Part shown: positions 1 to 64,000 of the stretch, piece after piece | How positions within the stretch are numbered: the first letter of the stretch is position 1 | How the letters are laid out: each line of letters begins with the position of its first letter | DNA from: a phage | Sequence record: PZ452610.1 | Length of the DNA: 64,000 nt | Reading direction: 5' to 3' (one strand) | Made by a program: the position numbers and the translations under genes | The notes under the pieces: model-generated | What the model saw: the letters and a program-made list of their open reading frames with translations, nothing else | What the model was told of the DNA's origin: nothing | Database searches by the model: none

Positions 1-1273
1 AATACTCATTTTCTTCTTTCTTAGCTTTAGCTTCTTCTGCTAGTTTACGTGCTTCATCGGAAGTGATATGGAAGATGTTAAGACCTACCAGTTTATCGAC
101 ATGTTCTTTATACATTTCGATTTGTGCTAGCTCTTCAGTCAAAGCTTTACGAGTCTTGCCCTGAATCACGATTTCACCGTTGATAACTTTTTTGATGAAG
201 TGTGCCTTAGCAAAAGCCAGTTTAAATGCTTTTTCAGATTCAAGGATTTTGTTGTCAATACGTTTCTGAACGTAAGTCTTACGGACTTCAACAAAATCTT
301 TGATTAAGTCCACTACGTTATCGTAGACTGCTAATTTACCCTTTTCATTAATCACTGTGATGTTTTGTGAACGACGTTCGATGAGACTAAAATCTTTCAT
401 GATTTTTTCATGACGTAGCTCTTCATCATCAGGAAGCGAGTACTCTTTACGGAACTTCACCTTAAACCCAAAGCCGTGTTCACCACAATCATCTTCCCAT
501 GAGATTAGACCTTTGTCTTCCAACGGGTCAAGAACCTTACTCACATACGTTTCACGGTCGAATTTATATGGGATTTCAGTTATCTGCATTTGAGTGCGAG
601 ATGTGAACTTATATGTTCCGTGAATCTCATAACGCCCATCAACTTCATGTACTTCACCATGGAATTCCGGGAATTCAACTTTTGGCTTAGTGACATTTTT
701 ACCTTGAAGAGCTTGTAATACAGCCTTTTTTACCGATTTAAAACTATGAGGCAGAATATTTGTTGCGTAACCGGTTGCAATACCAGATACACCATTCAAA
801 AGAACTGTCGGAATAATAGGAAGATAGAATTTTGGTGGAACGTGTTCTTTATCTTCATGAGCTGGAGCATATTCAGTATCTTTATATACGTTATAGAAAT
901 TTTTACTTACACGAGCAAAAATATAACGAGATGCTGCAGCTTTTTGGACTGTTCTAGAACCAAAGTTGCCTTGGCCATCTAACAGTGGATAGTTGTTGTT
1001 CCATGTGTTAGCCATCAATGCACCTGCATCTTGTGCAGAAGATTCACCATGGTGATAACCTAAATCTGCAACACCGCCTGCAATTGACGCAAGTTTATGA
1101 AATTTTTCTTTATTACCACGAGCCAAATCTAACGCACGATGGACCACAAAACGTTGAACCGGCTTAAATCCATCAATCATGTTTGGGATTGCACGGTTTT
1201 CAACGGTGTACATCGCATATGCTAAGGCTTCGTTATCAATAATACTTTTTAGATTACGAGAATTCAATTGCAT
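1..1273 (-). CDS. 52: DNA topoisomerase II medium subunit (GyrA-like), partial; C-terminus lies beyond window start
   Basis: Minus-strand ORF runs off position 1 (not in ORF track); ATG at 1271-1273; translation MQLNSRNLKS...AAASRYIFARVS carries GyrA-type active-site Tyr motif. Confidence 0.85.
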   Translation of the reverse strand, partial: MQLNSRNLKSIIDNEALAYAMYTVENRAIPNMIDGFKPVQRFVVHRALDLARGNKEKFHKLASIAGGVADLGYHHGESSAQDAGALMANTWNNNYPLLDGQGNFGSRTVQKAAASRYIFARVSKNFYNVYKDTEYAPAHEDKEHVPPKFYLPIIPTVLLNGVSGIATGYATNILPHSFKSVKKAVLQALQGKNVTKPKVEFPEFHGEVHEVDGRYEIHGTYKFTSRTQMQITEIPYKFDRETYVSKVLDPLEDKGLISWEDDCGEHGFGFKVKFRKEYSLPDDEELRHEKIMKDFSLIERRSQNITVINEKGKLAVYDNVVDLIKDFVEVRKTYVQKRIDNKILESEKAFKLAFAKAHFIKKVINGEIVIQGKTRKALTEELAQIEMYKEHVDKLVGLNIFHITSDEARKLAEEAKAKKEENEY

Positions 1274-1277
1274 ATTT

Positions 1278-1418
1278 TCACCATATTAATGAACGAATAT
1301 CCATTATAACATCTGAAATGAAAAGCACTACTTGGATTAGTCCAAACATCACACCGTAGTACAGAACCGTAAGCAACAACAAGAGCCCGAAGGCTCCTGC
1401 TAAGATTTTCTTAATCAT
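1278..1418 (-). CDS. small hydrophobic protein (46 aa)
   Basis: Sub-threshold ORF MIKKILAGAFGLLLLLTVLYYGVMF...; TAATG overlap with upstream ORF, stop overlaps gene 52 start region. Confidence 0.3.
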   Translation of the reverse strand: MIKKILAGAFGLLLLLTVLYYGVMFGLIQVVLFISDVIMDIRSLIW

Positions 1419-1564
1419 TACTCGCCTTTTAACACGTTAATAAGAGCTAAGACCGCTAAGGTACCTTGTGATACGGCCTGTTGAAATACTGTTGTTTCGC
1501 CTGTAACTAAAGTGTTAACGAATAAAAACGACCAACACAGCAATGCAATAATCCATGCTACCAT
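1418..1564 (-). CDS. small hydrophobic protein (48 aa)
   Basis: Sub-threshold ORF MVAWIIALLCWSFLFVNTLV...; translationally coupled to next small ORF. Confidence 0.3.
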   Translation of the reverse strand: MVAWIIALLCWSFLFVNTLVTGETTVFQQAVSQGTLAVLALINVLKGE

Positions 1565-1617
1565 TTTAATTACCTCAAAAATAAATTAAAGGCCTAACTT
1601 AATAGGGCCTGTATAAA

Positions 1618-2064
1618 TTAGTAACTCTGCAGAATGAATTTGAAATTATCAGCCAGAAGACGGTTCATTTCAGTGAGTGTTTGATATTCTGATGTATGGT
1701 TGCGAGTGAATGCCAGAGCCAATTGACCTTTACCATAACCGGTGGTCAGTGGTTTCATGTTCTTAGCTGCAACAAAGATTACATCATATTCAATATTATT
1801 AGTGCCCATGGTACGGGCTAGTTGCGAACGGCCTTGACGAATGTGAGAAAGAATTGCATCCAACCCTTGTTTAGAACGTTGACGTCCTACAAAGAATCGT
1901 GCTGCTACTTGTCGCCAATCAGATGAACCTTTAACAAAGAAGTAAAAACCTTCACGAGAACGAAACTCTTTAGAAACTTCAGAACCGTATTCGCCATTAC
2001 GAACTACTGCAACAACTTCACCGCCAACTGCCAGAAGGTCTTTACGAGTTAAATATTTGGACAT
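1618..2064 (-). CDS. ndd: nucleoid disruption protein Ndd-like
   Basis: 148 aa; position between rIIB cluster and gene 52 as in T4; C-terminal FTRNH.SEYQTL.EMNR.LADNFKF.LQ.Y resembles T4 Ndd from memory. Confidence 0.5.
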
Positions 2065-2108
2065 GCTAATTTCCTCAATTGATTAATGTTTTTGTAATCC
2101 ATGAGAGC

Positions 2109-2138
2109 ATTATACTCTGCTCTCAAGAGTTTGTACAA
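2109..2138 (-). promoter_or_regulatory. early-type sigma70 promoter cassette
   Basis: Minus strand TTGTACA -35-like and TATAAT -10 with 17-18 bp spacer; -10 in loop of GAGAGC/GCTCTC stem; near-identical copy at 47115-47144. Confidence 0.5.
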
Positions 2139-2140
2139 TT

Positions 2141-2341
2141 TTATTCGGTCATATCAGAACGTTCAAAAAGCTCTTCAACAGTTAAACATTCAGTGTCATC
2201 TTCAATAAAAAATCGAGTCCAACACGTTGGGGCGATACAGTTATGAGTTTGTCCGGCGATAGAAGCTACACGAATAAGCTGCTGACCATTATTCAGAACA
2301 AATTTTTCACCAATTTCAACATCTTTAAAAAGCTTAGCCAT
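2141..2341 (-). CDS. hypothetical protein (66 aa)
   Basis: ORF track; sits between two early-promoter cassettes. Confidence 0.45.
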   Translation of the reverse strand: MAKLFKDVEIGEKFVLNNGQQLIRVASIAGQTHNCIAPTCWTRFFIEDDTECLTVEELFERSDMTE

Positions 2342-2369
2342 TTTGTGTTCCTCATGTTTCAGTAGGACT

Positions 2370-2399
2370 ACTATACCATAATCCTACCTTGTTGTAAAC
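2370..2399 (-). promoter_or_regulatory. early-type promoter
   Basis: Minus strand GTTTAC, 18 bp, TATAGT. Confidence 0.5.
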
Positions 2400-2401
2400 A
2401 A

Positions 2402-2512
2402 TTAAATTACATTAAAATATGTTAAAGCCAACCATGTTCCAGTGAACGAACATGCAATGTAAAAACCCGTATCACAAATTGATCTTAGTACAATAAGAAG
2501 TGCATTTTTCAT
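2402..2512 (-). CDS. small ORF (36 aa)
   Basis: Sub-threshold ORF MKNALLIVLRSICDTGFYIA...; GAGGT RBS; ATGA overlap with upstream small ORF. Confidence 0.25.
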   Translation of the reverse strand: MKNALLIVLRSICDTGFYIACSFTGTWLALTYFNVI

Positions 2513-2595
2513 AAGTACCTCAACACAATTGAAAATATTATACAAATCATTGGGATACTAAGCAACCATATTCCGATCCACATTTTAGAGCTCAT
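2509..2595 (-). CDS. small membrane ORF (28 aa)
   Basis: MSSKMWIGIWLLSIPMICIIFSIVLRYL; ATGA overlaps with both neighbours. Confidence 0.25.
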   Translation of the reverse strand: MSSKMWIGIWLLSIPMICIIFSIVLRYL

Positions 2596-2855
2596 ATCTC
2601 AACTTCCGCGAGTTCCATATATCCTTTGTTGATAACCTCTTTAAGGTCTTTAGAAAGGATAACACTAAAATGGTCGTTCATATGTCCATTAACTAAACGA
2701 GTTATTTCGGCTTCAGATGACATATAAGGCACGTCTGAGTCCCAATGAGATAGACCCAAATGGGTATAAATCATCCCTTCGTCATCTGCAGTGTTGTACA
2801 TTGAAACAAATTCGCCTGTTACTTTATGTTTTGCGTAGAAAAATTTAAATTTCAT
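2592..2855 (-). CDS. hypothetical protein (87 aa)
   Basis: ORF track; downstream of early promoter at 2882-2911. Confidence 0.5.
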   Translation of the reverse strand: MKFKFFYAKHKVTGEFVSMYNTADDEGMIYTHLGLSHWDSDVPYMSSEAEITRLVNGHMNDHFSVILSKDLKEVINKGYMELAEVEI

Positions 2856-2881
2856 GATGTTATCCTCTTTTAGATAGGACT

Positions 2882-2911
2882 ACTATATCATAGTCCTACT
2901 TAGTTGTAAAC
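2882..2911 (-). promoter_or_regulatory. early-type promoter with stem-loop
   Basis: Minus strand GTTTAC, 18 bp, TATAGT; -10 flanked by TAGGACTA/TAGTCCTA inverted repeat. Confidence 0.5.
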
Positions 2912-2923
2912 ACTTTTATGAAA

Positions 2924-3400
2924 TTAAAGATGAAGATACCACCCGTTGTAGTTGCTCTTGCGGACGATTTTCTTTAGGTCTTCATGGTCTCCCACGAACT
3001 TTATAGAATAAGAGAAGACGTCAGGTGAGGTTTCTTTGACATCTAATATAATAATGCAATCTGCGACTCGATGGTTCAAGAAGGGCCCTATGTTGATTCC
3101 GTTGCCACCTGGATAATCACCACCGTATCCTGTGGTAACCGAAATCCATTTCGAATCCATCTGATGGGTCTTTACTTCTACGCGTAGACCACAGTACTTA
3201 GGATGAGCTAAAACGTCCCATGCATACGTGTACGGGTCTTCTACGTCTTCATTACCTTTATTAACATATCCGTCTAGCCAATTTGCTACTACATACTCTG
3301 CAAAGACTGCAACCTTACAACGTCGAACAACGTCTTCTTTTATTTGACCTGGATCTTGTTTCAACGAGTACCGAGCAGTATCAGCGATCTTAACCTTCAT
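2924..3400 (-). CDS. hypothetical protein (158 aa); positional candidate for denB but no motif support
   Basis: ORF track 2924..3544 trimmed to in-frame ATG at 3398-3400 to avoid 128-nt overlap with upstream ORF. Confidence 0.45.
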   Translation of the reverse strand: MKVKIADTARYSLKQDPGQIKEDVVRRCKVAVFAEYVVANWLDGYVNKGNEDVEDPYTYAWDVLAHPKYCGLRVEVKTHQMDSKWISVTTGYGGDYPGGNGINIGPFLNHRVADCIIILDVKETSPDVFSYSIKFVGDHEDLKKIVRKSNYNGWYLHL

Positions 3401-3416
3401 TTCGCTAGTCAAAAAC

Positions 3417-3704
3417 TCATTCGACAGGATAAATGTCGGAAGACTCTTCAGCCTCAACAGTCCCAAGTTCGTCTTTACCATAGATACCTCTAATGTGTAG
3501 TTCGCCAAAATAAATGCGGTCACCTTCTTCAAGATATTCTGCATCTACCGGTGGGATTTCAATAACAACTTCGTCACATTCTAACCAGCCATAGTGTGCA
3601 TCGCCAGGATGTTTTACCAATTTAGCACAATAAACTGATTTACACTTATGATGACCACGAAGATTAGCAATTTTGGATTCTGATACGTCAAATGGATGAA
3701 TCAT
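3417..3704 (-). CDS. Cys/His-rich small protein (95 aa)
   Basis: ORF track trimmed to MIHPFD start with AGGGGT RBS just after the rIIB terminator; HHKCKSVYCAKLVKHPGDAH cluster. Confidence 0.5.
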   Translation of the reverse strand: MIHPFDVSESKIANLRGHHKCKSVYCAKLVKHPGDAHYGWLECDEVVIEIPPVDAEYLEEGDRIYFGELHIRGIYGKDELGTVEAEESSDIYPVE

Positions 3705-3711
3705 AATTACC

Positions 3712-3742
3712 CCTAAAGAAAAAAAAGGGGACCGAAGTCCCC
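3712..3742 (-). terminator. intrinsic terminator after rIIB
   Basis: Minus strand GGGGAC-UUCG-GUCCCC hairpin followed by 8 U. Confidence 0.7.
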
Positions 3743-3747
3743 AATTA

Positions 3748-4695
3748 TTATTCTGCAAATAATTCAGTAACGTCTGAAATTACTTCATAACGACAAGTAC
3801 GCATCTTAGCATCACCATAGTCAACTGGGATGGATACAACATCACGTGGATGAACTTTAACCTTCACAACTTTATCTGAGCTTGAACCAAAGTGGCGAAT
3901 ATAAGATTTAGCACAAACGTGGAGACCGCGAGAACAGGTTTGAGTATCATCGTCGTTAACTCGAGTACGAGGCATTGAAACAACTTTACCTGGGGAGTTA
4001 TCAAATGTACCACTATAGCAGTCTAAATAGTCCTTACGAACTACTTTCCATGCATAGAAATACCCATCTTCAGTGATTTCAATATCGTTTGCAACCAAGA
4101 AGTCGAATAAACGTTGTACAGCTTTTTCGCTTGGGTTTTCTAACAGGTTTTCAAGGAATGGCAGATAGAATTTAAAGTCTTCACCTTTTTCCATGGAATC
4201 AATAATACGGTTAACCAGCCCTGAACGAATCTCTATACCTTGATAAAATAAACTACCACCTTCAATAGTAACATTACCATCAACAAACTTAGTAATAGCT
4301 TTCTTGATGTTAATAAGTTCGACAGCTTTACTAAGGTTTCCTGCGACCAGATTAGCTTTAATTTCTTCAAAATTTGCATGACTTGATGGGGTCGCATTGT
4401 ATGCTACGCGTCCTTCAATAATTGAAATAAATTTAGATGACGCGTTCCATACGATTTCAGGACGATGTCCGCCGATAATAGGTTCATCATTTTCTGGAAC
4501 TTCTTCGATTACATAAGAGGCATCGTTTGCTTCAGGGACAACGCCTTCTGCTTTAAAATTCTTAACAATCTTACGAAGAGTATCTGTTGAAATGTCGAAG
4601 TAATCGGCAATTTCTTTACGAGTCCATTTGCCTGATTCAACCAGGCCGTAAGCTTCTAACTGTTCTTCTTGGGACAAGCATTTGATATTGTACAT
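3748..4695 (-). CDS. rIIB: rIIB protein
   Basis: 315 aa, N-terminus MYNIKCL... and length match T4 rIIB; directly downstream of rIIA. Confidence 0.85.
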   Translation of the reverse strand: MYNIKCLSQEEQLEAYGLVESGKWTRKEIADYFDISTDTLRKIVKNFKAEGVVPEANDASYVIEEVPENDEPIIGGHRPEIVWNASSKFISIIEGRVAYNATPSSHANFEEIKANLVAGNLSKAVELINIKKAITKFVDGNVTIEGGSLFYQGIEIRSGLVNRIIDSMEKGEDFKFYLPFLENLLENPSEKAVQRLFDFLVANDIEITEDGYFYAWKVVRKDYLDCYSGTFDNSPGKVVSMPRTRVNDDDTQTCSRGLHVCAKSYIRHFGSSSDKVVKVKVHPRDVVSIPVDYGDAKMRTCRYEVISDVTELFAE

Positions 4696-4704
4696 AATGT
4701 TTCC

Positions 4705-6918
4705 TTATTTGGCTGCTTCCACAGCCTTCATGAATTTAACGATTTGAGTGACCTGTTCTTTGGAAAGAGTACCACGTCGTCCCATGTATTCTGACACAAT
4801 ATGATAATTGGTTTCAAATTCAATAACCATTTTATCATCATAATCGTAAGCATTATCTTTAAGCTTATCGAAAATTTTAGCACACAATTCTAACTTCCTG
4901 TTCAGGTCTCTGTTATCAGCACCTGCGAATCGATTCCATCCCCAACGATTATTTACTGTTGAAAGTTTTGCAAAATCTTTACTGATTTCTTTGTTCTTAG
5001 AGCTAAAATACTTACTAAGGAAGTTAAGCTCTTCATTACGAGTAATATGATTCAAATAAGGCTGTGCTCTACGACTTGGTGATACATACTCATCATAATC
5101 CACTTTATCAATTAGCGTAATATAGTCATTAATTGATTTTTCGAACAAGCATTCTACTTCACCAAGTTTACGAACTTTCTTAGCAATCTGTGGGCGAACT
5201 ACAGTGAACTCTTTAATACCTGACAAATCGGCAATACGAGTCAAGAAATTAGAATCATAATTCAACCAACCTTTATCTGCGTCAAGACATTCAGCATTAG
5301 AACGATTACGAACTATAGCATAACCTTGGATTTCATCTGCTTCACTTGCCGGAATAAAGAGATCTTCTGATACCCAAACATCATTTTCATTCTTAAAGAA
5401 CCGATGAGCACTTGGGGATTTAGGACGAGGCTCATTAGTTCGTTTCCTGACTTCAATCCATGGCTTAACGATTTGTAAAAGCTCTGAAGTCTTGTACATG
5501 TTAATGTTGTCGCCATCAAAGATAACTTTAAGGCGTTCCAGAAGTTTCATTGCATCTTCGTCTGTAGGGTCAACGAATAGTACGCTTTTACCAAAACCAC
5601 GTGGAACTTTACCAGTTAATTTAACCTCGTCTTTAGACATTTCAATTGAATTAAGAGCTCGCATTAATGGAACGCGTCCCTTAACGTCGTCAATAACAAT
5701 TTCAACGTTTTTAATGTTAATGCCAATCAGGCTGTTAATTGAAATGGTTGATGATGAGCTACCACTTTCACGAATACGACGAAGACGAGGGGATTCAACG
5801 ATATCGTATACGACGCCAAGATTACACCACTCAGGCCCCATTTTAAAACGTTTGTACAACTCAGAATAAGTTAGTTGTTCTTTAGAGTATTTCAGTGATT
5901 CAATATTAGACCCGGCCTTTTCCATGTATTTACGAGCGGTATAGCCAAGAGAATCAATTTCACGGAACACATGACGTGGGTATTTACAATCAATCCATTT
6001 CTTAGAATCTTCAGCAAACAATTTAGCATCGATTTCTGCAACGCGTTTATGGATATTTGCTACTGTACGTTTATCAAATGACAATGCTTCACGAGACGGG
6101 GCTACATCTAGTTCACCCATAGGGAATTTAATATAAGCTGTAGTGCATCGCGTCATCATCCATGTTTGTTCTTTAATAACACTTCCGATTGGATATACAA
6201 TACCGCCATAAACAGCCATGATATTACCACGTTCACCCCATGGAGCTTCCTTGGCTAAATAAACATCATCGAATTCCGGGAAGTATTTGATATCTTTAAC
6301 ACCACGAACTTCTGCAATATCGCCGAGAGGACGCATAACATAAGCAATTTCGGATGCGAACTTTTCAAAATCTTCCGGGTTAACCGGTACAACTACTTCT
6401 ACACCCGTACGGTCATCAGGACCCATCTTATCTACAAAGGTCGGCTTAATTTGTGGACCTGTGTCATCTTGGTAGATTACGTAACCACGAACTTCACCGT
6501 TGTGATAAGACGTAAGGTTAAACGTATCAGTATATGCTAATGGAGCTTTAGAACCGAGTCCGAATCCACCAATGAAATCGTTACTCGATGTTTTAGTTGA
6601 AGCAAAATATGAGTTATAAATTCCTGGCTCTTCGTCATTACCTCGAATGGTGAAATCGCTCATACCAGGTCCAAAATCACGAACTACAAAACGTGGGTCT
6701 AAACGACCTGGAGCCTGAACAATAAACTTATCAGTGCAACCGTTAAGAATTTGTCCATCGATACAGTTTGTAATTAATTCACGTACACAAGCCAATTCTT
6801 TGTTTGTATAAAGGTCATTAGACAAAATCTTATAAACTTTGCTATTGCCTTGAATAGTGAATGCTGTGCTCTTACCGCCTGAACCAATAATCGTTTCTTT
6901 AGCCGTTTCAATAATCAT
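4705..6918 (-). CDS. rIIA: rIIA protein (GHKL-type ATPase domain)
   Basis: 737 aa; MIIETAKETI... N-terminus and ELITNCIDG N-box-like motif as in T4 rIIA. Confidence 0.85.
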   Translation of the reverse strand: MIIETAKETIIGSGGKSTAFTIQGNSKVYKILSNDLYTNKELACVRELITNCIDGQILNGCTDKFIVQAPGRLDPRFVVRDFGPGMSDFTIRGNDEEPGIYNSYFASTKTSSNDFIGGFGLGSKAPLAYTDTFNLTSYHNGEVRGYVIYQDDTGPQIKPTFVDKMGPDDRTGVEVVVPVNPEDFEKFASEIAYVMRPLGDIAEVRGVKDIKYFPEFDDVYLAKEAPWGERGNIMAVYGGIVYPIGSVIKEQTWMMTRCTTAYIKFPMGELDVAPSREALSFDKRTVANIHKRVAEIDAKLFAEDSKKWIDCKYPRHVFREIDSLGYTARKYMEKAGSNIESLKYSKEQLTYSELYKRFKMGPEWCNLGVVYDIVESPRLRRIRESGSSSSTISINSLIGINIKNVEIVIDDVKGRVPLMRALNSIEMSKDEVKLTGKVPRGFGKSVLFVDPTDEDAMKLLERLKVIFDGDNINMYKTSELLQIVKPWIEVRKRTNEPRPKSPSAHRFFKNENDVWVSEDLFIPASEADEIQGYAIVRNRSNAECLDADKGWLNYDSNFLTRIADLSGIKEFTVVRPQIAKKVRKLGEVECLFEKSINDYITLIDKVDYDEYVSPSRRAQPYLNHITRNEELNFLSKYFSSKNKEISKDFAKLSTVNNRWGWNRFAGADNRDLNRKLELCAKIFDKLKDNAYDYDDKMVIEFETNYHIVSEYMGRRGTLSKEQVTQIVKFMKAVEAAK

Positions 6919-6930
6919 ATTTTTCTCTCA

Positions 6931-7131
6931 TCACAAGTTACGTTTAAAAATTTCTGCTACTTCAAGAAGTTCTTCTTTAGTAGCTGTATCGGTTTGTATT
7001 TTATATCGAATTTCTTTAAAGCGTTCTTTAAAGGACTCTGCTGACTCGATATCAAAAAATCTTTGGATAAGCCGGAATTCCCGGAGCACTGCTTTATCAA
7101 AAAGTTCCAAGTCCACGTTATATGTTCTCAT
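6931..7131 (-). CDS. hypothetical protein (66 aa), rIIA.1 position
   Basis: ORF track; immediately upstream of rIIA. Confidence 0.5.
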   Translation of the reverse strand: MRTYNVDLELFDKAVLREFRLIQRFFDIESAESFKERFKEIRYKIQTDTATKEELLEVAEIFKRNL

Positions 7132-7154
7132 AATATTCTCTTCAGTAGATTCCT

Positions 7155-7206
7155 AGGGCACTATTACTAAAGACCATATAATCTATCATCTTATGTGTAA
7201 TAGTGC
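7155..7206. repeat. inverted repeat (11-bp arms, 29-nt spacer) between GT gene and rIIA.1
   Basis: GGGCACTATTAC ... GTAATAGTGCC; spacer contains TATAAT-like text. Confidence 0.4.
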
Positions 7207-7223
7207 CTCAGGCGATTCAGGAT

Positions 7224-8324
7224 TTACGCTGTGAAGATTTTATCCCACATCGCAACAACTGCATCTCGGTTATACTTCTTCCATACTGCTTCAGCACGTT
7301 TAACTCGAGCTTCGTATGTGTCAGTGAATTCTAATACAGCTTTTGTGTAAAGCGCAACTACTTCTTTCTTAGGAGTAGAGGAATCAATTTCTACACGCAC
7401 AGTATCTGGGTCGTATTCGAATGTCGCATGAGGATAATCCTTAAAAACTAACTGGATTACAGGGACACCTTTAGAGATGGCTTCAATAGAACTATTCTCT
7501 ACCGTACCTGTGTCAGGACACGTATTAATAAGTGCTTTAGCTGTTTTAAGACGTTCCATAATTTCACTGTGTGGAGCATCAATAATAACAGGATATTTAG
7601 CTGGTGGTGCCCATTTACTAGGACAGTATCCTGCACCATTTTCGCCTAGTGCTTTAATCGCTTCAAGAGCAACATCAGTACGACGCATTTTAGTGTCATA
7701 ACGTTGTGCACTAATAATCAGATCAGTCGCCGGAAGAACTTCAGGTTTCTCATTCAAACAAATAACCGGATAATCTTCGGCTTCAAACAACGGATTTGCT
7801 CGCCAATAATCATAATCAATTTTGTCAGTCAGACCTGAAGTCATATAACAATATTTACGTTCAAATTCACGGAAGGCTTTAGTAGGAGCATAACTCTTAC
7901 CACCATTCTTATGAATTTGAATAGTCTGGTCCCAAATTTGAACAATGCCACGAGATACCGGTTCAAACGGTGTTGCCATAAAATTCTTATGAACTTTAGA
8001 GAGACCTGCGTCTTTAATTGCCTGAACGGTTAGTTTAGTCGGTTCCATAGTAACAACGAAATCGTATTCATGGATGCCGGCTAGTTCAACAATCTTACGA
8101 GCCATAGTATAACTCATACCTAGACTGAATTTAGTCAGATGACCAACAGGATGATGATTAACCTTCCAATCACCAAATGTGTCATTATCAAAACCAATAT
8201 AATCAATATCGGCACCGATAGAAACTAAATATTTCAACACATTTAAATGTACTGCTTCAAGACCACCTTGTACACGGTCAGGATTAAATGGGACTGCACG
8301 AGATGGGATAAACATAACTTTCAT
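7224..8324 (-). CDS. putative GT-B fold glycosyltransferase (candidate DNA glycosyltransferase)
   Basis: 366 aa; C-terminal TGTVENSSIEAISKGVPVI resembles the GT4/GT-B donor-binding motif; sits where T4 has gene 60/mobA. Confidence 0.5.
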   Translation of the reverse strand: MKVMFIPSRAVPFNPDRVQGGLEAVHLNVLKYLVSIGADIDYIGFDNDTFGDWKVNHHPVGHLTKFSLGMSYTMARKIVELAGIHEYDFVVTMEPTKLTVQAIKDAGLSKVHKNFMATPFEPVSRGIVQIWDQTIQIHKNGGKSYAPTKAFREFERKYCYMTSGLTDKIDYDYWRANPLFEAEDYPVICLNEKPEVLPATDLIISAQRYDTKMRRTDVALEAIKALGENGAGYCPSKWAPPAKYPVIIDAPHSEIMERLKTAKALINTCPDTGTVENSSIEAISKGVPVIQLVFKDYPHATFEYDPDTVRVEIDSSTPKKEVVALYTKAVLEFTDTYEARVKRAEAVWKKYNRDAVVAMWDKIFTA

Positions 8325-8337
8325 AATTAAGCCTTAT

Positions 8338-8368
8338 TAAAATTAAAATGAAGCTCCCAAAGGAGCTT
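8338..8368 (-). terminator. hairpin plus U-rich tract after gene 39
   Basis: AAGCTCC/GGAGCTT 7-bp stem overlapping gene 39 stop, then cauuuuaauuuu. Confidence 0.4.
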
Positions 8369-10184
8369 AGGACATCCATTCTTTACGAAGTTCTGAATCA
8401 TCACCCAACAACATTTCAAAGAGTTCTTTCCAATTTTCAGGAAGTTTAACTACGTCGTACACAGGGTTCTGAATCATTTCACGATATTCTGACTTTTCAA
8501 GGGAGCCTAATCCCTTGATGTATCGAATACTATGCTTAGGCAGTGTATCTTTAACTTCTTCATACTCAGCTACAGTATAAAACCATTTTTGAGCTTTGCC
8601 AATTTGTGCAATAATTACAGGCGTTTTAACAAAGCGAATACGTCCTTGTTCAAACAATTCAGGCCAATTACTAAAGAAAGCAAGCAAAGCCGGATAGATA
8701 CTTCCAAGACCGTCGTGATCTGCATCAGTCATAATTGCAATATTACGATAGTTCGTATTCTCTGCCTTTTCACCAAGAATAAGACCTGTGATAGCACAGA
8801 TATCAAAGAGCTCTTTGTTCTTCATCATATCAGCATATGACATACCCCAGCTATTCATCACCTTACCACGTAATGGGAATCCGCCGTGTAGTTCACGGTC
8901 ACGAACATCAATGAGATAACCAATTGCAGAATCACCTTCTGTTAAGAACAATGTCGTATCTGCATCTTTACCACATTGGTTAGCTTTAATATGCTTATGA
9001 ACCTTAGCTTTAGTTGCCTTTTTAGCTGCTTTAGTTTCTGCAGCCTTTTCTGCTGCCAATTTACGAGCTAATGCTGCTTCAACAATAGGCATAATCAAGG
9101 CTTCGTTTTTAAGAAGTGCCTGAGCAATTTTCTTAGCATCTAATTGGATATGATTACGAATATCACCATACGTTGACGTTAAACGTTCTTTAGTCTGAGA
9201 ATCAAAACGCATGTTGCTCATGTCTCTAATAAACATCAACATTGTGAGGCATTCTTTAACACGAGCTTTAGTGACTTCAATACCCTTATATTTCTTTTTA
9301 ATACCCGGCAAAAGATGTTCGCAGATATCGTCCATTACACATTCAACATGATGACCACCATTTTTAGTATGGATGTTATTCACATAAGTTAAATGACGGA
9401 AGCCATCTGGTGATGTTGTGAATGCTATAGAGACTTTATCATTTTCTTGAATGATGTTATCTTCACCAAATTGTTTAGCAAATCGTTTAAAATTACCATC
9501 AACCTTTTTACCATTAAATGTGAACTTGATATCAGGATAAACGACTGCCAATGTTTGAAGTCGGTCTAAAGTAATATCTAAATAAATTTGAGATAAATTA
9601 TGCTCTTCAAATGAAGAGAAATCAGGAGTGAAGATTACTTTAGTGCCTTTACCTTTAGATTTCTTAGAAGACCATGATTTGTTTTCCATTCCGTTTGAAC
9701 AGTTAACAGTGATTTCATTTTCGCCATCTGACGTGATGCCTGTAAACAACGTAGAGAAGATATTAGTTAAACTACTCCCGACGCCGTTCATACCACCAGT
9801 CTTGCGTTCAGAATCATCGCCAAAGTTACCACCAGCTTTTGGAATAGTCCAGGCTGCTACAGGCCCAGGAATTTGTTCACCTGTTTGGTCGGTAACTAAA
9901 CCTTGAGGAATACCACGTCCGTTATCTTCCACCGAAACTTGATTATTTTTAATTTGCACATCAATTTTATTTGCAAACTTAAATGATGTACGAATAGCTT
10001 CATCAACCGAGTTGTCAATAATCTCATCGATTAATTTAACCAGACCAGGAACATATTCAACTTGTTGATATTTACCAAACAAAAAACGCTCGTGGGCTTC
10101 TTTGGCCGAAGAACCAATATACATGCCACTACGTTTCTTAATATGTTCTACATCTGACAGTACCTTAATTTCATTTTTAATCAT
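8367..10184 (-). CDS. 39: DNA topoisomerase II large subunit (GyrB-like), single 39+60 fused form
   Basis: 605 aa; MIKNEIKVLSDVEHIKKRSGMYIGS and IDNSVDEA GHKL motifs; length equals T4 gp39 plus gp60. Confidence 0.9.
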   Translation of the reverse strand: MIKNEIKVLSDVEHIKKRSGMYIGSSAKEAHERFLFGKYQQVEYVPGLVKLIDEIIDNSVDEAIRTSFKFANKIDVQIKNNQVSVEDNGRGIPQGLVTDQTGEQIPGPVAAWTIPKAGGNFGDDSERKTGGMNGVGSSLTNIFSTLFTGITSDGENEITVNCSNGMENKSWSSKKSKGKGTKVIFTPDFSSFEEHNLSQIYLDITLDRLQTLAVVYPDIKFTFNGKKVDGNFKRFAKQFGEDNIIQENDKVSIAFTTSPDGFRHLTYVNNIHTKNGGHHVECVMDDICEHLLPGIKKKYKGIEVTKARVKECLTMLMFIRDMSNMRFDSQTKERLTSTYGDIRNHIQLDAKKIAQALLKNEALIMPIVEAALARKLAAEKAAETKAAKKATKAKVHKHIKANQCGKDADTTLFLTEGDSAIGYLIDVRDRELHGGFPLRGKVMNSWGMSYADMMKNKELFDICAITGLILGEKAENTNYRNIAIMTDADHDGLGSIYPALLAFFSNWPELFEQGRIRFVKTPVIIAQIGKAQKWFYTVAEYEEVKDTLPKHSIRYIKGLGSLEKSEYREMIQNPVYDVVKLPENWKELFEMLLGDDSELRKEWMS

Positions 10185-10206
10185 GTTGTCTCCTCGTTAT
10201 GAAGGT

Positions 10207-10231
10207 ATTCTATCATCCGAAATCTAAAGCA
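10207..10231 (-). promoter_or_regulatory. MotA-box middle promoter upstream of gene 39
   Basis: Minus strand TGCTTTA (exact MotA box), 12 bp, TAGAAT; AGGAG RBS follows. Confidence 0.5.
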
Positions 10232-10249
10232 AAAAGGGCCGAAGCCCTT
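10228..10249 (-). terminator. UUCG-tetraloop terminator
   Basis: Minus strand AAGGGC-UUCG-GCCCUU followed by UUU; overlaps stop of 10248..10670. Confidence 0.55.
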
Positions 10250-10670
10250 ATTTAAATTTAATTTTCTGAAGTGCATCAATTGCAGCCAAACGCCCTTGTT
10301 CACTTTTAACTGTAATGACCACATCACCTGATACGATCACCGAACCATCAACAAATTCTATAGAGCCTTTTTTGAAATCGACAGCTGTATCTGGTTCCGG
10401 AACTTCTTCAAAGAATTTAAATTCTGCACCATAAATCAGAATATCACCTTGCATACTAATGATTGTACGTCCAGGTCCATCGGTTTCAGCGGCAATCATT
10501 GAAACACCGTAGCCAATCATCTCTTCTACAATAAAATCTCTTGATAATAAAACCGTATGCAGAGTAGTGTTAAGACGTTTACCAGTCGTATTAAGAATTC
10601 TCAAGAAATTATCTTCCTGTCCTTTGATAATACGATATTTCTTACCAACTTCAAAACCTTTAAAAGCCAT
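10248..10670 (-). CDS. hypothetical protein (140 aa)
   Basis: ORF track; followed by UUCG hairpin terminator. Confidence 0.55.
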   Translation of the reverse strand: MAFKGFEVGKKYRIIKGQEDNFLRILNTTGKRLNTTLHTVLLSRDFIVEEMIGYGVSMIAAETDGPGRTIISMQGDILIYGAEFKFFEEVPEPDTAVDFKKGSIEFVDGSVIVSGDVVITVKSEQGRLAAIDALQKIKFK

Positions 10671-10672
10671 AA

Positions 10673-10852
10673 TTAACCCTTCTTAAGTAAGTCGTAAAAA
10701 CCACCGTTCACATGTTTAGGAGCAGAAACCCGACGAGTAGACAGACGATGACATTCAGGGCAAACATCGTTTTCTCGTTCAGAAATCCTTTTAATTTTTT
10801 CATATTCATGACCACAATCTTCAGATTGACATTTATAATCGTATAACGGCAT
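10673..10852 (-). CDS. zinc-ribbon protein (59 aa)
   Basis: Sub-threshold ORF MPLYDYKCQSEDCGHEYE...CPECHRL with two CxxC pairs; AGGA RBS. Confidence 0.4.
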   Translation of the reverse strand: MPLYDYKCQSEDCGHEYEKIKRISERENDVCPECHRLSTRRVSAPKHVNGGFYDLLKKG

Positions 10853-10854
10853 TA

Positions 10855-11265
10855 TTATTCCTTAAAATGTGCTTTCAACATTTGATACAAAGACCATGCC
10901 TGGTCATTATTTTTGATAGTAATCGTCATCACAGGAAATTCAGACAATTCATCAAGTTCACCAGAATCTTGCTCTTCGGACGCTTGATATGGATTTCCAA
11001 CTTCGTCAAAGAACTCTGCTTCATTAGTGGAGAGCCAAATAAAGTTTTCATCAAGAATATCACCGCCTGTTGCGTATCCAACTGTGCCAGTAGATGTCAC
11101 AATTTTAGTAGGACGACCAAGATGGTCAACATCTAATACTTTAAATGGTTCCATGCCAAGACGTCGTGCATAAATCCCATTATCAGTGTGGTCTTTAATA
11201 AACTCTTCTTGGGCACGTTTATCTTTAAATTGGTACCATGAGTTAACGCGGAATTTATTAGCCAT
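10855..11265 (-). CDS. hypothetical protein (136 aa)
   Basis: ORF track trimmed to MANKFRV start adjoining upstream stop. Confidence 0.5.
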
Positions 11266-11492
11266 TAGTAAGTTTCCTTCCAATAAGTTGTACCGTTTTC
11301 AGTGATTTCACGGAAGATACCATAGATGGGCATTTCATCGCCAAGTTTTTCGTAAACGTAAACCACTTCGGTGTAGCATAAAAATTCGGTCCAGTTTTTC
11401 TGTACAACAACTAAATCAGGATTAAACAGAACATCTTCAAACTCATCGATGTTTGAATCGGTAGTTACGTTTTTAATGATTTGACGTTTCAT
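11265..11492 (-). CDS. hypothetical protein (75 aa)
   Basis: ORF track trimmed to MKRQII start (AGGAG RBS) downstream of early promoter 11521-11550. Confidence 0.5.
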
Positions 11493-11520
11493 AATATTCT
11501 CCTCTTGTTTTGATAGGTCT

Positions 11521-11550
11521 ATAGTATCATAGACCATAGTTGTTGTACAT
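11521..11550 (-). promoter_or_regulatory. early-type promoter with stem-loop
   Basis: Minus strand TGTACA, 18 bp, TACTAT; GGTCTAT/ATAGACC stem around -10. Confidence 0.45.
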
Positions 11551-12074
11551 CATTTTAGCAAAATAAAATCAACTTGTTCTGCCAATGAACGTCTAAACAT
11601 TAATTGACAACTTCCGAGTATGAAATCAGGTGCTTCATAGACCGCGATGTAGTATCCTTTAGCTTTCAAGAGTTCAACATCCACTTGGTCATCAAACCAT
11701 GCATAAACCGCGTCAACACTTTCAAATCCAAAATAGAACCCTTGAGCCCAATCTTCACTCAATTCAAATGTGTACTCAATTCTATGGTATCTTAAGATAT
11801 TTTGTTCAAGGAGTTTGTCTTCATTTACTGTAGGACGATTAGGGACATTATAGTTGTCGCCGTGATGGTAGAAGTTACCTGAGAGTATTCCATGCTTATC
11901 AAGGAATTCCCATGTTTCTTCAGAGTTGTCGGTGCCTGACCAACCGTACGGCGAGCGAGGTTCTTTATTCCAAGAGGTTTCCCAAATTCTGACGGCTTTA
12001 CCGTCTTCGATAGCAATTCCTGGTAATGATTCACGTTGAGTACAAAAACTACGTTCTACGCGGTAAACTAACAT
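11550..12074 (-). CDS. hypothetical protein (174 aa)
   Basis: ORF track; AGGAG RBS; early promoter upstream. Confidence 0.55.
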   Translation of the reverse strand: MLVYRVERSFCTQRESLPGIAIEDGKAVRIWETSWNKEPRSPYGWSGTDNSEETWEFLDKHGILSGNFYHHGDNYNVPNRPTVNEDKLLEQNILRYHRIEYTFELSEDWAQGFYFGFESVDAVYAWFDDQVDVELLKAKGYYIAVYEAPDFILGSCQLMFRRSLAEQVDFILLK

Positions 12075-12099
12075 ATTATTCTCCTCTGGTTGATATGGT

Positions 12100-12129
12100 T
12101 ATAATATCAAATCCAGAGGAGAAGTAAAC
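12100..12129 (-). promoter_or_regulatory. early-type promoter with stem-loop
   Basis: Minus strand GTTTAC, 17 bp, TATTAT; CCTCTGG/CCAGAGG inverted repeat spans the -10. Confidence 0.5.
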
Positions 12130-12133
12130 AACT

Positions 12134-12553
12134 TTATGCGAAAGCAGCTGGGCTATATTTTTTAATTTGGAATTCAGGAACTACCATGAACTGTCCAGCG
12201 AAAACAATGTTATAAAGCTTAACACCATCTTCTACCCAACGGTCGCTAATAAATCCGGCGATTTGCTTAGTTTTCCACGGTGTTCCATCAGTTGCCGCAG
12301 CAATAGTGAATTCATGGTCTTTTTCAACAGAAACTGATCTGCATAATCCCCATTTGAACGCTTTTTCTTCCGGTTCAATGAATTGGCTTTTAACGTAACC
12401 AATGTTACCATCAGCGTCACGAACTTTAACTTCGTTACGTCCAAAAACAGGATCACTCACAGAAAGAACTTCAACCAACTTCCCGGCAACTTTAGAGCGA
12501 GAAGCAACAGATACATATACGTAATCACCTGTAGAGAGATTTACAATATTCAT
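12134..12553 (-). CDS. hypothetical protein, tandem paralog 1 (139 aa)
   Basis: Shares GFISD.WVEDG.KLYNIVF.G.F.VV motif with next two ORFs. Confidence 0.55.
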   Translation of the reverse strand: MNIVNLSTGDYVYVSVASRSKVAGKLVEVLSVSDPVFGRNEVKVRDADGNIGYVKSQFIEPEEKAFKWGLCRSVSVEKDHEFTIAAATDGTPWKTKQIAGFISDRWVEDGVKLYNIVFAGQFMVVPEFQIKKYSPAAFA

Positions 12554-12562
12554 AATAATTCC

Positions 12563-13018
12563 TTAAGCTTTACGAGGAGACACATAGCGAGTGATTTCAG
12601 ATTCTTTAACAACTCGGAAGTCACCTAAGAATACGATATTGTATAACTTTTCACCATCTTCAACCCATTGGTCACTAATGAAGCCACACATGGTATCAGT
12701 TGTGCTTGGATAGCCGTATTCATCGATGAAGTCAAATTCTTTATCAGTCTGGAATTCAACACCTTTACACAAGGCCCATTTGAACTGTGCATTAGGTTCA
12801 GTAGAAGCAAAATGAGCGCTCACATGAGTTTCCAAGAATTTAGGACTTACGTAAGCATATTGAGTATCCTGACGTCCAAAACTAGGAATGATTCGAACTT
12901 TAACTTCTTTAATACGTCCCATGCCATTTGTGCGAAGTCCGACAACTTCAACCAGACGACCTGCGGCTTTAGAACGGGATGCAGTTGATACACGCTTAAT
13001 TTCACCAATAGTAATCAT
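12563..13018 (-). CDS. hypothetical protein, tandem paralog 2 (151 aa)
   Basis: Paralog of 12134..12553 (STASRSKAAGRLVEV and C-terminal WVEDG motif). Confidence 0.55.
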   Translation of the reverse strand: MITIGEIKRVSTASRSKAAGRLVEVVGLRTNGMGRIKEVKVRIIPSFGRQDTQYAYVSPKFLETHVSAHFASTEPNAQFKWALCKGVEFQTDKEFDFIDEYGYPSTTDTMCGFISDQWVEDGEKLYNIVFLGDFRVVKESEITRYVSPRKA

Positions 13019-13046
13019 AATTTCTCTCTTTGTTTAAATTGAATTC

Positions 13047-13076
13047 ACTATACTCCATCCATCCTTGGATGTACAA
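13047..13076 (-). promoter_or_regulatory. early-type promoter
   Basis: Minus strand TTGTAC, 18 bp, TATAGT; ctccatccatccttggatgtac variant of the repeated cassette. Confidence 0.45.
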
Positions 13077-13078
13077 CA

Positions 13079-13573
13079 TTAATTTAGAATATTAACCACA
13101 GCACTACGTGGAACTACACTAAAATCACCTGCATGAACAACGTTCAGAAGTTCAACACCGTCTTCAATCCACTGGTCAGTTACCCAGCCACTTACCGGTC
13201 CAGCGAATGGTCGACGAATTGAAACTGCTTTACACAACAAGTCTGTAGGCTCGATAGGTTTAACTAAAGTACCGTACATAGAAGCGATGTCCATATCAAA
13301 GTGGAGACCATCTTTAACAGGTGCTTCTCCAATCAACAGTTCAAAGTCGGTGCTTGGAAGGGCGGTAGTAGAAATTGTACCATATGAATTTTTAATTTCT
13401 AAGAATAACCAAGGGCCTTCAGCTTGTTTGATGAAGTTAACAATAGTGAAACTATTACCTTGAGTGGCACCTAAAATTTCACAAAACTTTTCATAAGCTC
13501 GCACTGAAGCACCGTACCAGTTGATTTGTTTTTCGTCTTTCAGGATGTAAGTGGCCGTAGTATTGATATTCAT
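13079..13573 (-). CDS. hypothetical protein, tandem paralog 3 (about 164 aa)
   Basis: C-terminal GWVTDQWIEDGVELLNVVHAGDF related to the two upstream ORFs; start moved to MNINTT because the track start overlaps the promoter. Confidence 0.5.
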   Translation of the reverse strand: MNINTTATYILKDEKQINWYGASVRAYEKFCEILGATQGNSFTIVNFIKQAEGPWLFLEIKNSYGTISTTALPSTDFELLIGEAPVKDGLHFDMDIASMYGTLVKPIEPTDLLCKAVSIRRPFAGPVSGWVTDQWIEDGVELLNVVHAGDFSVVPRSAVVNILN

Positions 13574-13603
13574 AATGGTTTCCAGTTTGGTTAAGATAGA
13601 AAG

Positions 13604-13633
13604 ATTATACTCCAACCATCCTTGGTTGTAAAC
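13604..13633 (-). promoter_or_regulatory. early-type promoter (repeated cassette copy)
   Basis: Minus strand GTTTAC-aaccaaggatggttggag-TATAAT; same cassette at 55614 and 56634. Confidence 0.5.
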
Positions 13634-13638
13634 TGTTT

Positions 13639-14316
13639 TTATCGCTGTTTTACACTTAACGGGTCAGGATTCTCAGGGACATCTTCAAGGCCAAGCGCAT
13701 AACGCTGAGCATATTTTAACATCAAAATATCTTTAGCACAATCATGAATACTATCATGGGCAACGAATCCTTTTAGCGTACCCATCGGTAATGGACACAT
13801 ACTTAATCCTCGTGTCAACGAGTAAGCTTCGATTGCTGTACGAATATCACGTTGAGCCCAGAATTTAACCGGTTCTAATTTATCAGTATCAATATCTGGT
13901 TCAAGAACACCTTCATCACGATAGAGGTCACGAATCAAATCGACCAAGATCGGGAAGTCAAAGCTCATACCACGGCACCACATCTGTGATTTCCATTGGT
14001 CAACTTTATTAGCTCGACAATAATCTAAAAAGATTTTAATGCCTTCAAGCGTAGTGACATCGTCTTCAGACGGAGCCAAGTTTTTACGTGCTTCAGCCGA
14101 TTGTTCTTTCCACCATTTCATAGTGGATTTAGCGAAAACTCGCTTCCCTTTCTGAGAAGCTAAATTAAATTTAATTCGCTTACCTCGTTGAACAAGTTCT
14201 TCAAATGATTCAACAACTTCAGGGTCGGAATTATATGCAATAACCGCAAGGTCAATAACAGCCGCTTTTGATGTATTGCCGAATGTTTCAAAGTCTATAA
14301 TAACATCAGTGCTCAT
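13639..14316 (-). CDS. dexA: exonuclease A (DEDDh 3'-5' exonuclease)
   Basis: 225 aa; N-terminal IIDFETFG Exo I motif; position between motB-like region and dda as in T4. Confidence 0.8.
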   Translation of the reverse strand: MSTDVIIDFETFGNTSKAAVIDLAVIAYNSDPEVVESFEELVQRGKRIKFNLASQKGKRVFAKSTMKWWKEQSAEARKNLAPSEDDVTTLEGIKIFLDYCRANKVDQWKSQMWCRGMSFDFPILVDLIRDLYRDEGVLEPDIDTDKLEPVKFWAQRDIRTAIEAYSLTRGLSMCPLPMGTLKGFVAHDSIHDCAKDILMLKYAQRYALGLEDVPENPDPLSVKQR

Positions 14317-14325
14317 AATTTTCTC

Positions 14326-15639
14326 TCAAATAAAATGGACGTCAAAACGACCACGAGTCGTGCCGACATACAATAACTGTTTAGCTAATTCTGAATCGGC
14401 ATAATGGATACACGGTGTATAAACAAAGGCCGTGTCAACAGACATACCCTGGGCCTTATGGAAGGTTGATACAGGTAGTGCCTTCACCTTAGTGAACATA
14501 CGTTTAGCATCCCAGAATTCGCTCCATGGAGCTTTACCGCCTTTATTCCAGAATTTATATGTTTCTGCGGTCTTAGCCAAAAACAAATTGAATTTATAAA
14601 GCTCTTCTTCAGAAGAAATAACCTTTATATCTTCACGGATGTATTCTTCATCATCACTATATGTTTCTACTGTAAGATTCCAGTATCGTATCATATATTC
14701 GCCTGAAACACCGCGTGCTTTAACGAATGTAGACGTTTCTACAGCATCTCGAATACGAACGAATTGCCCGTTATTGAAAAGCATTTCGGTCATATTTTTG
14801 CCATCTAGCTTATATGTCTTAGTAAATGGCTCTTGTAGAACAATGACTTCGTCTTTAATAAATGGCTTTTCTGTTTCGAGAAGTTTTCGGCGAATAATTG
14901 AATTTAACTTGTCCACCGACTTATTTGTGAATGCCATCATTCGATTTTCGAAAAGGTCTTCAGGAGTTTTAACGACGTTAAAATAGTTCATCATATACGA
15001 TTTAAGGTCTGTATATCCATGAACACCGTGCCCATCAACTACTTTATCGTAAATCCATTTGCCATTACGAATATCAGTCGCAACATCAATAATTGGCGCA
15101 TTGCTACGTTTAACTTCTGTAAGGTTGCATTGCACGAAGTCTTTGTGAGTGAAGAAAGGACTTAGATACGCAGTTGATTCGCCTGGGTCTACCGGACGAA
15201 TCTGGCATCGGTCGCCGATTCCAATTACTGTGCACCATTTAGGGATACTAGCTAACATTATTTTAAACAGAGGACGGTCGCACATTGACGCTTCATCAAA
15301 TAACAGTACACGACACAAGGCTAAGTCGGGAACCTTTTTCTGTTCAAACAATACGTTTTCTTCGTATGTAGTTGGGTTGATTTTAAGAATGCTATGAATA
15401 GTCGATGCTTCTTGACCCGCAAGTTTGCTTAGAACCTTTTTAGCAGCATGTGTAGGGGCTGCTAAAATAATACCTGATTCTCCGGCAGAAATAAGAGCTT
15501 CAACGATGAATCTAGTAAGGGTTGTTTTACCTGTACCAGCAGGCCCATTAATAGTTACGTGATGTTTCTTTTCTTTAATAGCGTTCATAACAACGTTGAA
15601 GGCGTTTTTCTGGCCTTCAGTCAAATCATCAAATGTCAT
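14326..15639 (-). CDS. dda: Dda DNA helicase (SF1)
   Basis: 437 aa; Walker A GPAGTGKTT; matches T4 Dda length and order. Confidence 0.9.
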   Translation of the reverse strand: MTFDDLTEGQKNAFNVVMNAIKEKKHHVTINGPAGTGKTTLTRFIVEALISAGESGIILAAPTHAAKKVLSKLAGQEASTIHSILKINPTTYEENVLFEQKKVPDLALCRVLLFDEASMCDRPLFKIMLASIPKWCTVIGIGDRCQIRPVDPGESTAYLSPFFTHKDFVQCNLTEVKRSNAPIIDVATDIRNGKWIYDKVVDGHGVHGYTDLKSYMMNYFNVVKTPEDLFENRMMAFTNKSVDKLNSIIRRKLLETEKPFIKDEVIVLQEPFTKTYKLDGKNMTEMLFNNGQFVRIRDAVETSTFVKARGVSGEYMIRYWNLTVETYSDDEEYIREDIKVISSEEELYKFNLFLAKTAETYKFWNKGGKAPWSEFWDAKRMFTKVKALPVSTFHKAQGMSVDTAFVYTPCIHYADSELAKQLLYVGTTRGRFDVHFI

Positions 15640-15947
15640 CGTAAAGTCCCTGCAATTGGAATACTAACAATACGGCCTGTGTCCAGGATTCGTTGATACA
15701 ATCTTTGCGTCTCCGCATCTAGTTTAACGTGTTTCATTTCAAGCTTATTAAACCAGAACTTACGCGGAGTTTCGACCATTCTTAGAACTCCCATTTTTAA
15801 ATCTGTTTTATACTGTGTTTTCAAAGTATCGAAAACTTTATCTGCAATATCCTTTCTAAAAAATACTGCAGGACGATGCTCATCAAGTGGAACCGGGACA
15901 GTAAATCCTTCCATATCTCGATAAACTATTGCATATACATAAACCAT
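15636..15947 (-). CDS. hypothetical protein (103 aa), dda.1 position
   Basis: ORF track. Confidence 0.5.
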   Translation of the reverse strand: MVYVYAIVYRDMEGFTVPVPLDEHRPAVFFRKDIADKVFDTLKTQYKTDLKMGVLRMVETPRKFWFNKLEMKHVKLDAETQRLYQRILDTGRIVSIPIAGTLR

Positions 15948-15949
15948 AA

Positions 15950-16696
15950 TTAACCTTTAATCAGTTGGAATAATGATGCGCTAAGTGGTAAGCCACGTTT
16001 CAATTTTAATTTACCAATGAAACCAATCTTTTCAAAACGTTGCAGACCTTGGATAACTTTATCATATGTATCGAAAAGCGATTCAGCGTCAGTTAATTTA
16101 GTTTTAGTTTTCCAGTCAGAGCCTTTAAGAAGAACGTTGAGTTTAGTAAGTTCATGGCCTTCTGCTTGATGTGAGCCATTAATGCGTGCTTTCAAAGCAA
16201 CAATTCTAAGTTTAGATTCGTTAGATAAAGGTTGATTTTTCATCATGTTCGCCATATGCTTAACACGATTTTCACGTTTTGCTCGGATTTTTAAAATAGT
16301 ACCATAAACCTTTTTGATTTGGGCCCATTTCTTCTCGTCGAGATTAAGTTTCTCTACTTTACGGGCCGAAGGATTGGCGATACGTCTTGCAATGGCATCG
16401 CGTTTCCCAATAAGCTCTTCTAATGTTAAATCAGAACGAGCGGTGTTATATTTTTTCTTAACCGGGATAACATTACCTTTAATGTAGCCTATATCATTAT
16501 TAAAACGTTCTAAGGATAATTTCTCACCTTCAACAGAGTTATTAAAAGATTCACCTGAGTAAGCGCAGACCTTTTGATCAAGAATGTTTTTAAGGTAATT
16601 AAAGTCTAAGTTAAAATCCTTAGAGCGTCTCTTCGCAGAAGCTCTGGTGTGGTCAAGACGACGATTGATTTTGTTAATTTTATTATTTGATAACAT
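15950..16696 (-). CDS. hypothetical basic protein (248 aa); positional candidate for Srd
   Basis: ORF track; lies between dda.1 and modA as srd does in T4; no recognised motif. Confidence 0.45.
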   Translation of the reverse strand: MLSNNKINKINRRLDHTRASAKRRSKDFNLDFNYLKNILDQKVCAYSGESFNNSVEGEKLSLERFNNDIGYIKGNVIPVKKKYNTARSDLTLEELIGKRDAIARRIANPSARKVEKLNLDEKKWAQIKKVYGTILKIRAKRENRVKHMANMMKNQPLSNESKLRIVALKARINGSHQAEGHELTKLNVLLKGSDWKTKTKLTDAESLFDTYDKVIQGLQRFEKIGFIGKLKLKRGLPLSASLFQLIKG

Positions 16697-16746
16697 AATA
16701 TTTTCCTCTGTCTTACGGACGTTAAGGTCATTTAGCTGATAAGCTT

Positions 16747-16775
16747 ATAATATCATGCCCTCAGGTAGTGTACAC
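16747..16775 (-). promoter_or_regulatory. early-type promoter upstream of srd-position gene
   Basis: Minus strand GTGTAC-like -35 and TATTAT -10. Confidence 0.4.
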
Positions 16776-16849
16776 TCTTTTTTCGTAAAATGCTTTAATT
16801 TTTTATGTGTTATAATGGTTCTGAGTTCCATCCGGTTATTCCAATTCAG

Positions 16850-17458
16850 TCAGTAACTGACAATAGACAGATTCCAGATTGTATAACGTCCATCTTGAAT
16901 AATAGAATCTACACGCAGTGTAGTCCCTATAGGGAGCATAAATTCACATTCGTCAGATATAAGTCTAGCATTAGACCGTCTTGTCGCTTCAGGGAAAGCT
17001 CCATTGAACTCACAAGATGGCGCAGCCAGAATCATGTTAAGCATATGTTCACGGAAGTTGAAAGCAAATGGTGCATCTTTGATGCAGAACATATTAAATG
17101 TTCCGTAAAAATTATACGAAGCAAAGTTACGTGCTACACCGAACACTGGACTGAAGCTCATTACTCTGTCAAATTTAATAATACTACCAATGCCTTTATC
17201 ATCAAGTGTAGCCATAGTTTTCTTAGAGATTCCACGATACATTGTCTCAGGAACAGAAGACGACCAATTTCTACGAACAATTGCACTTAAATCTTTTTGG
17301 ATGCTATCAGGCTTGTTTTCCATACACTGCCATAGTACACTTTGTTCAATGTCACTGAATTGCTCATCGATTTTGTACTGAAGCATATCTTGATAATCCG
17401 GGCATTGAGCACGACGAACCATTTCTTCAATTTCACACTCGTTATACGGCATAAACAT
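16850..17458 (-). CDS. modA: ADP-ribosyltransferase (ModA-like)
   Basis: 202 aa; R (ETMYRG), S-x-S (SFSP) and E-x-E (SDECEF) ART motifs; T4 order dda-srd-modA-modB. Confidence 0.55.
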   Translation of the reverse strand: MFMPYNECEIEEMVRRAQCPDYQDMLQYKIDEQFSDIEQSVLWQCMENKPDSIQKDLSAIVRRNWSSSVPETMYRGISKKTMATLDDKGIGSIIKFDRVMSFSPVFGVARNFASYNFYGTFNMFCIKDAPFAFNFREHMLNMILAAPSCEFNGAFPEATRRSNARLISDECEFMLPIGTTLRVDSIIQDGRYTIWNLSIVSY

Positions 17459-17486
17459 TTAGGTTTCTCCTGTGGTTGATAAAGGT

Positions 17487-17516
17487 ATAGTATCATCATC
17501 GGAAGAGTTTGTACAC
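17487..17516 (-). promoter_or_regulatory. early-type promoter upstream of modA
   Basis: Minus strand GTGTAC, 18 bp, TACTAT; AGGAG RBS follows. Confidence 0.45.
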
Positions 17517-18097
17517 TAAAAATTCAACATTTTCAAATGAATGATTTTGTATAATCGAGATAAAGGGTCATATTCTAAGTCTTCAATTTCCACAATCTCA
17601 AATCTAGAGATACCTGAGACCATGTACTCTTGTTCAGATTCAATCATATCTAGGACGTCAACACGCGTTTCTTCCATAACATGCTTAGGGTTCTTTCCGG
17701 CGAGTACAATGTTAATCATGTTTTGGTAGTAATCAAAAATGAATGGAGCATTCCTGAGACTAAGAATAGTGTACGTCTGATACTCCCAACTCCCAGAGAA
17801 TTGACGAGCTGTACTGAAATCAGTTGTGAACGATGTTACTCGTCCAGGAGACCAATGGCATCCAACAGAAAGAAGGGAAAGACGTTCTACTTCTTCTGGA
17901 GTTACACCACGGTAGAGTTCTACTGGTACTGTAGAAGACATATGCTTACGAACAAGATGGTCTAATTCATAGTGGAAATCCGGGTCTTCCTTAGAATCGG
18001 TGCAAGCCCAGAGAATGTTTTGTTCTTGGCGGGTGAATTTGCTATCAATCAGATTTGTTAGGTATTCGCGTTCTTGAAGTTCAGATTGACATGTCAT
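17516..18097 (-). CDS. modB: ADP-ribosyltransferase (ModB-like)
   Basis: 193 aa paralog of upstream ORF; ELYRG, TSFTT and acidic Q/E-x-E motifs. Confidence 0.55.
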   Translation of the reverse strand: MTCQSELQEREYLTNLIDSKFTRQEQNILWACTDSKEDPDFHYELDHLVRKHMSSTVPVELYRGVTPEEVERLSLLSVGCHWSPGRVTSFTTDFSTARQFSGSWEYQTYTILSLRNAPFIFDYYQNMINIVLAGKNPKHVMEETRVDVLDMIESEQEYMVSGISRFEIVEIEDLEYDPLSRLYKIIHLKMLNF

Positions 18098-18124
18098 GAT
18101 AGACCTCCATTTAAAGATAAGCCT

Positions 18125-18153
18125 ATCATAACACGAGAGGAGGGAATGTAAAC
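18125..18153 (-). promoter_or_regulatory. early-type promoter upstream of modB
   Basis: Minus strand GTTTAC, 17 bp, TATGAT. Confidence 0.45.
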
Positions 18154-18313
18154 TACTTTTTAAGCTTTCCTACTAAAGGTCCATCAGGACCAGGTTGTTC
18201 TAACATGAATAACGATGCTTTAAAAAGCAATGCCAACCCTTTCACCATTCGATACCATGTCTCAAAGTCTTTTTCCTTGATTTCTAGTAAGAATTTCTCT
18301 TTCAATTTCTCTT

Positions 18314-18502
18314 TCATTTCCAAGGACTCCATGGCGGAGGGTCGTCATAATAAGAGGCAAGGTCTTTCAGGGCTTCAACAGGTAAACTAAAGCCGTGTCG
18401 TTGTATAATACTATCTAGTTCATCGACAAGTTCACTACGATGAACTTTAGGAGCCTCAACTTCAGGCTCATCAAACATACTCATCAAGTCCATATTATTC
18501 AC
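18314..18502 (-). CDS. hypothetical protein (62 aa)
   Basis: ORF track. Confidence 0.4.
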   Translation of the reverse strand: MNNMDLMSMFDEPEVEAPKVHRSELVDELDSIIQRHGFSLPVEALKDLASYYDDPPPWSPWK

Positions 18503-18959
18503 CGAGATAAAAACTAGCCGGTTCAGAAAATGTTTCTAGTGCTACACCTTTTGTCTTAAAAAATTTCCAAATAGCTCGTTGCAAATGGATTAAATCTGCT
18601 AATGACGTAATAAAGTATTTTTTGGCAAAATACTTATGGTCTCGCTTTTCAAACAAGTCTAAACGCTTTTCAGGATTCACATAAACGGCATTTTCCGTAG
18701 ATTCATAACCTAAGTCCTTTATGCCTTCTTCAAGACTAAACGGAGAATTTTTAGAATGAGTAATAGCTCCAACTCGCTCTACACGAATTTTGTAACCTTT
18801 AGGAATCTGCAATTTGCAGAATTCTTCTACGATATATTGCGGATTATTTAGACTTTTGTTAATGAGAATAGCTATTTCTAGTGGAGTCTTATCTTCCACT
18901 GGTATATGTTTAAATGACTTGGCTTCAAGCAAATACATTTTAAATAGCATAGCATCCAT
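18495..18959 (-). CDS. hypothetical protein (154 aa)
   Basis: ORF track. Confidence 0.5.
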   Translation of the reverse strand: MDAMLFKMYLLEAKSFKHIPVEDKTPLEIAILINKSLNNPQYIVEEFCKLQIPKGYKIRVERVGAITHSKNSPFSLEEGIKDLGYESTENAVYVNPEKRLDLFEKRDHKYFAKKYFITSLADLIHLQRAIWKFFKTKGVALETFSEPASFYLGE

Positions 18960-19165
18960 TATAATTTCCTCGATGGTTCACCCATATAAAGTTTTACAAT
19001 ACGTTCGCCTTCATCTTCGACGAGCTTTTCTTCATGTTTCTGGAATTCTTTAGCCATATTCTCTTCAAGAACATCCAGCCAATCTTCTGGACCGACACCA
19101 TCGTCCCAGCTTTTAAACCATTTAACTATCTTGTTCATTCGCAGCTCCCTGAGCTTGAACCACAA
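18959..19165 (-). CDS. hypothetical protein (68 aa)
   Basis: ORF track. Confidence 0.45.
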   Translation of the reverse strand: MWFKLRELRMNKIVKWFKSWDDGVGPEDWLDVLEENMAKEFQKHEEKLVEDEGERIVKLYMGEPSRKL

Positions 19166-19335
19166 TCAGAATAACTTGACCCGGAATCACCAGGCCAAGA
19201 CGATACGTATGAATGATTATAACTTGAAGAGCTTGAAGCATTAACCTGTTTTGTTTTTTGACGAACAACTTCTTCCATCATGCCGTCACCGATATATTCC
19301 CAACTTTTTTCGTGTGTATCAGGAATAGGCATCAT
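19135..19335 (-). CDS. Ser-rich small protein (66 aa)
   Basis: ORF track trimmed to MMPIPDTHEK start just after upstream stop; GAAGGT RBS. Confidence 0.35.
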   Translation of the reverse strand: MMPIPDTHEKSWEYIGDGMMEEVVRQKTKQVNASSSSSYNHSYVSSWPGDSGSSYSDCGSSSGSCE

Positions 19336-19348
19336 ACCTTCGCCTGGT

Positions 19349-19576
19349 TTAACAGCAAACAACTTCTTCAGTATCGTAAGCATTAATTGTTCCTCGAACA
19401 AAACGAACACCACCGTCATCCCAGCGGATTTCAGCATTAAATTTGACGTCTTCACCATCCATCATGAATGAGTGTACGACTACATCATCGTAATATCCAA
19501 GACCGTATTTCAACGAAACTTCTTGAGCAATCAAAGCACCTAATGTGTTATTAGGTTTAATCCAACGATTTAACAT
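19349..19576 (-). CDS. hypothetical protein (75 aa)
   Basis: ORF track trimmed to MLNRWIK start with AGGAG RBS. Confidence 0.45.
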   Translation of the reverse strand: MLNRWIKPNNTLGALIAQEVSLKYGLGYYDDVVVHSFMMDGEDVKFNAEIRWDDGGVRFVRGTINAYDTEEVVCC

Positions 19577-19604
19577 ATTGTTCTCCTCTTGAGTAAGTAA
19601 GAAT

Positions 19605-19634
19605 ATCTTAACACAGTTTTTAGTGGTTGTAAAC
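19605..19634 (-). promoter_or_regulatory. early-type promoter immediately after soc terminator
   Basis: Minus strand GTTTAC, 18 bp, TAAGAT; AGGAG RBS of 19349..19576 follows. Confidence 0.4.
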
Positions 19635-19642
19635 TGTAGAAA

Positions 19643-19670
19643 CAAAAAAAAAGGAATCCCGAAGGATTCC
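19643..19670 (-). terminator. intrinsic terminator after soc
   Basis: Minus strand GGAAUCC-UUCG-GGAUUCC followed by 10 U. Confidence 0.75.
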
Positions 19671-19679
19671 TTAAATTAT

Positions 19680-19916
19680 TTAACCACTTACTGGTGTAGG
19701 GGTAAACATTGCAGCGTTCTTAGTTTTCCAAGTTGCTGCATCAGAAACGACATCAGAATAAGCTGCCTTTTCTGACGGAAAGATTTGGTAATGAGAATCA
19801 GCAATCCGATGTTCGTTTGAATAAATCTCAAACGGAACAGAAACTTCCATACCTTTAACTTCTTTGCCTTCACCAGCAGGATGCGTAAAGGTTTTTATGT
19901 TTACATAACCACCCAT
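19680..19916 (-). CDS. soc: small outer capsid protein Soc
   Basis: 78 aa; GYVNIKTF and HYQIFPSEKAAYS match T4 Soc; TATAAATA late promoter upstream; strong terminator downstream. Confidence 0.85.
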   Translation of the reverse strand: MGGYVNIKTFTHPAGEGKEVKGMEVSVPFEIYSNEHRIADSHYQIFPSEKAAYSDVVSDAATWKTKNAAMFTPTPVSG

Positions 19917-19918
19917 AA

Positions 19919-20143
19919 TTAACTCCTTTGTTGTTTAATTACAGGTGTATTTATAATGAATTCCTGTGGAACAGTAAAATATCCGAATTTAGCTAATACA
20001 ACAACATCACCATTAATGATTACTGGAGAATAATCATCTGAGTTATTAAATTTCCAATGAAGCCTGTCATCATATCCATCAGAACCAAATGCTCGAGTAG
20101 CCGGTCTCCCGGCTTTTTGCCATGCATAAAAATCAAGTTTCAT
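19919..20143 (-). CDS. hypothetical protein (74 aa)
   Basis: ORF track trimmed to MKLDFYAWQ start. Confidence 0.4.
   Translation of the reverse strand: MKLDFYAWQKAGRPATRAFGSDGYDDRLHWKFNNSDDYSPVIINGDVVVLAKFGYFTVPQEFIINTPVIKQQRS
19949..19956 (-). promoter_or_regulatory. late promoter (TATAAATA) for soc
   Basis: Minus strand TATAAATA about 35 nt upstream of soc ATG with AAAGGAG RBS. Confidence 0.55.
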
Positions 20144-20306
20144 TTGCAACCCAATCAACCATATGTAGATGGTCTGATAATTGACTAACATGCTGAAGCT
20201 GATTAGACAGGAGCTTACAAATAAGCTCACTGTTATCATTTTTAAATAGTTGGTCAATACGTTTCTTATGAGCTTTCTTAAGCTGACGTTTATTTAAACG
20301 AGCCAT
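20133..20306 (-). CDS. small basic protein (57 aa)
   Basis: Sub-threshold ORF MARLNKRQLKKAHKKRIDQLF...; TAATG overlap with gene 56 stop. Confidence 0.35.
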   Translation of the reverse strand: MARLNKRQLKKAHKKRIDQLFKNDNSELICKLLSNQLQHVSQLSDHLHMVDWVANET

Positions 20307-20827
20307 TAATAACCTCGGTCTTGACGAGCAAAGTTTTCAGCATTCTTCAGATAATACAGTTTAAAGATTTCTTCAGCAGAAAGACCCAGACCTTGGAACA
20401 TGTTCAGAACGAAGTGCAGAATATCAATCATTTCGAATTTAATTTCGAGCTGGTCTTCGGGAGACAGTTCATCAATACGACGATTACGATATTCAGCATG
20501 TTGTGCTTTCCATGGCTTCCACACAGAGCTGGCAGCTTTTTCACCGTTGGACATACCACCAAGTGAAGTCAGCAGTTCACGGAATTCATCATCAATATAA
20601 TCTTTCTGATTACGCAGCCAATCAACAACATCGCCAGCAGTAGCCAATTCATCAGGATGTTTGTTATGTTCAGGCTTGTCATTTGCCAGACGAACCTGTA
20701 AAGATTTCTGCATATCAAGCATTACCTGCAGTGGGTCTTTATCTTCGTGAATCAGAGCATTAAAATAAGCTTCTTCTGCTTTATCAACACCAGAAATAAG
20801 TTGTGAACATTCGTTAAAGTGTGCCAT
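20306..20827 (-). CDS. 56: dCTP pyrophosphatase (MazG-like)
   Basis: 173 aa from MAHFNE start (AAAGGA RBS); position between soc and primase 61 as in T4. Confidence 0.8.
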   Translation of the reverse strand: MAHFNECSQLISGVDKAEEAYFNALIHEDKDPLQVMLDMQKSLQVRLANDKPEHNKHPDELATAGDVVDWLRNQKDYIDDEFRELLTSLGGMSNGEKAASSVWKPWKAQHAEYRNRRIDELSPEDQLEIKFEMIDILHFVLNMFQGLGLSAEEIFKLYYLKNAENFARQDRGY

Positions 20828-20915
20828 TATTTTTCCTTTCAATTCAGTATAAGAGAATTAATTCTAACATTAATTTTATAAAGCGTAATAAATAATAGGT
20901 AACTAAGGAGATATT

Positions 20916-21113
20916 ATGTTTAAACTTCCATCGTTAATCAACGCTATTAAAGGCAATAAAAAGAAAACTGCTATCGCTGCAATAGTTGTAGGTGGCATTA
21001 TTTCATGGAACTTCGGGATTGCACCATTGTTAGTTGCCCATGGTATTATAGTTCCTTCTGTTCCATTGGATACTGTAGTTGATTTGGCCTTTGCTATTAT
21101 AGGGCTTGTTTAA
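20916..21113 (+). CDS. small membrane protein (65 aa); only convincing plus-strand gene
   Basis: Strong TAAGGAG RBS 6 nt upstream; two hydrophobic segments; convergent with gene 61. Confidence 0.45.
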   Translation: MFKLPSLINAIKGNKKKTAIAAIVVGGIISWNFGIAPLLVAHGIIVPSVPLDTVVDLAFAIIGLV

Positions 21114-22132
21114 ATCTTCGAATAACGAGATAATCTCATTTTAGCATGCAACCCACTTGAAATATTCTGTTTCATATATTCTAAAATTTCTTGTGGTGTT
21201 GCATTTTCTTTCATTACCATATCATTCACATCCTTTGATCTCCATGGAGCTCGATCCCAGAACATGACACGTTCGCCTGCATCAACTAATCGCTTCATGC
21301 GAGCTATAGTATCTGGATGCCTAGGTTCATTATCCATTACCCATACCCGACGTTCTTTAAATGGTACCACATCTAAATCTATTGAGCCGCCTGTAATAGC
21401 GATTGCATTGGGTATGAATAAACTATCAATAGGGCCTTCCATTACCCAGACGTCTCCTTCCTTAACACGTTCAACACCATAAATTTTTGTTGCAGACTCA
21501 AACGCTTTAATAGTGATATATTTCTGAGGAGCATCTTTGCGAAGTGCACGTCCTTGAAATGACTCAGCCTTCCCGTCTTTATTAAAAATAGGAATCACTA
21601 AACGTGGTTCGGGAATCTCTTTCTTATACGTACCAGGTTGAATCTTGTTGACCAATTTAGGCCATTCTAATGTGAACCATAATCTGTTCCACGATTCTTT
21701 AGGAATACACCGAGACTTAACATATTTCACAATAGGATGCTCTTCAGGCAGCTTGTCCAGACGAGAACAAGACGGCAAAGAATTTATAGTCTTTTTCTCC
21801 GGTTCTGGTTTATGTTCAGGAACCTTTTCAATCTTTGGTTCCATTCTAGCTTTTTCTTTACGAACTTCCATTAGATATTCGCGATAAAGCTCTTCATCAT
21901 ACTCTTTTAAGTATCCAGAAATTGTATTGTGGTATTGACAGTTATAGCAATGCACATTACCTGGAGTACCACCGTAATACCATCCGCGAGCTTTCATTGC
22001 ATCTGTCTGGGAGTCGCCACAAACTGGACAACGAAACGTTAATTTAAATGTGCTTGAATTATTGATTTGTCTAAAACGAGGGAGGTGAGAAAACGCACGA
22101 TAAGCAAATTCATTATCTATCCATTCAGCCAT
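21110..22132 (-). CDS. 61: DNA primase
   Basis: 340 aa; N-terminal zinc-binding CPVCGD...CYNC motif; matches T4 gp61 length and position. Confidence 0.85.
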   Translation of the reverse strand: MAEWIDNEFAYRAFSHLPRFRQINNSSTFKLTFRCPVCGDSQTDAMKARGWYYGGTPGNVHCYNCQYHNTISGYLKEYDEELYREYLMEVRKEKARMEPKIEKVPEHKPEPEKKTINSLPSCSRLDKLPEEHPIVKYVKSRCIPKESWNRLWFTLEWPKLVNKIQPGTYKKEIPEPRLVIPIFNKDGKAESFQGRALRKDAPQKYITIKAFESATKIYGVERVKEGDVWVMEGPIDSLFIPNAIAITGGSIDLDVVPFKERRVWVMDNEPRHPDTIARMKRLVDAGERVMFWDRAPWRSKDVNDMVMKENATPQEILEYMKQNISSGLHAKMRLSRYSKI

Positions 22133-22145
22133 AGTATTCTCCAGA

Positions 22146-22166
22146 GGCCTTAAATTAATAAGGCCA
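22146..22166. repeat. intergenic hairpin between 61.1-position gene and gene 61
   Basis: GGCCTTA-aattaa-TAAGGCC 7-bp stem in a 39-nt spacer. Confidence 0.35.
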
Positions 22167-22171
22167 TCATA

Positions 22172-22666
22172 TCACAACTTATTAATATTTACTTTAATTC
22201 GCTTTCTTTTCTTGGAAGGAATTTGTTCTGGACCTTTATTTACGACTGCACCTGTAGTTGTTCCTGATGCAATAGCTTGAGGGCTGCCACCTGAATCACC
22301 AGCCACCATATCCTCAAATAAAGGGAGTTCTTTAAATATTTCTTTCTGTTGTTCTTCTGTAATGTTATAGCGGGATGCTACGGCACTCCAGGCAGACATC
22401 ATTGAGGCCATTCCATTAAGACCTGGAACAGTGCTCATCATTCGCTTCATTGAACGAACTGAAGCATGAAAAGGTGTATAAGCCGCTTTCTCTTCAGGAG
22501 TGGAAGGACGTTTAAGAACACTTCCACGTTCATCGATGATTTTGGCTTCGTATGCTTTCCATTCGGTAAAAGGTTTTTGCATTAGTCGAATAAACTTATA
22601 TGCATAAACAGAATCTATTGCAGTGTTAATAATACCCATAGGTACCTCCTGAGTATATTTAATCAA
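22172..22666 (-). CDS. hypothetical protein (164 aa)
   Basis: ORF track; 61.1 position. Confidence 0.55.
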   Translation of the reverse strand: MIKYTQEVPMGIINTAIDSVYAYKFIRLMQKPFTEWKAYEAKIIDERGSVLKRPSTPEEKAAYTPFHASVRSMKRMMSTVPGLNGMASMMSAWSAVASRYNITEEQQKEIFKELPLFEDMVAGDSGGSPQAIASGTTTGAVVNKGPEQIPSKKRKRIKVNINKL

Positions 22667-22856
22667 TTACAAAGATTGCTTTGTCACCATTTATATCTGT
22701 GACTTCATATGTAGTGCCTTCATACTGTGGAATATTCCAAATTACACCGTCATTAGCTTTTACGCTAATATGGCATTGGTGTTTTGAAACAACTTCATAA
22801 TCTTCAAAACTTGTAAAAACACTAATTTTAGAACCAGTGCAAATTGCAGTAGTCAT
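22659..22856 (-). CDS. hypothetical protein (65 aa)
   Basis: ORF track. Confidence 0.45.
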   Translation of the reverse strand: MTTAICTGSKISVFTSFEDYEVVSKHQCHISVKANDGVIWNIPQYEGTTYEVTDINGDKAIFVID

Positions 22857-22857
22857 T

Positions 22858-23517
22858 TTAACCTCGATTCATAAATGCATTAAATATTTGGTCATCAACA
22901 GAAATTTCTAATTCGACTTCAATTGCTTCGGCCTTTTCTTCAGGTGGTAATTCGTATCCACACACTACAATTTTTTCATCGATATCAAAATATACAGAAG
23001 CAATACGATTAATGTTATTTTCAGTTAAGTCCAAATCAACATCAACATCTTTTTGGCCTACACTTAGAGGATAACTAATACGGGTTATTTTATTATCTTT
23101 AACAAAGAGTCCACCAACATACTCTGTACTACGTTTGAAGTTTACACGTTTCCGAATTGAAAGATATGATACATCTTTACCGTGAGCTCGGCTCATAGGA
23201 CATAATGAATAGCTAGAATAAGAGATGTCAAATCCTACACCTTCAATATGAGCCAACGCGTCATGATTAAACCAATTATAATCATATGCCAAATCCATTA
23301 TATTGTAATATGTGAAAGGCACAGGATTAACATCATATGTTGTACCTTTAAAATCTGCCCAGGCAACGATTTCGTTATCTTTAACAATTACAAAAATTAC
23401 ACCAATATGGTATCCTTTATTATTTTCATTCGGCGTTATATTATAACATTGTGCATTAGGAAATTTACCATATTTAAATGGTGCGTTTTTGTGCATATAA
23501 TAAATCATATTATTCAC
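22858..23517 (-). CDS. hypothetical protein (219 aa)
   Basis: ORF track. Confidence 0.55.
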   Translation of the reverse strand: MNNMIYYMHKNAPFKYGKFPNAQCYNITPNENNKGYHIGVIFVIVKDNEIVAWADFKGTTYDVNPVPFTYYNIMDLAYDYNWFNHDALAHIEGVGFDISYSSYSLCPMSRAHGKDVSYLSIRKRVNFKRSTEYVGGLFVKDNKITRISYPLSVGQKDVDVDLDLTENNINRIASVYFDIDEKIVVCGYELPPEEKAEAIEVELEISVDDQIFNAFMNRG

Positions 23518-23803
23518 CTGTGATTTCGGTTACGATATCTTTGTTATCGAAATTAGGGTCACAATACAAAACATAGTTGTACTGCATGATACCGCCAGAC
23601 TTAAGTTGTTCAACAACTTTATTAACCATATTAGGACGGTCTCGTTTAGTGATGTTCATGATATCAGAGAAGATTTGTTGTTCAACATCTTCTTGATTTG
23701 CAGTCATTGACCACTCACAGAGGTCTTTATCATAACCTGCCGTAACTGGAGCCGGTGCACATGATACTGCAAGTAAGATTGCTGCCAATGATAACTTTTT
23801 CAT
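23510..23803 (-). CDS. sp: periplasmic protein with signal peptide; spackle (Sp) candidate
   Basis: 97 aa (same as T4 Sp); N-terminal MKKLSLAAILLAVSCAPA signal peptide; lies between 61 and 41 as sp does. Confidence 0.45.
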   Translation of the reverse strand: MKKLSLAAILLAVSCAPAPVTAGYDKDLCEWSMTANQEDVEQQIFSDIMNITKRDRPNMVNKVVEQLKSGGIMQYNYVLYCDPNFDNKDIVTEITGE

Positions 23804-23832
23804 TTTAACTCCTTAGTTGATTTGATAGGACT

Positions 23833-23862
23833 ACTATACTATAGTCCATCTATAATGTAAAC
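23833..23862 (-). promoter_or_regulatory. early-type promoter with stem-loop
   Basis: Minus strand GTTTAC, 18 bp, TATAGT; GGACTA/TAGTCC palindrome around -10. Confidence 0.5.
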
Positions 23863-23866
23863 AAGT

Positions 23867-24115
23867 TTATTCTTTTTCGCGAATAATAATTACTTGTTGA
23901 GGCTGCTGAGCCGATTTCTTTTCGGCAACGATAGACCAAATTAAAGTTCCAATCCAACCAATCATCGTCCAGTTAAAGAGTAAAGATACAAAGAAGATTG
24001 CTGTTGTGCTTTTTGTGCCACGAATAAGTGCGATTACCCAAGGCAACATGTAAATGATGATTGAACCAATACCTGCGATTAAAACTGCTACTGAACTAGC
24101 TACGAATAATTCCAT
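23867..24115 (-). CDS. Imm-type superinfection immunity membrane protein
   Basis: 82 aa, two TM segments; YMLPWVIALIRG...LLFNWTMIGWIGTLIWSI matches the Imm_superinfect family signature. Confidence 0.6.
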   Translation of the reverse strand: MELFVASSVAVLIAGIGSIIIYMLPWVIALIRGTKSTTAIFFVSLLFNWTMIGWIGTLIWSIVAEKKSAQQPQQVIIIREKE

Positions 24116-24142
24116 GTTAATTTCCTCTTGATTTGTTATGTT

Positions 24143-24172
24143 TATAATATCTTGTTTTAACTTTGGCGTAAA
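24143..24172 (-). promoter_or_regulatory. early-type promoter upstream of Imm-like gene
   Basis: Minus strand GTTTAC, 18 bp, TATTAT. Confidence 0.5.
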
Positions 24173-24176
24173 CCAA

Positions 24177-24545
24177 TTAATTAAATTTGTTTAAACGTTC
24201 AATACACTGGACGTAGTTATTCGCGATTTGTTTCTGGGTAGGCTCTTTACCAGTTGTTTCAACATAACGAATGAATGCGATTTCAGTAGCCTGTAGACAA
24301 TGTTCTTTAACGCGTTGTTCTTTTGACAATGCTACAGTATCAGAGTCACGATAACGTTGAGCATGGGCATCAGCTTGAATCATTCGATTACCTACAGTAA
24401 CCGGGTCTTCCACTTCAACTTTAGGTTGGTCGTACTGTTTAACATTCGGATTGTAAATCAATTGGCCAACGTTATTAGGGATAAAGCCATGGGCACCACA
24501 TCCGGTTAATCCAAATACCATTGCTAAAGCGATTAATTTTTTCAT
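24177..24545 (-). CDS. putative lipoprotein (122 aa)
   Basis: Signal peptide with lipobox LTGC; early promoter upstream. Confidence 0.55.
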   Translation of the reverse strand: MKKLIALAMVFGLTGCGAHGFIPNNVGQLIYNPNVKQYDQPKVEVEDPVTVGNRMIQADAHAQRYRDSDTVALSKEQRVKEHCLQATEIAFIRYVETTGKEPTQKQIANNYVQCIERLNKFN

Positions 24546-24573
24546 TTCAATTTCCTCTGTAGTTGATAGAAAG

Positions 24574-24603
24574 ATAGTAACACAGTATGTGGGGCTTGTA
24601 AAC
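24574..24603 (-). promoter_or_regulatory. early-type promoter upstream of lipoprotein gene
   Basis: Minus strand GTTTAC, 18 bp, TACTAT. Confidence 0.5.
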
Positions 24604-24616
24604 AGTTATTTTAAAA

Positions 24617-24826
24617 TTATCGAAAATCTGCTTCGAAAACTTTCTCGTCATTAACAAATGCTTTAACTAATGCTTTGTTCACTTCAGCAAGTTGTACCGT
24701 AACCCACTCGATTTCTTCGCGATCACCTGATAACATGATATCTTTAGTGAACATCTCACCGCTTTTAAACCAACCGATAAAAGTAACTTTAGTTAATTTG
24801 CTCATATTTCCTCGCAAAATGCCCAT
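24617..24826 (-). CDS. hypothetical protein (69 aa)
   Basis: ORF track. Confidence 0.45.
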   Translation of the reverse strand: MGILRGNMSKLTKVTFIGWFKSGEMFTKDIMLSGDREEIEWVTVQLAEVNKALVKAFVNDEKVFEADFR

Positions 24827-25119
24827 TCAGCGTGATAAACTGTAGCGCCTTTAGTATCATTCATTTGAACTACATCTACCGGAGAAATTACTCGATAGAG
24901 ACGTGGTTCACCTCCATAAGAGCGTGCTGCTCGTCCTGCATAAATCTTTGCTAAACCGATATCTTCAGTAAAGAATACACGATCCAAGTTTTTCTTACGT
25001 CCAGTTTCAGACAGAACTCCTGTTTCTTCAGGAGGACAAAGCATGTTTTCGATGTTAGCTGAACTACTTGAACCGTGATAAAAAATCTTAAATTCTGCTT
25101 TACAATCAATGGTTTTCAT
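24802..25119 (-). CDS. hypothetical protein (105 aa) with YHGS motif
   Basis: ORF track; FYHGSSSS and downstream acidic residues faintly recall H-Y-E class ADP-ribosyltransferases. Confidence 0.5.
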   Translation of the reverse strand: MKTIDCKAEFKIFYHGSSSSANIENMLCPPEETGVLSETGRKKNLDRVFFTEDIGLAKIYAGRAARSYGGEPRLYRVISPVDVVQMNDTKGATVYHAEWAFCEEI

Positions 25120-25145
25120 TTTGTTCTCCGGTAGTTGATAGGTCT

Positions 25146-25174
25146 ATAATAACACAACTACCGGAGAAGTAAAC
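25146..25174 (-). promoter_or_regulatory. early-type promoter with stem-loop (repeated cassette)
   Basis: Minus strand GTTTAC, 17 bp, TATTAT; CCGGTAGTTG/CAACTACCGG 10-bp stem encloses -10; near-copy at 58247-58304. Confidence 0.5.
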
Positions 25175-25549
25175 TTAAAAACGTAATTTAGATATATCTG
25201 CGTTGATTTCGTTTTGGTTTGCGTCGTATGCAATTAAACGAACCGCTTTAGATGGGTCATTCAATGCATAGAAATGATGGAACATTGCTCGAACGATATC
25301 ACCATTTACGAGTTCTACCTGGATAGGAGAACCTTTTTCGAGTTGGAAATGTTCATAAGCTTTGATGGTTCGCAGATAATCAAGTTTTTGATTTCCAGCT
25401 CCAACAATTTGTACGATACGTTTGCCCATGTTTTCCATACGAGATACAATAGTTTTAGGAGCAAGAATAACGTAGGTTGCCAGTGGAGAAACTACTTCAA
25501 CAGTTGTGTTTTCGGTGATTGCAGTAAAAATTGCTTGAGACATATTCAT
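25175..25549 (-). CDS. hypothetical protein (124 aa)
   Basis: ORF track; AGGA RBS; promoter at 25579-25608. Confidence 0.5.
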   Translation of the reverse strand: MNMSQAIFTAITENTTVEVVSPLATYVILAPKTIVSRMENMGKRIVQIVGAGNQKLDYLRTIKAYEHFQLEKGSPIQVELVNGDIVRAMFHHFYALNDPSKAVRLIAYDANQNEINADISKLRF

Positions 25550-25578
25550 AATGTTTTCCTCTTGGTTGGTGTAAGTAC

Positions 25579-25608
25579 ATCATATCATGCCTAGAGGAAG
25601 ATGTAAAC
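25579..25608 (-). promoter_or_regulatory. early-type promoter directly after gene 41 hairpin
   Basis: Minus strand GTTTAC, 18 bp, TATGAT. Confidence 0.4.
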
Positions 25609-25615
25609 CCAGAAA

Positions 25616-25631
25616 GGAGACCGAAGTCTCC
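25616..25631 (-). terminator. UUCG-tetraloop hairpin after gene 41 (weak U-run)
   Basis: Minus strand GGAGAC-UUCG-GUCUCC 6 nt after gene 41 stop; only UUU follows. Confidence 0.4.
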
Positions 25632-25637
25632 TTTTTA

Positions 25638-27080
25638 TTAAAATTTTAACTCATTGGCTAAGCTATCTAGGTCAGCACGTGTTGCTTTGGCTTTACCTAC
25701 GCGTTCCGTACGATTCACCTCTGCCTGACGCATCTGAGCACCTGCGTTTTCATTTACTGTGTTAGGTGTGTTCATGCCTTCTTGCTCAATCTCAATCCAT
25801 TTCTGGTTGCCTTTACGTACACCCATCAGGAATTTATTCCACTTATTCTTATCGCCGTATCGTGATTTGATTTGTTTGATAAGTTGTTGTTCAGCTTGTG
25901 CAAGTTCTTCGGTTTCAATTACAGCCAACATGAAATCCGCCGTTGCTGGTAAACCTGCTGATTCTGCAATATCACTCATGTTCATGTCTGAAGCATCCCA
26001 TGCTGCACGTCCTACTTGAGCTGCAGTCCATAGAACTGTTTCAGATTCTACTGCTAATGCACGAAGTTCTTCTGCGATAGCTTTAACTAATGTGTAGCTA
26101 TTTTCAGTGTAAACTCTGATACGACAAGACCCACAAATACCTAAGTAATCAACCATGATTACAGATGGTACAAAGTTCTTCTTAAGTTTTAACTCATTAA
26201 GCAATGCACGAAATGTATTAGCATTAGCTCCACCAGTAGGATACTGTTTAACTACTAAACGTCCTAATGTTGTTTTTGAACGCCATTTTTCCATCTTGGC
26301 TTTATATTCAGCATAAGATACGTTACCATCATCAATATCATCAAGTGATACGTCAAGCATGTTTGCATCTATACGCTTAGCACAAACTTCTTCAGCCATT
26401 TCCATAGAAATATAAAGAACGTTATGACCTGTTTGAAGATAATCTGCAGCAAGTGAACAAAGGCCTAAAGATTTACCAACGTTAACACCGGCCATTAAAA
26501 CGTTCAGTGTACCTGTTTCTGCACCACCTTTGGTGATTTTATTCAGAATGTTTAATTTGAACGGGACCTTACGTGCTTTATTTAGATAAGAAAGCCAGCG
26601 TGCTTCATAATCTTCCATCCAGTCATGGCCAACATAACTATCAAACGAAATTGAAAGTGCTTGACGCATAATATCAGGAATAGCTCCTACGTCAGGCATT
26701 TTCTTGTTACGTTGTTCTGGAGGTAGTTCAGCATTAGACTGAATCTCAATGATTTTGGATGTAGCATTATACATCGCTTTTTGCTGGACATATTTCTCAG
26801 TTTCTTTAACCAACCATTCATGGTCTTCAGGAGTATCAGCCAATTTTTCAATTAGGTCTGAAGTTCCTTTATATTCGGCTTCAGTTAAAGAACTGTTATC
26901 TAAAGCCACCTTTAACGCATTGATAGATGGCATTGCATTATATTCGTTAACGTGGCTCTTTATAATTTTAAAGACATTTTTTGCCGGTCCACGCTCAAAA
27001 TACTCAGAATCCATATAAGGCCAGACCTTAGAAAAATAAGCCTGGTCATATACGAGATGAGACAAAATAATTTCTACCAC
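25638..27080 (-). CDS. 41: replicative DNA helicase (DnaB-like)
   Basis: 480 aa; Walker A GVNVGKS; order 41-40-uvsX as in T4. Confidence 0.9.
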   Translation of the reverse strand: MVEIILSHLVYDQAYFSKVWPYMDSEYFERGPAKNVFKIIKSHVNEYNAMPSINALKVALDNSSLTEAEYKGTSDLIEKLADTPEDHEWLVKETEKYVQQKAMYNATSKIIEIQSNAELPPEQRNKKMPDVGAIPDIMRQALSISFDSYVGHDWMEDYEARWLSYLNKARKVPFKLNILNKITKGGAETGTLNVLMAGVNVGKSLGLCSLAADYLQTGHNVLYISMEMAEEVCAKRIDANMLDVSLDDIDDGNVSYAEYKAKMEKWRSKTTLGRLVVKQYPTGGANANTFRALLNELKLKKNFVPSVIMVDYLGICGSCRIRVYTENSYTLVKAIAEELRALAVESETVLWTAAQVGRAAWDASDMNMSDIAESAGLPATADFMLAVIETEELAQAEQQLIKQIKSRYGDKNKWNKFLMGVRKGNQKWIEIEQEGMNTPNTVNENAGAQMRQAEVNRTERVGKAKATRADLDSLANELKF

Positions 27081-27089
27081 GATAACTCC

Positions 27090-27431
27090 TTAAAAGAATT
27101 TAAATTTTTTCTTGGTTCGTTCATTAAAAGCTTGTTGTACTTGCATTGTAACACATTTTTCAACATGTGGTGCAAGTTCTGCTTTTCTGTCCTGGTCAAG
27201 AACTGCAAAGTCCATTACGATTTTACCATCAACCCAGTCTAGTTTTGTAATATAGACTATATGATGAGAACCATCTTCAAGTGTAATCAGAATCTCTTGA
27301 ATGACATTTTCCATTGCTGAACGGATAATTTTAAGAGATTCATTAAACACTCGTTCTTTGCGAATGTCTTCCCCTTCCGAAGAAGGGGATTCATCAACGA
27401 TTTCTAGATTTAAATCATCGAGATTATTCAT
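27090..27431 (-). CDS. hypothetical protein at the gene 40 position (113 aa)
   Basis: ORF track trimmed to MNNLDD start to avoid overlap with uvsX. Confidence 0.45.
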   Translation of the reverse strand: MNNLDDLNLEIVDESPSSEGEDIRKERVFNESLKIIRSAMENVIQEILITLEDGSHHIVYITKLDWVDGKIVMDFAVLDQDRKAELAPHVEKCVTMQVQQAFNERTKKKFKFF

Positions 27432-28596
27432 CGAAATCTTCCATTTCGTCAAGGTCGTTTTCTATATCTGCTGCAGACGGAGCATCAGAAGTTTTAACCG
27501 GAACTTTAGTTGTTGCTTTGCAATTAATAAGGTCGTTAACAGCGTCATCAACTTCTTTAATAGAAGAGATAGCACCTAGTTTATATTTAGTTTCAATTGC
27601 ATCTCGGAAAGGTTTGTGTTTAAACAAAGGTCCCCAGAATTCTACACAATCGGTAGCTTTAGCACGCCATGATTTCTCTTCACGAATCATTTCGCCTGTT
27701 TCTTCGTCAAGGAATTCGCGAGCATACCACCCGGCTTTAGGCTTAACAACAAATCCAATTTCAGTTGCCATTTCTAACAAGCCACTGAATGGGTCAATAC
27801 CGCCATCAAAATTAACCGTGATCGGGAAAGTAGATTTCTCTTTAACTGTACGAGATTTTTCCGCTTTCAACGTAAAGTCATAACCGGTCAATTCTGTACC
27901 TTCTTTAACCTGACGTTTAGAGATAAAAAATACCGTGTTGGCAGAATAAAGAATACCTGTACCACCGCCCATAATCTCTTTAGGATACAATCCGCCGATT
28001 TCCATTGCTGTATGGTTGATTGCAACACATGGAATATCTTTAATAGTCAGATAAGGAGTCACAATGCGGAACAGAGATTTAAGTGCCTTAGCACGAGACA
28101 TATCACCTACAACTTTCTCGTTCAATGCATCTTCGGTTTCTTTCTTAGATGCAGTATTACCAATCGAGTCAATAAAGATAATAACTTTATCACCGCGTTC
28201 AATAGCGTCAAGCTGATTAGTCATATCAACTTTAAGTTGTTCGACAGATTGAATCGGAGTATGAACTACACGGTCTAAATCAACACCCATTGAACGAAAA
28301 TAAGATTCCGAAGCACCGAATTCTGAGTCATAAAACAAACAGATTGCATCTTTATATTTCTTCATATACGCTGCAACCATAGTTAGTCCAAACAACGTTT
28401 TAAAGTGTTTAGAAGGAGCAGCAAAAATAGTTAAGCCTGATTGCAACCCGGCATTCAGTGCACCACCTAATGCAATATTCAACATCGGAATACGAGTAGG
28501 GACTTCATCGCGATTATTAAACAGCTTAGACTTAGTCAAGTCTGCAGTCATTTTAGAAGTAGAAGCTTTAATCAGACGAGATTTTAAATCAGACAT
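27424..28596 (-). CDS. uvsX: UvsX recombinase (RecA-like)
   Basis: 390 aa; RecA-fold core with TGILYSANTVFFISKRQ region; T4 position; MotA-box middle promoter upstream. Confidence 0.9.
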   Translation of the reverse strand: MSDLKSRLIKASTSKMTADLTKSKLFNNRDEVPTRIPMLNIALGGALNAGLQSGLTIFAAPSKHFKTLFGLTMVAAYMKKYKDAICLFYDSEFGASESYFRSMGVDLDRVVHTPIQSVEQLKVDMTNQLDAIERGDKVIIFIDSIGNTASKKETEDALNEKVVGDMSRAKALKSLFRIVTPYLTIKDIPCVAINHTAMEIGGLYPKEIMGGGTGILYSANTVFFISKRQVKEGTELTGYDFTLKAEKSRTVKEKSTFPITVNFDGGIDPFSGLLEMATEIGFVVKPKAGWYAREFLDEETGEMIREEKSWRAKATDCVEFWGPLFKHKPFRDAIETKYKLGAISSIKEVDDAVNDLINCKATTKVPVKTSDAPSAADIENDLDEMEDFDE

Positions 28597-28649
28597 TGTA
28601 TTTTTCCATAGGCATCATTATATTTTACTCATGTTTAAAAGATAAGATG

Positions 28650-28674
28650 ATTATATACTAAGGGTTATACAGCA
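28650..28674 (-). promoter_or_regulatory. MotA-box middle promoter upstream of uvsX
   Basis: Minus strand TGCTGTA (1 mismatch to MotA box), 12 bp, TATAAT. Confidence 0.4.
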
Positions 28675-28694
28675 TTTAAAACTTTAAATGACTC

Positions 28695-29243
28695 TTAACG
28701 AGCCCATTTGATGATTTCTGTAATCAAATCATTACGTTCGCTTGCATTAAATCCTATAACTTTGTTAGCACCATCATGATTAAGTAATTGATACGTTTGG
28801 ATTTTGTTATGAATTGCAAACTCTTCAAAATGTGAAATGACTGTATTAAAACCGAATGAAGACAAAGTGATAAGGTCGTCTTCAAAACTTTCAGTCATTT
28901 CGTTACGTGTTAAAATAATTGTGAACACATCATGGTTTTGGCAAAGACGAACATAATCCTGTTCATAAACGTCAAGAACCGAGTCCGCATCTTGTCGAAT
29001 ACGTCCATAAACCCAGTTACTAATATATCCACGGTCTAACAGATAAATCTTAGTAGGGTCTAAATAATTCAACATCGTTTCGAAACAGCCAACTTCATTT
29101 CGAGACTTAACATCGAAACGTCCATCAACTGTTCGTTTAGGGAAATCAATCTTTACATATCTTTCACTAATTTCCATTATGTCATTAATGAAAGTTGTTT
29201 TACCAGCATTATCCGGGCCATCTACTAAAATAATTTTAGCCAT
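28695..29243 (-). CDS. P-loop nucleotide kinase (thymidylate-kinase-like)
   Basis: 182 aa; Walker A VDGPDNAGKTT typical of Tmk/dNK-type kinases; occupies the T4 beta-gt neighbourhood. Confidence 0.5.
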   Translation of the reverse strand: MAKIILVDGPDNAGKTTFINDIMEISERYVKIDFPKRTVDGRFDVKSRNEVGCFETMLNYLDPTKIYLLDRGYISNWVYGRIRQDADSVLDVYEQDYVRLCQNHDVFTIILTRNEMTESFEDDLITLSSFGFNTVISHFEEFAIHNKIQTYQLLNHDGANKVIGFNASERNDLITEIIKWAR

Positions 29244-29244
29244 T

Positions 29245-30144
29245 TTATTCCTCGATTACGACATCTTCATATTTAGGTATATTATACGGTGAAGAAATTA
29301 AAGCATTAAAGTAGATGAACTCACCAAGACCTGGATGAAATACTTCTTCAGGATTTTCGAAATATTGAATCTTCGGACGTCCTTTAAGAATTTGATAGTA
29401 CTCAGTTTTAGTTGGTTTAAAAATTCGAATCAACGCTTCTTCAGGATACTTATTTCTGTCGAAGCTATTATTTGGATCGGTTATATAAAGCGGTTGACCT
29501 AATTGAATTGCGCATTCAACAACTTGTTCAAAACGATAGCATGGGTCACTAATTCGAAATGGATGAAAAATACCATCTAGATGAATAGGAGCCAAATCAC
29601 CTACAAGACGCTGCATGATGGAAGGACGTATAACTTTCTGCGTTACGATAATCTTATTACCATCTGCACCTGCGTTAACCAGCACTTCTTTTTGACGTTC
29701 ATTCAACACAGTAGTTTGAAGTGAACGATTAACCGACAACATATCAGTTTTTAAGAATTCGTCAATATAAAAACGTGGTTTATTAGGGTCTGCAGTGATA
29801 TTGAAATTGAATTCCACATCAAAAGCGCCGTCATATCCAGTGATATCTGTGATTAAAAAATCACAATCATAATAAGCAATTAATGAATCAACAACAAATT
29901 CATTTTCAGACCAGAAATATTTACGAGTGTTATACGCGTTATCTTTATACCATAATGGAACAAACTTAAATTCTGGAAAAAGACGTTCGCATTCTTTAAT
30001 ATCAGATGCATTACGTGGATATGTAATCACATCACCCGGATTAGCACGGTGCAAATGAAGTTGGAAGTTGCCATCCTTAAGGATAGCATACTGTCCAGTT
30101 TCATAAGACCGCATACTCAAGATTGGTACGCGGAAAATAGCCAT
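29245..30144 (-). CDS. hypothetical protein (299 aa); positional replacement of beta-gt, possible GT-A-like DxD motif
   Basis: ORF track; LIAYYDCDFLITD resembles hydrophobic strand + DxD; not similar to T4 beta-gt. Confidence 0.5.
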   Translation of the reverse strand: MAIFRVPILSMRSYETGQYAILKDGNFQLHLHRANPGDVITYPRNASDIKECERLFPEFKFVPLWYKDNAYNTRKYFWSENEFVVDSLIAYYDCDFLITDITGYDGAFDVEFNFNITADPNKPRFYIDEFLKTDMLSVNRSLQTTVLNERQKEVLVNAGADGNKIIVTQKVIRPSIMQRLVGDLAPIHLDGIFHPFRISDPCYRFEQVVECAIQLGQPLYITDPNNSFDRNKYPEEALIRIFKPTKTEYYQILKGRPKIQYFENPEEVFHPGLGEFIYFNALISSPYNIPKYEDVVIEE

Positions 30145-30860
30145 TAGTCAAGGAATCCTTTAACATAATCAAAATCACGTTCAAACACATGGGCACTTAC
30201 CATGGTATGAGTATAATCACCAACTTCTACCCCACATTCGTTAGCGATATAATGAAGTAATTTTCCTTGGAGATAAAAATCCAACTGCATAACAACAGCA
30301 CAGTTCTGAGAACGCATATGACAGTGGGTATAAAGCTTACCATCACGAATATAATAAGTCACTGAGTCAGTACATGGATATTCAAGCGTTTCGTCCGAAT
30401 CAAGCAAAGCCTGATCAGAACTTTCTAGAATTTGGAACACAACTCTTCGAGAGTTAGGCTTCTCTTTAAGTTCTTTTAGAAGAGCTGGTAATTGGGCCGC
30501 AATGCGAGGACCATAGAAAGTGTTGAAGTTCGCCGGCAAAACATCTGATTTTGGTTTAGAAATAAATTTAGCGACATTAGGATATGCCTTAAACGCTTCT
30601 TCTGCGTTGGTACCACCAGAAATCATAAACTTCCAGAAGTCTTCGGCATATTCATAAGAGATGCGGTTAATACGTGGGTCGGTCATTTTGAATGATGATG
30701 GAGTGTCAACAACTACTGTCATAGACCCAATTTCATTACAACGTCCAATACGAGAATCAGTTACGAATTCCGGGTTTTCTAAAATTTCACGATTGACTGC
30801 TTTAAATGCGGTTTGAAAATCTGCGGCTTTGATATATTTCATTGTGTTATGTTTTCCCAT
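30144..30860 (-). CDS. 42: dCMP hydroxymethylase (thymidylate synthase family)
   Basis: 238 aa; catalytic Cys in EYPCTDS; T4 position. Confidence 0.85.
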   Translation of the reverse strand: MGKHNTMKYIKAADFQTAFKAVNREILENPEFVTDSRIGRCNEIGSMTVVVDTPSSFKMTDPRINRISYEYAEDFWKFMISGGTNAEEAFKAYPNVAKFISKPKSDVLPANFNTFYGPRIAAQLPALLKELKEKPNSRRVVFQILESSDQALLDSDETLEYPCTDSVTYYIRDGKLYTHCHMRSQNCAVVMQLDFYLQGKLLHYIANECGVEVGDYTHTMVSAHVFERDFDYVKGFLD

Positions 30861-30879
30861 GTTTACCTCAATACAATTT

Positions 30880-30903
30880 ATTATATACTCAATTCGTAAA
30901 GCT
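30880..30903 (-). promoter_or_regulatory. MotA-box-like middle promoter upstream of gene 42
   Basis: Minus strand AGCTTTA, 11 bp, TATAAT. Confidence 0.35.
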
Positions 30904-31142
30904 TATTTGAATTTCTTGACAATGTTGATATAACGTAAAGCTTCAGCATCGATACTTCCAAGAACACTATGAAGAAATGCATCAGCGTAGTATTCCAATT
31001 GAACAGGTTCTTTAATCACTTTAGCCGCTTTAGTTTCAAACAGGCCCATCAGGGCCTTTTTAAGAATTTGTTCGTTGCTGTTAATTTTCATAGTCAAAAT
31101 CTCTTCATTAAGTTGGTGGTTAAAAGTTTTTCTAGAAATCAT
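30903..31142 (-). CDS. hypothetical protein (79 aa)
   Basis: ORF track; ATGA-coupled to upstream 386-aa ORF. Confidence 0.45.
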   Translation of the reverse strand: MISRKTFNHQLNEEILTMKINSNEQILKKALMGLFETKAAKVIKEPVQLEYYADAFLHSVLGSIDAEALRYINIVKKFK

Positions 31143-32299
31143 TCCGGGTACCTCAAAGCGTCATCAGAGTTAGTTATATCAATAATAGATATAGAGTTTT
31201 CTGCTAACCCGTTTTTAGATAATTGACGTTTATAATATCTTTCACAATATGTACACGTCGTCCCGCAGATTTCATTAGCACAATCGAAATCTGGATGTCT
31301 GAACCACCTTTTTTCTAAAAAGCCATCTAACAAAGAGGTTTCAATATTTACTGTATGTGAAAACTCAGTTTCGTTTTCAAGAGTGAAAATAGTCTCTAAA
31401 GGCTTCCACAGTTCTAACAAATTACCTTCAAACTTTTCAGAAGCGTATGCTTCAAGAACTTTCAAAATGTAGTCTGTGCTACCTGTACGTCCTGAAACTT
31501 TGAATTGAGTGATACCAATATCATTATAAAGTTTCAAATCTTGAGGACGAACAAAACGAGTTCTCAACCAGTTAAATGGGTCTGTATCACGAGCTTTAAT
31601 ACAGTGCTGCATAGGATATCCGTTTAAGGATTTAGCATCATCAGCTGTAACATCAGTACTATGGAAAATATAGCAAGAGTCACGATAGCTACAATGTGTT
31701 GTATACCCTTTACCAGCATTAGAACAGAACTCATTTACAAGAACTTCAAATATTATATTGTTCTTATTGCAAAACTCTGCTGCACGCTTCAGGAAAGAAA
31801 CTGAACGGTTCTTATGAATTCCACAGCAGACCTTTTTGATATTATACTGGTCATGCAAGTATTTGATTTGAGTTACAGCATCGACATGTAGAATTGTTGA
31901 AACTTCAATCTCAATGTCTTTATTGACTTCACGAACAATTTCCATAACAACAGGGTTAGCGATAGTAATACGCCATACGCCTATTGACCAAAGATACTGA
32001 ACATAATCCTGAATAGCTTTCTTCTTCCACCCAACTAGTTCTCTTTTTGAACCAGGATTTATCGTGTTGAGTGTATAGTTAAAGCAAATACCTAATTCGT
32101 TACAACGTTTAACGTAATCTTCTAACATCTTTTTGTCAACGTCAGGAAGCCTAAAATCAGGTCTGGCTGCTACAAAAGCCATTTCTCTTGTAGAGCCGTA
32201 TACTTCGTTTATCAAGCTATTAGGATAAGTTTTATTGAGCTCTACGATTTTATCAAGAAGAGCTAAATCAAAATTCGTTCCAATTTTAAAAGTATTCAT
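31139..32299 (-). CDS. hypothetical protein (386 aa) with C-terminal Cys cluster, part of sugar cassette
   Basis: Track start is GTG; first in-frame ATG at 32297-32299; C-terminal CANEICGTTCTYC plus internal EFCSNAGKGYTTHCSYRDSC. Confidence 0.55.
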   Translation of the reverse strand: MNTFKIGTNFDLALLDKIVELNKTYPNSLINEVYGSTREMAFVAARPDFRLPDVDKKMLEDYVKRCNELGICFNYTLNTINPGSKRELVGWKKKAIQDYVQYLWSIGVWRITIANPVVMEIVREVNKDIEIEVSTILHVDAVTQIKYLHDQYNIKKVCCGIHKNRSVSFLKRAAEFCNKNNIIFEVLVNEFCSNAGKGYTTHCSYRDSCYIFHSTDVTADDAKSLNGYPMQHCIKARDTDPFNWLRTRFVRPQDLKLYNDIGITQFKVSGRTGSTDYILKVLEAYASEKFEGNLLELWKPLETIFTLENETEFSHTVNIETSLLDGFLEKRWFRHPDFDCANEICGTTCTYCERYYKRQLSKNGLAENSISIIDITNSDDALRYPE

Positions 32300-32355
32300 T
32301 TTTTTGCATCTCACGTTAATTGATGCGATGGTTTTTGCAGGTCTTACTTAAATTA

Positions 32356-32742
32356 TTATAGATTCGGTTTATATGATTTAAATGTTTCGAATTCGCCTTT
32401 ATTCATAAGAGCTTTGAATTCGTCAGGACGCATAGCTTTGTCGTCGATAATCCAATCATATACTGGTTTATGTGTTAGCAAATTATGGTACTTCAAACCA
32501 ATGTTTTCCAAGTTCTGAATCAGACTTGGGAGAATGTCAATTGCTATACGACCAGGACCTACTGACTTCATACCGCGAGCAGTGTAAAGCGTTATGGTAT
32601 GCCCTGCATCATACAGGGCATTAATAGCAGTCACCATTTCGACGTCTGGTTTGAAGTTCACGTAATCACGATTGTTATTCCACTCTGTTATACAATCATC
32701 GACATCAAAACAAAGATTAAGCATGTTTTCTACACGGTGCAT
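32356..32742 (-). CDS. HAD-superfamily phosphatase (small)
   Basis: FDVDDCITEW is HAD motif I (DxD); TAATG overlap with upstream gene stop. Confidence 0.55.
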   Translation of the reverse strand: MHRVENMLNLCFDVDDCITEWNNNRDYVNFKPDVEMVTAINALYDAGHTITLYTARGMKSVGPGRIAIDILPSLIQNLENIGLKYHNLLTHKPVYDWIIDDKAMRPDEFKALMNKGEFETFKSYKPNL

Positions 32743-34427
32743 TAGATTCGTTCCCATTGATGAGTGATATCGCCACCGATTGGACGATAAGAAACACCAG
32801 TTTCTTTATCAGTTAGTACCCATTTACCAGGATTTTTTGTAATCAGAGTAGCCGTTACAGGTTCTGCTACGTCATAACTAATAGAGCCGTCCTGAAGTAC
32901 ACGGCCCATGTTACGTAATTGCTTAGTCAGAAGTTCCATACCTTTATAATATGCGGCTACCGCTTTAAGTGGATTATTCTTGAAATAACCACCTAATGCA
33001 ATCCAGATAATTGCTACAGCCAAATGATGATACTCGTTAAACGAACTCATCTTTCCATATTTGTAAACTAATGGATTGATGTTAATAGTCACATTACAAG
33101 TTGTTTCGTCAATAGTAAACTGTCCCCAGGTCGGATTAGCGTTGAATTCATCATAACCTGAAACAGCATAAAGCACTTTAGCTTCATCATACAATTTTGG
33201 CCCGTAAATCTTGGTTTCGCCAAAATATCCACGAGGGTCGATAAACTTGACTTCGCCGTTATCAGTAATCATAGTATTACTGAAGTTCGGGTCACCGTGA
33301 ATAACAGAGTACTGTCCCTGAGAACGGGTATGATAACGAATAAGATGTTCTAAAGCTTGCTTCAGCATTGGCTTCAGACGTCCAATCTTAGTGTAGTTCA
33401 CGTGTGTGATTTTACCAAATGAATCAATCAATGGCTGAATGCTTTCACAACGATCAATAACTTTCGTATAGAACTCTTTAGTGAAATCACGGCGAACAGT
33501 TTCAGGACTTACAAAATAAGTGTCTGTGCTGAATTTCAGTGCATCTAAAATTGCATCAACAATTTGTGGACGAGCAAGACTTGATTTGGATTTAATATAT
33601 TCAAATGCTGGCTTACCTTTAATACGTTCCATTTCAAAATTATTTTCATTTACCGAAACTAACTGAGGAACTGAATCTGATTTCACTTTCAAATACCATG
33701 AAATCTCATCTTTTTGAAGAGCTCGACCTTGTTCGGTTAACGCGAATTTAGTTACAGTTTCTTCGCCAATTTCAACTGCATTAAAACTACGATTAAGTTC
33801 ACGAACTTCATGAGCTTTTTCAAGTTTAGGCATATCACCTAAATCAATTAGATTCATAAGCTCTGATTTATTGAATGCACTGCCGTAAAGGAATTCTACG
33901 AAATCACGTCCTTTGCAGTATTCATGAATTTCCTCATCAGTAGAACCCATGTAGAATTCCCAGTCTTTGAACTGATAAATTCCTACAACATTACCGCCTG
34001 TTGAACCTACGTTAGTGATATTTTCACCATCGAAATTATATCGACATTCATCACCCTTAACATAGATTGCGTTAACATTCCAAGACCATGAACCAAAATC
34101 AGGAATAATATCACACCAGTTAACAATTACGTTATGGCCATCTAAATCTTTGTATAATTTAGCAAGAGCATAAGCAGAACCATACGCTTCATCAACTGTA
34201 CGAATAGTCACATTGAACCCTTCTTGCTCGCAATAAGCTCGAACAGTTTCAGCAAATTTTGAATGAACTACTACAATAATTTCATCTGCGCCAAGGTCAG
34301 AATAAATTGTATACAAATTGCTCAGAATAGTGTCTTGTTTATAGTTAACAAGAACTTTTGGAATATGATGCGTTATTGGATACAAACGAGTTGCCAGTCC
34401 AGCACCAAGAATAACAGCTTTTTTCAT
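32742..34427 (-). CDS. bifunctional sugar-1-phosphate nucleotidylyltransferase / APH-like sugar kinase
   Basis: 561 aa; N-terminal VILGAGLATRLYPITHHIPKVLV (RmlA/GalU/MurU-type NTase); C-terminal HGDPNFSNTMI...KFIDPRG (APH/choline-kinase-like catalytic loop). Confidence 0.7.
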   Translation of the reverse strand: MKKAVILGAGLATRLYPITHHIPKVLVNYKQDTILSNLYTIYSDLGADEIIVVVHSKFAETVRAYCEQEGFNVTIRTVDEAYGSAYALAKLYKDLDGHNVIVNWCDIIPDFGSWSWNVNAIYVKGDECRYNFDGENITNVGSTGGNVVGIYQFKDWEFYMGSTDEEIHEYCKGRDFVEFLYGSAFNKSELMNLIDLGDMPKLEKAHEVRELNRSFNAVEIGEETVTKFALTEQGRALQKDEISWYLKVKSDSVPQLVSVNENNFEMERIKGKPAFEYIKSKSSLARPQIVDAILDALKFSTDTYFVSPETVRRDFTKEFYTKVIDRCESIQPLIDSFGKITHVNYTKIGRLKPMLKQALEHLIRYHTRSQGQYSVIHGDPNFSNTMITDNGEVKFIDPRGYFGETKIYGPKLYDEAKVLYAVSGYDEFNANPTWGQFTIDETTCNVTININPLVYKYGKMSSFNEYHHLAVAIIWIALGGYFKNNPLKAVAAYYKGMELLTKQLRNMGRVLQDGSISYDVAEPVTATLITKNPGKWVLTDKETGVSYRPIGGDITHQWERI

Positions 34428-34468
34428 GTTGTGGTCCTCATTGGTAAGTAGGTGTATTGTACACTATT

Positions 34469-34612
34469 CTAGTTAAAGCATTCATACTTTGCTTGTAGTC
34501 CAATCATAATCCATCCAATTACAAGTGTTGGAATCATTACTGGAGCCGTTAAGCTCCAGTAGATAGTCATGACAAGCATCAATAGTAAAAGTCCTATTGT
34601 TATTGCTTTCAT
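34469..34612 (-). CDS. small membrane protein (47 aa)
   Basis: Sub-threshold ORF MKAITIGLLLLMLVMTIYWSL...; ATGA overlap with SIS gene stop. Confidence 0.35.
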   Translation of the reverse strand: MKAITIGLLLLMLVMTIYWSLTAPVMIPTLVIGWIMIGLQAKYECFN

Positions 34613-35244
34613 TGTTCGCCTCGTAACATGGCACCTAGTGCACCGCCTGGATGGAACTTAAGAAAGTCATTAGAGGTAAATCCACGTTCAGACGAAAGGT
34701 TGATAGCAAACGTATCGATAAGCGCTAACAACAATGTAGTGGACATAGTCGGAGCCAGAGAATTCTCATCAACCTCTACCGCGATGCCTGTACAGAAAGA
34801 GTAATCAAAAAGGGCTTCATTTTCTTGCGGAATGTCTGGGTTACAATGCAACAGAATCTGTTTGACATTTGGACGAATCATTTTAAGATGCTTAGCCACG
34901 CCTATCATTTCTTCAGTCTTACCAGAACGACTAATATGAATCAACACATCATTAGGCGCAATGAATCCTGCATCACCGTGAGAATAATGCCCAGTGTTCA
35001 AGTACATACTCGGGATACCGAGTGAAGCAAATGTCTCAGAAGCTTTAGTTGCAATATTAGCATTCTTACCAACACCTGTAATAATTACTCGGCTTTCATA
35101 ATTACTAAGTCCAGGGCGTCGAAGAGTTTCTAGAATAGCATTATAACGAGCAGGGTTTTGACTAATTACTTTGGCCATAGCGGCCAAAGAAGAAGCTTGT
35201 TTTATGATTGCGTCAATAGCGATAGTAATAGGAGTAGTTTTCAT
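34609..35244 (-). CDS. SIS-domain sugar-phosphate isomerase (KdsD/GutQ-like arabinose-5-phosphate isomerase, no CBS domains)
   Basis: 211 aa; GVGKNANIATK...HGDAGFI...LIHISRSGKTEE...FHPGGALG parallels the KdsD SIS domain. Confidence 0.7.
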   Translation of the reverse strand: MKTTPITIAIDAIIKQASSLAAMAKVISQNPARYNAILETLRRPGLSNYESRVIITGVGKNANIATKASETFASLGIPSMYLNTGHYSHGDAGFIAPNDVLIHISRSGKTEEMIGVAKHLKMIRPNVKQILLHCNPDIPQENEALFDYSFCTGIAVEVDENSLAPTMSTTLLLALIDTFAINLSSERGFTSNDFLKFHPGGALGAMLRGEQ

Positions 35245-35284
35245 ATTTCTCTCATTTAATTAGTTTACCGTCCATGACATTATA

Positions 35285-37996
35285 TCAAAAATCGAACATA
35301 TCGAACAGAGATGCTTTCTTCTCGTAATCGAGTTTCGCTGCTGATGTGAATCCTTCAAGTGGTTTAATAAATGTCTTCTCAAGGAGAACAGTGTAGTCCA
35401 TCCAATGAAGTACGTCATCTTTAATTAAATCTGTGATTTCAGTACCAGAAGGCCATGCGATACATTTATCACCGAACGGGTTTCCTTCACGTAAAGGCAG
35501 AACATATACTTTTTCACCTTCTACAACTTGTGGAGCATCAATATTACCTTTGATAGCTCTGTTATATGTCAGAATTCCACGAATATGGAACGGACATTTA
35601 GGACCAGGGAATCCACCTACATCATATTTAGCAATGTTATTCGCAGAAGATACCGACGCGATGCTAATATAATTCAATTGACGGAATTCTTTTTCAAACT
35701 CTTTAAAATATTCTTGTAATGATTCTTCACCTTCTTGAAGCATACGACGAATACATTCTTTAAGAGCTTTCTGTACTGCTTTAGGGGTCGAAGATTTCTG
35801 AGTCTCTAGACCCATGATTTTGAGTTTAGGCTCAGCGTAACGAGTACCTTCCATATCCCACACGTTTAATGCGTAACGTTTCTTACCAGTCCAGAATCCA
35901 CCAATACCTTTAGAACCGAGCGGAGGACCAGCGATAGCTTCTCGGTCCATGAACATTAAGTGTTGTTTATTGTTCATGTATTCACACATTTCACGGAAAC
36001 CTCTATCAATAGCAGGTTCCATACGTTCACGAGCGAACTTATCTAAGAAGTCTACCCAATGGTTGGTATCACGGAATTTAGATTCACCAACCTTATCGAT
36101 AATTTTATCAGCAGATACGTAAATAGAGTCTGTATCACCATAAAGAACGAAAGCTTCACCTTCTGTACCACAAACTTCGTTCAGATATTCATTAACTTTA
36201 CGTTCAATCCACTGTAAAGCCATTTGACCAAATGTTGTGATTGCAGTAGCATTACGCAAATCGTAATAACGGAACCAAACGTTGCCAAGTGCACCATAAA
36301 GTGAGTTGATAAGCAATTTACGGTTAATTTGTGCAGTCATACCTGCAACTTCAGTACGTTGAGCTCTAAACAACATTTCATTAAGAGATTTAGCAGACAA
36401 CTTTTTAATCTTTTCTTTAATCTCGTCAGTGAAGTCGAAACGATAATCAACATCTAATGGTTCGTCAACAGAAAGATTAGGATTATGCAACGCCTCTTTA
36501 ATTATTTCACCATTACGTTGAGCCGCAAGCATATAACCTTTATGTTCTTTACGTTGATTAAAGACCTTAGTGATTTCAGTTGGAACTACACCATCACGGT
36601 CTTTATAATACATCATGCCATTAGGAGAACAACTGTACACATCTGAAGGACGTTCAGCGATTGCGTTAATATAATCATGCAGTGGAGCTACTTTAAACGT
36701 TCCTGCTATTGTTTCCGGGCTAATATTCACTTGGCGAATAATACTTGGATACAGAGATGTAAGGTCGAAACTCATTACATATTTGTATCGATTTGGAATA
36801 GGTTCCTTAACAAAAGCGCCAGGATAAGGTTGAACCGGGTGAGAACGACCTTGTGGAATCACCTTGTTCTGCTCTTTAAGGCTATTAAAAATAATAGCAT
36901 CCCATGTTTTAATTGGGCTAAACACAGATTGAATCTGTATCTTAGCATAATAACCCATGTCCAAACTCAAGTTGATGAACTGACGCTTAGCATCAATTTG
37001 CAATACACGATACACGTCGATAATGTTATAAGAAATATATCGTTGGTGATTGCTTTCACGAAGCTTAGAAATAGGGCCGTCATATTTCAGTTTACCAACG
37101 TTCAATTCAAATTCTGAAATGTAATCTAGAGAATACGACGGTTGATTGGTAAAAGAGAATTTTTTGTAAAGGTCGATATAATCAAGAACAGAGATACCGA
37201 ACAATGTAATGATTTCACGAGAACCATACATGTTTTCGATAACTTTAACACGAGTTTTACGATGCGGTGATAAACGTTTCGCAGTAGATTCGCCAAAAAT
37301 ATTCTTGATTCGGTTATACACATATGGAATATCAAATGACTCAACGTTCCATCCAGTCAAAATGACAGGAGTTTTCTGTTGCCAGAAGTTGAGATATTCC
37401 ATCAACAATTCTTTTTCGTTATCGAACGGCATATAAATGATTTTATCGATAATTTCAGATGGAACTTCATCACCGCCTTGTTCTTGAAGCTTAGCAGCGA
37501 TTTCAATAGACCATTCTTCTACATTACCATATGGAGAATTCAATAGATCAAATACGTAGAACCTGTCGTCAATTGAGTCATAATGGGTGATAGCATCAAT
37601 CGGATGTTTTGCTTGTGATGGCTCAGGGAACCCATCCGGAGATGTTACTTCGATGTCGAAGTTAGCCACACGAATTTTTGTATGGTCGTATTTGATTTCA
37701 TAGTTATAAGTGTCAGACAAATACGCCAATTTGAAATCGTCCATGCCAAGTGCTTCAAGTCCGATATCTTCCATGCGTTTAATCCATTGGGAGGCATCAC
37801 GCATATTAGCGAACAACTTACGAGTACACGGCTTACCGTAGATATCGAAATATTTCGTAGCCTGACTTTCCGGACAATGAGCAAACAGTGATGGTTTATA
37901 TTCTACTTCACGAGTACGTTCACGGCCATTAGAATCGATGTAACGTTCAAAAATTGAATCACCAATCTGTTCAACCGTTAAGTAAAATTCTTTCAT
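35285..37996 (-). CDS. 43: DNA polymerase (family B) with 3'-5' exonuclease
   Basis: 903 aa; near-colinear with T4 gp43 (MKEFY..., FDIE, YGDTDS motifs). Confidence 0.95.
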   Translation of the reverse strand: MKEFYLTVEQIGDSIFERYIDSNGRERTREVEYKPSLFAHCPESQATKYFDIYGKPCTRKLFANMRDASQWIKRMEDIGLEALGMDDFKLAYLSDTYNYEIKYDHTKIRVANFDIEVTSPDGFPEPSQAKHPIDAITHYDSIDDRFYVFDLLNSPYGNVEEWSIEIAAKLQEQGGDEVPSEIIDKIIYMPFDNEKELLMEYLNFWQQKTPVILTGWNVESFDIPYVYNRIKNIFGESTAKRLSPHRKTRVKVIENMYGSREIITLFGISVLDYIDLYKKFSFTNQPSYSLDYISEFELNVGKLKYDGPISKLRESNHQRYISYNIIDVYRVLQIDAKRQFINLSLDMGYYAKIQIQSVFSPIKTWDAIIFNSLKEQNKVIPQGRSHPVQPYPGAFVKEPIPNRYKYVMSFDLTSLYPSIIRQVNISPETIAGTFKVAPLHDYINAIAERPSDVYSCSPNGMMYYKDRDGVVPTEITKVFNQRKEHKGYMLAAQRNGEIIKEALHNPNLSVDEPLDVDYRFDFTDEIKEKIKKLSAKSLNEMLFRAQRTEVAGMTAQINRKLLINSLYGALGNVWFRYYDLRNATAITTFGQMALQWIERKVNEYLNEVCGTEGEAFVLYGDTDSIYVSADKIIDKVGESKFRDTNHWVDFLDKFARERMEPAIDRGFREMCEYMNNKQHLMFMDREAIAGPPLGSKGIGGFWTGKKRYALNVWDMEGTRYAEPKLKIMGLETQKSSTPKAVQKALKECIRRMLQEGEESLQEYFKEFEKEFRQLNYISIASVSSANNIAKYDVGGFPGPKCPFHIRGILTYNRAIKGNIDAPQVVEGEKVYVLPLREGNPFGDKCIAWPSGTEITDLIKDDVLHWMDYTVLLEKTFIKPLEGFTSAAKLDYEKKASLFDMFDF

Positions 37997-38056
37997 TTAA
38001 TTTCCTTTAGACGAGTTATTGTCTTTTGTTTGTTGATGAACTTATTATACTCCAAA

Positions 38057-38072
38057 TGGGACCGAAGTCCCA
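38057..38072 (-). terminator. UUCG-tetraloop hairpin after regA (weak U-run)
   Basis: Minus strand UGGGAC-UUCG-GUCCCA then UUUGGAG and a TATAAT element. Confidence 0.4.
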
Positions 38073-38077
38073 TTGCT

Positions 38078-38446
38078 TTAATTACCAATTGTATATTTTG
38101 CTTTCAAAGTCCAGTCATCTTTCTGTTTAAAAGAGATAACACGGAAGTTATTAGTCAGGCCAAACAGATCTTCACGAGCAGAGTCTTCAATAACAATCAA
38201 TCCCCAGTCTTCAAGCAACTGAGCAATCGAATCACGTCGCTGATAGTCTTCACCATCAATATCAACCTGACGTCCGTCCATACGCAGCATTTCTTTAAAG
38301 TGGACGATGTAATATTTACCTTGCTTTTGGAGGATATGACAAGACTGGTAAAGGACTTTATCCTTGTTATTAGCGATGCCCATACGGGTTAGAGTCTCTT
38401 TGACTTTCAGAAAATCTTCAGGGTTCTTCAATTTAATTTCAATCAT
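38078..38446 (-). CDS. regA: translational repressor RegA
   Basis: Almost identical to T4 RegA (MIEI.LK.PEDFLKVKETLTRMGIANNKDKVLYQSCHILQK...NNFRVISFKQK); start set to the T4-equivalent ATG. Confidence 0.9.
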   Translation of the reverse strand: MIEIKLKNPEDFLKVKETLTRMGIANNKDKVLYQSCHILQKQGKYYIVHFKEMLRMDGRQVDIDGEDYQRRDSIAQLLEDWGLIVIEDSAREDLFGLTNNFRVISFKQKDDWTLKAKYTIGN

Positions 38447-38448
38447 TT

Positions 38449-39012
38449 TTACCATTCCAATGCTAATTTTTTAAATTGTTTTTGTTCTTTTACGTTTTTA
38501 GTAACTTCTTTGAGAAATTCATCAGTGACCATGGCCTTCAGTTCTTTAAGGACTATTGGCAGCTTGTTATTTTTTTCAAGGAGCCGCTTATACTCGGTAG
38601 CATCATTCATGTTGATTGTGTAATGTTTCATCAACAGTTTGATAACTAGTAACTCTGAAGTGTCTTCGACTAGTTTAGCCCATTTAGAGAATCGACGACC
38701 ACGCGGAATTGCCGCCATCATATAGTTGAAGTGCGCTTCATCACTTAATTCAGAACCGACTAAGTTCATCATGTAAACGGCTGGCATACATTCTGGAAAC
38801 TGGGATAACGAGTTCTCAACCATAAATTTTGAGTAGTCGACCTGAGCAATTGACATAGATTTCTTTTCATTAATAGCATTAATGATTTTAAAGAATTCAT
38901 TCTCAGGTTTTTCTTTAAACATATCAGCACATTTTTGAATCGCATCAGCGTCATTAGACTTCCATGCAATTTGGTGCTCGTTAAGCTGGACGTCATCATC
39001 GAATAAGTTCAT
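38449..39012 (-). CDS. 62: clamp loader small subunit
   Basis: 187 aa, same length and position as T4 gp62. Confidence 0.8.
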
Positions 39013-39013
39013 A

Positions 39014-39976
39014 TTATTTCCAAGTCAGTTCACAGGTCAGTTGAAGAAGCATATACATAACATGTAATTCAATATTACTTGCTAGTCCATGAAACTTATT
39101 ATTTTCGCCTGCAATTTCGTAAAGCGAAATAATACTTTTACCAGGTGCAACTTGGTCATAACATTCTGAAACTAATTTATCTATGAACCATGAATAATCT
39201 GCAGCATATTTTGGAGCTAATGCACGAAGTTGTTTGATATCTTTGTTCTTCATTGCTTCGATAACATCAGAGACTGTGCCACGGTCATTAGTTACGATAG
39301 ACAGAATACCTGCATCAAGAACACCTTTAGACGAGTACTGGTCTAATTGGCCAATTGTACGACGAAAGTCTGGGAAGTTCTTTTTAACCAGAGCTGCAAC
39401 AACTTTCATATCAGCGATTTCGATATTTTCGTTCTTACAGATTTCAACCATACGATGAATCATTTTCTTCATCATCGAGATTTTATCTTCTTCAGTCGGA
39501 CGACCGAATTCTATAACTCGACAACGGCTACGTAATGGTTCAATAATTCCATCAATGTTGTTGGCAGTAATAATAATAGAACAGTTACTAGAGAATTCTT
39601 CCATAAACGTACGAAGGTGACGTTGTGATTCGGCGAGGCCACTACGGTCAAATTCATCAATAACAATAACTTTAGGCTTGCCTTCCATTGAGACTGAACG
39701 AGCGAATGCAGTTAACGGACCACGCACAAAATCAATCTTACAATCAGAACCGTTGACGAACATCATTTCGGCATTGATATCATTACATAATGCTTTTGCT
39801 ACGGTTGTTTTACCTGTACCAGGAGAAGGAGAGTGCAAAATAATATGAGGAAGTTTTCCTTTAGATACTAAAGACTTGAATGTTTCATGGTCATACGCAG
39901 GCAGAATACATTCGTCAATGGAAGAAGGACGATATTTCTGTTCTAGAATGTGTTCTTTGGAATTGATAGTAATCAT
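39014..39976 (-). CDS. 44: clamp loader large subunit (AAA+ ATPase)
   Basis: 320 aa; Walker [11 protein letters not shown], Walker B VIVIDEFD. Confidence 0.9.
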
Positions 39977-40001
39977 GTAATTTTCCTCATTATCATTAAA
40001 C

Positions 40002-40019
40002 TGGAGGATTTCTCCTCCA
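40002..40019 (-). promoter_or_regulatory. RNA hairpin between genes 45 and 44
   Basis: TGGAGGA-tttc-TCCTCCA 7-bp stem about 25 nt upstream of gene 44 RBS. Confidence 0.35.
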
Positions 40020-40051
40020 TAATCGTATCACATTAAACGTAAATCTTTGTC

Positions 40052-40738
40052 TTAGAAGTCGTGAGTAGAATCGGCTTCCATTGCAATAACATAACTTACT
40101 TGAGAGCTTTCAAACTTGGCTGCAACTTTATCACCAGCTCCCCACAACATTACTTTATAGTTACCTGGCTGGATTTTCATATTAGCCATATTGATTACAA
40201 AGTTAAAGTTATTAGAACCATCATAATCGGTAAGAGTCAAAGAATACTTAGGACGAGTTAGTCCGGAATCTTCAACTTTATTGTAACCGTTGATAACAAT
40301 TTTACCATCTTTATTTGTAATAGCAATTGTATCAATCTGGAGACCACGTGAAACTCGAAGCAATTGTTGAAGGTCTTCAGCTTTAATTTCAGTAATCACA
40401 GAAGCCACCGGGAATTGAATTGGCTTATTAGGAAAAACAATGGTGCTCTTGTCGGCAGCAGGCCAATAAACTGTGGAACGTGTATCTGCAATTTTAATAT
40501 TGCCATCGGTGTGCATTGAAATTTCAGCATCATCAGACACTAGACTCAAAATGCTTAAGAAGCTATTCAAATCATAAAGTGCTACGTCAAAATCAATTTC
40601 ATCGGAGATATTTGCTTCTGCATAAGTGGTGCCATTAACTGCACGGGTCATAATAAATTTACCTTGACTCAGCAGAATGCCGGAGTTAATAGAGGCAAAG
40701 TTTTTCAGAATAGCGATAGTATCTTTAGACAGTTTCAT
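40052..40738 (-). CDS. 45: sliding clamp
   Basis: 228 aa from MKLSKDTIAILKNF start (AAAGGA RBS; the track start is TTG); T4 gp45 length. Confidence 0.85.
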   Translation of the reverse strand: MKLSKDTIAILKNFASINSGILLSQGKFIMTRAVNGTTYAEANISDEIDFDVALYDLNSFLSILSLVSDDAEISMHTDGNIKIADTRSTVYWPAADKSTIVFPNKPIQFPVASVITEIKAEDLQQLLRVSRGLQIDTIAITNKDGKIVINGYNKVEDSGLTRPKYSLTLTDYDGSNNFNFVINMANMKIQPGNYKVMLWGAGDKVAAKFESSQVSYVIAMEADSTHDF

Positions 40739-40780
40739 TTTATTTCCTTTCAAGACAATTCAAAGTTTATAACAAATTTA

Positions 40781-41197
40781 TTATGCAGCAACCATCTGCT
40801 TTTTAATAGCTTCAGGCAGTGATTCAATATATTCTGGAATTTTAGAAGCAACAATTTCGCCAGCTGCAATTAATTGTTCATCGGCATCAACACAGTAGAA
40901 ATCTTCCAGACGCTCAGAACCATCTTTATCAAGAACGATTTTTCCACCTGCTTCAATAGAATCTTTATAGTGCTTACGCATCAGATGAATCCACATATCA
41001 GATACATCGTTATCAATAAAACCATAAATCATAAAACGAGTTTCTTGTGGCAAAGATTGAAGCTTTTTAGCACTTGCGTCATCACAATGCAGGACCCATG
41101 CTTTACGAACACGATTATGGTTATGCGGGTTAGCGTCAGTACGGATAGAAGTAACTTTCAGATCAGCAGCAGTGAAACCTTTAGCAGTAGTAAACAT
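40781..41197 (-). CDS. hypothetical protein at the rpbA position (138 aa)
   Basis: ORF track; between gene 45 and gene 46 as rpbA is in T4. Confidence 0.45.
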   Translation of the reverse strand: MFTTAKGFTAADLKVTSIRTDANPHNHNRVRKAWVLHCDDASAKKLQSLPQETRFMIYGFIDNDVSDMWIHLMRKHYKDSIEAGGKIVLDKDGSERLEDFYCVDADEQLIAAGEIVASKIPEYIESLPEAIKKQMVAA

Positions 41198-41209
41198 ATT
41201 ATTTCTCTC

Positions 41210-41398
41210 TTATTCGTAGAAGTCAGTAACTGTCCATGCGGAATTGCGATTAGACATTATTTTATTATACTCATCTTTAAAAGCAGATTTGAGCATTTGT
41301 TCAGTAACAATATGTTCTTCACCTGAAAACGTATTGGTCAAAACATATTTTTTAATTTCAGGGACAACAAGAAGATGTTGTCCGGTTGAATACTCCAT
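41210..41398 (-). CDS. hypothetical protein (62 aa)
   Basis: ORF track trimmed to second ATG, which has a GGAG RBS. Confidence 0.45.
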   Translation of the reverse strand: MEYSTGQHLLVVPEIKKYVLTNTFSGEEHIVTEQMLKSAFKDEYNKIMSNRNSAWTVTDFYE

Positions 41399-41426
41399 GT
41401 TGTTCTCCATTTAATTTGATGTGGTC

Positions 41427-41451
41427 ATTATAACCACATCGTGTTAAAGCG
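41427..41451 (-). promoter_or_regulatory. MotA-box-like promoter inside stem-loop upstream of 45.2/rpbA-position genes
   Basis: Minus strand CGCTTTA, 12 bp, TATAAT; -10 lies in loop of GATGTGGT/ACCACATC 8-bp stem. Confidence 0.4.
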
Positions 41452-41452
41452 T

Positions 41453-43141
41453 TTATGAAACAGTCATTACAGTAAATCGTCCAACTTTGCTCATTTGAAG
41501 ATGTTGTCCATAACGTTGAGGGTCATGGTCTCTATGAGAAATAATGAACACGTTAGTATTTTGTAAACTTCCAAGAATGGTATCTATAGCCTTAACAGCC
41601 TCAGAATCTACAGCGCCGTCAAAAACTTCGTCAAGAATAAGAGTGTTGATTTTAACACCAGAGACCTTTTCAGCAATATCTCGCCATGTAAACAACAATG
41701 CGATATCGATACGTGCCTTTTCACCTTGACTAAATGAAGCATAACTAAAATCTTCACGACCACGTGATTTTATAGATTCATTGAATTCTTCATCAATAGA
41801 AAACACGTAATCGGCTTCCATGATTTTAAGATAATGGTTAATCTGCTTGTTGAACAGAGGCACATATTTTTTAATGATAGCACCTTTAATACCAGAATCT
41901 TTTAACATATCTGTGATAATACCACGATGGTATTTTTCAAGAACGATATCCGATTTTGTTTTAATGATTTTATCAAGTTCTTTTTGAAGCAAAGCTATCT
42001 CATCGGCATGGTCGATAAATTCCGCCGAGGCTTGTTCTATTGCAGCTTTAACTTTCTTAGCTTTATCAATAGTGGCAATCATTGCTTGTTTCTTGGTACG
42101 AATATCAGATGCAAGGTCCTGCTTAGTCTTAACATTAGCTCTATATTCGTCCACTAGGACACTCAGATTATCTCTGTGGCAGGTAAGTTGCTCGAATGAG
42201 TGATTACATTCATGAAGCTTATCGGTAATCTTAGAGACAATAGGGTCACCCTGGTGCAACTGTGATGCGCAAGTAGGACATGTACCGCCATCATGATACA
42301 TCTTAATAACTTTGTTATATGAGTCAATTTTAGATTTAATCAAGAATGCTTCTTGTCCTATCTTGTTGAATGCCTCAGTAGGGTCTTCGTCAAGAACGAT
42401 ATTAAGTAGACGCTCGTTAGCTTCTTCGATTTCTGCTTTTAATGACCGAGCTTCTTTGGCTAGGTCGTCGTACATATTCTGTAGACGCGCTACATTATCA
42501 CCAGATAATTTCTTTTGACGTTCGATGTTCTCATTATAAATCTTAATTTGTTGGATAATACCATCTTTCTTGGCATCGAGAACTTGTCCCTGGGAATTAA
42601 GTTCTCGAACTTGAGACTTATTGATTTTATCCATTTCAGCGAGTGTGCCAACTTCTAATAAGTCTTCAACAAGCTTTCTGCGAGCAGGGGTGCTAAGAGC
42701 CATGAAAGGGGTATACCCTGCCGTCCCAAGCACAACGATTTGTTTAAAAGACGCGTATGACATTCCGATGCTACGTTCAAATTCTTCTTGGAAGTCACGA
42801 CTGCTGGCAGATTCATCAAGACGAACACCGTCAACGGAGATTTCGAAAATATTGGGCTTTTGGCCACGTTTAATGAAGTATTTTTTACCATCGAATTCCA
42901 TCCAAAGCTCAACTAAGAGCTCTTTCTTGTTCGTGCTATTAATGATTTGTCCTTTCTTAACATCACGAAATGGTTTACCGAAAAGTCCGAAAGTGATGGC
43001 TTCTAACATCGTAGATTTACCACCGCCGTTTTTACCAGTGATTAATGTCTTTTGGACTTTATCTAATTGGATATCAATAGGATTCCCACCTACCGACATG
43101 ATGTTTTGATAACGAACACGATTTAATTTAAATGATTTCAT
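41453..43141 (-). CDS. 46: recombination endonuclease subunit (SbcC/Rad50-like ATPase)
   Basis: 562 aa; Walker A GKNGGGKST, coiled-coil middle with CPTC zinc hook, signature/Walker B at C-terminus. Confidence 0.9.
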   Translation of the reverse strand: MKSFKLNRVRYQNIMSVGGNPIDIQLDKVQKTLITGKNGGGKSTMLEAITFGLFGKPFRDVKKGQIINSTNKKELLVELWMEFDGKKYFIKRGQKPNIFEISVDGVRLDESASSRDFQEEFERSIGMSYASFKQIVVLGTAGYTPFMALSTPARRKLVEDLLEVGTLAEMDKINKSQVRELNSQGQVLDAKKDGIIQQIKIYNENIERQKKLSGDNVARLQNMYDDLAKEARSLKAEIEEANERLLNIVLDEDPTEAFNKIGQEAFLIKSKIDSYNKVIKMYHDGGTCPTCASQLHQGDPIVSKITDKLHECNHSFEQLTCHRDNLSVLVDEYRANVKTKQDLASDIRTKKQAMIATIDKAKKVKAAIEQASAEFIDHADEIALLQKELDKIIKTKSDIVLEKYHRGIITDMLKDSGIKGAIIKKYVPLFNKQINHYLKIMEADYVFSIDEEFNESIKSRGREDFSYASFSQGEKARIDIALLFTWRDIAEKVSGVKINTLILDEVFDGAVDSEAVKAIDTILGSLQNTNVFIISHRDHDPQRYGQHLQMSKVGRFTVMTVS

Positions 43142-43386
43142 ATGTATTCTCTTCGAATGAAGTCCTCTACATATTTTAACATGTCATCTCTATCAGCAAA
43201 ATACTCATCTAGTTCTGCATACATAACAACACCCGGTGCGTACTCACAGGTAACATACATTGTTCCAAAGAAACGAGGAGTTGTCTCCTCATAATTCTCA
43301 GTCCATTCAACGATACCAATATAACCGTCACCAATACTAAATTCGTGACGATGGATTTCATAGTCAGTCTTCGTCATTATACGCAT
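43138..43386 (-). CDS. hypothetical protein (82 aa)
   Basis: ORF track; 46.1 position. Confidence 0.5.
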   Translation of the reverse strand: MRIMTKTDYEIHRHEFSIGDGYIGIVEWTENYEETTPRFFGTMYVTCEYAPGVVMYAELDEYFADRDDMLKYVEDFIRREYI

Positions 43387-43621
43387 CCTCGATACATGCT
43401 TCAGCCATTTTAAGAATAGAGCCAGGAGTATCGTTGTCCATTATATTAAAGCTAAATTCAATAGCCCAGTCGGTACAGACATGAACGGCTTTAACTTCAT
43501 TGCCTTCAACGCGTAATGGCTCAATCCAATACTTGATAGTGTTCTCGAATCCATCATCATCTTTAACGTCTATTTCAACTTCAAGCCCAAGCCCGGCATT
43601 GTTAAATTCATCTAAAGTCAT
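43364..43621 (-). CDS. hypothetical protein (85 aa)
   Basis: ORF track; 46.2 position. Confidence 0.5.
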   Translation of the reverse strand: MTLDEFNNAGLGLEVEIDVKDDDGFENTIKYWIEPLRVEGNEVKAVHVCTDWAIEFSFNIMDNDTPGSILKMAEACIEDAYNDED

Positions 43622-44637
43622 TGTGTTGCCTCAATATAAAGTTCGTTAGAATATTTGACCAGCGCTTCTCTGTCTTCGTCTGAGATATCTGGAATCGCGT
43701 CAATATATTCTTTAATGATATCTTGAAGTGATTTAATCTCGATTTCCTGGTCGTCATCAGATTCAACACTGTTATCAACTTTAGAAACCATACGAAGAGA
43801 GTGAACTACTTTTTCAAGTTCAGATTCAAACTTAGTCAACTCTGAATCAATTTCTGATACTATAACACGTACGGCTAGATTAGTATAATCAGAATAATTG
43901 ATTTTGCCTTTAAACGGATAAGTGATTCTTCGATGCCATGTTGTTTCATTAGGAATAAATTCCATACGTTCAACATCAGTGTCAAATACCCAGAATCCAC
44001 GCGGGTCGTTCTCATCACCTGCAGTAAGGGTCCACGGTGTTCCAATATATTTGACGTTAGCAGCTTCAGAGATTGTGTGGAAGTGGCCTGACCAGACTTG
44101 TTTATAAGTCTTTAAGAAATCAGGTTCAAGCCCATGAGACTTCATCCCTTTATAGAAATAAAAGCCGTTCAGTTCCCAGTGCCCAACACAATACGCAGCA
44201 GAAGAAGTCTTGATGTGCTCTAAGATTTCACCTGTATTTTCTTCACACATCCATGGAACGATATCAATCAGACATCCGTCAAAATCTACAGTAGTCGGAT
44301 GCTCATAAATAGTAAAGTTTTCAAATTGAGTTAACAATTCAGAAACAGTGTTAGGTGTTATTGTATTCTTAAACGCCATGTCATGGTTTCCTATCGTGAC
44401 ATGAACGTGAATGCCTGCTTTAGAAATCATATCAACGATTTCACGATTGAATTCCATTGTACGATGTGTTATTGCTTTACGGACGTCAAACCAATCACCG
44501 TACTGAATCCAAGTTTTAATCCCGTGTTTCTTAGAGTATTCAATTGCTTGTCGAATACCATCACGTTGAATATCTTGAACCCATGGGTCGTCTTGTTTGA
44601 CTCCGATATGGAAGTCGCCTAAGTGCAAAATTTTCAT
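43618..44637 (-). CDS. 47: recombination endonuclease subunit (SbcD/Mre11-like phosphoesterase)
   Basis: 339 aa; MKILHLGDFHIG and GNHD phosphoesterase motifs; same length as T4 gp47. Confidence 0.9.
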   Translation of the reverse strand: MKILHLGDFHIGVKQDDPWVQDIQRDGIRQAIEYSKKHGIKTWIQYGDWFDVRKAITHRTMEFNREIVDMISKAGIHVHVTIGNHDMAFKNTITPNTVSELLTQFENFTIYEHPTTVDFDGCLIDIVPWMCEENTGEILEHIKTSSAAYCVGHWELNGFYFYKGMKSHGLEPDFLKTYKQVWSGHFHTISEAANVKYIGTPWTLTAGDENDPRGFWVFDTDVERMEFIPNETTWHRRITYPFKGKINYSDYTNLAVRVIVSEIDSELTKFESELEKVVHSLRMVSKVDNSVESDDDQEIEIKSLQDIIKEYIDAIPDISDEDREALVKYSNELYIEATQ

Positions 44638-44682
44638 ATTATTTCCTCATTAGTTAATTCATTTTATCATCCGTTTATAAAG

Positions 44683-44708
44683 CAAAAAAGGAACTCCGAA
44701 GAGTTCCT
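44683..44708 (-). terminator. intrinsic terminator upstream of gene 47
   Basis: Minus strand AGGAACUC-UUCG-GAGUUCCU followed by 6 U. Confidence 0.65.
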
Positions 44709-44880
44709 ATCCACATAGTACACCGTACAGAGGCTCATTTGAACTTTTAAATCGAATTGGCTTGTACGTAATAGTTCCTTCGGCTTTAGCTTTATCATAA
44801 GACTCTTTAAAACGTCTCATTCTTTCTGCTTTGCCTTTACGGATTTTATCGAAATTTTCAGAAGTCGGGATGTTCGTCAT
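44707..44880 (-). CDS. small basic protein (57 aa)
   Basis: Sub-threshold ORF MTNIPTSENFDKIRKGKAERMRRF...; GAGGTG RBS; stop overlaps terminator hairpin. Confidence 0.35.
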   Translation of the reverse strand: MTNIPTSENFDKIRKGKAERMRRFKESYDKAKAEGTITYKPIRFKSSNEPLYGVLCG

Positions 44881-44919
44881 GCATAAGCACCTCTCAGAAA
44901 ATGCCTAAATCAATTTCTC

Positions 44920-45141
44920 TCATCGTTTCCACCATTTCTTAACTTGAAATGAATCGGCCCACACGAGTTGTTTTGGGTCTGCCTTTACAATAGGCGGACA
45001 AATTTCTGTAATAGAACCGTCGTGATATTCCTTTTCAGAAATTTTAACACAAAGAGGACCTCCCAATTTAAGGGTGAACCCTGCGTTCAGCTTCAGACGT
45101 TTAAACTTTGTTTGAACTAGCGCCATTAATGATGTCCTCAA
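44920..45141 (-). CDS. hypothetical protein (73 aa)
   Basis: ORF track. Confidence 0.45.
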   Translation of the reverse strand: MRTSLMALVQTKFKRLKLNAGFTLKLGGPLCVKISEKEYHDGSITEICPPIVKADPKQLVWADSFQVKKWWKR

Positions 45142-45424
45142 TAGCCTGACGAGTAGTAACCCACTGGATTTTAATTAACTTGTCATTGTATGGTTGTCGT
45201 AGAATATCCCGAGATTTCTTAATAGCATATTCGTAAGCTTCGAAGTTGTTTTGAATTGCTGCTTCTTGAGCATGAGCATAAAGACGGTTTAGTTCAAAAC
45301 GATTCTTTTTAAGAATCTTTTCGGATTTTTTACGTGCTTCAGCTTCATTTTTCTTTTGGATTTCTTGTAGCATTTTAGCTACTGCATCTTCTGCTTCTTT
45401 ATTTTCAATAATCTCGGTAGTCAT
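45101..45424 (-). CDS. hypothetical protein (107 aa)
   Basis: ORF track. Confidence 0.5.
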   Translation of the reverse strand: MTTEIIENKEAEDAVAKMLQEIQKKNEAEARKKSEKILKKNRFELNRLYAHAQEAAIQNNFEAYEYAIKKSRDILRQPYNDKLIKIQWVTTRQAIEDIINGASSNKV

Positions 45425-45425
45425 A

Positions 45426-45641
45426 TTATCTCATTAAATTAAAATAAAAACGTCCATCCTCTTCAATACAGAACTCATACTCAACTGGAGTCCCATTTAT
45501 CGAAAATGACACGTCATGTGGGTTCAAAGGGTCGATGTCAAAATTAATTTTAAATTCACGACCCAACAGTTTTACCAAATAAGGGATTGCTTCGTCAAAA
45601 GGTTCTTCTAAGTAGTTAGAGATGTCAATTGTCATCCTCAT
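45426..45641 (-). CDS. hypothetical protein (about 71 aa), start uncertain
   Basis: ORF track trimmed; track N-terminus overlaps gene 55 coding in another frame. Confidence 0.35.
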
Positions 45642-46182
45642 ATAAAAAATCCAAACTAGGCGAATCGCTAACAACTTCCTTCTTTTCAGCCCCAGGAGCT
45701 TTATAAGCGGATTCTTCATAATGCGTCATTTTATCGTAGATGTCTTGAATAAACGTTTCATCTACTAACGCTACCATATCATCGTCATGACTGTCGTAGA
45801 CATTATGAACGAAGTAACTATATTTCTTTGCAACTTCCTTACGTTCTTTTTTGATACGTTGGACAAAAGCATTAAAACAAGCTCGAGTTATGTATGCATG
45901 TGGGTTATTGTACTTAGTTTCGTCGAAATTATGAAGTCCCTTAATAGAGGCTTCAATCCCATCTGCAATCATCTCCTGCTTCCAAGACTGGGTATATCCT
46001 GAAAAGTTGAAACGTTTGGACAGGCCTTCGGCGATAAGCATAATTGCTAAACCGATGGTATCATTCTGACGAATAATTTTGTTTGGGTCTTTATTATTTA
46101 AGAGCTCCTTTTTCCACTCGATTATAGCGGCGAGAAGCTCTTTATTATTCACATAGTTATTTTTAGGTTTTTGTTCAGTCAT
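45625..46182 (-). CDS. 55: late-transcription sigma factor gp55
   Basis: 185 aa from ATG at 46180-46182; near-identical to T4 gp55 ([11 protein letters not shown]...[52 protein letters not shown]). Confidence 0.9.
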
Positions 46183-46203
46183 AAGTACCTCTTGGCTCAA
46201 TTC

Positions 46204-46247
46204 ATAGGTCTATTATATCATAATATTTAGAGACCTATCTTAAAGCA
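46204..46247 (-). promoter_or_regulatory. promoter region upstream of gene 55 with MotA box and stem-loop
   Basis: Minus strand exact TGCTTTA box; ATAGGTCT/AGACCTAT 8-bp inverted repeat encloses TATGATATAAT. Confidence 0.4.
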
Positions 46248-46254
46248 CGAGATA

Positions 46255-46524
46255 CTATCGGAGCAAACAATAAGCCTGAAACACTTTTTCCATTAAACGT
46301 TTGAACTCATGGATATCGATATAAAGCTCAGTAAGACCTGCATTATAAAGAAAATCTAAAAAGTTCTCATGTGTTTCGTTATAGTCGCCTTCGTTTAATT
46401 GAGATACATGAGTTTCCCAAAAACCAACACCTTTAACGAATGGAAAATACGTGACTTTCATGTATTCGTCAACATAAAATTCGCCCAGCTTTTCTTCAGT
46501 TATACTGATTCGAGTTAATTTCAT
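46255..46524 (-). CDS. hypothetical protein (89 aa)
   Basis: ORF track. Confidence 0.5.
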   Translation of the reverse strand: MKLTRISITEEKLGEFYVDEYMKVTYFPFVKGVGFWETHVSQLNEGDYNETHENFLDFLYNAGLTELYIDIHEFKRLMEKVFQAYCLLR

Positions 46525-46748
46525 TCTAGTTCCTTTGCTGCTTCAAGAGCAGCATCCAGCGAATCAAATTGGTCAACGAAATCAATATTCAACGCATCGT
46601 CAACCGTAGCATATAACCACCATTGTTTGAATTCGTATTCAAGAATAAATCCAGGACCTTCAATCTGAGGAAGACCTAGGCTATTTGTACCAACTTCGTA
46701 ACCAGCTAGACGCAGGTCATTAATCAAAGTTTCTGTTAATACGCTCAT
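46521..46748 (-). CDS. hypothetical protein (75 aa)
   Basis: ORF track. Confidence 0.5.
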   Translation of the reverse strand: MSVLTETLINDLRLAGYEVGTNSLGLPQIEGPGFILEYEFKQWWLYATVDDALNIDFVDQFDSLDAALEAAKELE

Positions 46749-47077
46749 TTTGCCGCCTTAACAATTTTCAGGTCAACGAATTTTTTCTTACGTTGATTTT
46801 TCATACGACGGATAGTCTTTTCAGAGATTTCATGTTTCTGATAAGCTTTAGATTCAACACCAAATGCAGCAACGTCAAATTCAGAAAGAATATATTGTAC
46901 TAGAATTTCACGAATAGAATTACGTCCAATTTTCTGGTCGTGTTTTTGCATGATTTCATAAAGACGGAATTCCCACGCATCAAGAACTTGAGGAGTAACA
47001 ATATTGCCAGATTCCAGAAGAGCAACAACTTTATCGAAAGCGAAAGAATTAACTACGTTTTTGATTTTAGTAGACAT
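46745..47077 (-). CDS. hypothetical protein (110 aa)
   Basis: ORF track trimmed to MSTKIKN start with AGGA RBS. Confidence 0.5.
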   Translation of the reverse strand: MSTKIKNVVNSFAFDKVVALLESGNIVTPQVLDAWEFRLYEIMQKHDQKIGRNSIREILVQYILSEFDVAAFGVESKAYQKHEISEKTIRRMKNQRKKKFVDLKIVKAAK

Positions 47078-47114
47078 ATTATTTTCCTCGGTTATTTTAT
47101 TATCCAACGAGGGC

Positions 47115-47144
47115 ATTATACTCTGCTCTCAAGAGTCTGTACAC
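47115..47144 (-). promoter_or_regulatory. early-type promoter cassette (copy of 2109-2138)
   Basis: Minus strand GTGTACAG, 18 bp, TATAAT; sequence gcattatactctgctctcaagag shared with 2105-2130. Confidence 0.5.
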
Positions 47145-47383
47145 TATTTTTTAAGCATGAAAAGCAAGTAATTTGTATCGCGTGGGCTGATATCGACACC
47201 CATATCAAAGATACCTTTATATATTGGGTATTTGTTTTCGGTTGTATCGAAGCTGAAACTATTTCCATCACAACTAACAGTAATAGCATCTGTTAAAATG
47301 TCATACTCAATCCTAACAATTGAATCCCCAATTTTAACGTCGAGGTGTTTTTTGAATTTGATAAAATCTAATTCTTGGGCCAT
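47144..47383 (-). CDS. hypothetical protein (79 aa)
   Basis: ORF track; AGGA RBS. Confidence 0.5.
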   Translation of the reverse strand: MAQELDFIKFKKHLDVKIGDSIVRIEYDILTDAITVSCDGNSFSFDTTENKYPIYKGIFDMGVDISPRDTNYLLFMLKK

Positions 47384-47403
47384 GATATTTTCCTCATTTT
47401 AAG

Positions 47404-47437
47404 ACGATAGGAAGTCATGTTATTATCTTCCTATCGT
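47404..47437. repeat. inverted repeat (11-bp arms)
   Basis: ACGATAGGAAG-12 nt-CTTCCTATCGT just downstream of 47447..47647 stop. Confidence 0.4.
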
Positions 47438-47446
47438 TGTATATTA

Positions 47447-47647
47447 TTAACCGAACTTTTTAGCGCCTTTCCAGCCTTCGTACATAACTGCGCAAGTCAA
47501 TAGCACGGCATGTTGGCATTCTTTGTATTTGTAAATCCAGAACCAGCGTAAAAAGTCTTCATCCTCAACACCGTTGAGTTTCATATTGGCAAAGAATTCG
47601 GCACGTTCTTCACGAAGTTGCCATGACACAATATTTTCAGGATTCAT
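47447..47647 (-). CDS. hypothetical protein (66 aa)
   Basis: ORF track (GTG start) trimmed to ATG at 47645-47647, ATGA-coupled. Confidence 0.45.
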   Translation of the reverse strand: MNPENIVSWQLREERAEFFANMKLNGVEDEDFLRWFWIYKYKECQHAVLLTCAVMYEGWKGAKKFG

Positions 47648-47778
47648 TTTGTGTTCCACGCCCCATTTTCATCGATGAACTTAATCCAGTCATTTACAGA
47701 CCATTTAGTTGTATCACCCTTTGGATTAACATTTAAAGTATATAATCCCTGCTTAAAAAGCATTCGTTTGATATTCAT
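47644..47778 (-). CDS. small protein (44 aa)
   Basis: ORF track trimmed to MNIKRML start with GAGGA RBS. Confidence 0.3.
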   Translation of the reverse strand: MNIKRMLFKQGLYTLNVNPKGDTTKWSVNDWIKFIDENGAWNTK

Positions 47779-47785
47779 AATTTCC

Positions 47786-48079
47786 TCAACTGTAACGATA
47801 ACATTCGTTAGCTTTACGTTTGGCTTCAGTATGAGAAGTATTATAATCATACTCTTCTTTACTGTAAACATCTTTTTTCAACTTACGAACTTCTTTGCGG
47901 AGTTGTCGATTCATTTCGTTCTTGACTTCAGAATCAACGCCTTTCATACGCTTCCATTTATCAGAGCGGAATATGTTTTCAACCATGTCTTTGTGGCTAA
48001 CACCGTCAGGAGCTTTACGTTTACCAAAATAGTCATAATCGCGAACTTTCAAATCTTTACGACGATACGTTTTACCCAT
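47786..48079 (-). CDS. hypothetical basic protein (97 aa)
   Basis: ORF track trimmed to MGKTYRRKD start with GAGGT RBS. Confidence 0.5.
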   Translation of the reverse strand: MGKTYRRKDLKVRDYDYFGKRKAPDGVSHKDMVENIFRSDKWKRMKGVDSEVKNEMNRQLRKEVRKLKKDVYSKEEYDYNTSHTEAKRKANECYRYS

Positions 48080-48086
48080 AAGTACC

Positions 48087-48335
48087 TCAGAGGTTGATTG
48101 ATACAACGCGTTTGATAAAATTCACTTCACTTACTGAAAGGTCTTTAAGACCGATTGATTCTAAACGCTGAGTAAGCGTCAACATCGGGATATAATCCCA
48201 ATGAGTTTTATTTGCTTGATAAGTACGAACGCCATTAGCAATTTCAACATGCAAATCGGAAATGGTAACGAATACCGGACGTTCGTCATTAACTTTAAGG
48301 GTTAGAACAACTTTCTTTGAATCTAAACTAATCAT
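48087..48335 (-). CDS. hypothetical protein (82 aa)
   Basis: ORF track. Confidence 0.5.
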   Translation of the reverse strand: MISLDSKKVVLTLKVNDERPVFVTISDLHVEIANGVRTYQANKTHWDYIPMLTLTQRLESIGLKDLSVSEVNFIKRVVSINL

Positions 48336-48514
48336 GACTTAATTTCCTTCGCAATTGAACAGAAGATACCACGGTCACAAAGCATTTCACCAATTTCTGG
48401 ATATTTGATTGAACGGTACCAAACATCCAGGCTTGAAACTCTGGTTATCTGTACTGCATTACCGTTGACAGAATAGTACTGGTCAACCTTAATTTCTTTA
48501 TCTTCAATTGTCAT
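48332..48514 (-). CDS. hypothetical protein (60 aa)
   Basis: ORF track trimmed to MTIEDKEI start with AGGA RBS; early promoter upstream. Confidence 0.45.
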   Translation of the reverse strand: MTIEDKEIKVDQYYSVNGNAVQITRVSSLDVWYRSIKYPEIGEMLCDRGIFCSIAKEIKS

Positions 48515-48543
48515 TTTATTTTCCTCTGTGGTAGATGGTGTTA

Positions 48544-48572
48544 ATCTTAACATATCTATCGAGGATGTAAAC
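48544..48572 (-). promoter_or_regulatory. early-type promoter
   Basis: Minus strand GTTTAC, 17 bp, TAAGAT; AGGA RBS of 48332..48514 follows. Confidence 0.4.
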
Positions 48573-48681
48573 TGGTTTTATGAAAATATTTTTGATTTGA
48601 GAGGGGCACAAGGAGATAGTGAAGTGAAGATTCCAATGGATTATATTAGAAATGAGATAAAGAAGACCAGGCGGCACCTGG

Positions 48682-49005
48682 TCAATCTTCTATGATATCA
48701 GAGTCGTATCCTAATGAAATCAAGGACTTTTTAAACTCTGCAATATTCTTTTGTTTCTTATCATTTAAAAATATGACAGGATAACGAATATTAAGTGAAG
48801 TGAATCCTGCACGTTTAGCAAGAGATACGATTAAAGGTCGGTCATATTCAATCTTACCATTATTAGTGAGGACTTTATAAAATGTATAAGGAGCATTGAG
48901 CTCCTTTAAAAGTTTTGTAACAGTATAACATCCTGGACAACGTCCTACTTCTTCAGGGATGCCATAAATTTCAATCTTGTTCTTTAAGTTCGAGTTTTGT
49001 TCCAC
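48682..49005 (-). CDS. nrdH: glutaredoxin-like protein (NrdH-like), start codon uncertain
   Basis: KIEIYGIPEEVGRCPGCYTVTKLL has a CPGC redox motif; no in-frame ATG before the domain, GTG at 49003-49005 proposed; immediately upstream of nrdG as in T4. Confidence 0.5.
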   Translation of the reverse strand: MEQNSNLKNKIEIYGIPEEVGRCPGCYTVTKLLKELNAPYTFYKVLTNNGKIEYDRPLIVSLAKRAGFTSLNIRYPVIFLNDKKQKNIAEFKKSLISLGYDSDIIED

Positions 49006-49288
49006 GAGAAATAATTCCTTGGTAAGCCCAATAAGGAGGATTAACAGAATCCTCGCCAGAGTTTTCTTCAGGAAAATAAACCTGGATAACAAATCCAGAT
49101 GCATCAAAGGTAAAATAAACCGTAGGCAGTTCACCTAACAATTCGGCACGAGCATTAATTTCTTCGAGATCTCGTTCACGTCCAGCCCAAAAACTAGGAT
49201 TTAGATTACATTCGTAAAAATAATAGTCATTACCGAACATATCAAACCCCTTCCAACTCTCTACCACATACCGCTCAAAACTAATCAT
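48971..49288 (-). CDS. hypothetical protein (105 aa)
   Basis: ORF track; 3' end overlaps start region of glutaredoxin ORF. Confidence 0.5.
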   Translation of the reverse strand: MISFERYVVESWKGFDMFGNDYYFYECNLNPSFWAGRERDLEEINARAELLGELPTVYFTFDASGFVIQVYFPEENSGEDSVNPPYWAYQGIISRGTKLELKEQD

Positions 49289-49290
49289 AA

Positions 49291-49506
49291 TTAAGCCTTT
49301 TTATCAAGAACAGAATTCAGTTTATTAGTAATTTTGTCCAAACGTTCATTGAATTCGCTGGAGGATAAACCCTTTTCCGGAGAAATTAAACTAATCACGA
49401 AAAATACACCAGTAAAAGGAATAAGAAAAATAGCTCCAACTGCCATAAACAAAAAGAACGTTACAGTTGTAAGAAAATCAGCTAAACCTTTACGAAATTT
49501 ATACAT
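49291..49506 (-). CDS. small membrane protein (71 aa)
   Basis: ORF track; one strongly hydrophobic segment. Confidence 0.5.
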   Translation of the reverse strand: MYKFRKGLADFLTTVTFFLFMAVGAIFLIPFTGVFFVISLISPEKGLSSSEFNERLDKITNKLNSVLDKKA

Positions 49507-49617
49507 ATTTACCCTTAATTAATTAACCAAGCATTGATAAGCAAACCATATTGCGAATAAAATTCTGGACCAAAATGAAAAATCATATCATTTATAGTAT
49601 CCATAATGTAGTTCAAT

Positions 49618-50088
49618 TTAATCATGTTTCCACACCCCATTGGTATTCGACCAAAGTCGCTGATTATCTGATCCTCGCCACAGTTTTTTGGTCGGAAGAT
49701 TTTTCTCATACTTCCCATCAATAATAACATCAACATATTTAAGCATTTCTAGTTGTTTAATATCTTCAAACTTATATCCTGTCCACAACCAAATGCTTTT
49801 ATTGGGATAAATATTTTTTACTGTTTGAACAATGCAATGAACAACATCTCTATTATCAGGATAGAGAGGGTCGCCTCCGGTTATAGTCAATCCTTCTATA
49901 TAATCATTATTCAAACATTCAATTAATTGTTCTAGTGTCTCTCCAGTGAATGGAGCACCATTTCTAGCGTTCCATGTTGATTTATTATAACACCCTTCAC
50001 ATTTATGCAAACAACCTGTAACGAAAAGAACGACCCTGCAACCAGGGCCATTCACAAAATCGCAAGGATAAAATCTATCATAATTCAT
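49618..50088 (-). CDS. nrdG: anaerobic ribonucleotide reductase activating protein (radical SAM)
   Basis: 156 aa; CLHKCEGC radical-SAM cysteine motif; downstream of nrdD. Confidence 0.9.
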   Translation of the reverse strand: MNYDRFYPCDFVNGPGCRVVLFVTGCLHKCEGCYNKSTWNARNGAPFTGETLEQLIECLNNDYIEGLTITGGDPLYPDNRDVVHCIVQTVKNIYPNKSIWLWTGYKFEDIKQLEMLKYVDVIIDGKYEKNLPTKKLWRGSDNQRLWSNTNGVWKHD

Positions 50089-51902
50089 TGGTGTTTAACC
50101 CTATGCATGATTTCTTTATTTTTACCGAGATTAAATCCGCGTTCGTTCGGATTTCCCAAATAACCGCATGTTCTTCTTATGGTGTTCATCTTTTTAGGAT
50201 CAGTTTCTCCGCAAACTGAACAAACAAATCCGTTTTCAGTAGGAGTCATTTCATGGGTACTTCCACATGTAAAACATTTATCTACTGGCATATTAACACC
50301 AAAATAATCTAAATGTTGTGCAGCATAATCCCAGACAGCCTCAAGTCCCTTTAAATTGTTTTTCATATCTGGAAGTTCAACATAAGAAATGTGACCACCT
50401 GTCGCAATGAAATGATATGGCGCTTCACGAGAAATCTTTTCAAACGGAGTAATATTTTCTTCTACTGAAACATGGAAACTATTAGTGTACCAGCCTTTAT
50501 CTGTAACATCTTTTACACTTCCATATTTTTCTGTGTCTAGTTTACAGAAACGATAACAAAGGTTTTCAGCAGGTGTAGAATACAAGCTAAAAGCAAACCC
50601 AGTTCTTTCAGTCCATTGTTTAAGAAGAGCATTCATTTTAGTTAAAATTTCTTGTCCAATATCACGTCCGACAAGAATATTCAATTCGTGGATACCAATG
50701 TATCCTAAAGACACTGAACTTCTACCGTTTTTAAATAACTCAATTATGTCGTCATCAGGTTTAAGACGAACCCCGAATGCACCTTCTTGGTAAAGAATAG
50801 GAGCAACAGTCGCTTTAACTCCTTTTAAGGAACTAATTCTACACATCAAGGCTTCAAAACACAGATCCATACGTTCATTGAATAATTCAACAAATTTCTG
50901 TTCATTGAACTGTGTTCCAATATAAGAATCTAATGCGATACGAGGAAGATTCAGTGTTACAACACCGAGATTATTACGTCCATCAAGAATTTCATTACCA
51001 GTCGAATCTTTCCATACGCTCAAGAAACTACGGCAACCCATTGGAGAAACTGGAACTGAAGAACCAGTAATAGCTTTATTATTCTTAGCTGAAATAATAT
51101 CAGGATACATTCTTTTGCTTGCGCACTCTAGAGCAAGCTGCTTAATATCATAGTTCGGATCGTCTTTATAAAGATTAACACCTTCTTCAACGAACATAAC
51201 AAGCTTAGGGAAAATAGGAGTTATTCCATCACGACCAAGACCTTTAATGCGGTTTTTAAGAATTGCCTTCTGAATCATTCGTTCAGTCCAATCGGCCCCC
51301 GTACCAAATGTAATTGTTACAAAAGGTGTTTGTCCGTTTGAACTAAAGAGAGTATTTACTTCATATTCATAAGCTTGGAACGCGTCATAGACATCTTTTT
51401 CTGTTTTGGATTGAGCATAATTCAACGCATCAGCGATTTGCCATTTTTCCGCATCTTCAACATGTTTAGCGTATGTGCGTTTAACATAAGGAGAAAGAAC
51501 TTTATCGACATTTGCAAATGTAGTTCCGCCATACTGATGTGAAGCAACTTGTGCAGTAATTTGTGCCATAATTGCAGTAGCAACACCAATCGATTTAGGC
51601 GTTTCAATTTGAGCATTGCCTAATTTAAATCCGTTCTCAAGCATCCCCTTTAAATCGACTAAACAACAATTAGTAAACGGAAGAGCAGGAGAATAATCAA
51701 TATCATGCATGTGGATAATTCCACTTTCATGCGCATTCATAATAAAAGACGGGACCATATTTTTGGCAATGTGCTTAGACACAATACCAGCCATAAGGTC
51801 CCGTTGAGTTGGAAAAACACGAGAATCTTTATTAGCATTCTCGTTTAAAAGGTCTTTATTAGTTTTATGAATTAATCCTTCAATTTCTTTTTCAATTTTC
51901 AT
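50085..51902 (-). CDS. nrdD: anaerobic ribonucleoside-triphosphate reductase (glycyl radical enzyme)
   Basis: 605 aa; C-terminal RRTCGYLG glycyl-radical motif and CxxC zinc site; T4 NrdD length. Confidence 0.95.
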   Translation of the reverse strand: MKIEKEIEGLIHKTNKDLLNENANKDSRVFPTQRDLMAGIVSKHIAKNMVPSFIMNAHESGIIHMHDIDYSPALPFTNCCLVDLKGMLENGFKLGNAQIETPKSIGVATAIMAQITAQVASHQYGGTTFANVDKVLSPYVKRTYAKHVEDAEKWQIADALNYAQSKTEKDVYDAFQAYEYEVNTLFSSNGQTPFVTITFGTGADWTERMIQKAILKNRIKGLGRDGITPIFPKLVMFVEEGVNLYKDDPNYDIKQLALECASKRMYPDIISAKNNKAITGSSVPVSPMGCRSFLSVWKDSTGNEILDGRNNLGVVTLNLPRIALDSYIGTQFNEQKFVELFNERMDLCFEALMCRISSLKGVKATVAPILYQEGAFGVRLKPDDDIIELFKNGRSSVSLGYIGIHELNILVGRDIGQEILTKMNALLKQWTERTGFAFSLYSTPAENLCYRFCKLDTEKYGSVKDVTDKGWYTNSFHVSVEENITPFEKISREAPYHFIATGGHISYVELPDMKNNLKGLEAVWDYAAQHLDYFGVNMPVDKCFTCGSTHEMTPTENGFVCSVCGETDPKKMNTIRRTCGYLGNPNERGFNLGKNKEIMHRVKHQ

Positions 51903-52372
51903 TTTAAACTCTTTCTAAGCTGCTTTTTGAATGAAGCTATTAATTGTGTTTTAGTATCAGATTCATTATATTCAAATCCTCTTTGAAGCATCTCAGTCAT
52001 CATTTCCTCTTTACCTAGTCTTGAGAACTCTTTAGTTTTGTCTGGAACAAAATTAGGATGGATATTATTATCAGAATAATCTTGTTTCAAATAAGCAAGA
52101 AGAGCTTCAAGCCATTCGAGGTAATCAACGTTTTGACCTTTAAGACCAGAACGGTTGAACTTATGCTTCATTTGACCTTCTGCTGCATTGCACAGGTTAC
52201 ATAGTAAACCACGAACCTTACCAGCTTTTGGCCCGTTTAATTCATGGTCGTGGTCAAGATGGTTACCTTGAACATCAGGGTCTAATTCACGGTGGCAAAT
52301 AGGACACTTACCATTCTGTGCATCATAAAATTTTTGTTTTTCTTCTTTATATTTTGCGCCTGATAATAACAT
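51899..52372 (-). CDS. 49: endonuclease VII (Holliday junction resolvase)
   Basis: 157 aa, near-identical to T4 endo VII (MLL.GKLYKEEKQKFYDAQNGKC.IC.REL...HLDHDHELNGPKAGKVRGLLCNLCNAAEG). Confidence 0.9.
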   Translation of the reverse strand: MLLSGAKYKEEKQKFYDAQNGKCPICHRELDPDVQGNHLDHDHELNGPKAGKVRGLLCNLCNAAEGQMKHKFNRSGLKGQNVDYLEWLEALLAYLKQDYSDNNIHPNFVPDKTKEFSRLGKEEMMTEMLQRGFEYNESDTKTQLIASFKKQLRKSLK

Positions 52373-52399
52373 GATAAACCCTTACCTTAAATAGATAAG

Positions 52400-52570
52400 G
52401 GTATTTATAATTTAGTAAACGTTATAAAAGTCTCGATGGAAACGCTTATACTGACGAATCATTCTTTTAGTAGGACGAGTTTCTGAAATAATTGAAGTCC
52501 TCATATTTGGATTGTTTGGGGCCCAATCATAATAAATTTCCAGGATTTTTGCCCATTTTTTCTTTCGCCA
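52400..52570 (-). pseudogene. frameshifted copy of the small basic gene at 53015..53185
   Basis: Nucleotide similarity to 53015-53200 (shared ataaaagt..cgatg..tttagtaggacga..ttgcc(c)atttttt); reading frame broken into 14-30-aa fragments. Confidence 0.3.
52402..52409 (-). promoter_or_regulatory. late promoter (TATAAATA) for gene 49
   Basis: Minus strand TATAAATA about 30 nt upstream of endo VII ATG; T4 gene 49 is known to have a late promoter. Confidence 0.5.
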
Positions 52571-52599
52571 TAAAATAGTTCAGTTTTCATAATAAGCCC

Positions 52600-53013
52600 T
52601 TAACTTAAACGTCTTTCTAAATATTCAATGTATTCCGCGGCGGCTTGCATCAGATTACCTTCATAACCGTCATTATTTTCTTGACCGGCTAATTTAGCTA
52701 AAGCATAAGAAATACGTTCACCTTCGAATTCGCCAAGACCACCATCACAAACTACTTGGTCAATTTCTTCGAGTTCATCTATTGAATGGGATTCCCAGAA
52801 GCACCAAAGAGAAGTATCACGGTCATAGATGCAAAGTTTCTCACCTGTGTTCAACATCACTTCGATAATGCCATGGTCGCCATAACCATCTTCGGTAGTA
52901 GTACCAATTACCTTGATGATTGTTCCTTTCTTTAATTCAGGAAACTTGACTTGTAGTTCTTCATCTTCTTTAACAATCTTGAACCATTTACCGCGAGTTT
53001 CAGAAATATTCAT
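52600..53013 (-). CDS. hypothetical protein (137 aa)
   Basis: ORF track trimmed to MNISETRGKW start; the track N-terminus overlaps the upstream small gene. Confidence 0.45.
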   Translation of the reverse strand: MNISETRGKWFKIVKEDEELQVKFPELKKGTIIKVIGTTTEDGYGDHGIIEVMLNTGEKLCIYDRDTSLWCFWESHSIDELEEIDQVVCDGGLGEFEGERISYALAKLAGQENNDGYEGNLMQAAAEYIEYLERRLS

Positions 53014-53014
53014 A

Positions 53015-53185
53015 TCAATATTCTCTATAAAAGTTACGATGAGAACGTTTAGCTTTGCGAAGCTGACGTTTAGTAGGACGAACTGTAAATGGTTGTCCAG
53101 AGAAAAAATTCGGATCGGTTTTAATAAGCAAATACCAATCATGTTTGCCATTTTTTAATAAACGGTACAATAATTTAACTTGCAT
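53015..53185 (-). CDS. small basic protein (56 aa)
   Basis: ORF track trimmed to MQVKLLYRLLKNGKHDWYLL start; C-terminal RPTKRQLRKAKRSHRNFYREY; early promoter at 53225-53254. Confidence 0.4.
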   Translation of the reverse strand: MQVKLLYRLLKNGKHDWYLLIKTDPNFFSGQPFTVRPTKRQLRKAKRSHRNFYREY

Positions 53186-53200
53186 AATAATCTCTTCCCA
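53015..53200. repeat. duplicated small-gene segment (copy A; copy B at 52400-52570)
   Basis: Shared nucleotide blocks between the two regions; copy A has an intact 56-aa ORF. Confidence 0.4.
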
Positions 53201-53224
53201 TTTCCATATCAATTAATTCATTTA

Positions 53225-53254
53225 TTGAAGGTTCATCATAACACGTTTCTTCGT
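53225..53254 (-). promoter_or_regulatory. early-type promoter
   Basis: Minus strand GTTTAC, 18 bp, TATGAT upstream of small basic gene. Confidence 0.45.
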
Positions 53255-53313
53255 CGTTGTAAACTGTTTCGACGTCTGGCTCGACCGTCTCCCATCGAGC
53301 CGAATACCACGGT

Positions 53314-53670
53314 TTAACCGCGGAGTTTATTGATCTCTTCATAATCAACCCAGGATTCTAGCCCAGATGGCAAATCAGATTCAATTTCCCAAAGAAGCTC
53401 TTCAATGGCTTGCAGGCGATTATATTCTTCAACGGTAATGGTAACCATTGGTGCAACCGGTTCTGCCTTTTTAACAATCATATCGTTCATCAGGATGTAA
53501 AGGTCATCACGAACGACAGTGTCGTTCCAACCCCATGATTTGGCTTCATAAGCTAATGATGAAGGGAGCACATTTAAAACTTCAATAATAGTTGGAGCAT
53601 CAGGACCAAGTTCATTGGCACAAACTTCGTATACATCTTGGAAATCTTTAAGATTTAATGAATATGTCAT
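53314..53670 (-). CDS. hypothetical acidic protein (118 aa)
   Basis: ORF track. Confidence 0.5.
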   Translation of the reverse strand: MTYSLNLKDFQDVYEVCANELGPDAPTIIEVLNVLPSSLAYEAKSWGWNDTVVRDDLYILMNDMIVKKAEPVAPMVTITVEEYNRLQAIEELLWEIESDLPSGLESWVDYEEINKLRG

Positions 53671-53930
53671 TTAAAATATTCTCGTAGTTGGTCAAAGCCA
53701 CCGATCGAAGTTCCATCAGGAGCAAACACTTGAGGCATAGTCAATCCAACTTGTGATTCACGTCCAAGCTTAACCAGAAGCTCAGCAATTTTCTCATCAT
53801 CAAAAACACCTTTTTCTGGCATAACGTTAATGAATTCGAATGGTTGTTTCTTAACAGTCAGCAATCGTTTCGCATTATCACAATAAATGCATTTATGAAT
53901 AGTAGAGTCATACCCGTACACTTTAAACAT
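53667..53930 (-). CDS. nrdC: thioredoxin/glutaredoxin NrdC
   Basis: 87 aa from MFKVYG start; near-identical to T4 NrdC (MFKVYGYDS.IHKC.YCDNAKRLLTVKKQPFEFIN). Confidence 0.9.
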   Translation of the reverse strand: MFKVYGYDSTIHKCIYCDNAKRLLTVKKQPFEFINVMPEKGVFDDEKIAELLVKLGRESQVGLTMPQVFAPDGTSIGGFDQLREYFK

Positions 53931-54336
53931 TATTTTTCCTTTCATCGATTAAATATGCAACGCCAAATACAATACATGTAATAAAACCTGTGATACAGAT
54001 AGAAACCAACAACACTGTACCAAAGAACCAAATCAGGTTATCTTTAGTAGTTTGTTTTATATCCATCTCACGAATTTCTATAGCTATAGTATCACCTTTA
54101 TTCAGAAGCGTATAAAACGACGGTGATACATGCCTGTCAAAAACTCGTCCTTGCTCATCTTTATAGACTGCAATAAATTCTAATTTAGAATATTTTCCTG
54201 TAGATTGACCTGAGATTAATTCCACTACCTCCACAGGAATTACTTTAGTTTCCATGTAAGTATTCTGACTGTTCCAAATGAATGGAATAATAGCAAAAAC
54301 TAAAGCTGCGATAAAACAACGAAGGCTATATCTCAT
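53923..54336 (-). CDS. membrane protein (137 aa)
   Basis: ORF track; N- and C-terminal TM segments. Confidence 0.5.
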   Translation of the reverse strand: MRYSLRCFIAALVFAIIPFIWNSQNTYMETKVIPVEVVELISGQSTGKYSKLEFIAVYKDEQGRVFDRHVSPSFYTLLNKGDTIAIEIREMDIKQTTKDNLIWFFGTVLLVSICITGFITCIVFGVAYLIDERKNNV

Positions 54337-54641
54337 TATAATGTTCTCTCAAATTTGTGGAAGCATTTACGGCATTTCAATTTCAAGTTATCACTGGTCC
54401 AGTTAACCAGTTGGACTTGGATAGTTCCACATTCCGGACATGGATGTTTTGCTGCCGATTTGGCAGCATTTTCACGTCGTTCAACCATTTTCATGATTTC
54501 GTTCCATGCTGGAGGAACGAACTCTTCTTCACCGTGGATTTTATCTCGCTGAACAAATTCAATCTTTGAACTATCGTCAATAAACTTAACCAAGCGGTGA
54601 TTAGTGTTCATATCAATATCCTCTAAAAGACGTAGTTTCAT
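54336..54641 (-). CDS. zinc-finger protein (101 aa)
   Basis: CPECG...CRKC motif pair. Confidence 0.5.
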   Translation of the reverse strand: MKLRLLEDIDMNTNHRLVKFIDDSSKIEFVQRDKIHGEEEFVPPAWNEIMKMVERRENAAKSAAKHPCPECGTIQVQLVNWTSDNLKLKCRKCFHKFERTL

Positions 54642-55585
54642 TATAACACCTCAATGGCATTTCGTAAACCATCCGCTTTCGCATTCAGAGCTTTTAACGA
54701 TTTAGTCTGTTCTTTAATCTGGGCTTCGACTTCTTTCAGACGAGATTTGAGATATTCGCGTTCTTCGGCCATGATATCGACCTTTTCTGCTTTAGGTTCT
54801 TTAATAGGCTTAAACACATTAGGGTTCTTCAGTTTAATTTTAATTCGAGAACTGAATAACATTGAACCGTTATCTTCGGTTTCGTCGAACATTTCAACAA
54901 CATCCATAGTCTGTAACATCATGCGAAGTTTATAAGACAGAGAACGAATGGTTTTGTTGCGCTTATTAATTTCTTCGGCTTTCATGGTACCGAGATTACG
55001 TGAGTAATAATAAGGAACCTGGATATCAATTGATAACGATGCGTTACCATTACCAGTTGGTTTGAATACTGCAGTAACCCAATCTTTAACATGAACTTTA
55101 TTTGTACGACCATCGCCGCCTGTGAATAATTTACGTGAATGTTTAAAAAGCATATTCACTTGGTTATTGAATTCACAAGCAAATTTATCAGCAAATTTAG
55201 TTTCAGGAATGGTGGAGAACCAATCAGCTAAATGAGTCTTTTTAACATCATTAACAATAGTGAATTCAACCAAATCGGTTTTAGATGTCACAGATTTAAT
55301 AAAGCTCGGTTTCATAAAGTTTTTAATGTTATCACGAGCCACAGTAGAAGATAATAAACGAGAACGTTTGAACCATTGAAGCAACGTCCCTAATGAATGA
55401 GAATATGCATTTTGAGTATCTTTACAGATATGATTTTCTTGGCCTGTGTATGTACCAAAATCGCGAAGAATACCACTTACTACATCTCGGTGTGGAACAT
55501 CAAATCCTAATGAACCAGAAGCACGTTGGGCATGAACGTTAGCGATAAGACCTGCAAAGTATTCAATGTAATGTGAACGTGTCAT
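54641..55585 (-). CDS. hypothetical protein (314 aa) with C-terminal coiled-coil-like tail
   Basis: ORF track; preceded by conserved promoter cassette. Confidence 0.55.
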   Translation of the reverse strand: MTRSHYIEYFAGLIANVHAQRASGSLGFDVPHRDVVSGILRDFGTYTGQENHICKDTQNAYSHSLGTLLQWFKRSRLLSSTVARDNIKNFMKPSFIKSVTSKTDLVEFTIVNDVKKTHLADWFSTIPETKFADKFACEFNNQVNMLFKHSRKLFTGGDGRTNKVHVKDWVTAVFKPTGNGNASLSIDIQVPYYYSRNLGTMKAEEINKRNKTIRSLSYKLRMMLQTMDVVEMFDETEDNGSMLFSSRIKIKLKNPNVFKPIKEPKAEKVDIMAEEREYLKSRLKEVEAQIKEQTKSLKALNAKADGLRNAIEVL

Positions 55586-55613
55586 AATATTTTCCTCTCG
55601 TTAAGATAGATTC

Positions 55614-55643
55614 ATTATACTCCAACCATCCTTGGTTGTAAAC
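55614..55643 (-). promoter_or_regulatory. early-type promoter (repeated cassette copy)
   Basis: Minus strand GTTTAC-aaccaaggatggttggag-TATAAT, identical core to 13604-13633. Confidence 0.5.
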
Positions 55644-55647
55644 TATT

Positions 55648-56607
55648 TTATGATTTTAACGCATTCATTGCGTTAAAAAGTTTAGAATACTGCAACTGGA
55701 GATTCGTTACAACACTTTGAGCATCACGAAGCTTAGCTTGTGCTTTGTCAAGTTCAACAGACAGTTGGTCCATAGTGGCCTTGATTTGATTGTAATGGTA
55801 ATCTTCGGCCGGAAGAAGGTCATTAGAAACATTTAGTTTTACTGCAGACAGTTTGCACACATTTGGCAAACCTTTAAACATTGATTTACCCGAAGTAGAA
55901 TAAGCACTTAGGACTTCGGCCTGTTCAATTGGGGTCCCAGTAAGCGATGCTTCAAACAATGCATTTTCCTTTTTAAGATTTTGATAATATTCGGAGTCTT
56001 TGTGCCACCATGGCGCAGGAACCTTTTTACCAATAGATACACGAGCCTGGATAGCGATATGGCCCTTATTCTTGATAAGGTCGATAATATTAAGCTCACG
56101 AGAATAAATCGCTTTAATCTGGTGGATATTATCACCTAAAACTTCCAACGCTTGGTGGAATACACGAGCGACATTATCATTCTTAGGTTTATACGTAAGA
56201 GTGAACTCATTCTCACTGATAACCATGATTTCCAACTTATCGTAAGTATATTTCAAATGTTTCATGTTAATTGCTTGAGGACGAATACGAGAAGCAATGG
56301 CCATCAGATTGTTAAGGTTATTCCGGAACTGCTTAGCGAAATATTGTCCTTCACCGCCAATACAAAAATTACGAAGTTTCTGTTTGGCCAATAAACGGCT
56401 GAACTCACCATTTTTAATGAACTCTTTAACGGGTGTGTTAGTAACGCATTCAAATTGAGTAAACTTACGAGAAGTAATCCCATAATATGAACAGATTTCC
56501 TCAATCTCTTCAGGAGTCTTTACAGGCATACGGATAGGATTAGGTCCTGGAGTATATGCGTTCGAGGTAAATTCTTTGATAAGTTCTCTACGTGTAATAA
56601 AAGCCAT
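55648..56607 (-). CDS. hypothetical protein (319 aa) with C-terminal coiled-coil-like tail
   Basis: ORF track; preceded by conserved promoter cassette. Confidence 0.55.
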   Translation of the reverse strand: MAFITRRELIKEFTSNAYTPGPNPIRMPVKTPEEIEEICSYYGITSRKFTQFECVTNTPVKEFIKNGEFSRLLAKQKLRNFCIGGEGQYFAKQFRNNLNNLMAIASRIRPQAINMKHLKYTYDKLEIMVISENEFTLTYKPKNDNVARVFHQALEVLGDNIHQIKAIYSRELNIIDLIKNKGHIAIQARVSIGKKVPAPWWHKDSEYYQNLKKENALFEASLTGTPIEQAEVLSAYSTSGKSMFKGLPNVCKLSAVKLNVSNDLLPAEDYHYNQIKATMDQLSVELDKAQAKLRDAQSVVTNLQLQYSKLFNAMNALKS

Positions 56608-56633
56608 TTTATATTCCTCATGTTGAAAAATTT

Positions 56634-56662
56634 ATTATACTCCAACCATCCTTGGTTGTACA
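56634..56662 (-). promoter_or_regulatory. early-type promoter (repeated cassette copy)
   Basis: Minus strand TGTACAACCAAGGATGGTTGGAGTATAAT. Confidence 0.5.
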
Positions 56663-57658
56663 TCATTCCTTAAGAAGTTTTACTACCTGAATAAGATTAG
56701 CTCGTTCTGTTTTATTTTTACCGTTTAAGCCTGCTAATCGTGAGATTTCATCGTCAGTCTGTTGAATAGTTACATTAAGTTCGTTAATCAAAGCTTCAAA
56801 GTATTTGATTTGCTCAGCATGTTTTGATTCAAATTTCTGAACCGGAATAACGTCTTGGTTCAGTTCATCAATAAGGTCTTTAAGAGCATCTTCTTGGTTG
56901 ATATCATATTCAACTTCTTTTATTTCTTCAACGAGCTCGTCTTTATATCTAACGTCTTTTAGTCCTGGAGCTGGTCCTGAAATCTCTTCTTTAAGAGTAC
57001 AAACATACCCAATACGGTATCCAACGCCGTCTCGCTTGATATCAACTTCGTCGATAAATCCACAATGTTTAAGTCCAGAGCCGATTATGTCAAAATATCC
57101 TTGACGTCGTCCTTCAAACGTTACACGAACTACTAAGACGGTTTTGCCACCGACCTTTTGAAGCTCACATTTATAAAAGTTTGTTGAACCTGAATAACAT
57201 GGATGAGTTTTAAAGTTCATCTGACGATCTAGGCCCATTTGTAAACGTGCTGTTACGGCCATAAAACGTGTTTGGTTCTCGTTAAGATGAGCAACAATCC
57301 ATTTCAAAGGCATTTTACCCTGTTCACGGCCGAACAAATCAGTACGTCCTAGATTACGCAGGATGTTGTTAGAGTTAATCATCGACAGAACGTTAAGTTT
57401 ATTCAGCGCGCTGAAGATTCCATCAGCCATTGATTTTCCATAACCTTTACACGCTTTAATAAGTGCTCGCGGCAGATTAGTATAGATTTCAGACGGCATA
57501 TGAAAATCAAATTTACTAGTCAGTAATTGATGAACTTGGATAGCAATTTGCTCATAATTAAGTGCTCTGCGATCGTTATGGTCTTTAAACCATACTTTAA
57601 TCTGTGAAGCACATAAACCGTTAATTTCATGTTTTACCGCATCAGATGTAATGCTCAT
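56663..57658 (-). CDS. hypothetical protein (331 aa) with C-terminal coiled-coil-like tail
   Basis: ORF track; preceded by a degenerate copy of the promoter cassette. Confidence 0.55.
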   Translation of the reverse strand: MSITSDAVKHEINGLCASQIKVWFKDHNDRRALNYEQIAIQVHQLLTSKFDFHMPSEIYTNLPRALIKACKGYGKSMADGIFSALNKLNVLSMINSNNILRNLGRTDLFGREQGKMPLKWIVAHLNENQTRFMAVTARLQMGLDRQMNFKTHPCYSGSTNFYKCELQKVGGKTVLVVRVTFEGRRQGYFDIIGSGLKHCGFIDEVDIKRDGVGYRIGYVCTLKEEISGPAPGLKDVRYKDELVEEIKEVEYDINQEDALKDLIDELNQDVIPVQKFESKHAEQIKYFEALINELNVTIQQTDDEISRLAGLNGKNKTERANLIQVVKLLKE

Positions 57659-57693
57659 AACTATTTCCTCGGATTGAATTGGAACTCAAAACC

Positions 57694-57717
57694 ATTATAA
57701 CCCGTCCTTGGGTAAAG
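57694..57717 (-). promoter_or_regulatory. degenerate copy of promoter cassette (spacer 12 bp)
   Basis: Minus strand CTTTAC-cccaaggacggg-TTATAAT; about 6 bp shorter than functional-looking copies. Confidence 0.25.
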
Positions 57718-57720
57718 CGT

Positions 57721-58248
57721 TTATGCGTGAACCGACTTTAAACGTTCTTCAAATTTCCGAAGAGTACTAATACGTTCTGCTTTCTGTTTTGTATAGTTTG
57801 CAATACGTTCTGAAGTGAGAGCGTATCGTTCGTTTACTGTTTCTTTCATGAAGTCAGGGATTTCACGAGAAGCTTTAATTTCATCAAACTTATCGAGTAC
57901 TGCCTGGTCTTCAGCAATTAAATTTTCGTACATCTCGATATCTTTCTTGATGAAGTCGATATCTTCCTGGGTTACTTTGGATAAACGAGATGCTTTATCC
58001 TTTTTGTACTGCTCGTTAGTTTCACGAGACCAGAATAATGTACGTTTTTTGTTAGTGTTTTTGTAGACTTCCACAATTCCAACTGAATCGATGATAACAA
58101 TCCAATTCCAGCGAGATTTGAAAATCTGACCTCCGTCCACGGTAATCTCGTTACCATAAGCAATGTCATTAAAGAACTTACTTTGTGCTTCGGATTTAAA
58201 TTTACCGTCGTTATAATTTACCAGGTTGAAAATATCTTTAGCGTTCAT
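57721..58248 (-). CDS. hypothetical protein (175 aa) with C-terminal coiled-coil-like half
   Basis: ORF track; GAGGT RBS; early promoter at 58276-58304. Confidence 0.55.
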   Translation of the reverse strand: MNAKDIFNLVNYNDGKFKSEAQSKFFNDIAYGNEITVDGGQIFKSRWNWIVIIDSVGIVEVYKNTNKKRTLFWSRETNEQYKKDKASRLSKVTQEDIDFIKKDIEMYENLIAEDQAVLDKFDEIKASREIPDFMKETVNERYALTSERIANYTKQKAERISTLRKFEERLKSVHA

Positions 58249-58275
58249 GTTTTACCTCCAGTAGTTGATAGGTCT

Positions 58276-58304
58276 ATAATAACATAACCATAGACCTTGT
58301 AAAC
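58276..58304 (-). promoter_or_regulatory. early-type promoter with stem-loop (repeated cassette)
   Basis: Minus strand GTTTAC, 17 bp, TATTAT; GGTCTAT/ATAGACC stem; copy of 25125-25174. Confidence 0.5.
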
Positions 58305-58306
58305 AA

Positions 58307-58594
58307 CTAAAAGAAACTTTTTTCGGTATTTTTTCCACTGAACCAAACAGACTTCGGGATTTTTTGTAATTTTTCAGATTTAAGTTTCTCTTCCTGTTCT
58401 TTCTTATATACACCCTTGTCGTACTGGAGCATCTCTATGACATTCTTTTGCAAACGATCTAAGGTAATTAAGGCTTTAGTTTTTCCTTTCAAGGAAGAGT
58501 CCTGGCGAACCTCCTCGCTATATTGCATTGTAGAACTAACCATACGATGAGCATAGAGTTCGACTGCGGCTTTAATTTTTTGCATAAAATCCAT
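58307..58594 (-). CDS. hypothetical protein (95 aa)
   Basis: ORF track; AGAGGA RBS. Confidence 0.45.
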   Translation of the reverse strand: MDFMQKIKAAVELYAHRMVSSTMQYSEEVRQDSSLKGKTKALITLDRLQKNVIEMLQYDKGVYKKEQEEKLKSEKLQKIPKSVWFSGKNTEKSFF

Positions 58595-58732
58595 AACATA
58601 TCCTCTTTGATTTGTACATCATTATTTTTAAATATTTCTATGCCCTCAGTAGGTTCCTGGTGTCCTTCTTTGAGGTAAGCCATATGATTATTCATCTTTA
58701 TGGCTTTTGTTACCTCAGAACTTCCTATAAGC

Positions 58733-59734
58733 TTATTTCAGTAAAGTAACTTCCGAGATTTCTTCCCAACCATCTTTATCAGTTGAAATAAAATCTGCTA
58801 CATAAAGAGCCGTACGTAATGATACATTGCGAAGACGAGATACGTTAGCCTTCATCCAGGACAATGCTTTATACGTTTCTGCATCCGTCAGACCACGTTT
58901 CTGCATCATGTCAGTAGATAATATTACATCTTCAACTCGAACCATAATCTCTTCATTAGAGTGTACTCCAAGGTCGAGATACACTGAACGAGATACTAAA
59001 GCTTGAAGGTGTGGAGCAAGTTTCGAACCCCGTTCTAACTCTTTATCGATATCAACGTTTGTAATGAAAACGATAGTACCTTCAAACTCAAATTCTTTAT
59101 CAATACCCTTATCCTCGAGATAAGATGACGCAGTGCTCCAACAAACTTTGCGTTTATCTCCGGTATCTAATGCTGCTTTAAGAAGGTTCAGGATGTCCAT
59201 ATCTGAGAATACGTCAACGTCATCGATTAAGAGAACGCTGTCTTCATCACGGTTGAGCCAAAGTTGTTCGTAAAGGCCAATACCAGAGATTTTACCATTA
59301 ATGCTTTTGTATTTGATGAAACCATTATCATTAGCATTATTAAGTGCTTTATCCAGAGAATACGTCTTACCAATACCAGCTGCACCTGAAATAATGAGTG
59401 AACGAATTTTGCCATCGATAATGCCATTCGTCATCATGTTCATTACTTTAAAGCGTTTGTTGATACGGGTTTTCATATCTTCAGTGCTTTCAACAACTGC
59501 AACTGGTGATGTCTCAACTCCTTCCATTACGATGTCTGATTTGAAGACCCATACTCCACGTTCAGAACCATCAATCATAACGAAAATTTTACCATCACCT
59601 AAGTGGGAACATTCAGGATTAAGCTTTGCCGGGAACCAGGTCTTTGTGGCAACATAAGAACCAGAGATTTCGTTATTACGATAGATACCTTTTTTGATTT
59701 GAACGTTGAACATTTTATTCTCCAATTTACTCAT
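58733..59734 (-). CDS. P-loop NTPase (AAA-like ATPase) of unknown function
   Basis: 333 aa; Walker A SGAAGIGKTYS, Walker B VLLIDDVD; about 100-aa N-terminal extra domain. Confidence 0.6.
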   Translation of the reverse strand: MSKLENKMFNVQIKKGIYRNNEISGSYVATKTWFPAKLNPECSHLGDGKIFVMIDGSERGVWVFKSDIVMEGVETSPVAVVESTEDMKTRINKRFKVMNMMTNGIIDGKIRSLIISGAAGIGKTYSLDKALNNANDNGFIKYKSINGKISGIGLYEQLWLNRDEDSVLLIDDVDVFSDMDILNLLKAALDTGDKRKVCWSTASSYLEDKGIDKEFEFEGTIVFITNVDIDKELERGSKLAPHLQALVSRSVYLDLGVHSNEEIMVRVEDVILSTDMMQKRGLTDAETYKALSWMKANVSRLRNVSLRTALYVADFISTDKDGWEEISEVTLLK

Positions 59735-59751
59735 TTCGTTTCGATAGGTCT

Positions 59752-59780
59752 ATAGTATCATATCCTAAAAGCATGTACAC
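59752..59780 (-). promoter_or_regulatory. early-type promoter upstream of P-loop ATPase gene
   Basis: Minus strand GTGTAC, 17 bp, TACTAT. Confidence 0.45.
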
Positions 59781-59807
59781 TACTTTTTAAAAATATTTTA
59801 ACCCCCT

Positions 59808-59827
59808 AAAGGGACCCGAAGGTCCCC
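59808..59827 (-). terminator. UUCG-tetraloop hairpin after secreted-protein gene
   Basis: Minus strand GGGACC-UUCG-GGUCCC then UUUAGGGGG. Confidence 0.45.
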
Positions 59828-59831
59828 ACAT

Positions 59832-60098
59832 TTACTTATCACACTTAGCAACATAATTAGGCATATCACAGAATACAGAGCGAGTAACTACTCGACCCTT
59901 TGACCATGCTTCAGTTGCTTGTCCGGCCGTGCTATTAATATAGCTTGATTTAATGTTCTCAATACCCTGAGAATGTGATGCATTTACCGAACCGTTAGAA
60001 GGCCCAGAAGACTGGTTACCACCAGCTCCTGCGCCCGTGGTAGCACCAACAGAGAATGCCATCATTACTGCGAATAAACCAATTACTAATTTTTTCAT
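59832..60098 (-). CDS. small secreted protein (88 aa)
   Basis: N-terminal signal peptide MKKLVIGLFAVMMAFSVGA; Gly/Ser-rich linker; TATAAATA late promoter upstream, UUCG hairpin downstream. Confidence 0.55.
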   Translation of the reverse strand: MKKLVIGLFAVMMAFSVGATTGAGAGGNQSSGPSNGSVNASHSQGIENIKSSYINSTAGQATEAWSKGRVVTRSVFCDMPNYVAKCDK

Positions 60099-60129
60099 AT
60101 TTACCTCAAGTTAATGGTTATTTATCTAT

Positions 60130-61119
60130 TTATTTATAGTAAGAATTATGATTTTCGAGATAGACTTGCTCAAGGAAGTCATCCCAGAAACTCATATCTA
60201 CTTTTTGTTGCATACCGTTCTTAGCGGCTTGTTCTGACGCATGTTCAACTTGGTCAACGATATCTTCTAGGAATTCTTGCACAGTTTTAAACGTATGTTT
60301 ACCAAGCTTAACATCGAGAATAAATGGAGCATCCTGAAGTGGGTAAACCAGGTCGCCGGTTTTGTAAATTTCCAATAATTGAAGTCCACCACGACATGCA
60401 TGACTCAATGCTTTCCAGTCAATACCTTCGTTAGCTTCTGCCTTACGAGCACGTTCGCCATAGTTCTCTTCCAGTTTAACCAGGATGGCATTGAACTCTT
60501 TATTGGTTAACGTATCTTGGAATTTACGGTCTAACAGATTATAGAATGTTTGCTTACCTGTTTTCTCGTTTTCGGTTTCAACCCATGAAGCAAATTCACC
60601 TACAGGCAGAACATTCTTCATATGTGATAAACGAATTACTGCACCATTATCAAAGTATTGTCCCCATTCATTAGAACGTTTAAGGGCTTGACGAAGAACA
60701 GCCAGTCGAGAACCCTTGACACCGTATTTAGAAGCTTGCTTACGGACATACCCTAAATAAGATTTCATGTTAGTGGTATAGAAACGAGACCTGTTATCTT
60801 GAATATACTTCCATACATCAGGCAAATCAGATTTAACTACTAGACTTTGTGGAGTGTGAAGCATATCTAATGCGACGGTTTCACCATCTGCAGCTAGTTT
60901 AAAGAAATATTTGAGACTATATAACTCATGGTCCACGTCGTCTTTTGTGTTCTTAGAAGATGTGTTATTCGTGTTCTTGCTCATGTGTTCTTTAACGTTA
61001 CCGGTCAAGATATCACGAGCATGAGGGACATAAATTTCTTTAAAATCGACGTCAGATTCAGGAGTAGACGTTCCATAAAGGTGGCTACCAAAGTAGCCTT
61101 TCATAATTGTTTTCATCAT
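60130..61119 (-). CDS. Pol-beta-superfamily nucleotidyltransferase domain protein
   Basis: 329 aa; N-terminal GSHLYGTSTPESDVDF (GS...D.D) plus downstream VALDM third acidic residue. Confidence 0.55.
   Translation of the reverse strand: MMKTIMKGYFGSHLYGTSTPESDVDFKEIYVPHARDILTGNVKEHMSKNTNNTSSKNTKDDVDHELYSLKYFFKLAADGETVALDMLHTPQSLVVKSDLPDVWKYIQDNRSRFYTTNMKSYLGYVRKQASKYGVKGSRLAVLRQALKRSNEWGQYFDNGAVIRLSHMKNVLPVGEFASWVETENEKTGKQTFYNLLDRKFQDTLTNKEFNAILVKLEENYGERARKAEANEGIDWKALSHACRGGLQLLEIYKTGDLVYPLQDAPFILDVKLGKHTFKTVQEFLEDIVDQVEHASEQAAKNGMQQKVDMSFWDDFLEQVYLENHNSYYK
60131..60138 (-). promoter_or_regulatory. late-promoter-like TATAAATA upstream of secreted 88-aa protein gene
   Basis: Minus strand TATAAATA about 33 nt upstream of ATG at 60096-60098. 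Confidence 0.4.
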
Positions 61120-61589
61120 TTAGCCTTATATTCAAGAGTAGGACAGACTTTTTCTTTACGAGCTTTAAGGTATTCGCCTATTAATGATTTCTTACGTTCA
61201 ATAGGCTCAAGTCCATTTTTAATTCGTTCTTGGTTTTGCGCAATGAGCTCAATTTCTTTATAATATTTTCTGTCGTTATATTTGTCTAACAACCAAGACG
61301 GACCAATTACCAACCCGGTAGCAATAAAAGCCATGACTGCTACAATTAAAATGCCTACACCAATTGAGGCTGGAACTAATGTCCATAGACTGCTAAAAAC
61401 AAAGAATTTAGTTAAAATTTCCTGGCCAATGATTGTGACTGCTGCTAAAATCGCAAATCCAATAATTGAAACAGCCAATACCGGGATTAACGTTTTCCAA
61501 AAATAAGCACACAACGTTTTCGGACGATTCCATGTACTATTGAACGCGGCATAAATTTTAAAGTGCCAAGAGTTTTCATTGATAATCAT
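61116..61589 (-). CDS. membrane protein (157 aa)
   Basis: ORF track; several hydrophobic helices; stop overlaps NTase start. Confidence 0.55.
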   Translation of the reverse strand: MIINENSWHFKIYAAFNSTWNRPKTLCAYFWKTLIPVLAVSIIGFAILAAVTIIGQEILTKFFVFSSLWTLVPASIGVGILIVAVMAFIATGLVIGPSWLLDKYNDRKYYKEIELIAQNQERIKNGLEPIERKKSLIGEYLKARKEKVCPTLEYKAK

Positions 61590-61598
61590 AATAATTCC

Positions 61599-62129
61599 TT
61601 ATTTCAAAGTTGGGATAATAGAATCGAGATAAGCTTTAAGAGCAACTGCTTCATCTTTGTCTAATGTAACGATATGTTGACGAAGGTCATCAATTTGACG
61701 AATAACTACAACATCGCCATCTTCATAAGAAGGATTAACGCCTAGGACCGTTGTATAGTCAGGGCGGTCCTGATTTGTAATAAAAGCATTACGGCATTTA
61801 GCCCATTGAAGTTTGGCCTTTTTGGCTATTTCAGATTCCATTAATTCTTTCACCTTAGTGACGAATGTTTTCCAATTATTGATAGAAAGGCATTCATCTT
61901 CTGTTTCGATATTAACCCCACTATAAAGACCGTGATAAAAACGAACTTGAAGGTCTTCATCGATGTTAATTACAGATGCATGGCCTGGCGGATTGAGTTT
62001 CAAAATCTTGTCCAGTTCCATAGGAAGAATAGTAACAGAATCATCTTCTTGTGTCAGAACGTAAGCATAACCACGTTTTTCGATACATAAATCACCAAAC
62101 AACTCGGTTGTTTCAATTACAATTTTCAT
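61599..62129 (-). CDS. hypothetical protein (176 aa)
   Basis: ORF track trimmed to MKIVIE start with GGTGA RBS. Confidence 0.5.
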   Translation of the reverse strand: MKIVIETTELFGDLCIEKRGYAYVLTQEDDSVTILPMELDKILKLNPPGHASVINIDEDLQVRFYHGLYSGVNIETEDECLSINNWKTFVTKVKELMESEIAKKAKLQWAKCRNAFITNQDRPDYTTVLGVNPSYEDGDVVVIRQIDDLRQHIVTLDKDEAVALKAYLDSIIPTLK

Positions 62130-62130
62130 A

Positions 62131-62310
62131 TTATTCACCAATTAAAGTTTCAACAAAATTCACCAAAGCATTCTGGCACGCATCAACCTGATTTTCATAA
62201 AAGTCTCCGTTATCATTTACCGCGTGATAAGCTACATCATTCAAATCTGAATCGGCTTCACGTAGGTCACGGATAAGGTCCATCAATTTATTAGCTTGTT
62301 CACGGGTCAT
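62131..62310 (-). CDS. small acidic protein (59 aa)
   Basis: Sub-threshold ORF MTREQANKLMDLIRDLREADSDLNDVAYHAV... Confidence 0.35.
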   Translation of the reverse strand: MTREQANKLMDLIRDLREADSDLNDVAYHAVNDNGDFYENQVDACQNALVNFVETLIGE

Positions 62311-62445
62311 TTTACCATACTCGTTTCAATAAGATTCACTATGCCGTTTACCATGTTATAAGTAAACATCGGATAATTGTATTGTACTACAACATAAGCG
62401 ATAAGCAAAAGTTTCATTTTGTTCTCCGTTTGTTTTGGTAGGACT

Positions 62446-62475
62446 ACTATAACATAGTCCTACCAAGATGTAAAC
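62446..62475 (-). promoter_or_regulatory. early-type promoter with stem-loop
   Basis: Minus strand GTTTAC, 18 bp, TATAGT; GTAGGACTA/TAGTCCTAC 9-bp inverted repeat around -10. Confidence 0.5.
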
Positions 62476-62681
62476 TACCGATTGTGTTTTAAATGTTGAT
62501 AAAGTTCTTCAACTTGTTTTGGGTCTAAAACAATTAGGTCATTTTCTTGGCGAAGATAAATCCATCCCTTATCCCCAGGACCATTTTTACAAAACATTGC
62601 CACCATATCATCATCTTCAGCGCTTTCAGGTAAAAGTTCAAGCACACCGTCTTCAGATTTTCTAGTATAATCGTAAAGCAT
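62475..62681 (-). CDS. hypothetical protein (68 aa)
   Basis: ORF track trimmed to MLYDYTRK start with GAGGA RBS. Confidence 0.45.
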   Translation of the reverse strand: MLYDYTRKSEDGVLELLPESAEDDDMVAMFCKNGPGDKGWIYLRQENDLIVLDPKQVEELYQHLKHNR

Positions 62682-62688
62682 AATATCC

Positions 62689-62868
62689 TCACATAATCTC
62701 GTTAACATACATTTGCAATTCAGTGTGGGCGTCGGCCATCTTTTTCATAGCTCTGTTAATGTCGATGTCTCCATCTTCGCACCCATGAGCATTTTCCCAA
62801 TCAGATACCGCATTAGCATACTCTTCAATCAAAAACATCAACTTAGAAATCTTTTCTTTACGTGTCAT
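62689..62868 (-). CDS. small protein (59 aa)
   Basis: Sub-threshold ORF MTRKEKISKLMFLIEEYANAV...; AGGAG RBS downstream of promoter 62896-62924. Confidence 0.35.
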   Translation of the reverse strand: MTRKEKISKLMFLIEEYANAVSDWENAHGCEDGDIDINRAMKKMADAHTELQMYVNEIM

Positions 62869-62895
62869 AGCGTTCTCCTATAGTAAGTAAGGACT

Positions 62896-62924
62896 ACTAT
62901 AACACAACCTGAGGAGAAGTAAAC
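62896..62924 (-). promoter_or_regulatory. early-type promoter following terminator
   Basis: Minus strand GTTTAC, 17 bp, TATAGT, then AGGAG RBS and ATG at 62866-62868. Confidence 0.5.
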
Positions 62925-62933
62925 TGATAGATG

Positions 62934-62962
62934 CCAAAAAGCCCCAACCATAAGGAAGGGGC
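62934..62962 (-). terminator. intrinsic terminator
   Basis: Minus strand GCCCC-12 nt loop-GGGGC followed by UUUUU. Confidence 0.5.
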
Positions 62963-62969
62963 TAGTAAA

Positions 62970-63272
62970 TTAGATAGATGTAGGCTCTAATTTTATTTTC
63001 ATGAACTCGGCAAATTGTCTGGCAGTTTTTATGCCTTGTTCATGACATTCAAATGCATCATCACAGGGACTATTTTTGTAATGCTTTGCCATATACTTAT
63101 AGAATTTTTCAGAATTCTCGACATTTTGAATTTCAAACAAAGTATATACGTTTTTAATCCCTGATTCCATAAAGTTATCAAAATATGGGTCGATATATGC
63201 AGTACCAACGATAGGAGTTGTTGCTGCAAAAAACCCCAGCATCGCCATGACAGCTATCGCTCTTAAGGCCAT
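62970..63272 (-). CDS. secreted or membrane-anchored protein (100 aa)
   Basis: Hydrophobic N-terminus MALRAIAVMAMLGFFAATTPIVG; terminator hairpin downstream. Confidence 0.5.
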   Translation of the reverse strand: MALRAIAVMAMLGFFAATTPIVGTAYIDPYFDNFMESGIKNVYTLFEIQNVENSEKFYKYMAKHYKNSPCDDAFECHEQGIKTARQFAEFMKIKLEPTSI

Positions 63273-63284
63273 ATAGGCCTCCTG

Positions 63285-63497
63285 TTAATTTTGGCCAGTA
63301 TTTATTTTTCGCCTTTGGACGGCCTTAACATCTGTGAGGTATTTTTCCAGCTTGCGCTTGCGTGTATAATCAGCTTTAGAACCAGTTTGACGGATATCCT
63401 CGTTTAAATGAGAAATAGAATGTCCTAATTCTCTTCGGATTTCATCCAATTGGGTTACAGTAAGATTACGAAGTTGTCTTTCGTTTAATTGCTGCAT
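63285..63497 (-). CDS. hypothetical protein (70 aa)
   Basis: ORF track; AAGAGGT RBS; TATAAATA late-promoter-like element upstream. Confidence 0.5.
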
Positions 63498-63521
63498 ATA
63501 TACCTCTTGGTTAGATATTAG

Positions 63522-63529
63522 TATTTATA
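63522..63529 (-). promoter_or_regulatory. late-promoter-like TATAAATA
   Basis: Minus strand TATAAATA about 25 nt upstream of ATG at 63495-63497. Confidence 0.4.
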
Positions 63530-64000
63530 ACAACCCTGTCAAATCATTCCAATGCTTCCGGCATAATGACACGTATCTATCGGTATCACCAATTTCAATT
63601 TGACTGCCATCTGTAATTGGAAGTCCGTCTTCCGTGACTCTAGCTACCATTGTGGCCTTTTTACCGCAATGACAGACACCTTTAAGTTCAACAAGCTTAT
63701 CGGCAATAGCCATTAATGCTTGAGAACCTTCAAATAGATTACCTTTAAAATCTGTTCGTAGTCCATATGCCATTACTGGCACATTGTATACGTCAACAAT
63801 ACGACTAAGTTGATACACCTTTTCAGTAGTTAAGAACTGAGCTTCGTCAACAAATACACAGTGAATATCCTTTTGTGCTGCAGCCCATTTATAGAATTCA
63901 AAGATATCCATGTCTTTTGTAATTATATTGGCATCCTGACGAATACCAATACGAGAGACTATTTCACCTTTTGAATCACGAGTATCAATAGCCGGTTTAA
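63525..64000 (-). CDS. tk: thymidine kinase, partial (N-terminus beyond window end)
   Basis: ORF is open to the window end; HCVFVDEAQFLT, AYGLRTDFKG and CHCGKKATM...RYVSLCRKH align with E. coli Tdk / T4 Tk. Confidence 0.9.
   Translation of the reverse strand, partial: KPAIDTRDSKGEIVSRIGIRQDANIITKDMDIFEFYKWAAAQKDIHCVFVDEAQFLTTEKVYQLSRIVDVYNVPVMAYGLRTDFKGNLFEGSQALMAIADKLVELKGVCHCGKKATMVARVTEDGLPITDGSQIEIGDTDRYVSLCRKHWNDLTGLL

Follow-up and report, generated by a model that had tools for sequence, protein, structure and literature searches.

The gene and its neighbourhood

The gene described here lies on the minus strand of a 64,000-nucleotide stretch of phage DNA (PZ452610.1), referred to as the window. 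Its open reading frame begins with an ATG at 32299, ends at 31139 and specifies a protein of 386 amino acids. The original prediction had placed a Cys-rich protein of this length at 31139–32299, unstranded, and the reading frame is confirmed. An alternative GTG start at 32314 would give a 391-residue version of the protein, although the ATG is favoured as the N-termini of orthologs read MNTFK.. and MKNTFK... The gene is the ortholog of RB69 gp50, belongs to the U32 family, and its product is predicted to be an Fe-S, prephenate-dependent pyrimidine C5-hydroxylase.

The U32 gene sits in a cluster for arabinosyl-5-hydroxycytosine DNA, between the base-modifying and the sugar-activating genes, with each of the neighbours named here also on the minus strand. 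On one side are found a Tmk-like nucleotide kinase (gp45; 28695–29243; PHROG 761; PMC13326640 Table 1), the gp46:47 ortholog (29245–30144), which is one intact ORF here and the proposed first DNA arabinosyltransferase on 5-hydroxycytosine (PMC13326640), and a ThyA homolog (30144–30860; Pfam Thymidylat_synt). The latter is 99.2% identical to RB69 gp48, the flavin- and O2-dependent 5-hydroxy-dCMP synthase for which both activity and 18O2 labelling have been shown (PMC13326640). Next to the U32 gene is the gp49 ortholog, an uncharacterised gene for 79 amino acids (30903–31142; PHROG 8601), the start codon of which overlaps the U32 stop codon (ATGA), an arrangement that suggests translational coupling of the two genes. 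On the other side are a HAD phosphatase of UDP-arabinose synthesis (gp51, AfhF-like; 32356–32757), a bifunctional nucleotidyltransferase/kinase (gp52:53, AfhE-like; 32742–34427) and an arabinose-5-phosphate isomerase (gp55; 34609–35244).

Family membership and fold

Against PF01136 (Peptidase_U32; gathering score 22.4) the protein scores 42.2 bits over residues 94–286 (E 7.3e-11). Its predicted fold is a TIM barrel that resembles a solved member of the family, MK0906 of Methanopyrus kandleri (PDB 5d88), a U32 protein of uncharacterised function. The two share 14% identity over 247 residues, a match that covers the barrel only and leaves the Cys-rich C-terminal part of the phage protein outside. 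Structure 5d88 is reached by fold comparison only; searching the PDB with the plain sequence or with a profile HMM returned nothing relevant. The description of the protein in the original prediction as being of unknown function holds with respect to experiment, but not with respect to the databases, since GenBank and RefSeq already label the gene ‘peptidase family U32 protein’.

Taken literally, that family name and most database annotations (‘peptidase’, ‘collagenase-like protease’) would make the protein a real collagenase-like protease. This is extremely improbable. The family has no known proteolytic catalytic mechanism and those of its members that have been characterised are associated with hydroxylation, whilst a protease would leave unexplained the set of invariant Cys residues, the nucleotide-metabolism context and the linkage to prephenate genes that are described below. 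Wherever a U32 protein has been characterised, it is implicated in a hydroxylation that depends on prephenate and does without O2. For UbiUV, prephenate has been demonstrated to be the oxygen donor, and genetic evidence shows that RlhA and TrhP require it; in vitro reconstitution of a U32 hydroxylase has so far not been reported.

Across genera the U32 protein is 82–89% identical, compared with 73–82% for gp48 and 51–71% for gp46. Judged by this excess of cross-genus identity, the gene is under strong purifying selection.

Cysteine residues and motifs

The protein contains 13 Cys residues, and its Cys content of 3.5% (calculated for the stop-to-stop frame) is the second highest among the 49 minus-strand ORFs of at least 150 amino acids in the window, for which the median is 1.2%. 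Ten of the residues (C158, C177, C192, C203, C209, C233, C340, C345, C349 and C352) are invariant in a family alignment of 44 sequences. Given this invariance in an alignment with a mean column identity of 53%, the Cys enrichment is judged not to be due to chance, and the Cys-rich character that was originally noticed is borne out.

Both of the segments singled out in the original prediction are present. The internal one, EFCSNAGKGYTTHCSYRDSC, corresponds to residues 190–209 (31673–31732, minus strand) and forms a core motif, E190-F-C192...H-C203-x5-C209, that would provide a putative catalytic Glu and ligands to a [4Fe-4S] cluster. E190, C203 and C209 align with E161, C169 and C176 of RlhA, which have been shown by mutagenesis to matter (PMC5727448), and are invariant in all 44 sequences. 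Together with the PF01136 match, this conservation supports the proposed likeness to the U32-type Fe-S hydroxylases RlhA, TrhP and UbiU. The counterparts of the first Cys pair in UbiU are C169 and C176, the phage spacing being CX5C rather than CX6C. A further invariant residue, C233 (codon at 31601–31603, minus strand), falls near UbiU C232 in a MAFFT alignment and is a candidate for the fourth ligand.

Only half of the canonical four-Cys motif CX6CX15CX3/4C (CX6CX16CX38C in UbiU) is present in the phage protein, where the pattern observed is C192-x10-C203-x5-C209-x23-C233. In the alignment it has no counterpart of the segment (GDCSQAC in RlhA, GTCTNAC in TrhP) on which those two enzymes carry their third and fourth Cys. 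At least four conserved Cys residues are nevertheless on hand for a putative [4Fe-4S] cluster, with C192, C203, C209 and C233 in or near the motif and C340, C345, C349 and C352 towards the C-terminus. Cys residues outside the U32 motif are also used by UbiV and RlhA.

The C-terminal segment, CANEICGTTCTYC, corresponds to residues 340–352 (31244–31282, minus strand) and reads C340-x4-C345-G-x-[TS]-C349-x-Y-C352. Its four Cys residues, which may form a second metal or [4Fe-4S] site, are invariant in both tiers of the family, and the block is modelled confidently (pLDDT 90–94). Part of it, CGTTCTYC (residues 345–352), has the form CGxxCxYC and can be read as the CX3CX2C motif of a radical SAM protein, but this was rejected on account of the extra invariant C340, the C-terminal position and the lack of a Radical_SAM Pfam match.

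Comparison with known enzymes

The closest of the E. coli paralogs by profile comparison is RlhA (YdcP; hhalign 79.6%, 205 columns), the 5-hydroxycytidine synthase for C2501 of 23S rRNA. The two proteins have the same Pfam domain, and the chemistry proposed for the phage protein, a prephenate- and Fe-S-dependent hydroxylation of cytosine at C5, would be common to both. RlhA, however, has 653 amino acids, a DUF3656 domain and C-terminal Cys580 and Cys611, and its substrate is an intermediate of ribosome assembly, whereas the 386-residue phage protein has its own C-terminal CX4CX3CX2C and a predicted deoxynucleotide substrate for DNA. PF01136 is the only Pfam domain found in it; neither of the C-terminal RNA-substrate domains of RlhA and TrhP (DUF3656 and Peptidase_U32_C) was detected.

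TrhP (YegQ) has 453 amino acids, acts on tRNA uridine and matches the phage family weakly, in its N-terminal part only (hhalign 9.4%). Together with TrhO it provides a precedent for one pyrimidine C5 hydroxylation, that of tRNA U34, being carried out by two enzymes, one U32- and prephenate-dependent and the other O2-dependent, a division that is proposed here to hold for gp50 and gp48 as well. The O2-dependent partner is a rhodanese in the case of TrhO and a flavin-binding ThyA homolog in the phage. UbiU and UbiV also contain the U32 domain and act on a small molecule, with a four-Cys [4Fe-4S] centre and prephenate as oxygen donor both shown experimentally and two clusters per functional unit. 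Unlike the phage protein, they form a heterodimer, need the accessory lipid-binding protein UbiT and have a lipid substrate. By its score of 17.7 bits against the cut-off of 440 for the UbiU equivalog (NCBIfam NF047963), the phage protein is not a UbiU ortholog.

The enzymes represented by RB69 gp48, DLP3 gp80 and the HY126 hydroxylase are 5-hydroxy-dCMP synthases with a ThyA fold that depend on flavin and O2. The gp48 and U32 genes are neighbours, and product and pathway would be the same as those proposed for the U32 protein, but fold and cofactor are unrelated and gp48 needs O2, as 18O2 labelling indicates. Whilst gp48 occurs in all phages with the 5-hydroxycytosine-arabinose type of modification, the U32 gene is optional. 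In this group of phages 5-hydroxycytosine is the product base, and in RB69 the modification is made before replication, at the level of the mononucleotide (PMC13326640).

Prephenate supply genes

Chorismate mutase (CM) is the enzyme that forms prephenate. In phage Entb_45 an AroQ-type CM (Pfam CM_2, 40.9 bits, cut-off 27) is encoded between the U32 and gp48 genes and overlaps each of them by 4 bp. The same CM is found in 56 phage records, where it adjoins the ThyA homolog. All RB69-like Mosigviruses, like the window, are without CM, and a search of the whole window revealed neither CM nor DAHP synthase (DAHPS) elsewhere, so the link to prephenate for the window gene is drawn from its relatives.

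Besides Straboviridae, these relatives include distant viral homologs. In an unbiased Pfam census of the two genes on either side of 29 non-redundant distant viral U32 homologs, DAHP_synth_1 ranks joint first with 6 members and CM_2 has 4. Tmk-like kinases are likewise joint top and, with dCMP/dCTP deaminases, are among the commonest neighbours. In 8 of the 29 loci, which are metagenomic and were searched with HMMs, CM and/or DAHPS adjoins the U32 gene. All 6 of the DAHP_synth_1 neighbours are DAHP synthases, with 3 of them fused to CM. Their identification as KDO8P synthases, which would use the arabinose-5-phosphate made by the isomerase, was rejected because NCBIfam bit scores favour DAHP synthase 2–4 fold, and the three CM-domain fusions also speak against it.

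Glycosylation context of distant homologs

The distant loci carry genes for DNA glycosyltransferases and sugar nucleotides. In six of the distant viral loci the U32 gene has a gene for a gp46-like glycosyltransferase immediately next to it, and clusters of arabinose-5-phosphate isomerase (API), AfhE and U32 genes occur in eight. Several other homologs are found without arabinose genes and instead with dCMP deaminase, dNK, NT5C, TAGT or GLF. In two loci (L013 and L037) the U32 gene is directly upstream of TAGT, a family that a direct Pfam scan returns as ‘TET-Associated Glycosyltransferase’, and the two genes are joined at the U32 stop codon. Within 10 kb on either side of the U32 gene, the 39 distant loci contain just one weak ThyA-like ORF as a possible ThyA-type hydroxylase. 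The U32–TAGT pairs recall the phage modules in which a TET/JBP dioxygenase is followed by TAGT, that is, a hydroxylase and then a DNA glycosyltransferase. Dioxygenases of the TET/JBP type depend on Fe(II), 2-oxoglutarate and O2, with 5-methylcytosine or thymine in DNA as their substrates, whereas the U32 enzyme would need no O2 and would place the hydroxyl group directly on the ring carbon.

The proximity of so many distant homologs to API and AfhE-like sugar genes, the intermediate position of the window gene and the TIM barrel, a common fold of sugar enzymes, would also suit a protein that carries out a modification on the sugar side of the pathway, for instance arabinose or a UDP-arabinose intermediate, or that reduces a heterocycle. 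We know of no U32 member that acts on sugars, and gp55, gp52:53 and gp51 between them already cover the whole route from Ru5P to UDP-Araf. Moreover, several homologs manage without arabinose genes, phage DLP3 makes its arabinosylated base without a U32 gene, and such a role gives no rationale for the linkage to CM and DAHP synthase. It is therefore considered rather improbable, in spite of the tentative label ‘Sugar or heterocycle reductase’ in the RB69 table (PMC13326640 Table 1).

A second alternative accepts hydroxylation but moves it to a polynucleotide, either the residual cytosines of replicated phage DNA or a host or phage RNA (rRNA C2501, tRNA U34), where it would tune translation during infection. 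The U32 enzymes that act on nucleic acids, RlhA and TrhP, do use RNA polymers and RlhA is the best-matching paralog; the partner of TAGT is, going by the family name, presumably an oxygenase acting at the level of DNA, and linkage to CM fits any prephenate-dependent reaction. On the other hand, the phage protein consists of PF01136 without the RNA-substrate domains, its gene is embedded among nucleotide and sugar-nucleotide genes, the host possesses RlhA and TrhP of its own, and the RB69 modification is pre-replicative. A polymeric substrate is consequently thought unlikely, if less so than a role in sugar metabolism. As the RNA-binding domains of RlhA and TrhP are missing and Tmk-like kinases are joint-top neighbours, the substrate of the proposed hydroxylase is most likely a mononucleotide.

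Distribution among phages and hosts

The U32 gene was found in 222 phage records, with all matches at least 80% identical. The genera among the matches listed are all Enterobacterales, and Shewanella (Thanatos) is also among the matches listed. For gp48 there are 374 records, including 57 from Acinetobacter and 20 from Rhizobium phages, whereas the phage-record search did not find the U32 gene in phages of strict aerobes such as these. The Acinetobacter, Pseudomonas and Dhakavirus loci that were examined contain neither U32 nor CM. Matches to U32 in cellular genomes come mostly from MAGs of obligate anaerobes. The correlation with host oxygen use is confounded by phage phylogeny and may represent only 2–4 independent gains or losses.

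The Acinetobacter phage DLP3 makes tri-arabinosyl-5-hydroxycytosine without a U32 gene (PMC13326640) and the Dhakaviruses of E. coli have none at the loci examined. The gene is therefore dispensable, at least aerobically.

Proposed function

The hydroxylase published for 5-hydroxycytosine phage DNA needs O2, which is mostly absent where the enteric hosts of these phages live. This leaves a gap in the pathway, and the U32 gene is a candidate to fill it. Comparative genomics indicates that the gene probably encodes an anaerobic, prephenate-dependent cytosine C5-hydroxylase, on the basis of the RlhA-validated residues, the prephenate chemistry of U32 enzymes, the linkage to CM, DAHPS and glycosylation genes and the host pattern. 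In the mechanism proposed, gp50 would be a single-subunit U32 iron-sulfur enzyme that hydroxylates C5 of cytosine, most likely in dCMP, without O2, the oxygen coming from prephenate as this is converted to phenylpyruvate and CO2. One [4Fe-4S] cluster would be ligated by C192, C203, C209 and C233, and a second, serving as an electron relay, by the C-terminal CX4CX3CX2C. Once phosphorylated, the hydroxylated nucleotide would be built into DNA by the phage polymerase, and gp46:47 would add arabinose to it there. The enzyme may thus supply 5-hydroxycytosine for the arabinosylated phage DNA in settings such as the anoxic gut, where gp48 would be unable to function. This would account for the way in which gut phages of this kind keep their DNA protected in the absence of oxygen, and the gp48/gp50 pairing would mirror the O2-dependent/O2-independent pairs of the host, TrhO/TrhP and UbiIHF/UbiUV.

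A wider proposal, which we hold more tentatively and put at slightly under even chances, is that members of this subfamily bring about 5-hydroxypyrimidine hypermodification of DNA widely and without O2, and are the first U32 enzymes to act on DNA precursors. In uncultured phages that infect anaerobes, such an enzyme would be the sole hydroxylase that makes the handle for glycosylation, with the phages’ own DAHPS and/or CM redirecting shikimate flux to prephenate as a stoichiometric oxygen donor. The demand for hydroxylation at genome scale is estimated at ~6e4 cytosines per genome multiplied by the burst size. The same proposal includes a possible first in vitro reconstitution of a U32 hydroxylase, the promise of which lies in a soluble single-subunit enzyme and a soluble mononucleotide substrate, as proposed.

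If the reading of gp50 as an anaerobic cytosine hydroxylase is correct, the reach of U32/prephenate hydroxylation, so far RNA and quinones, would come to include DNA, and the carriage of shikimate-pathway genes by phages would be explained. DNA modification would be expected to depend on oxygen and on host aromatic metabolism, as would, in consequence, escape from restriction and CRISPR and the behaviour of phages used in therapy. There would also be a tractable enzyme for a class of reaction never reconstituted in vitro.

The gp49 gene

Since CM fills a similar slot in Entb_45, the idea arose that gp49 might be a diverged CM. This was rejected, as gp49 has no Pfam or NCBIfam match and compares poorly with the phage CMs (BLASTP E 7; hhalign probability 0.1%). 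Further, gp49 and CM stand in tandem in four loci (L016, L022, L024 and L029), and the tandem pair occurs in Yersinia and Pectobacterium phages.

Sequence and family relations of the U32 protein

The genome is of the T4-like Straboviridae type. Its region 28600-35300 matches E. coli O157 typing phages 3, 6 and 13 at 100% identity and phage RB69 at 98.4%. The original prediction of a Cys-rich protein of 386 amino acids was borne out by a minus-strand ORF running from 32299 to 31139, counted from an ATG that is consistent with the N-termini of its orthologues. The protein shares 99.2% identity with RB69 gp50. Both Cys segments that had been quoted are found, at residues 190-209 and 340-352, and the suggested likeness to Fe-S hydroxylases of the peptidase U32 type is supported. 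The phage protein retains the catalytic core validated in RlhA, a cytidine C5-hydroxylase. Public annotations already name the gene ‘peptidase family U32 protein’ or ‘collagenase-like protease’, so membership of the family is not new. Among the large minus-strand ORFs of the window, one alone has a higher Cys content, that at 49621-50094 (4.4%, 158 aa).

Among the characterised U32 hydroxylases, UbiU and UbiV each hold a [4Fe-4S] cluster on four Cys residues and are both required for the O2-independent hydroxylation of ubiquinone precursors, with prephenate as the oxygen donor. RlhA requires prephenate and Fe-S biogenesis for the formation of 5-hydroxycytidine, whilst TrhP, which generates 5-hydroxyuridine, depends on prephenate, needs no O2 and is the counterpart of the O2-dependent TrhO. 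In vitro reconstitution has so far been achieved for no U32 hydroxylase. The phage protein lacks the third and fourth Cys of the canonical CX6CX15CX3/4C motif, for which the invariant C192 and C233 are, judged by sequence, the obvious candidate substitutes, and four more invariant Cys form a C-terminal CX4CX3CX2C cluster. The C-terminal domains that RlhA and TrhP possess are also missing from the protein, whose score falls far under the UbiU equivalog cut-off. Together with the motif difference, these features define a distinct subfamily that is orthologous to no characterised member.

The gene cluster and its published biochemistry

All genes of the cluster lie on the minus strand. DNA polymerase gp43 (35285-37996) is followed by an arabinose-5-P isomerase (34609-35244), the nucleotidyltransferase/kinase gp52:53 (32742-34427), a HAD phosphatase (32356-32757), the U32 gene (31139-32299), gp49 (30903-31142), the ThyA homologue gp48 (30144-30860), the gp46:47 glycosyltransferase (29245-30144) and a Tmk-like kinase (28695-29243). 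Both gp46:47 (299 aa) and gp52:53 (561 aa) are single intact ORFs, which supports the published claim that the split ORFs of the RB69 reference are sequencing errors. No chorismate mutase gene was found in the window.

In RB69 DNA the modified base is arabosylated 5-hydroxycytosine, not hydroxymethylcytosine (Lee et al., NAR 2026, PMC13326640). The 5-hydroxy-dCMP is made by gp48, which binds a flavin and, as seen by 18O2 labelling, takes its oxygen from O2, and the sugar route from Ru5P through Ara5P, Ara1,5P2 and Ara1P to UDP-Araf is assigned to gp55, gp52:53 and gp51. In the same study gp50 appears only as a table entry, ‘Sugar or heterocycle reductase’, with a structural match to 5d88 and without experiment; the Discussion refers to RlhA and a tRNA pathway as ‘two other pyrimidine hydroxylation pathways’ with no tie to gp50. 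Lee et al. cite He et al. 2026 and Mahler et al. 2025 yet list gp50 as an uncharacterised ‘reductase’, which suggests that neither had assigned it a function.

Close homologues in Straboviridae

The homologues split into two tiers, the first consisting of Straboviridae orthologues with 76-89% identity. These account for 222 INPHARED records, all matches being at least 80% identical, and their hosts are Escherichia, Shigella, Klebsiella, Enterobacter, Serratia, Yersinia, Proteus, Providencia, Edwardsiella, Pectobacterium and Shewanella. Identity of the U32 protein between genera is 82-89%, compared with 73-82% for gp48 and 51-71% for gp46, and it ranks with the best-conserved proteins that the cluster encodes. 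The gp46-like DNA glycosyltransferase homologue of Kosakonia phage Kc304 (MZ348424, locus L008, 9923-10834), 59% identical to that of the window, is labelled ‘cysteine desulfurase’ in its record, probably a misannotation.

In Enterobacter phage Entb_45 an AroQ chorismate mutase, the enzyme that makes prephenate, is located between the U32 gene and the ThyA homologue and overlaps each by 4 bp (40.9 bits to Pfam CM_2, cut-off 27). This type of mutase occurs in 56 phage records, always adjoining the ThyA homologue, and in 13 of the 15 tier-1 IMG/VR loci. The exceptions are Klebsiella phage Marfa and the RB69-like Mosigvirus lineage, including the window, where only the unrelated gp49 is kept. The ThyA homologue itself is found in 374 records, 57 of them from Acinetobacter and 20 from Rhizobium phages, and neither genus is represented among the U32 matches. 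The loci without U32, those of E. coli Dhakavirus VR5, Acinetobacter phage AB-Navy71 and Pseudomonas phage PspYZU05, also lack the mutase but have the ThyA homologue, glycosyltransferase and sugar genes.

The start codon of gp49 overlaps the U32 stop codon (ATGA). The 79-residue gp49 protein contains no Cys, matches nothing in Pfam or NCBIfam and has a conserved motif, YYxDAFxHSxxGxIxxExxRxIN. In Yersinia, Pectobacterium and related phages the order is U32, gp49, chorismate mutase, and gp49 may assist the U32 enzyme as an accessory factor.

Distant homologues

The second tier comprises around 250 proteins of 40-58% identity, from metagenomes only, for which 38 loci were recovered, 29 of them non-redundant, with contigs viewed within ±10 kb. 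A Pfam census of two genes either side of U32 (108 proteins) placed DAHP_synth_1 and Thymidylate_kin joint first with six each, gave four for CM_2, and included DNA polymerase III alpha, NTP-transferase, dUTPase/DCD, dCMP deaminase, TET-associated glycosyltransferase and SIS. Chorismate mutase and/or DAHP synthase lies within about two genes of U32 in 8 of the 29 viral loci and 3 of the 10 cellular-genome loci (chorismate mutase HMM). Full-length gp46:47 homologues adjoin the U32 start in six loci, and eight have arabinose-5-P isomerase, AfhE-like nucleotidyltransferase/kinase and U32 in that order. A ThyA-family HMM run on 39 loci within ±10 kb gave one weak match only (L030, E 3.6e-4), and Thymidylat_synt is missing from both census lists; U32 seems to be the only candidate hydroxylase of this group.

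The six DAHP_synth_1 proteins each adjoin U32 (L039, 8411-9433; L041, 108-971; L043, 8353-9387; L012, 10145-10891; L028, 9384-10130; L053, 11100-12197). A KDO8P synthase identity was rejected, as NCBIfam assigns all six to DAHP synthase, three with a C-terminal AroQ chorismate mutase fusion. They represent auxiliary genes of the shikimate pathway carried on viral contigs.

In two metagenomic phage contigs (L013, 9001-15179; L037, 10001-16260) the U32 stop is directly followed by a TET-associated glycosyltransferase (Pfam TAGT, 33.9 bits against a cut-off of 27.5), a dCTP deaminase/dUTPase, a second such glycosyltransferase-like gene and UDP-galactopyranose mutase. Here U32 appears to hold the place that the glycosyltransferase family name implies for a TET dioxygenase, and the gene set suggests galactofuranosylated hydroxypyrimidine DNA.

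Proposed function

The simplest model is that the U32 enzyme acts as an O2-independent, prephenate-dependent C5-hydroxylase. Three independent lines point to it: the RlhA catalytic core; the 5-hydroxycytosine of this phage group, for which the sole known phage enzyme requires O2; and the physical linkage of U32 to prephenate-supply and DNA glycosylation genes in two unrelated phage groups. The most likely substrate would be dCMP, since Tmk-like kinases and deaminases are common neighbours and the protein has no nucleic-acid-binding domains.

Under this model, phages that infect facultative anaerobes would possess the two routes side by side, paralleling the host enzyme pairs for tRNA (TrhO/TrhP) and ubiquinone (UbiIHF/UbiUV), with the O2 route only in phages of strict aerobes and the U32 route only in those of strict anaerobes. 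Few independent evolutionary events underlie this host correlation. Acinetobacter phage DLP3, whose cluster produces tri-arabinosyl-5-hydroxycytosine without the gene (PMC13326640), can dispense with it, and E. coli Dhakaviruses lack it. The VR5 locus (L009), which keeps the AfhE-like and HAD genes but has no detectable arabinose-5-P isomerase, has a pared-down form of the cluster and departs from the pattern.

E. coli prephenate comes only via PheA and TyrA. A 169-kb genome of 37% G+C has about 6e4 cytosines, from which we estimate millions of prephenate molecules per burst; a phage chorismate mutase or DAHP synthase, presumably feedback-insensitive, would supply them. A recent paper on phage CmoA/CmoX shows that RNA-modification chemistry dependent on prephenate is recruited by phages for use on DNA, and it asks how available prephenate is. 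An anaerobic, prephenate-dependent route to 5-hydroxycytosine DNA with phage-encoded prephenate supply was not found in the literature searched, and experiments to test it are straightforward.

Variant clusters

In a jumbo-phage-like 466-kb JGI contig (L002, 7447-9086), a dCMP deaminase overlaps the U32 start by 4 bp, with Tmk, a UDG-superfamily gene and DNA polymerase III alpha upstream. In this setting the enzyme could act on dUMP, giving 5-hydroxyuracil instead of 5-hydroxycytosine.

The subfamily occurs in only 10 of about 185,000 cellular species genomes. The carriers, represented by MAGs or isolates (Erysipelotrichales, Oscillospiraceae, Romboutsia, Tannerella, Phocaeicola), are mostly obligate anaerobes. 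One Bacillota MAG (L003, 8001-15428, identical to L067) has two divergent U32 paralogues in one cluster with an NT5C deoxyribonucleotidase, an NMN-transporter-like gene, a deoxynucleoside kinase, a radical SAM/SPASM protein and a nucleoside deoxyribosyltransferase-like gene, which may represent another modification pathway, one acting on nucleosides. Also encoded on this contig is a dockerin-bearing GH43 protein, typical of anaerobic cellulolytic Firmicutes.

Follow-up and report, generated by a model that had tools for sequence, protein, structure and literature searches.

An RB69-type arabinosyl-5-hydroxycytosine module in place of the T4 DNA glucosyltransferases in an Escherichia coli O157 typing phage

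The 64,000-nt stretch of phage DNA analysed here (record PZ452610.1; the whole stretch is referred to as the window) comes from an RB69-like Mosigvirus that lacks both DNA glucosyltransferases of T4, a-gt and b-gt. Its cytosine is very probably arabinosylated by way of 5-hydroxycytosine, instead of being glucosylated by way of hydroxymethylcytosine (hmC). An earlier note, made from the sequence alone, had argued that the T4 glucosylation system was absent and had been replaced. Both halves of that argument hold: the genome has no a-gt or b-gt homolog, and the window carries a complete module for cytosine arabinosylation of the RB69 type. The absence of the two genes and their replacement by an arabinosyl-5-hydroxycytosine system are already known from the literature, and the finding amounts to a textbook difference between T4 and the RB69-type phages, derived anew. 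It carries practical weight for the therapeutic use, typing and engineering of phages, since DNA with arabinosyl-5-hydroxycytosine resists or triggers other restriction, CRISPR and type IV defences than DNA with glucosyl-hmC.

The window is the reverse complement of positions 92185-156184 of NC_041863.1, with one mismatch in 64 kb. That record is the complete, 168,733-bp genome of E. coli O157 typing phage 3, an RB69-like Mosigvirus, and the phage of the window belongs to the E. coli O157 typing phage 3/6/13 group. While its replication proteins are 62-91% identical to those of T4, the homolog of gene 42 is only 25% identical to T4 gp42.

A tblastn comparison with T4 a-gt gave nothing better than E = 2.6 for the window; over the complete genome of 168,733 bp, the best value was 1.4. 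For T4 b-gt, the corresponding values were 1.6 and 3.1. The search that the earlier note had proposed, of both T4 proteins against the complete genome, thus returned nothing, with best E-values above 1, and its two specific statements, that a-gt is missing between genes 47 and 55 and b-gt altogether, are borne out. T4 47.1, mobB and segA were likewise not found by tblastn in the window or the whole genome. In other phages, the same tblastn recovers a-gt from 657 records and b-gt from 126, the latter down to 26% identity. Because both genes are so widely found in other phages, the negative result here is meaningful. That RB69 lacks a-gt and b-gt has been stated by Thomas 2018 (PMC6024577) and Lee 2026 (PMC13326640), and the beta-alpha-gt of T2 and T6 is also absent from RB69 according to Thomas 2018 (PMC6024577).

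The distance between genes 47 and 55 is 987 nt here compared to 3152 nt in T4 (Table 1). The earlier note had described a terminator and four ORFs of 57-107 aa in this interval, which are indeed there. These ORFs are not part of the replacement: they are orthologs of a-gt.2, a-gt.3, a-gt.4 and a-gt.5, which the T4 interval also holds. All that is missing relative to T4 is 47.1, a-gt and the homing endonuclease gene mobB. RB69 has an identical annotated layout (47, a-gt.2 to a-gt.5, 55), and the interval is an ordinary one, made up of four conserved small genes and one terminator/middle-promoter unit positioned to feed gene 47, the product of which is 75.8% identical to T4 gp47 over its full length.

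In Pfam and PHROG, the four small proteins match only DUFs and PHROGs of unknown function; the a-gt.2 ortholog, for example, matches Pfam DUF5486 with 97 bits and PHROG 2140, for which no function is given. A literature search on a-gt.2 to a-gt.5 returned just one comparative paper, from 2006, that mentions a-gt.4. The RefSeq CDS for the a-gt.3 ortholog has the same coordinates as in Table 1, and an upstream TTG start would give a protein of 73 aa. The a-gt.5 ortholog shares 17 nt with the end of gene 55, an overlap that T4 has in exactly the same form, and a 97-aa version of this ORF is an over-extension that reaches 95 nt into gene 55.

Table 1. Features of the window discussed in the text (positions are those of the 64,000-nt window).
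Feature	Position	Strand	Basis or remark
Second DNA arabinosyltransferase (putative), GT4-like	7224..8324	-	RB69 gp3 / ORF003c identity 99.7%; gap between rIIA and gene 39
Gene 56 dCTPase	20306..20827	-	T4 gp56 identity 70%, full length; RB69 gp28 identity 99.4%
Thymidylate-kinase-like nucleotide kinase	28695..29243	-	RB69 gp45 identity 99.5%; role per Lee 2026 Table 1
Putative first DNA arabinosyltransferase, GT-B fold	29245..30144	-	Position of b-gt in T4; RB69 gp46:47-like
ThyA-family 5-hydroxy-dCMP synthase	30144..30860	-	Position of gene 42; RB69 gp48 identity 99.2%
79-aa ORF, unknown function	30903..31142	-	RB69 gp49 identity 97.5%
Peptidase-U32 family protein (RB69 gp50)	31139..32299	-	U32 domain and fold
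HAD-type sugar phosphatase	32356..32742	-	RB69 gp51 identity 97.7%; analog of HY126 AfhF, role per Lee 2026
Bifunctional sugar kinase / UDP-arabinose pyrophosphorylase	32742..34427	-	RB69 gp52:53 / HY126 AfhE analog
Arabinose-5-phosphate isomerase, KpsF/GutQ-like SIS domain	34609..35244	-	RB69 gp55 identity 100%
Gene 47, SbcD-like recombination nuclease subunit, 339 aa	43618..44637	-	Pfam Metallophos; lower flank of the interval
Shine-Dalgarno sequence GAGGA	44644..44648	-	6 nt 5' of the gene 47 ATG; read from the sequence
MotA-type middle-promoter-like site	44661..44684	-	TGCTTTA (44684-44678), 11 nt, TAAAAT (44666-44661)
Intrinsic terminator	44689..44708	-	Terminator scan; just 3' of a-gt.2
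a-gt.2 ortholog, 57 aa	44707..44880	-	T4 a-gt.2 identity 76%
a-gt.3 ortholog, 68 aa	44920..45126	-	T4 a-gt.3 identity 69%; PHROG 1648
a-gt.4 ortholog, 107 aa	45101..45424	-	T4 a-gt.4 identity 58%; Pfam DUF2654, 97 bits
a-gt.5 ortholog, 71 aa	45426..45641	-	T4 a-gt.5 identity 47%; Pfam DUF5491
Gene 55, late sigma factor	45625..46182	-	T4 gp55 identity 90.7%; upper flank of the interval

The replacement module lies at 28.7-35.2 kb, with a separate part at 7.2-8.3 kb, and matches RB69 gp3 and gp45-gp55 with protein identities of 97.5-100%. The roles of its members in RB69 were either characterised experimentally or assigned by Lee 2026 (PMC13326640), including the demonstration that gp48 makes 5-hydroxy-dCMP (5hodCMP). 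The corresponding synthase of the window is near-identical to the proteins in PDB entries 9iqc, 9ir2 and 9iqu (E = 8e-161). In its alignment, a TLEYPC motif places a glutamate at -3 from the catalytic cysteine (the equivalent of L143E), and QLD stands against the PFN of thymidylate synthase (the equivalent of N177D). It is also the only homolog of a gp42-type dCMP hydroxymethylase, and it shares 99% identity with RB69 gp48, the product of which is 5-hydroxy-dCMP and not hydroxymethyl-dCMP.

Both GT-B transferases are 99-100% identical to their RB69 counterparts (gp46:47 and gp3). The 299-aa transferase beside the synthase has a GT-B fold with no specific kinship to T4 a-gt or b-gt, while the 366-aa transferase is near-identical to PDB 9iqz and 9ir0, entitled “phage HY126 glycosyltransferase” (E = 8e-250). 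The genes for UDP-arabinose supply are all present and encode proteins 97.7-100% identical to those of RB69: an isomerase (NCBIfam KpsF/GutQ, 113 bits; KdsD, 108 bits), a HAD phosphatase (NCBIfam capsule biosynthesis phosphatase, 51 bits) and a kinase/pyrophosphorylase with a Pfam NTP_transferase domain in its N-terminal part and weak kinase matches in its C-terminal part.

The gene order of the RB69/Mosigvirus system is the same as in the window: uvsX, kinase, glycosyltransferase, ThyA-like synthase, gp49, U32 protein, phosphatase, kinase/pyrophosphorylase, isomerase and gene 43, with the second glycosyltransferase beside rIIA. The one difference is that two genes appear split in the RB69 reference (RB69 gp46/gp47 and gp52/gp53) but are intact in the window (299 and 561 aa; the two RB69 pieces of the latter match it with 99-100% identity). 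According to a published statement, the splits are sequencing errors, with which the intact ORFs of the window agree. Nothing of substance differs between the two systems.

RB69 virion DNA carries mono- and di-arabinosyl-5-hydroxycytosine in place of cytosine, and the DNA of phage NP, another Mosigvirus, contains 5-ara-dC and 5-ara-ara-dC. The arabinosyl-5-hydroxycytosine system of Mosigvirus was reportedly also described by Mahler et al. (2025, Cell Host Microbe 33:1173), and reportedly by He et al. (2026, doi 10.1038/s41589-026-02150-z) for the Afh genes of phage HY126. The same modification is predicted for the phage of the window from the near-identity of its proteins to those of RB69, with the chemistry taken from work on RB69, HY126 and other Mosigviruses.

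By this analogy, the flavin-dependent thymidylate synthase homolog at the gene 42 position would convert dCMP to 5-hydroxy-dCMP, which kinases would then carry on to the triphosphate; dCTP would meanwhile be cleared by the gene 56 dCTPase. With the triphosphate made and dCTP removed, the polymerase would consequently build DNA containing 5-hydroxycytosine. In parallel, the isomerase, the bifunctional kinase/pyrophosphorylase and the HAD phosphatase would produce UDP-arabinofuranose, from which the two GT-B transferases would add one or two arabinoses onto the 5-hydroxyl. The first arabinose is proposed, in RB69 as well, to be added by the enzyme encoded beside the synthase; single transferases of phage DLP3 showed no activity on 5hoC DNA in Lee 2026 (PMC13326640). 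The absence of a-gt and b-gt would then be explained by the lack of their substrate, hydroxymethylcytosine, in the phage DNA.

The overall logic is similar to that of T4. Both systems rely on a ThyA-family enzyme that acts at C5 of dCMP and on the gene 56 dCTPase to keep dCTP out, and in both, GT-B transferases decorate the base on the DNA from a UDP-sugar. The neighbourhood from uvsX to gene 43 is shared, and a-gt.2 to a-gt.5 have been retained. However, the base is 5-hydroxylated here and 5-hydroxymethylated in T4; the synthase, so distant from gp42, is flavin- and O2-dependent; and phage enzymes supply the sugar, arabinofuranose, whereas T4 uses UDP-glucose from the host. The a-gt and b-gt families, 47.1 and mobB are absent, and the a-gt slot is empty.

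The tblastn result would be misleading if a divergent a-gt or b-gt were present elsewhere in the genome, so that glucosylation was kept and only the position of the gene had changed. This is very unlikely: in addition to the lack of a tblastn match in all 168.7 kb, neither transferase matches the Pfam AGT or T4 b-gt families at E-values up to 0.01. In a structure ranking, 32 unrelated GT4-type enzymes came out above T4 a-gt, and b-gt was outside the top 60. The close match of the 366-aa protein to the solved HY126 glycosyltransferase and the presence of arabinose, not glucose, on RB69 and NP virion DNA argue against a relocated gene as well. Even less likely, to the point of being negligible, is that the gap is an artefact of assembly or annotation, or a deletion peculiar to this isolate, and not a trait of the lineage. 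Sequencing errors did split two module genes in the RB69 reference, but the junction between gene 47 and a-gt.2 is contiguous in 143 independent phage records, with identities of 96-100% among the seven Mosigvirus matches listed, and is common to RB69, mar005P1 and typing phages 3, 6 and 13. Moreover, the 69-nt spacer at this junction is a full unit of terminator, promoter and ribosome-binding site with no gene remnant. The arabinosylating phage without a-gt and b-gt is thus the preferred reading.

The terminator of this unit consists of an 8-bp stem (AGGAACTC / GAGTTCCT) with a UUCG loop, followed by a T-run. Its RNA fold has a predicted energy of -13.9 kcal/mol (z = -3.63), and none of 200 shuffled sequences was as stable. 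The adjacent promoter-like site, from its match to the consensus, is a putative promoter for gene 47; the same middle-promoter-like pattern was counted 11 times across the window, against an expectation of 1.26. A conserved unit of terminator plus GCTTTATA...TAnAAT precedes gene 47, 47.1 and a-gt, and GCTTTATA with its -10 element is kept upstream of gene 47 in the window and RB69, of 47.1 in SP18, T2 and T4, and of a-gt in T2. T2 and T4 have two copies of the unit, one on each side of a-gt. Duplicated in this way, the units would make a-gt a single-gene cassette, which recombination between them could cleanly insert or remove. Arbiol, Comeau, Krisch and colleagues reportedly proposed in 2010 that promoter/stem-loop cassettes (PeSLs) serve modular gene shuffling in T4-type phages. 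As in a PeSL, a stem-loop and promoter stand on both sides of an optional gene, which in T2 and T4 is a-gt, and exist in a single copy where that gene is absent. However, PeSLs have an early-promoter consensus, while the unit of the window fits the MotA-type middle-promoter consensus.

The direction in which the a-gt slot changed appears to have been either a gain in the Tequatrovirus line or a loss elsewhere. In the latter case, the ancestor would have been a glucosylating phage, and Mosigvirus would have deleted the 47.1/a-gt cassette after the switch to arabinosylation, with the terminator/promoter repeats on its two sides recombining, rather than Tequatrovirus having gained a-gt later. This concerns only the history of the locus, and we consider it possible but rather doubtful. 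The two unit copies around the cassette in T2 and T4 would permit precise excision, a-gt.2 to a-gt.5 are kept on one side, and 47.1 is present in SP18 but not in Mosigvirus, the difference spanning exactly from start codon to start codon. However, insertion would be served equally well by the same repeats, and the spacer holds no remnant of a-gt. Gaprivervirus SP18 also lacks a-gt at the site, having 47.1-47 directly after a-gt.2, and VR5 and JS98 (Gaprivervirus/Dhakavirus) carry homologs of the 5hodCMP synthase with about 80% identity, so parsimony would allow the slot to have been empty in the ancestor and filled by a-gt on the Tequatrovirus line. Homologs of a-gt, with about 66% identity, are also found in Klebsiella phages.

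The peptidase-U32 protein encoded within the module is a side observation that could matter more than the a-gt finding itself. In RB69, gp50 was labelled only “sugar or heterocycle reductase” and not discussed by Lee 2026 (PMC13326640). It is tentatively put forward here as a candidate prephenate-dependent Fe-S hydroxylase, a second, O2-independent route to 5-hydroxy-(d)C, although we would put the chances at somewhat less than even. Such an enzyme would act when the flavin- and O2-dependent ThyA-like synthase cannot, for instance in the anoxic gut, and the phage would raise its supply of prephenate through a DAHP synthase of its own, joined in related genera by a chorismate mutase encoded beside the U32 gene. 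Pairs of O2-dependent and O2-independent pathways, TrhO/TrhP and UbiIHF/UbiUV, provide a parallel. If the U32 protein were an anaerobic nucleobase hydroxylase fed by phage shikimate-pathway enzymes, the DAHP synthase of Mosigvirus would be explained, prephenate-dependent hydroxylation would extend from RNA and quinones to DNA precursors, and it would become clear by what means phages of the gut maintain hypermodified DNA when oxygen is absent. A full-text search, with He 2026 and Mahler 2025 outside its scope, found no link between a phage U32 protein, prephenate and hydroxycytosine, and one may already be published.

The E. coli enzymes of this family produce ho5C2501 of 23S rRNA (RlhA, PMC5727448), ho5U34 of tRNA (TrhP, PMC6599085) and anaerobic ubiquinone (UbiU/UbiV, PMC10990095). 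The phage protein shares their U32 domain and fold and a genomic linkage to prephenate supply via DAHP synthase and chorismate mutase, and the product of the phage pathway around it is a 5-hydroxypyrimidine, the same chemistry as that of RlhA. However, the E. coli enzymes act on RNA or a quinone, whereas the substrate of the phage candidate would be a deoxynucleotide or DNA, and DUF3656, described as unique to RlhA (PMC5727448), was not detected in the phage protein by Pfam. Pairwise BLASTP against E. coli RlhA and TrhP gave no significant match, and the sequence had no match in the PDB. Ten cysteines (158, 177, 192, 203, 209, 233, 340, 345, 349 and 352) are invariant in 39 homologs; a MAFFT alignment with RlhA, TrhP, UbiU and UbiV was too poor for Fe-S ligand mapping, so that the ligands of RlhA and UbiU cannot be reliably placed on the phage protein.

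The U32 protein was found in 222 phage records, with identities of 80% or more throughout and with hosts in the Enterobacterales and Shewanella. It was not found in Acinetobacter phages with the ThyA-like synthase (65 records with synthase) or in the inspected clusters of Acinetobacter phage Konradin and E. coli Dhakavirus JS98. A strict correlation with host anaerobiosis is therefore only partial, the protein being absent from Acinetobacter phages but also from E. coli phage JS98. The 79-aa ORF next to the U32 gene, a position occupied by a chorismate mutase in several related phages, was considered as a chorismate mutase and rejected, as it has no Pfam match and no similarity to the chorismate mutase of Serratia phage X20. 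Elsewhere in the genome, no convincing chorismate mutase was found, the best match (E = 0.011) being on a non-coding strand. Phage DAHP synthase has nearly the same taxon profile as the U32 protein, with overlap at the level of records. In Serratia phage X20, a Pfam CM_2 chorismate mutase is encoded immediately downstream of the U32 gene, and a depositor-annotated chorismate mutase is found at or beside the U32 gene in five other phages. Metagenomic U32 homologs have dCMP deaminase, deoxynucleoside kinase and a TAGT-like glycosyltransferase as neighbours, and one of them adjoins an independent class I-beta DAHP synthase.

The genes for the T4 α- and β-glucosyltransferases, α-gt and β-gt, are absent from this phage, as the earlier note had claimed, in the case of α-gt for the interval between genes 47 and 55. 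A tblastn search with both T4 proteins gave no match better than E = 1.4, either in the window or in the complete genome of E. coli O157 typing phage 3 (NC_041863.1, 168,733 bp), which served for the test of the rest of the genome and whose positions 92185-156184, reverse-complemented, correspond to the whole window with one mismatch. In other phages, tblastn detected α-gt in 657 records and β-gt in 126, at identities down to 26%. The further claim that the canonical T4 glucosylation system is absent and replaced was right in substance: an arabinosylation cluster is found in the window.

Neither the finding nor its interpretation is new: both have appeared in print more than once since 2018, and the layout is in GenBank with the RB69 genome. 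Arabinose was reported in RB69 DNA by Thomas et al. 2018 (PMC6024577), who found no α-gt, β-gt or β-α-gt homolog in that phage. Lee et al. 2026 (PMC13326640), who again remarked on the absence of the T4 glucosyltransferases, showed that the RB69 base is 5-hydroxycytosine carrying one or two arabinoses and that gp48 makes 5hodCMP with O2 and flavin. Chemical proof of 5-ara-dC and 5-ara-ara-dC in DNA exists for Mosigvirus NP. He et al. 2026 (doi 10.1038/s41589-026-02150-z) are cited as having solved HY126 structures and reconstituted UDP-arabinose synthesis.

The gene 47–gene 55 gap measures 987 nt, compared with 3152 nt in T4, where the gene order is 47, 47.1, α-gt, mobB, α-gt.2, α-gt.3, α-gt.4, α-gt.5, 55. 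A terminator and four small ORFs had been described in this interval, and both were found, with a mechanical ORF list of 57, 73, 107 and 97 aa. Counted from ATG, the second ORF has 68 aa, and the last, which overlaps gene 55 by 95 nt in its 97-aa reading, has 71 aa with the conserved start and then shares 17 nt with gene 55, the very overlap seen in T4. The four are orthologs of T4 α-gt.2 (76%), α-gt.3 (69%), α-gt.4 (58%) and α-gt.5 (47%), and are therefore not a replacement for α-gt; all belong to function-unknown PHROG groups, and three are members of Pfam DUF families built on the α-gt.2–α-gt.5 genes. Relative to T4, the interval lacks only 47.1, α-gt and mobB, which encodes a homing endonuclease. 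The annotations of RB69 and mar005P1 show precisely the same layout, and a contiguous gene 47/α-gt.2 junction is present in 143 phage records. With a 4.2-kb query around the interval, O157 typing phages 3, 6 and 13 matched at 100%, and some 140 further genomes of Mosigvirus (RB69-like) at 95-99%. The empty α-gt slot characterises the lineage and is not an artefact.

The 69-nt spacer between α-gt.2 and gene 47 is completely explained by a terminator, a promoter-like site and a ribosome-binding site. Judging from its match to the MotA-type consensus, the second of these may well act as a middle promoter; the window contains TGCTTTA-N10-13-TANNNT 11 times, versus 1.26 expected. Five matches lie on the transcribed (-) strand (10207-10231, 29281-29305, 33150-33175, 34456-34480 and 44661-44684), three of them within the arabinosylation cluster or at its edges. 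A unit made up of the hairpin, GCTTTATA and a -10 element (TAnAAT) aligns 5' of gene 47 in the window and RB69, and is also found 5' of 47.1 in SP18, T2 and T4 and 5' of α-gt in T2. With the unit upstream of both 47.1 and α-gt, the T-even α-gt is thus a one-gene cassette between two unit copies, while in Mosigvirus a single copy stands without a cassette, and in Gaprivervirus SP18 a single copy precedes 47.1-47. Recombination between unit copies could cleanly insert or delete α-gt. The small membrane-protein gene 47.1 is also absent in Mosigvirus. The difference from SP18 extends precisely from the start codon of 47.1 to that of gene 47 (window 44635-44660, -), so that gene 47 now uses the ribosome-binding site of 47.1.

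Features of the window and of comparison loci (L-numbers; L009 is SP18)
Feature	Position	Strand	Remarks
Second glycosyltransferase, adjoining rIIA	7224-8324		RB69 gp3, 99.7%
Nucleotide kinase	28695-29243		RB69 gp45, 99.5%
299-aa glycosyltransferase, β-gt slot	29245-30144	-	RB69 gp46 100%, gp47 98.9%
ThyA homolog (gene 42 homolog)	30144-30860	-	RB69 gp48, 99.2%
79-aa ORF	30903-31142	-	RB69 gp49, 97.5%; PHROG 8601
U32 protein	31139-32299	-	RB69 gp50, 99.0%
HAD phosphatase	32356-32742		RB69 gp51, 97.7%
561-aa NTP-transferase/kinase	32742-34427	-	RB69 gp52 99.4%, gp53 100%
Arabinose-5-phosphate isomerase	34609-35244		RB69 gp55, 100%
Gene 47	43618-44637	-	76% identical to T4 gp47
Ribosome-binding site GAGGA	α-gt.2-gene 47 spacer
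MotA-type middle-promoter consensus match	44661-44684	-	TGCTTTA-11 nt-TAAAAT
Intrinsic terminator	44689-44708		8-bp stem, UUCG loop, T-run, -13.9 kcal/mol, z -3.6
Gene 55	45625-46182	-	91% identical to T4 gp55
Hairpin/GCTTTATA/TAnAAT unit	44638-44708	-	also L008:1245-1330, 2487-2596; L003:22566-22650; L009:2209-2450
U32/DAHP synthase/chorismate mutase observation	31139-32299	-	also NC_041863.1 16211-17203 (outside window); L014:8992-10502

The replacement module lies in the uvsX–gene 43 region, which in T4 holds β-gt, 42, imm and imm.1. Its ThyA-like synthase is only 25% identical to T4 gp42, against 62-91% for the replication proteins, and alignment places an acidic residue at its L143 position and Asp at N177. 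On these two checks, the protein in the β-gt slot is a non-orthologous replacement and not a diverged β-gt. The base-modification chemistry appears from the sequence to have been swapped entirely, the sugar not being the sole change. PDB entries 9iqc/9ir2/9iqu are near-identical to the synthase, and 9iqz/9ir0 to the second glycosyltransferase. The split RB69 genes ORF046c/047c and ORF052c/053c each correspond to one uninterrupted ORF in the window (299 and 561 aa), which supports the published view that the splits are sequencing errors. The place of imm and imm.1 between genes 42 and 43 is held by arabinose-pathway genes; the two are found at 23870-24539 (-), near sp and dmd, about 6-10 kb from the T4-like position.

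The U32 protein (peptidase-U32 family) of the cluster co-occurs across phage genera with a phage DAHP synthase and, in some other phages, has a chorismate mutase beside it, which suggests that it is a candidate prephenate-dependent hydroxylase similar to RlhA, TrhP or UbiU. DAHP synthase catalyses the first step of the shikimate route to prephenate, and chorismate mutase produces prephenate. The DAHP synthase of the phage genome is a true class I-alpha enzyme (NCBIfam aroFGH, 428 bits, cutoff 173). U32 was detected in 222 phage records, DAHP synthase in 213; the taxon profiles of the two are almost identical, and in several genera they overlap at the record level. In Serratia phage X20, U32 is immediately followed by an ORF for a Pfam CM_2 chorismate mutase, and depositors annotated this enzyme at or adjoining U32 in LC53, Virsaitis27, KLB31, Entb_45 and PWKp16 (hosts Serratia, Erwinia, Enterobacter and Klebsiella). 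Ten cysteines, including a C-terminal CX4CX3CX2C, are invariant in 39 U32 homologs. RlhA makes 5-hydroxycytidine in 23S rRNA and requires Fe-S assembly and prephenate (PMC5727448); according to database annotation, TrhP (Sakai 2019, PMC6599085) is a prephenate-dependent tRNA uridine(34) hydroxylase, and UbiU/UbiV (PMC10990095) use prephenate as oxygen donor in anaerobic ubiquinone synthesis. The product of the window's pathway is likewise a 5-hydroxypyrimidine, and no discussion of a U32/prephenate hydroxylase link in the arabinosylation cluster was found in the literature accessible to search.

An oxygen-independent, prephenate-dependent route to 5-hydroxy-C via U32 is possible, at somewhat short of an even chance. 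In its favour, phages of Acinetobacter, a strict aerobe, have the O2-dependent synthase in 65 records, and no U32 was found in them in the phage record searches. Against the idea, U32 is likewise missing from E. coli phage JS98, and in the examined Mosigvirus the position of the relatives' chorismate mutase is taken by the 79-aa ORF, which has no Pfam match and no detectable similarity to that enzyme. U32 also resembles RlhA and TrhP too little for its active-site residues to be mapped.

A further link to this chemistry comes from U32 homologs with 50-58% identity on phage-like metagenomic contigs unrelated to Straboviridae (L016, L017/L018, L019, L020 and L021). The genes around them include dCMP deaminase, deoxynucleoside kinase, 5'-nucleotidase (NT5C), a TAGT-like DNA glycosyltransferase, DNA pol III alpha, UDG, nucleoside deoxyribosyltransferase and UDP-galactopyranose mutase; no ThyA homolog occurs within 7 kb. 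In one case (L020), a class I-beta DAHP synthase lies near the U32 homolog, the same enzyme activity having been recruited independently.

Elsewhere in the window, a run of poorly characterised genes (314-333 aa) occupies 54641-61589 (-). It includes a DUF7235 protein, a protein with weak AAA/STAND-NTPase and HTH matches, and an RlaP-like nucleotidyltransferase, after which comes a 157-aa ORF without a Pfam match (RefSeq 'membrane protein').

Follow-up and report, generated by a model that had tools for sequence, protein, structure and literature searches.

Positions 48,682 to 49,134 of a phage sequence of 64,000 nucleotides (record PZ452610.1; the whole stretch is called the window below) raise the question of where a small glutaredoxin-like protein begins, and whether its synthesis depends on the gene that it overlaps. 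A mechanical open reading frame of 150 codons occupies 48682-49134 on the minus strand, which carries all features given below. Its C-terminal ~100 residues begin KIEIYGIPEEVGRCPGC and contain a CPGC redox motif, and its first 43 codons encode a hydrophobic stretch (VNCLRFILPLMHLDLL...) lying wholly inside a 105-aa ORF in another frame (ORF105; 48971-49288), as a preliminary description of the sequence had reported. That description found no in-frame ATG, pointed to a GTG at 49003-49005 as the plausible initiator, and considered a non-ATG start, coupling to or frameshifting from ORF105 and, as the case that would overturn it, a membrane-anchored product of 150 aa. We put at roughly 0.9 the probability that the locus is a T4-type nrdH gene, predicted to encode 107 aa from GTG 49005-49003 in the end of ORF105, and that the extension upstream of this codon is non-coding. 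An nrdH gene with a GTG start overlapping the upstream gene is already known and ordinary, and both RefSeq and the T4 record give nrdH this GTG. T4-like phages routinely have GTG starts and neighbouring genes that overlap.

By megablast, the Mosigvirus members Escherichia coli O157 typing phages 3, 6 and 13 are 100% identical to positions 48300-49700, and many other T4-like phages are 97-98% identical; the source is a T4-like Mosigvirus. In RefSeq record NC_041863 of typing phage 3, which is identical to the window, a glutaredoxin CDS of 324 nt maps exactly to 48682-49005, from the GTG to a TGA stop, which identifies the flagged gene as the nrdH of a T4-like phage. The same record places a hypothetical protein at 48971-49288 (ORF105) and a 55.8 homologue at 49291-49506, with nrdG and nrdD upstream. 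The 55.8 homologue, a predicted membrane protein, was assigned by its match to phrog_1930 (E=1.9e-35) and the annotation of T4 gp55.8. The order nrdD-nrdG-55.8-(ORF105)-nrdH is thus that of T4 except for the extra ORF105, with 55.8, ORF105 and nrdH tightly packed (2-nt gaps or overlaps), and this arrangement is conserved in hundreds of T4-like phage genomes. Directly after the nrdH stop, a terminator scan identified an intrinsic-terminator-like hairpin (48665-48683; GACCAGGTGCCGCCTGGTC then TTCTTTAT, 8 pairs), as would be expected if the nrdD-nrdG-55.8-ORF105-nrdH block ended with nrdH; between 55.8 and nrdH the scan returned no terminator-like site except one internal consensus match.

Two further observations concern the sequence downstream of nrdH. 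The GC-rich hairpin at 48665-48683 scores as a terminator on both strands, and may be a bidirectional terminator or merely a symmetric stem. Beyond it, a mechanical 73-aa ORF at 48332-48553 is a homologue of T4 55.6, for which RefSeq gives 60 aa from ATG 48514; this ATG has a strong Shine-Dalgarno (SD) sequence, GAGGAA (-6.0 kcal/mol), and the upstream ATG at 48553 has none (+0.3 kcal/mol).

The family membership of the predicted 107-aa protein can be read from several comparisons. It matches T4 nrdH with 86% identity over residues 8-107 (100 aa; tblastn, E=3e-53), as well as phrog_22, the PHROG thioredoxin-domain family (E=1.2e-15), and gives a borderline hit to the Pfam Glutaredoxin model PF00462 (21.0 bits, E=3.8e-4), just below the gathering cut-off of 22.9. 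The CPGC active-site motif, read from the sequence after KIEIYGIPEEVGR, lies at 48928-48939 and corresponds to residues 23-26; the CxxC follows the first beta-strand (IEIYG...C-P-G-C), and 12 diverse phage NrdH sequences all retain both C23 and C26. In the nrdH-only region, variable sites are distributed 14/7/50 over the three codon positions, a third-position periodicity in the nrdH frame. An AF2 model predicted from the single sequence was of poor quality (pLDDT 47.1). Homology, motif and synteny all place the predicted NrdH of the window in the T4 NrdH group; Petrov et al. (2010, PMC2993671) count nrdH as one of the quasi-core genes for auxiliary metabolism in T4-related phages.

The start itself is marked by a ribosome-binding site. 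AAGGA at 49020-49016 precedes GTG 49005-49003 by exactly 10 nt, as the preliminary description had noted, and belongs to an SD sequence AAGGAA (49015-49020) that lies inside the ORF105 codons Gln-Gly-Ile. The anti-SD duplex energy for this GTG, -5.4 kcal/mol, is the best of all ATG, GTG and TTG candidates in the ORF and equals or beats that of most neighbouring genes checked; the spacing of 9-10 nt, near the upper limit of what is usual, counts against the GTG. The SD core is invariant within the Mosigvirus and Tequatrovirus group and takes the form AAGGAG, AAGGTGG or AAGGGG in other genera. T4 nrdH has an annotated GTG start in AAGGAATAGTTGTGAAACAAAATAAGATTGAA, preceded by the same AAGGAA, the start region of the Mosigvirus-like PTE-Eco05 reads AAGGAATAATTGTGGAACACAAC, and that of the window reads AAGGAATTATTTCTCGTGGAACAAAAC; the SD and the start context GTGGAACA are common to all three, and the GTG of the window is therefore the homologue of the T4 nrdH start. 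The junctions compared were ...AGTAAGGAATAGTTGTGAAACAAAATAAGATTGAAGTC in T4, ...GGCAAGGAATAATTGTGGAACACAACAAGATTGAA in PTE-Eco05 and ...CCAAGGAATTATTTCTCGTGGAACAAAACTCG...AAGATTGAA in the window, and PTE-Eco05 NrdH is identical to that of the window from residue 9.

To place this start in a wider context, we collected junctions from GenBank phages, IMG/VR contigs and metagenomic contigs encoding ORF105 relatives, yielding 22 distinct ORF105+nrdH junctions from Mosigvirus, Tequatrovirus, Gaprivervirus, Dhakavirus, Kanagawavirus, Mosugukvirus, Winklervirus-like phages and metagenomic lineages (about seven genera). Every one of the 22 has a start codon at the homologous position, namely GTG in 19, TTG in two (EcS1/Kc304-like phages) and ATG in one; the comparison with nrdH starts of related phages that had been suggested at the outset thus bears out the proposed initiator. 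Throughout, the start codon spans two ORF105 codons, taking two bases from the end of codon 95 (CGT, TGT, AGT, CTT or TAT) and one from the beginning of the invariant Gly96 codon, and nearly all junctions have an SD-like AAGGAG, AAGGAA, AAGGTGG, AAGGGG or AGGGGA 8-10 nt upstream, with merely a weak GGT-rich match in the two TTG-start Winklervirus-like junctions. An in-frame stop lies one or two codons upstream of the start in VR7, ECML-359 and the sequences L081, L040 and L041, making a longer protein impossible there.

Additional constraint on the N-terminus comes from more distant proteins. NrdH homologues in lineages that lack ORF105 (Jiaodavirus, Karamvirus, Pseudotevenvirus RB16 and Krischvirus, and Citrobacter, Proteus and Acinetobacter phages) have their ATG start 4-10 codons ahead of the IEIYG Tyr, and residue 3 of the T4 glutaredoxin structure (1ABA/1AAZ) aligns to residue 12 of the 107-aa protein. 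Together with the in-frame stops and the common junction position, these ATGs and this alignment place the N-terminus within a few residues of the GTG. Our literature search for N-terminal sequence or ribosome profiling of NrdH in this phage or T4 found nothing, the T4 start being an annotation. Given the RefSeq annotation, the T4 homology and the start codon in 22 of 22 junctions, the suggestion of a non-ATG start is strongly supported, and GTG 49005-49003 is, on comparative grounds, almost certainly the real nrdH start.

Two variants of the junction deserve description in their own right. TTG is the sole possible nrdH start in L040 and L041 (Winklervirus-like, EcS1/Kc304) and in L078, with an in-frame stop one codon upstream; non-AUG initiation of nrdH therefore appears to recur in several T4-like lineages, others using ATG. 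In the Dhakavirus-like contig IMGVR_UViG_2974741249_000001 (L061, 485-703), an in-frame deletion of 99 nt in nrdH removes the CPGC motif and leaves a product of 72 aa, and the homologous start position has ATG instead of GTG (ORF105 Cys95 to Tyr).

The upstream gene, ORF105, gives a full-length match to phrog_2749 (E=4.7e-49), and variable sites in the ORF105-only region fall 5/6/45 over its codon positions, a third-position excess in the ORF105 frame; a third-position excess in each gene's own frame was also found in the Gaprivervirus/Dhakavirus and Kanagawavirus groups. Its last 35 nt (48971-49005) are dual-coding, nrdH being in the +1 frame relative to ORF105, and specify both the ORF105 tail ...RGTKLELKEQD before its stop and the NrdH N-terminus M-EQNSNLKNKI. 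Among lineages the overlap measures 20-35 nt (21 two-frame junctions, Pectobacterium phage PM2 excepted). ORF105 was found in 527 phage records, adjoins nrdH in every locus and listed match inspected, and falls into 28 protein clusters, all of 90-105 aa. The nrdH SD and start are encoded within its only strongly conserved C-terminal motif, W-x-Y-Q/E-G-x-I-S/T-x-G, in which Gly96 does not vary and Gly91 is nearly invariant. Past Gly96 the ORF105 tail varies in length and sequence, as would follow if nrdH exerted the main constraint there.

Within both Tequatrovirus and Mosigvirus, ORF105 is polymorphic for presence or absence: about 527 of about 1350 nrdH-bearing phage records carry it, and T4, T2 and PTE-Eco05 lack it. 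In T4 (L002, 1180-1200) and PTE-Eco05 (L003, 780-800), the nrdH GTG follows the 55.8 stop by 2 nt, and the ORF105 ATG of the window (48971-49290) sits where the nrdH GTG sits in phages without ORF105 (TAATTATG compared with TAGTTGTG or TAATTGTG). In Shigella phage CT01 (OK018184; L008, 811-1074), a deletion leaves the 55.8 membrane protein running into the final ~28 ORF105 codons (...ITNKLNSVNPPYWAYQGIISRGTKLELKE, then stop); the nrdH SD and GTG remain intact, and the microhomology ATTCTGTT occurs at both breakpoints.

Three other accounts of how the domain might be expressed have to be weighed against initiation at the GTG, two of which would yield a longer protein. One holds that the full 150-aa ORF, or a 140-aa form initiated at ATG 49104, is translated as a glutaredoxin with a hydrophobic N-terminal membrane anchor. 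The frame is indeed open from 49134, its first 43 codons are hydrophobic, and the ATG at 49104-49102 (codon 11) corrects the preliminary statement that no in-frame ATG exists. However, neither upstream start has an SD (+0.1 and, for the ATG, -2.4 kcal/mol, a weak anti-SD pairing), and this ATG is missing in phage ESCO47 and is separated from the domain by in-frame stops in VR7-type, L081 and CT01 sequences; it is biologically irrelevant. Moreover, across the 129 nt upstream of the GTG in seven Mosigvirus/Tequatrovirus sequences, 22 of 27 variable sites are third positions of ORF105 and hence second positions of the nrdH frame, so that the extension peptide changes freely between near-identical phages whereas the ORF105 peptide is nearly constant. 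In-frame stops directly upstream of the GTG, seen in T4 in addition to the five sequences named above, point the same way. The 43 codons at 49006-49134 are accordingly best described as a spurious extension that is, from the substitution pattern and the stops in relatives, predicted to be non-coding, and a membrane-anchored 150-aa glutaredoxin, to which we assign next to no probability, is effectively refuted by the comparative data. Under a second account, an ORF105-NrdH fusion would arise by programmed ribosomal frameshifting (+1 or -2), or by slippage during transcription, close to the 3' end of ORF105. In its favour are the adjacency of the two genes in every locus inspected and the case of PM2 (NC_028940; L050, 207-806, and L079, 401-1000), where the ORF105 homologue and NrdH share one frame annotated as a single 199-aa 'glutaredoxin'. 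Yet no second fusion appears in the listed phage records or in the 28 clusters, where long ORF105 proteins are absent; the other records listed by tblastn have the genes in two frames. The PM2 junction AGTGGAAAAAAATATCC is an A7 run, and A8 would restore both a GTG-started nrdH (MEKKYPKIEIYG...) and an ORF105 tail SGKKIS, then stop, resembling the RGNKIS ending of L083 and L084; we therefore attribute the fusion to an error in the homopolymer or to a recent loss of 1 nt, and reject this singleton as evidence for programmed frameshifting. The window overlap contains no slippery heptamer, A-run or stop-associated +1 motif, no slippery site is conserved across lineages, and both the overlap sequence and the ORF105 stop position differ among them. 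No stimulatory RNA structure was predicted around the start (MFE -16.6 kcal/mol against a shuffle mean of -20.7, z=+1.35), an Rfam search of the junction region gave no match, and a small SD-sequestering hairpin was predicted in VR7 only and is not general. Frameshifting from ORF105, raised in the preliminary description, thus appears extremely unlikely.

The remaining account keeps the same product but ties it to ORF105 termination: NrdH would be made mainly by termination-reinitiation after the ORF105 TGA (48973-48971), in strict dependence on ORF105 translation, either by ~30 nt of back-scanning to the GTG or by restart at an ATT (48975-48973) that overlaps the stop as ATTGA. Dense packing of 55.8, ORF105 and nrdH would suit such a mechanism, as would the position of the nrdH start 20-35 nt upstream of the ORF105 stop in 21 of 21 two-frame junctions (PM2 excepted) and the weak start codons (GTG or TTG) in 21 of 22 ORF105-bearing junctions, several lineages without ORF105 using ATG. 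Post-termination ribosomes reportedly scan bidirectionally over tens of nucleotides, as Adhin and van Duin are said to have observed in 1990 in E. coli and phage MS2. T4 and PTE-Eco05, however, keep the GTG and SD though they lack ORF105, so this start codon can do without ORF105; reinitiation alone would have no need of the good SD that is conserved, and the two facts together indicate that SD-directed initiation would suffice. The ORF105 stop also varies and often lacks the ATT overlap (in PYPS2T, for example, a TAA lies two codons earlier), and no SD precedes the ATT (-0.9 kcal/mol), which was rejected as a start on both grounds. We consider strict reinitiation very unlikely. Translational coupling in a looser sense is plausible, the start lying within the upstream gene with a 35-nt overlap in a co-oriented block, as in coupled overlapping genes. 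A more far-reaching version, in which an nrdH ribosome-binding site and non-AUG start hard-wired in the ORF105 motif of at least seven genera would impose an obligatory coupling that sets the ORF105-NrdH ratio of a redox module serving the anaerobic ribonucleotide reductase, strikes us as improbable; if true, the in-frame fusion of PM2 would become a 'Rosetta stone' for a physical partnership of ORF105 and NrdH.

We thus propose that a cytoplasmic NrdH of 107 aa is translated from GTG 49005-49003 via the AAGGAA located 9-10 nt upstream. Both signals lie in the last codons of ORF105 (W-x-Y-Q-G-I-I-S-R-G), with the genes overlapping by 35 nt in different frames, and the 150-codon open frame would represent only an alternative-frame read-through of ORF105. 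Ribosomes translating or terminating on ORF105 probably help initiation at the weak GTG through translational coupling, and standard SD-directed initiation would be sufficient for nrdH expression.

The importance of the locus lies mainly in annotation quality, since gene callers treat nrdH inconsistently. The gene is unannotated in some records, including HX01 (JX536493) and PV390659, and L082 (956-1270) holds an intact, GTG-started nrdH of 103 aa, yet has no gene call between 979 and 1327. In Q7622 (OL989991) nrdH is annotated from an upstream start as 113 aa, and in PM2 the 199-aa fusion is annotated instead of nrdH. A simple rule for annotating the nrdH start would be to take the last two bases of ORF105 codon 95 with the first base of the Gly96 codon.

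Among known systems, the closest is T4 NrdH itself (formerly ORF Y55.7, the second T4 glutaredoxin), described in a T4 GenBank note as 'related to T4 thioredoxin but has glutaredoxin activity'. The window gene resembles it in the CPGC motif, its place after nrdD-nrdG-55.8, the GTG, the AAGGAA and the terminator after the gene, and differs in an N-terminus longer by 5 residues (MEQNSNLKNK versus MKQNK). T4, T2 and PTE-Eco05 also lack the additional 105-aa gene, whereas the nrdH start of the window is buried in the 3' end of ORF105. The closest solved structure by sequence (E=0.01) is the T4 glutaredoxin/thioredoxin NrdC (PDB 1ABA, 1AAZ, 1DE1, 1DE2); residues 12-83 of the window protein align to chain residues 3-73, with the CxxC after the first beta-strand in the same register. 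However, the sequence relationship is weak, NrdC is encoded by another gene elsewhere in the genome, and the window motif is CPGC, unlike the CVYC of the wild-type NrdC active site. The bacterial NrdH-redoxins, reductants of class Ib ribonucleotide reductase such as E. coli NrdH, are likewise small CxxC redoxins associated with ribonucleotide reductase genes and share the name. In contrast, phage nrdH lies beside the class III genes nrdDG, and no NCBIfam model, in a set that should include one for NrdH-redoxin, matched the window protein at E<=0.01; the common name does not indicate orthology with the class Ib redoxins. In its arrangement, the junction is similar to the coupled overlapping gene pairs of phage and bacterial operons, having a start and SD inside the upstream coding sequence, in another frame and within a packed, co-oriented block. 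It differs from them in the length of the overlap, 20-35 nt here compared with the 1-4 nt of the common ATGA and TGATG arrangements, and the coupling that we infer for nrdH would operate across this longer overlap.
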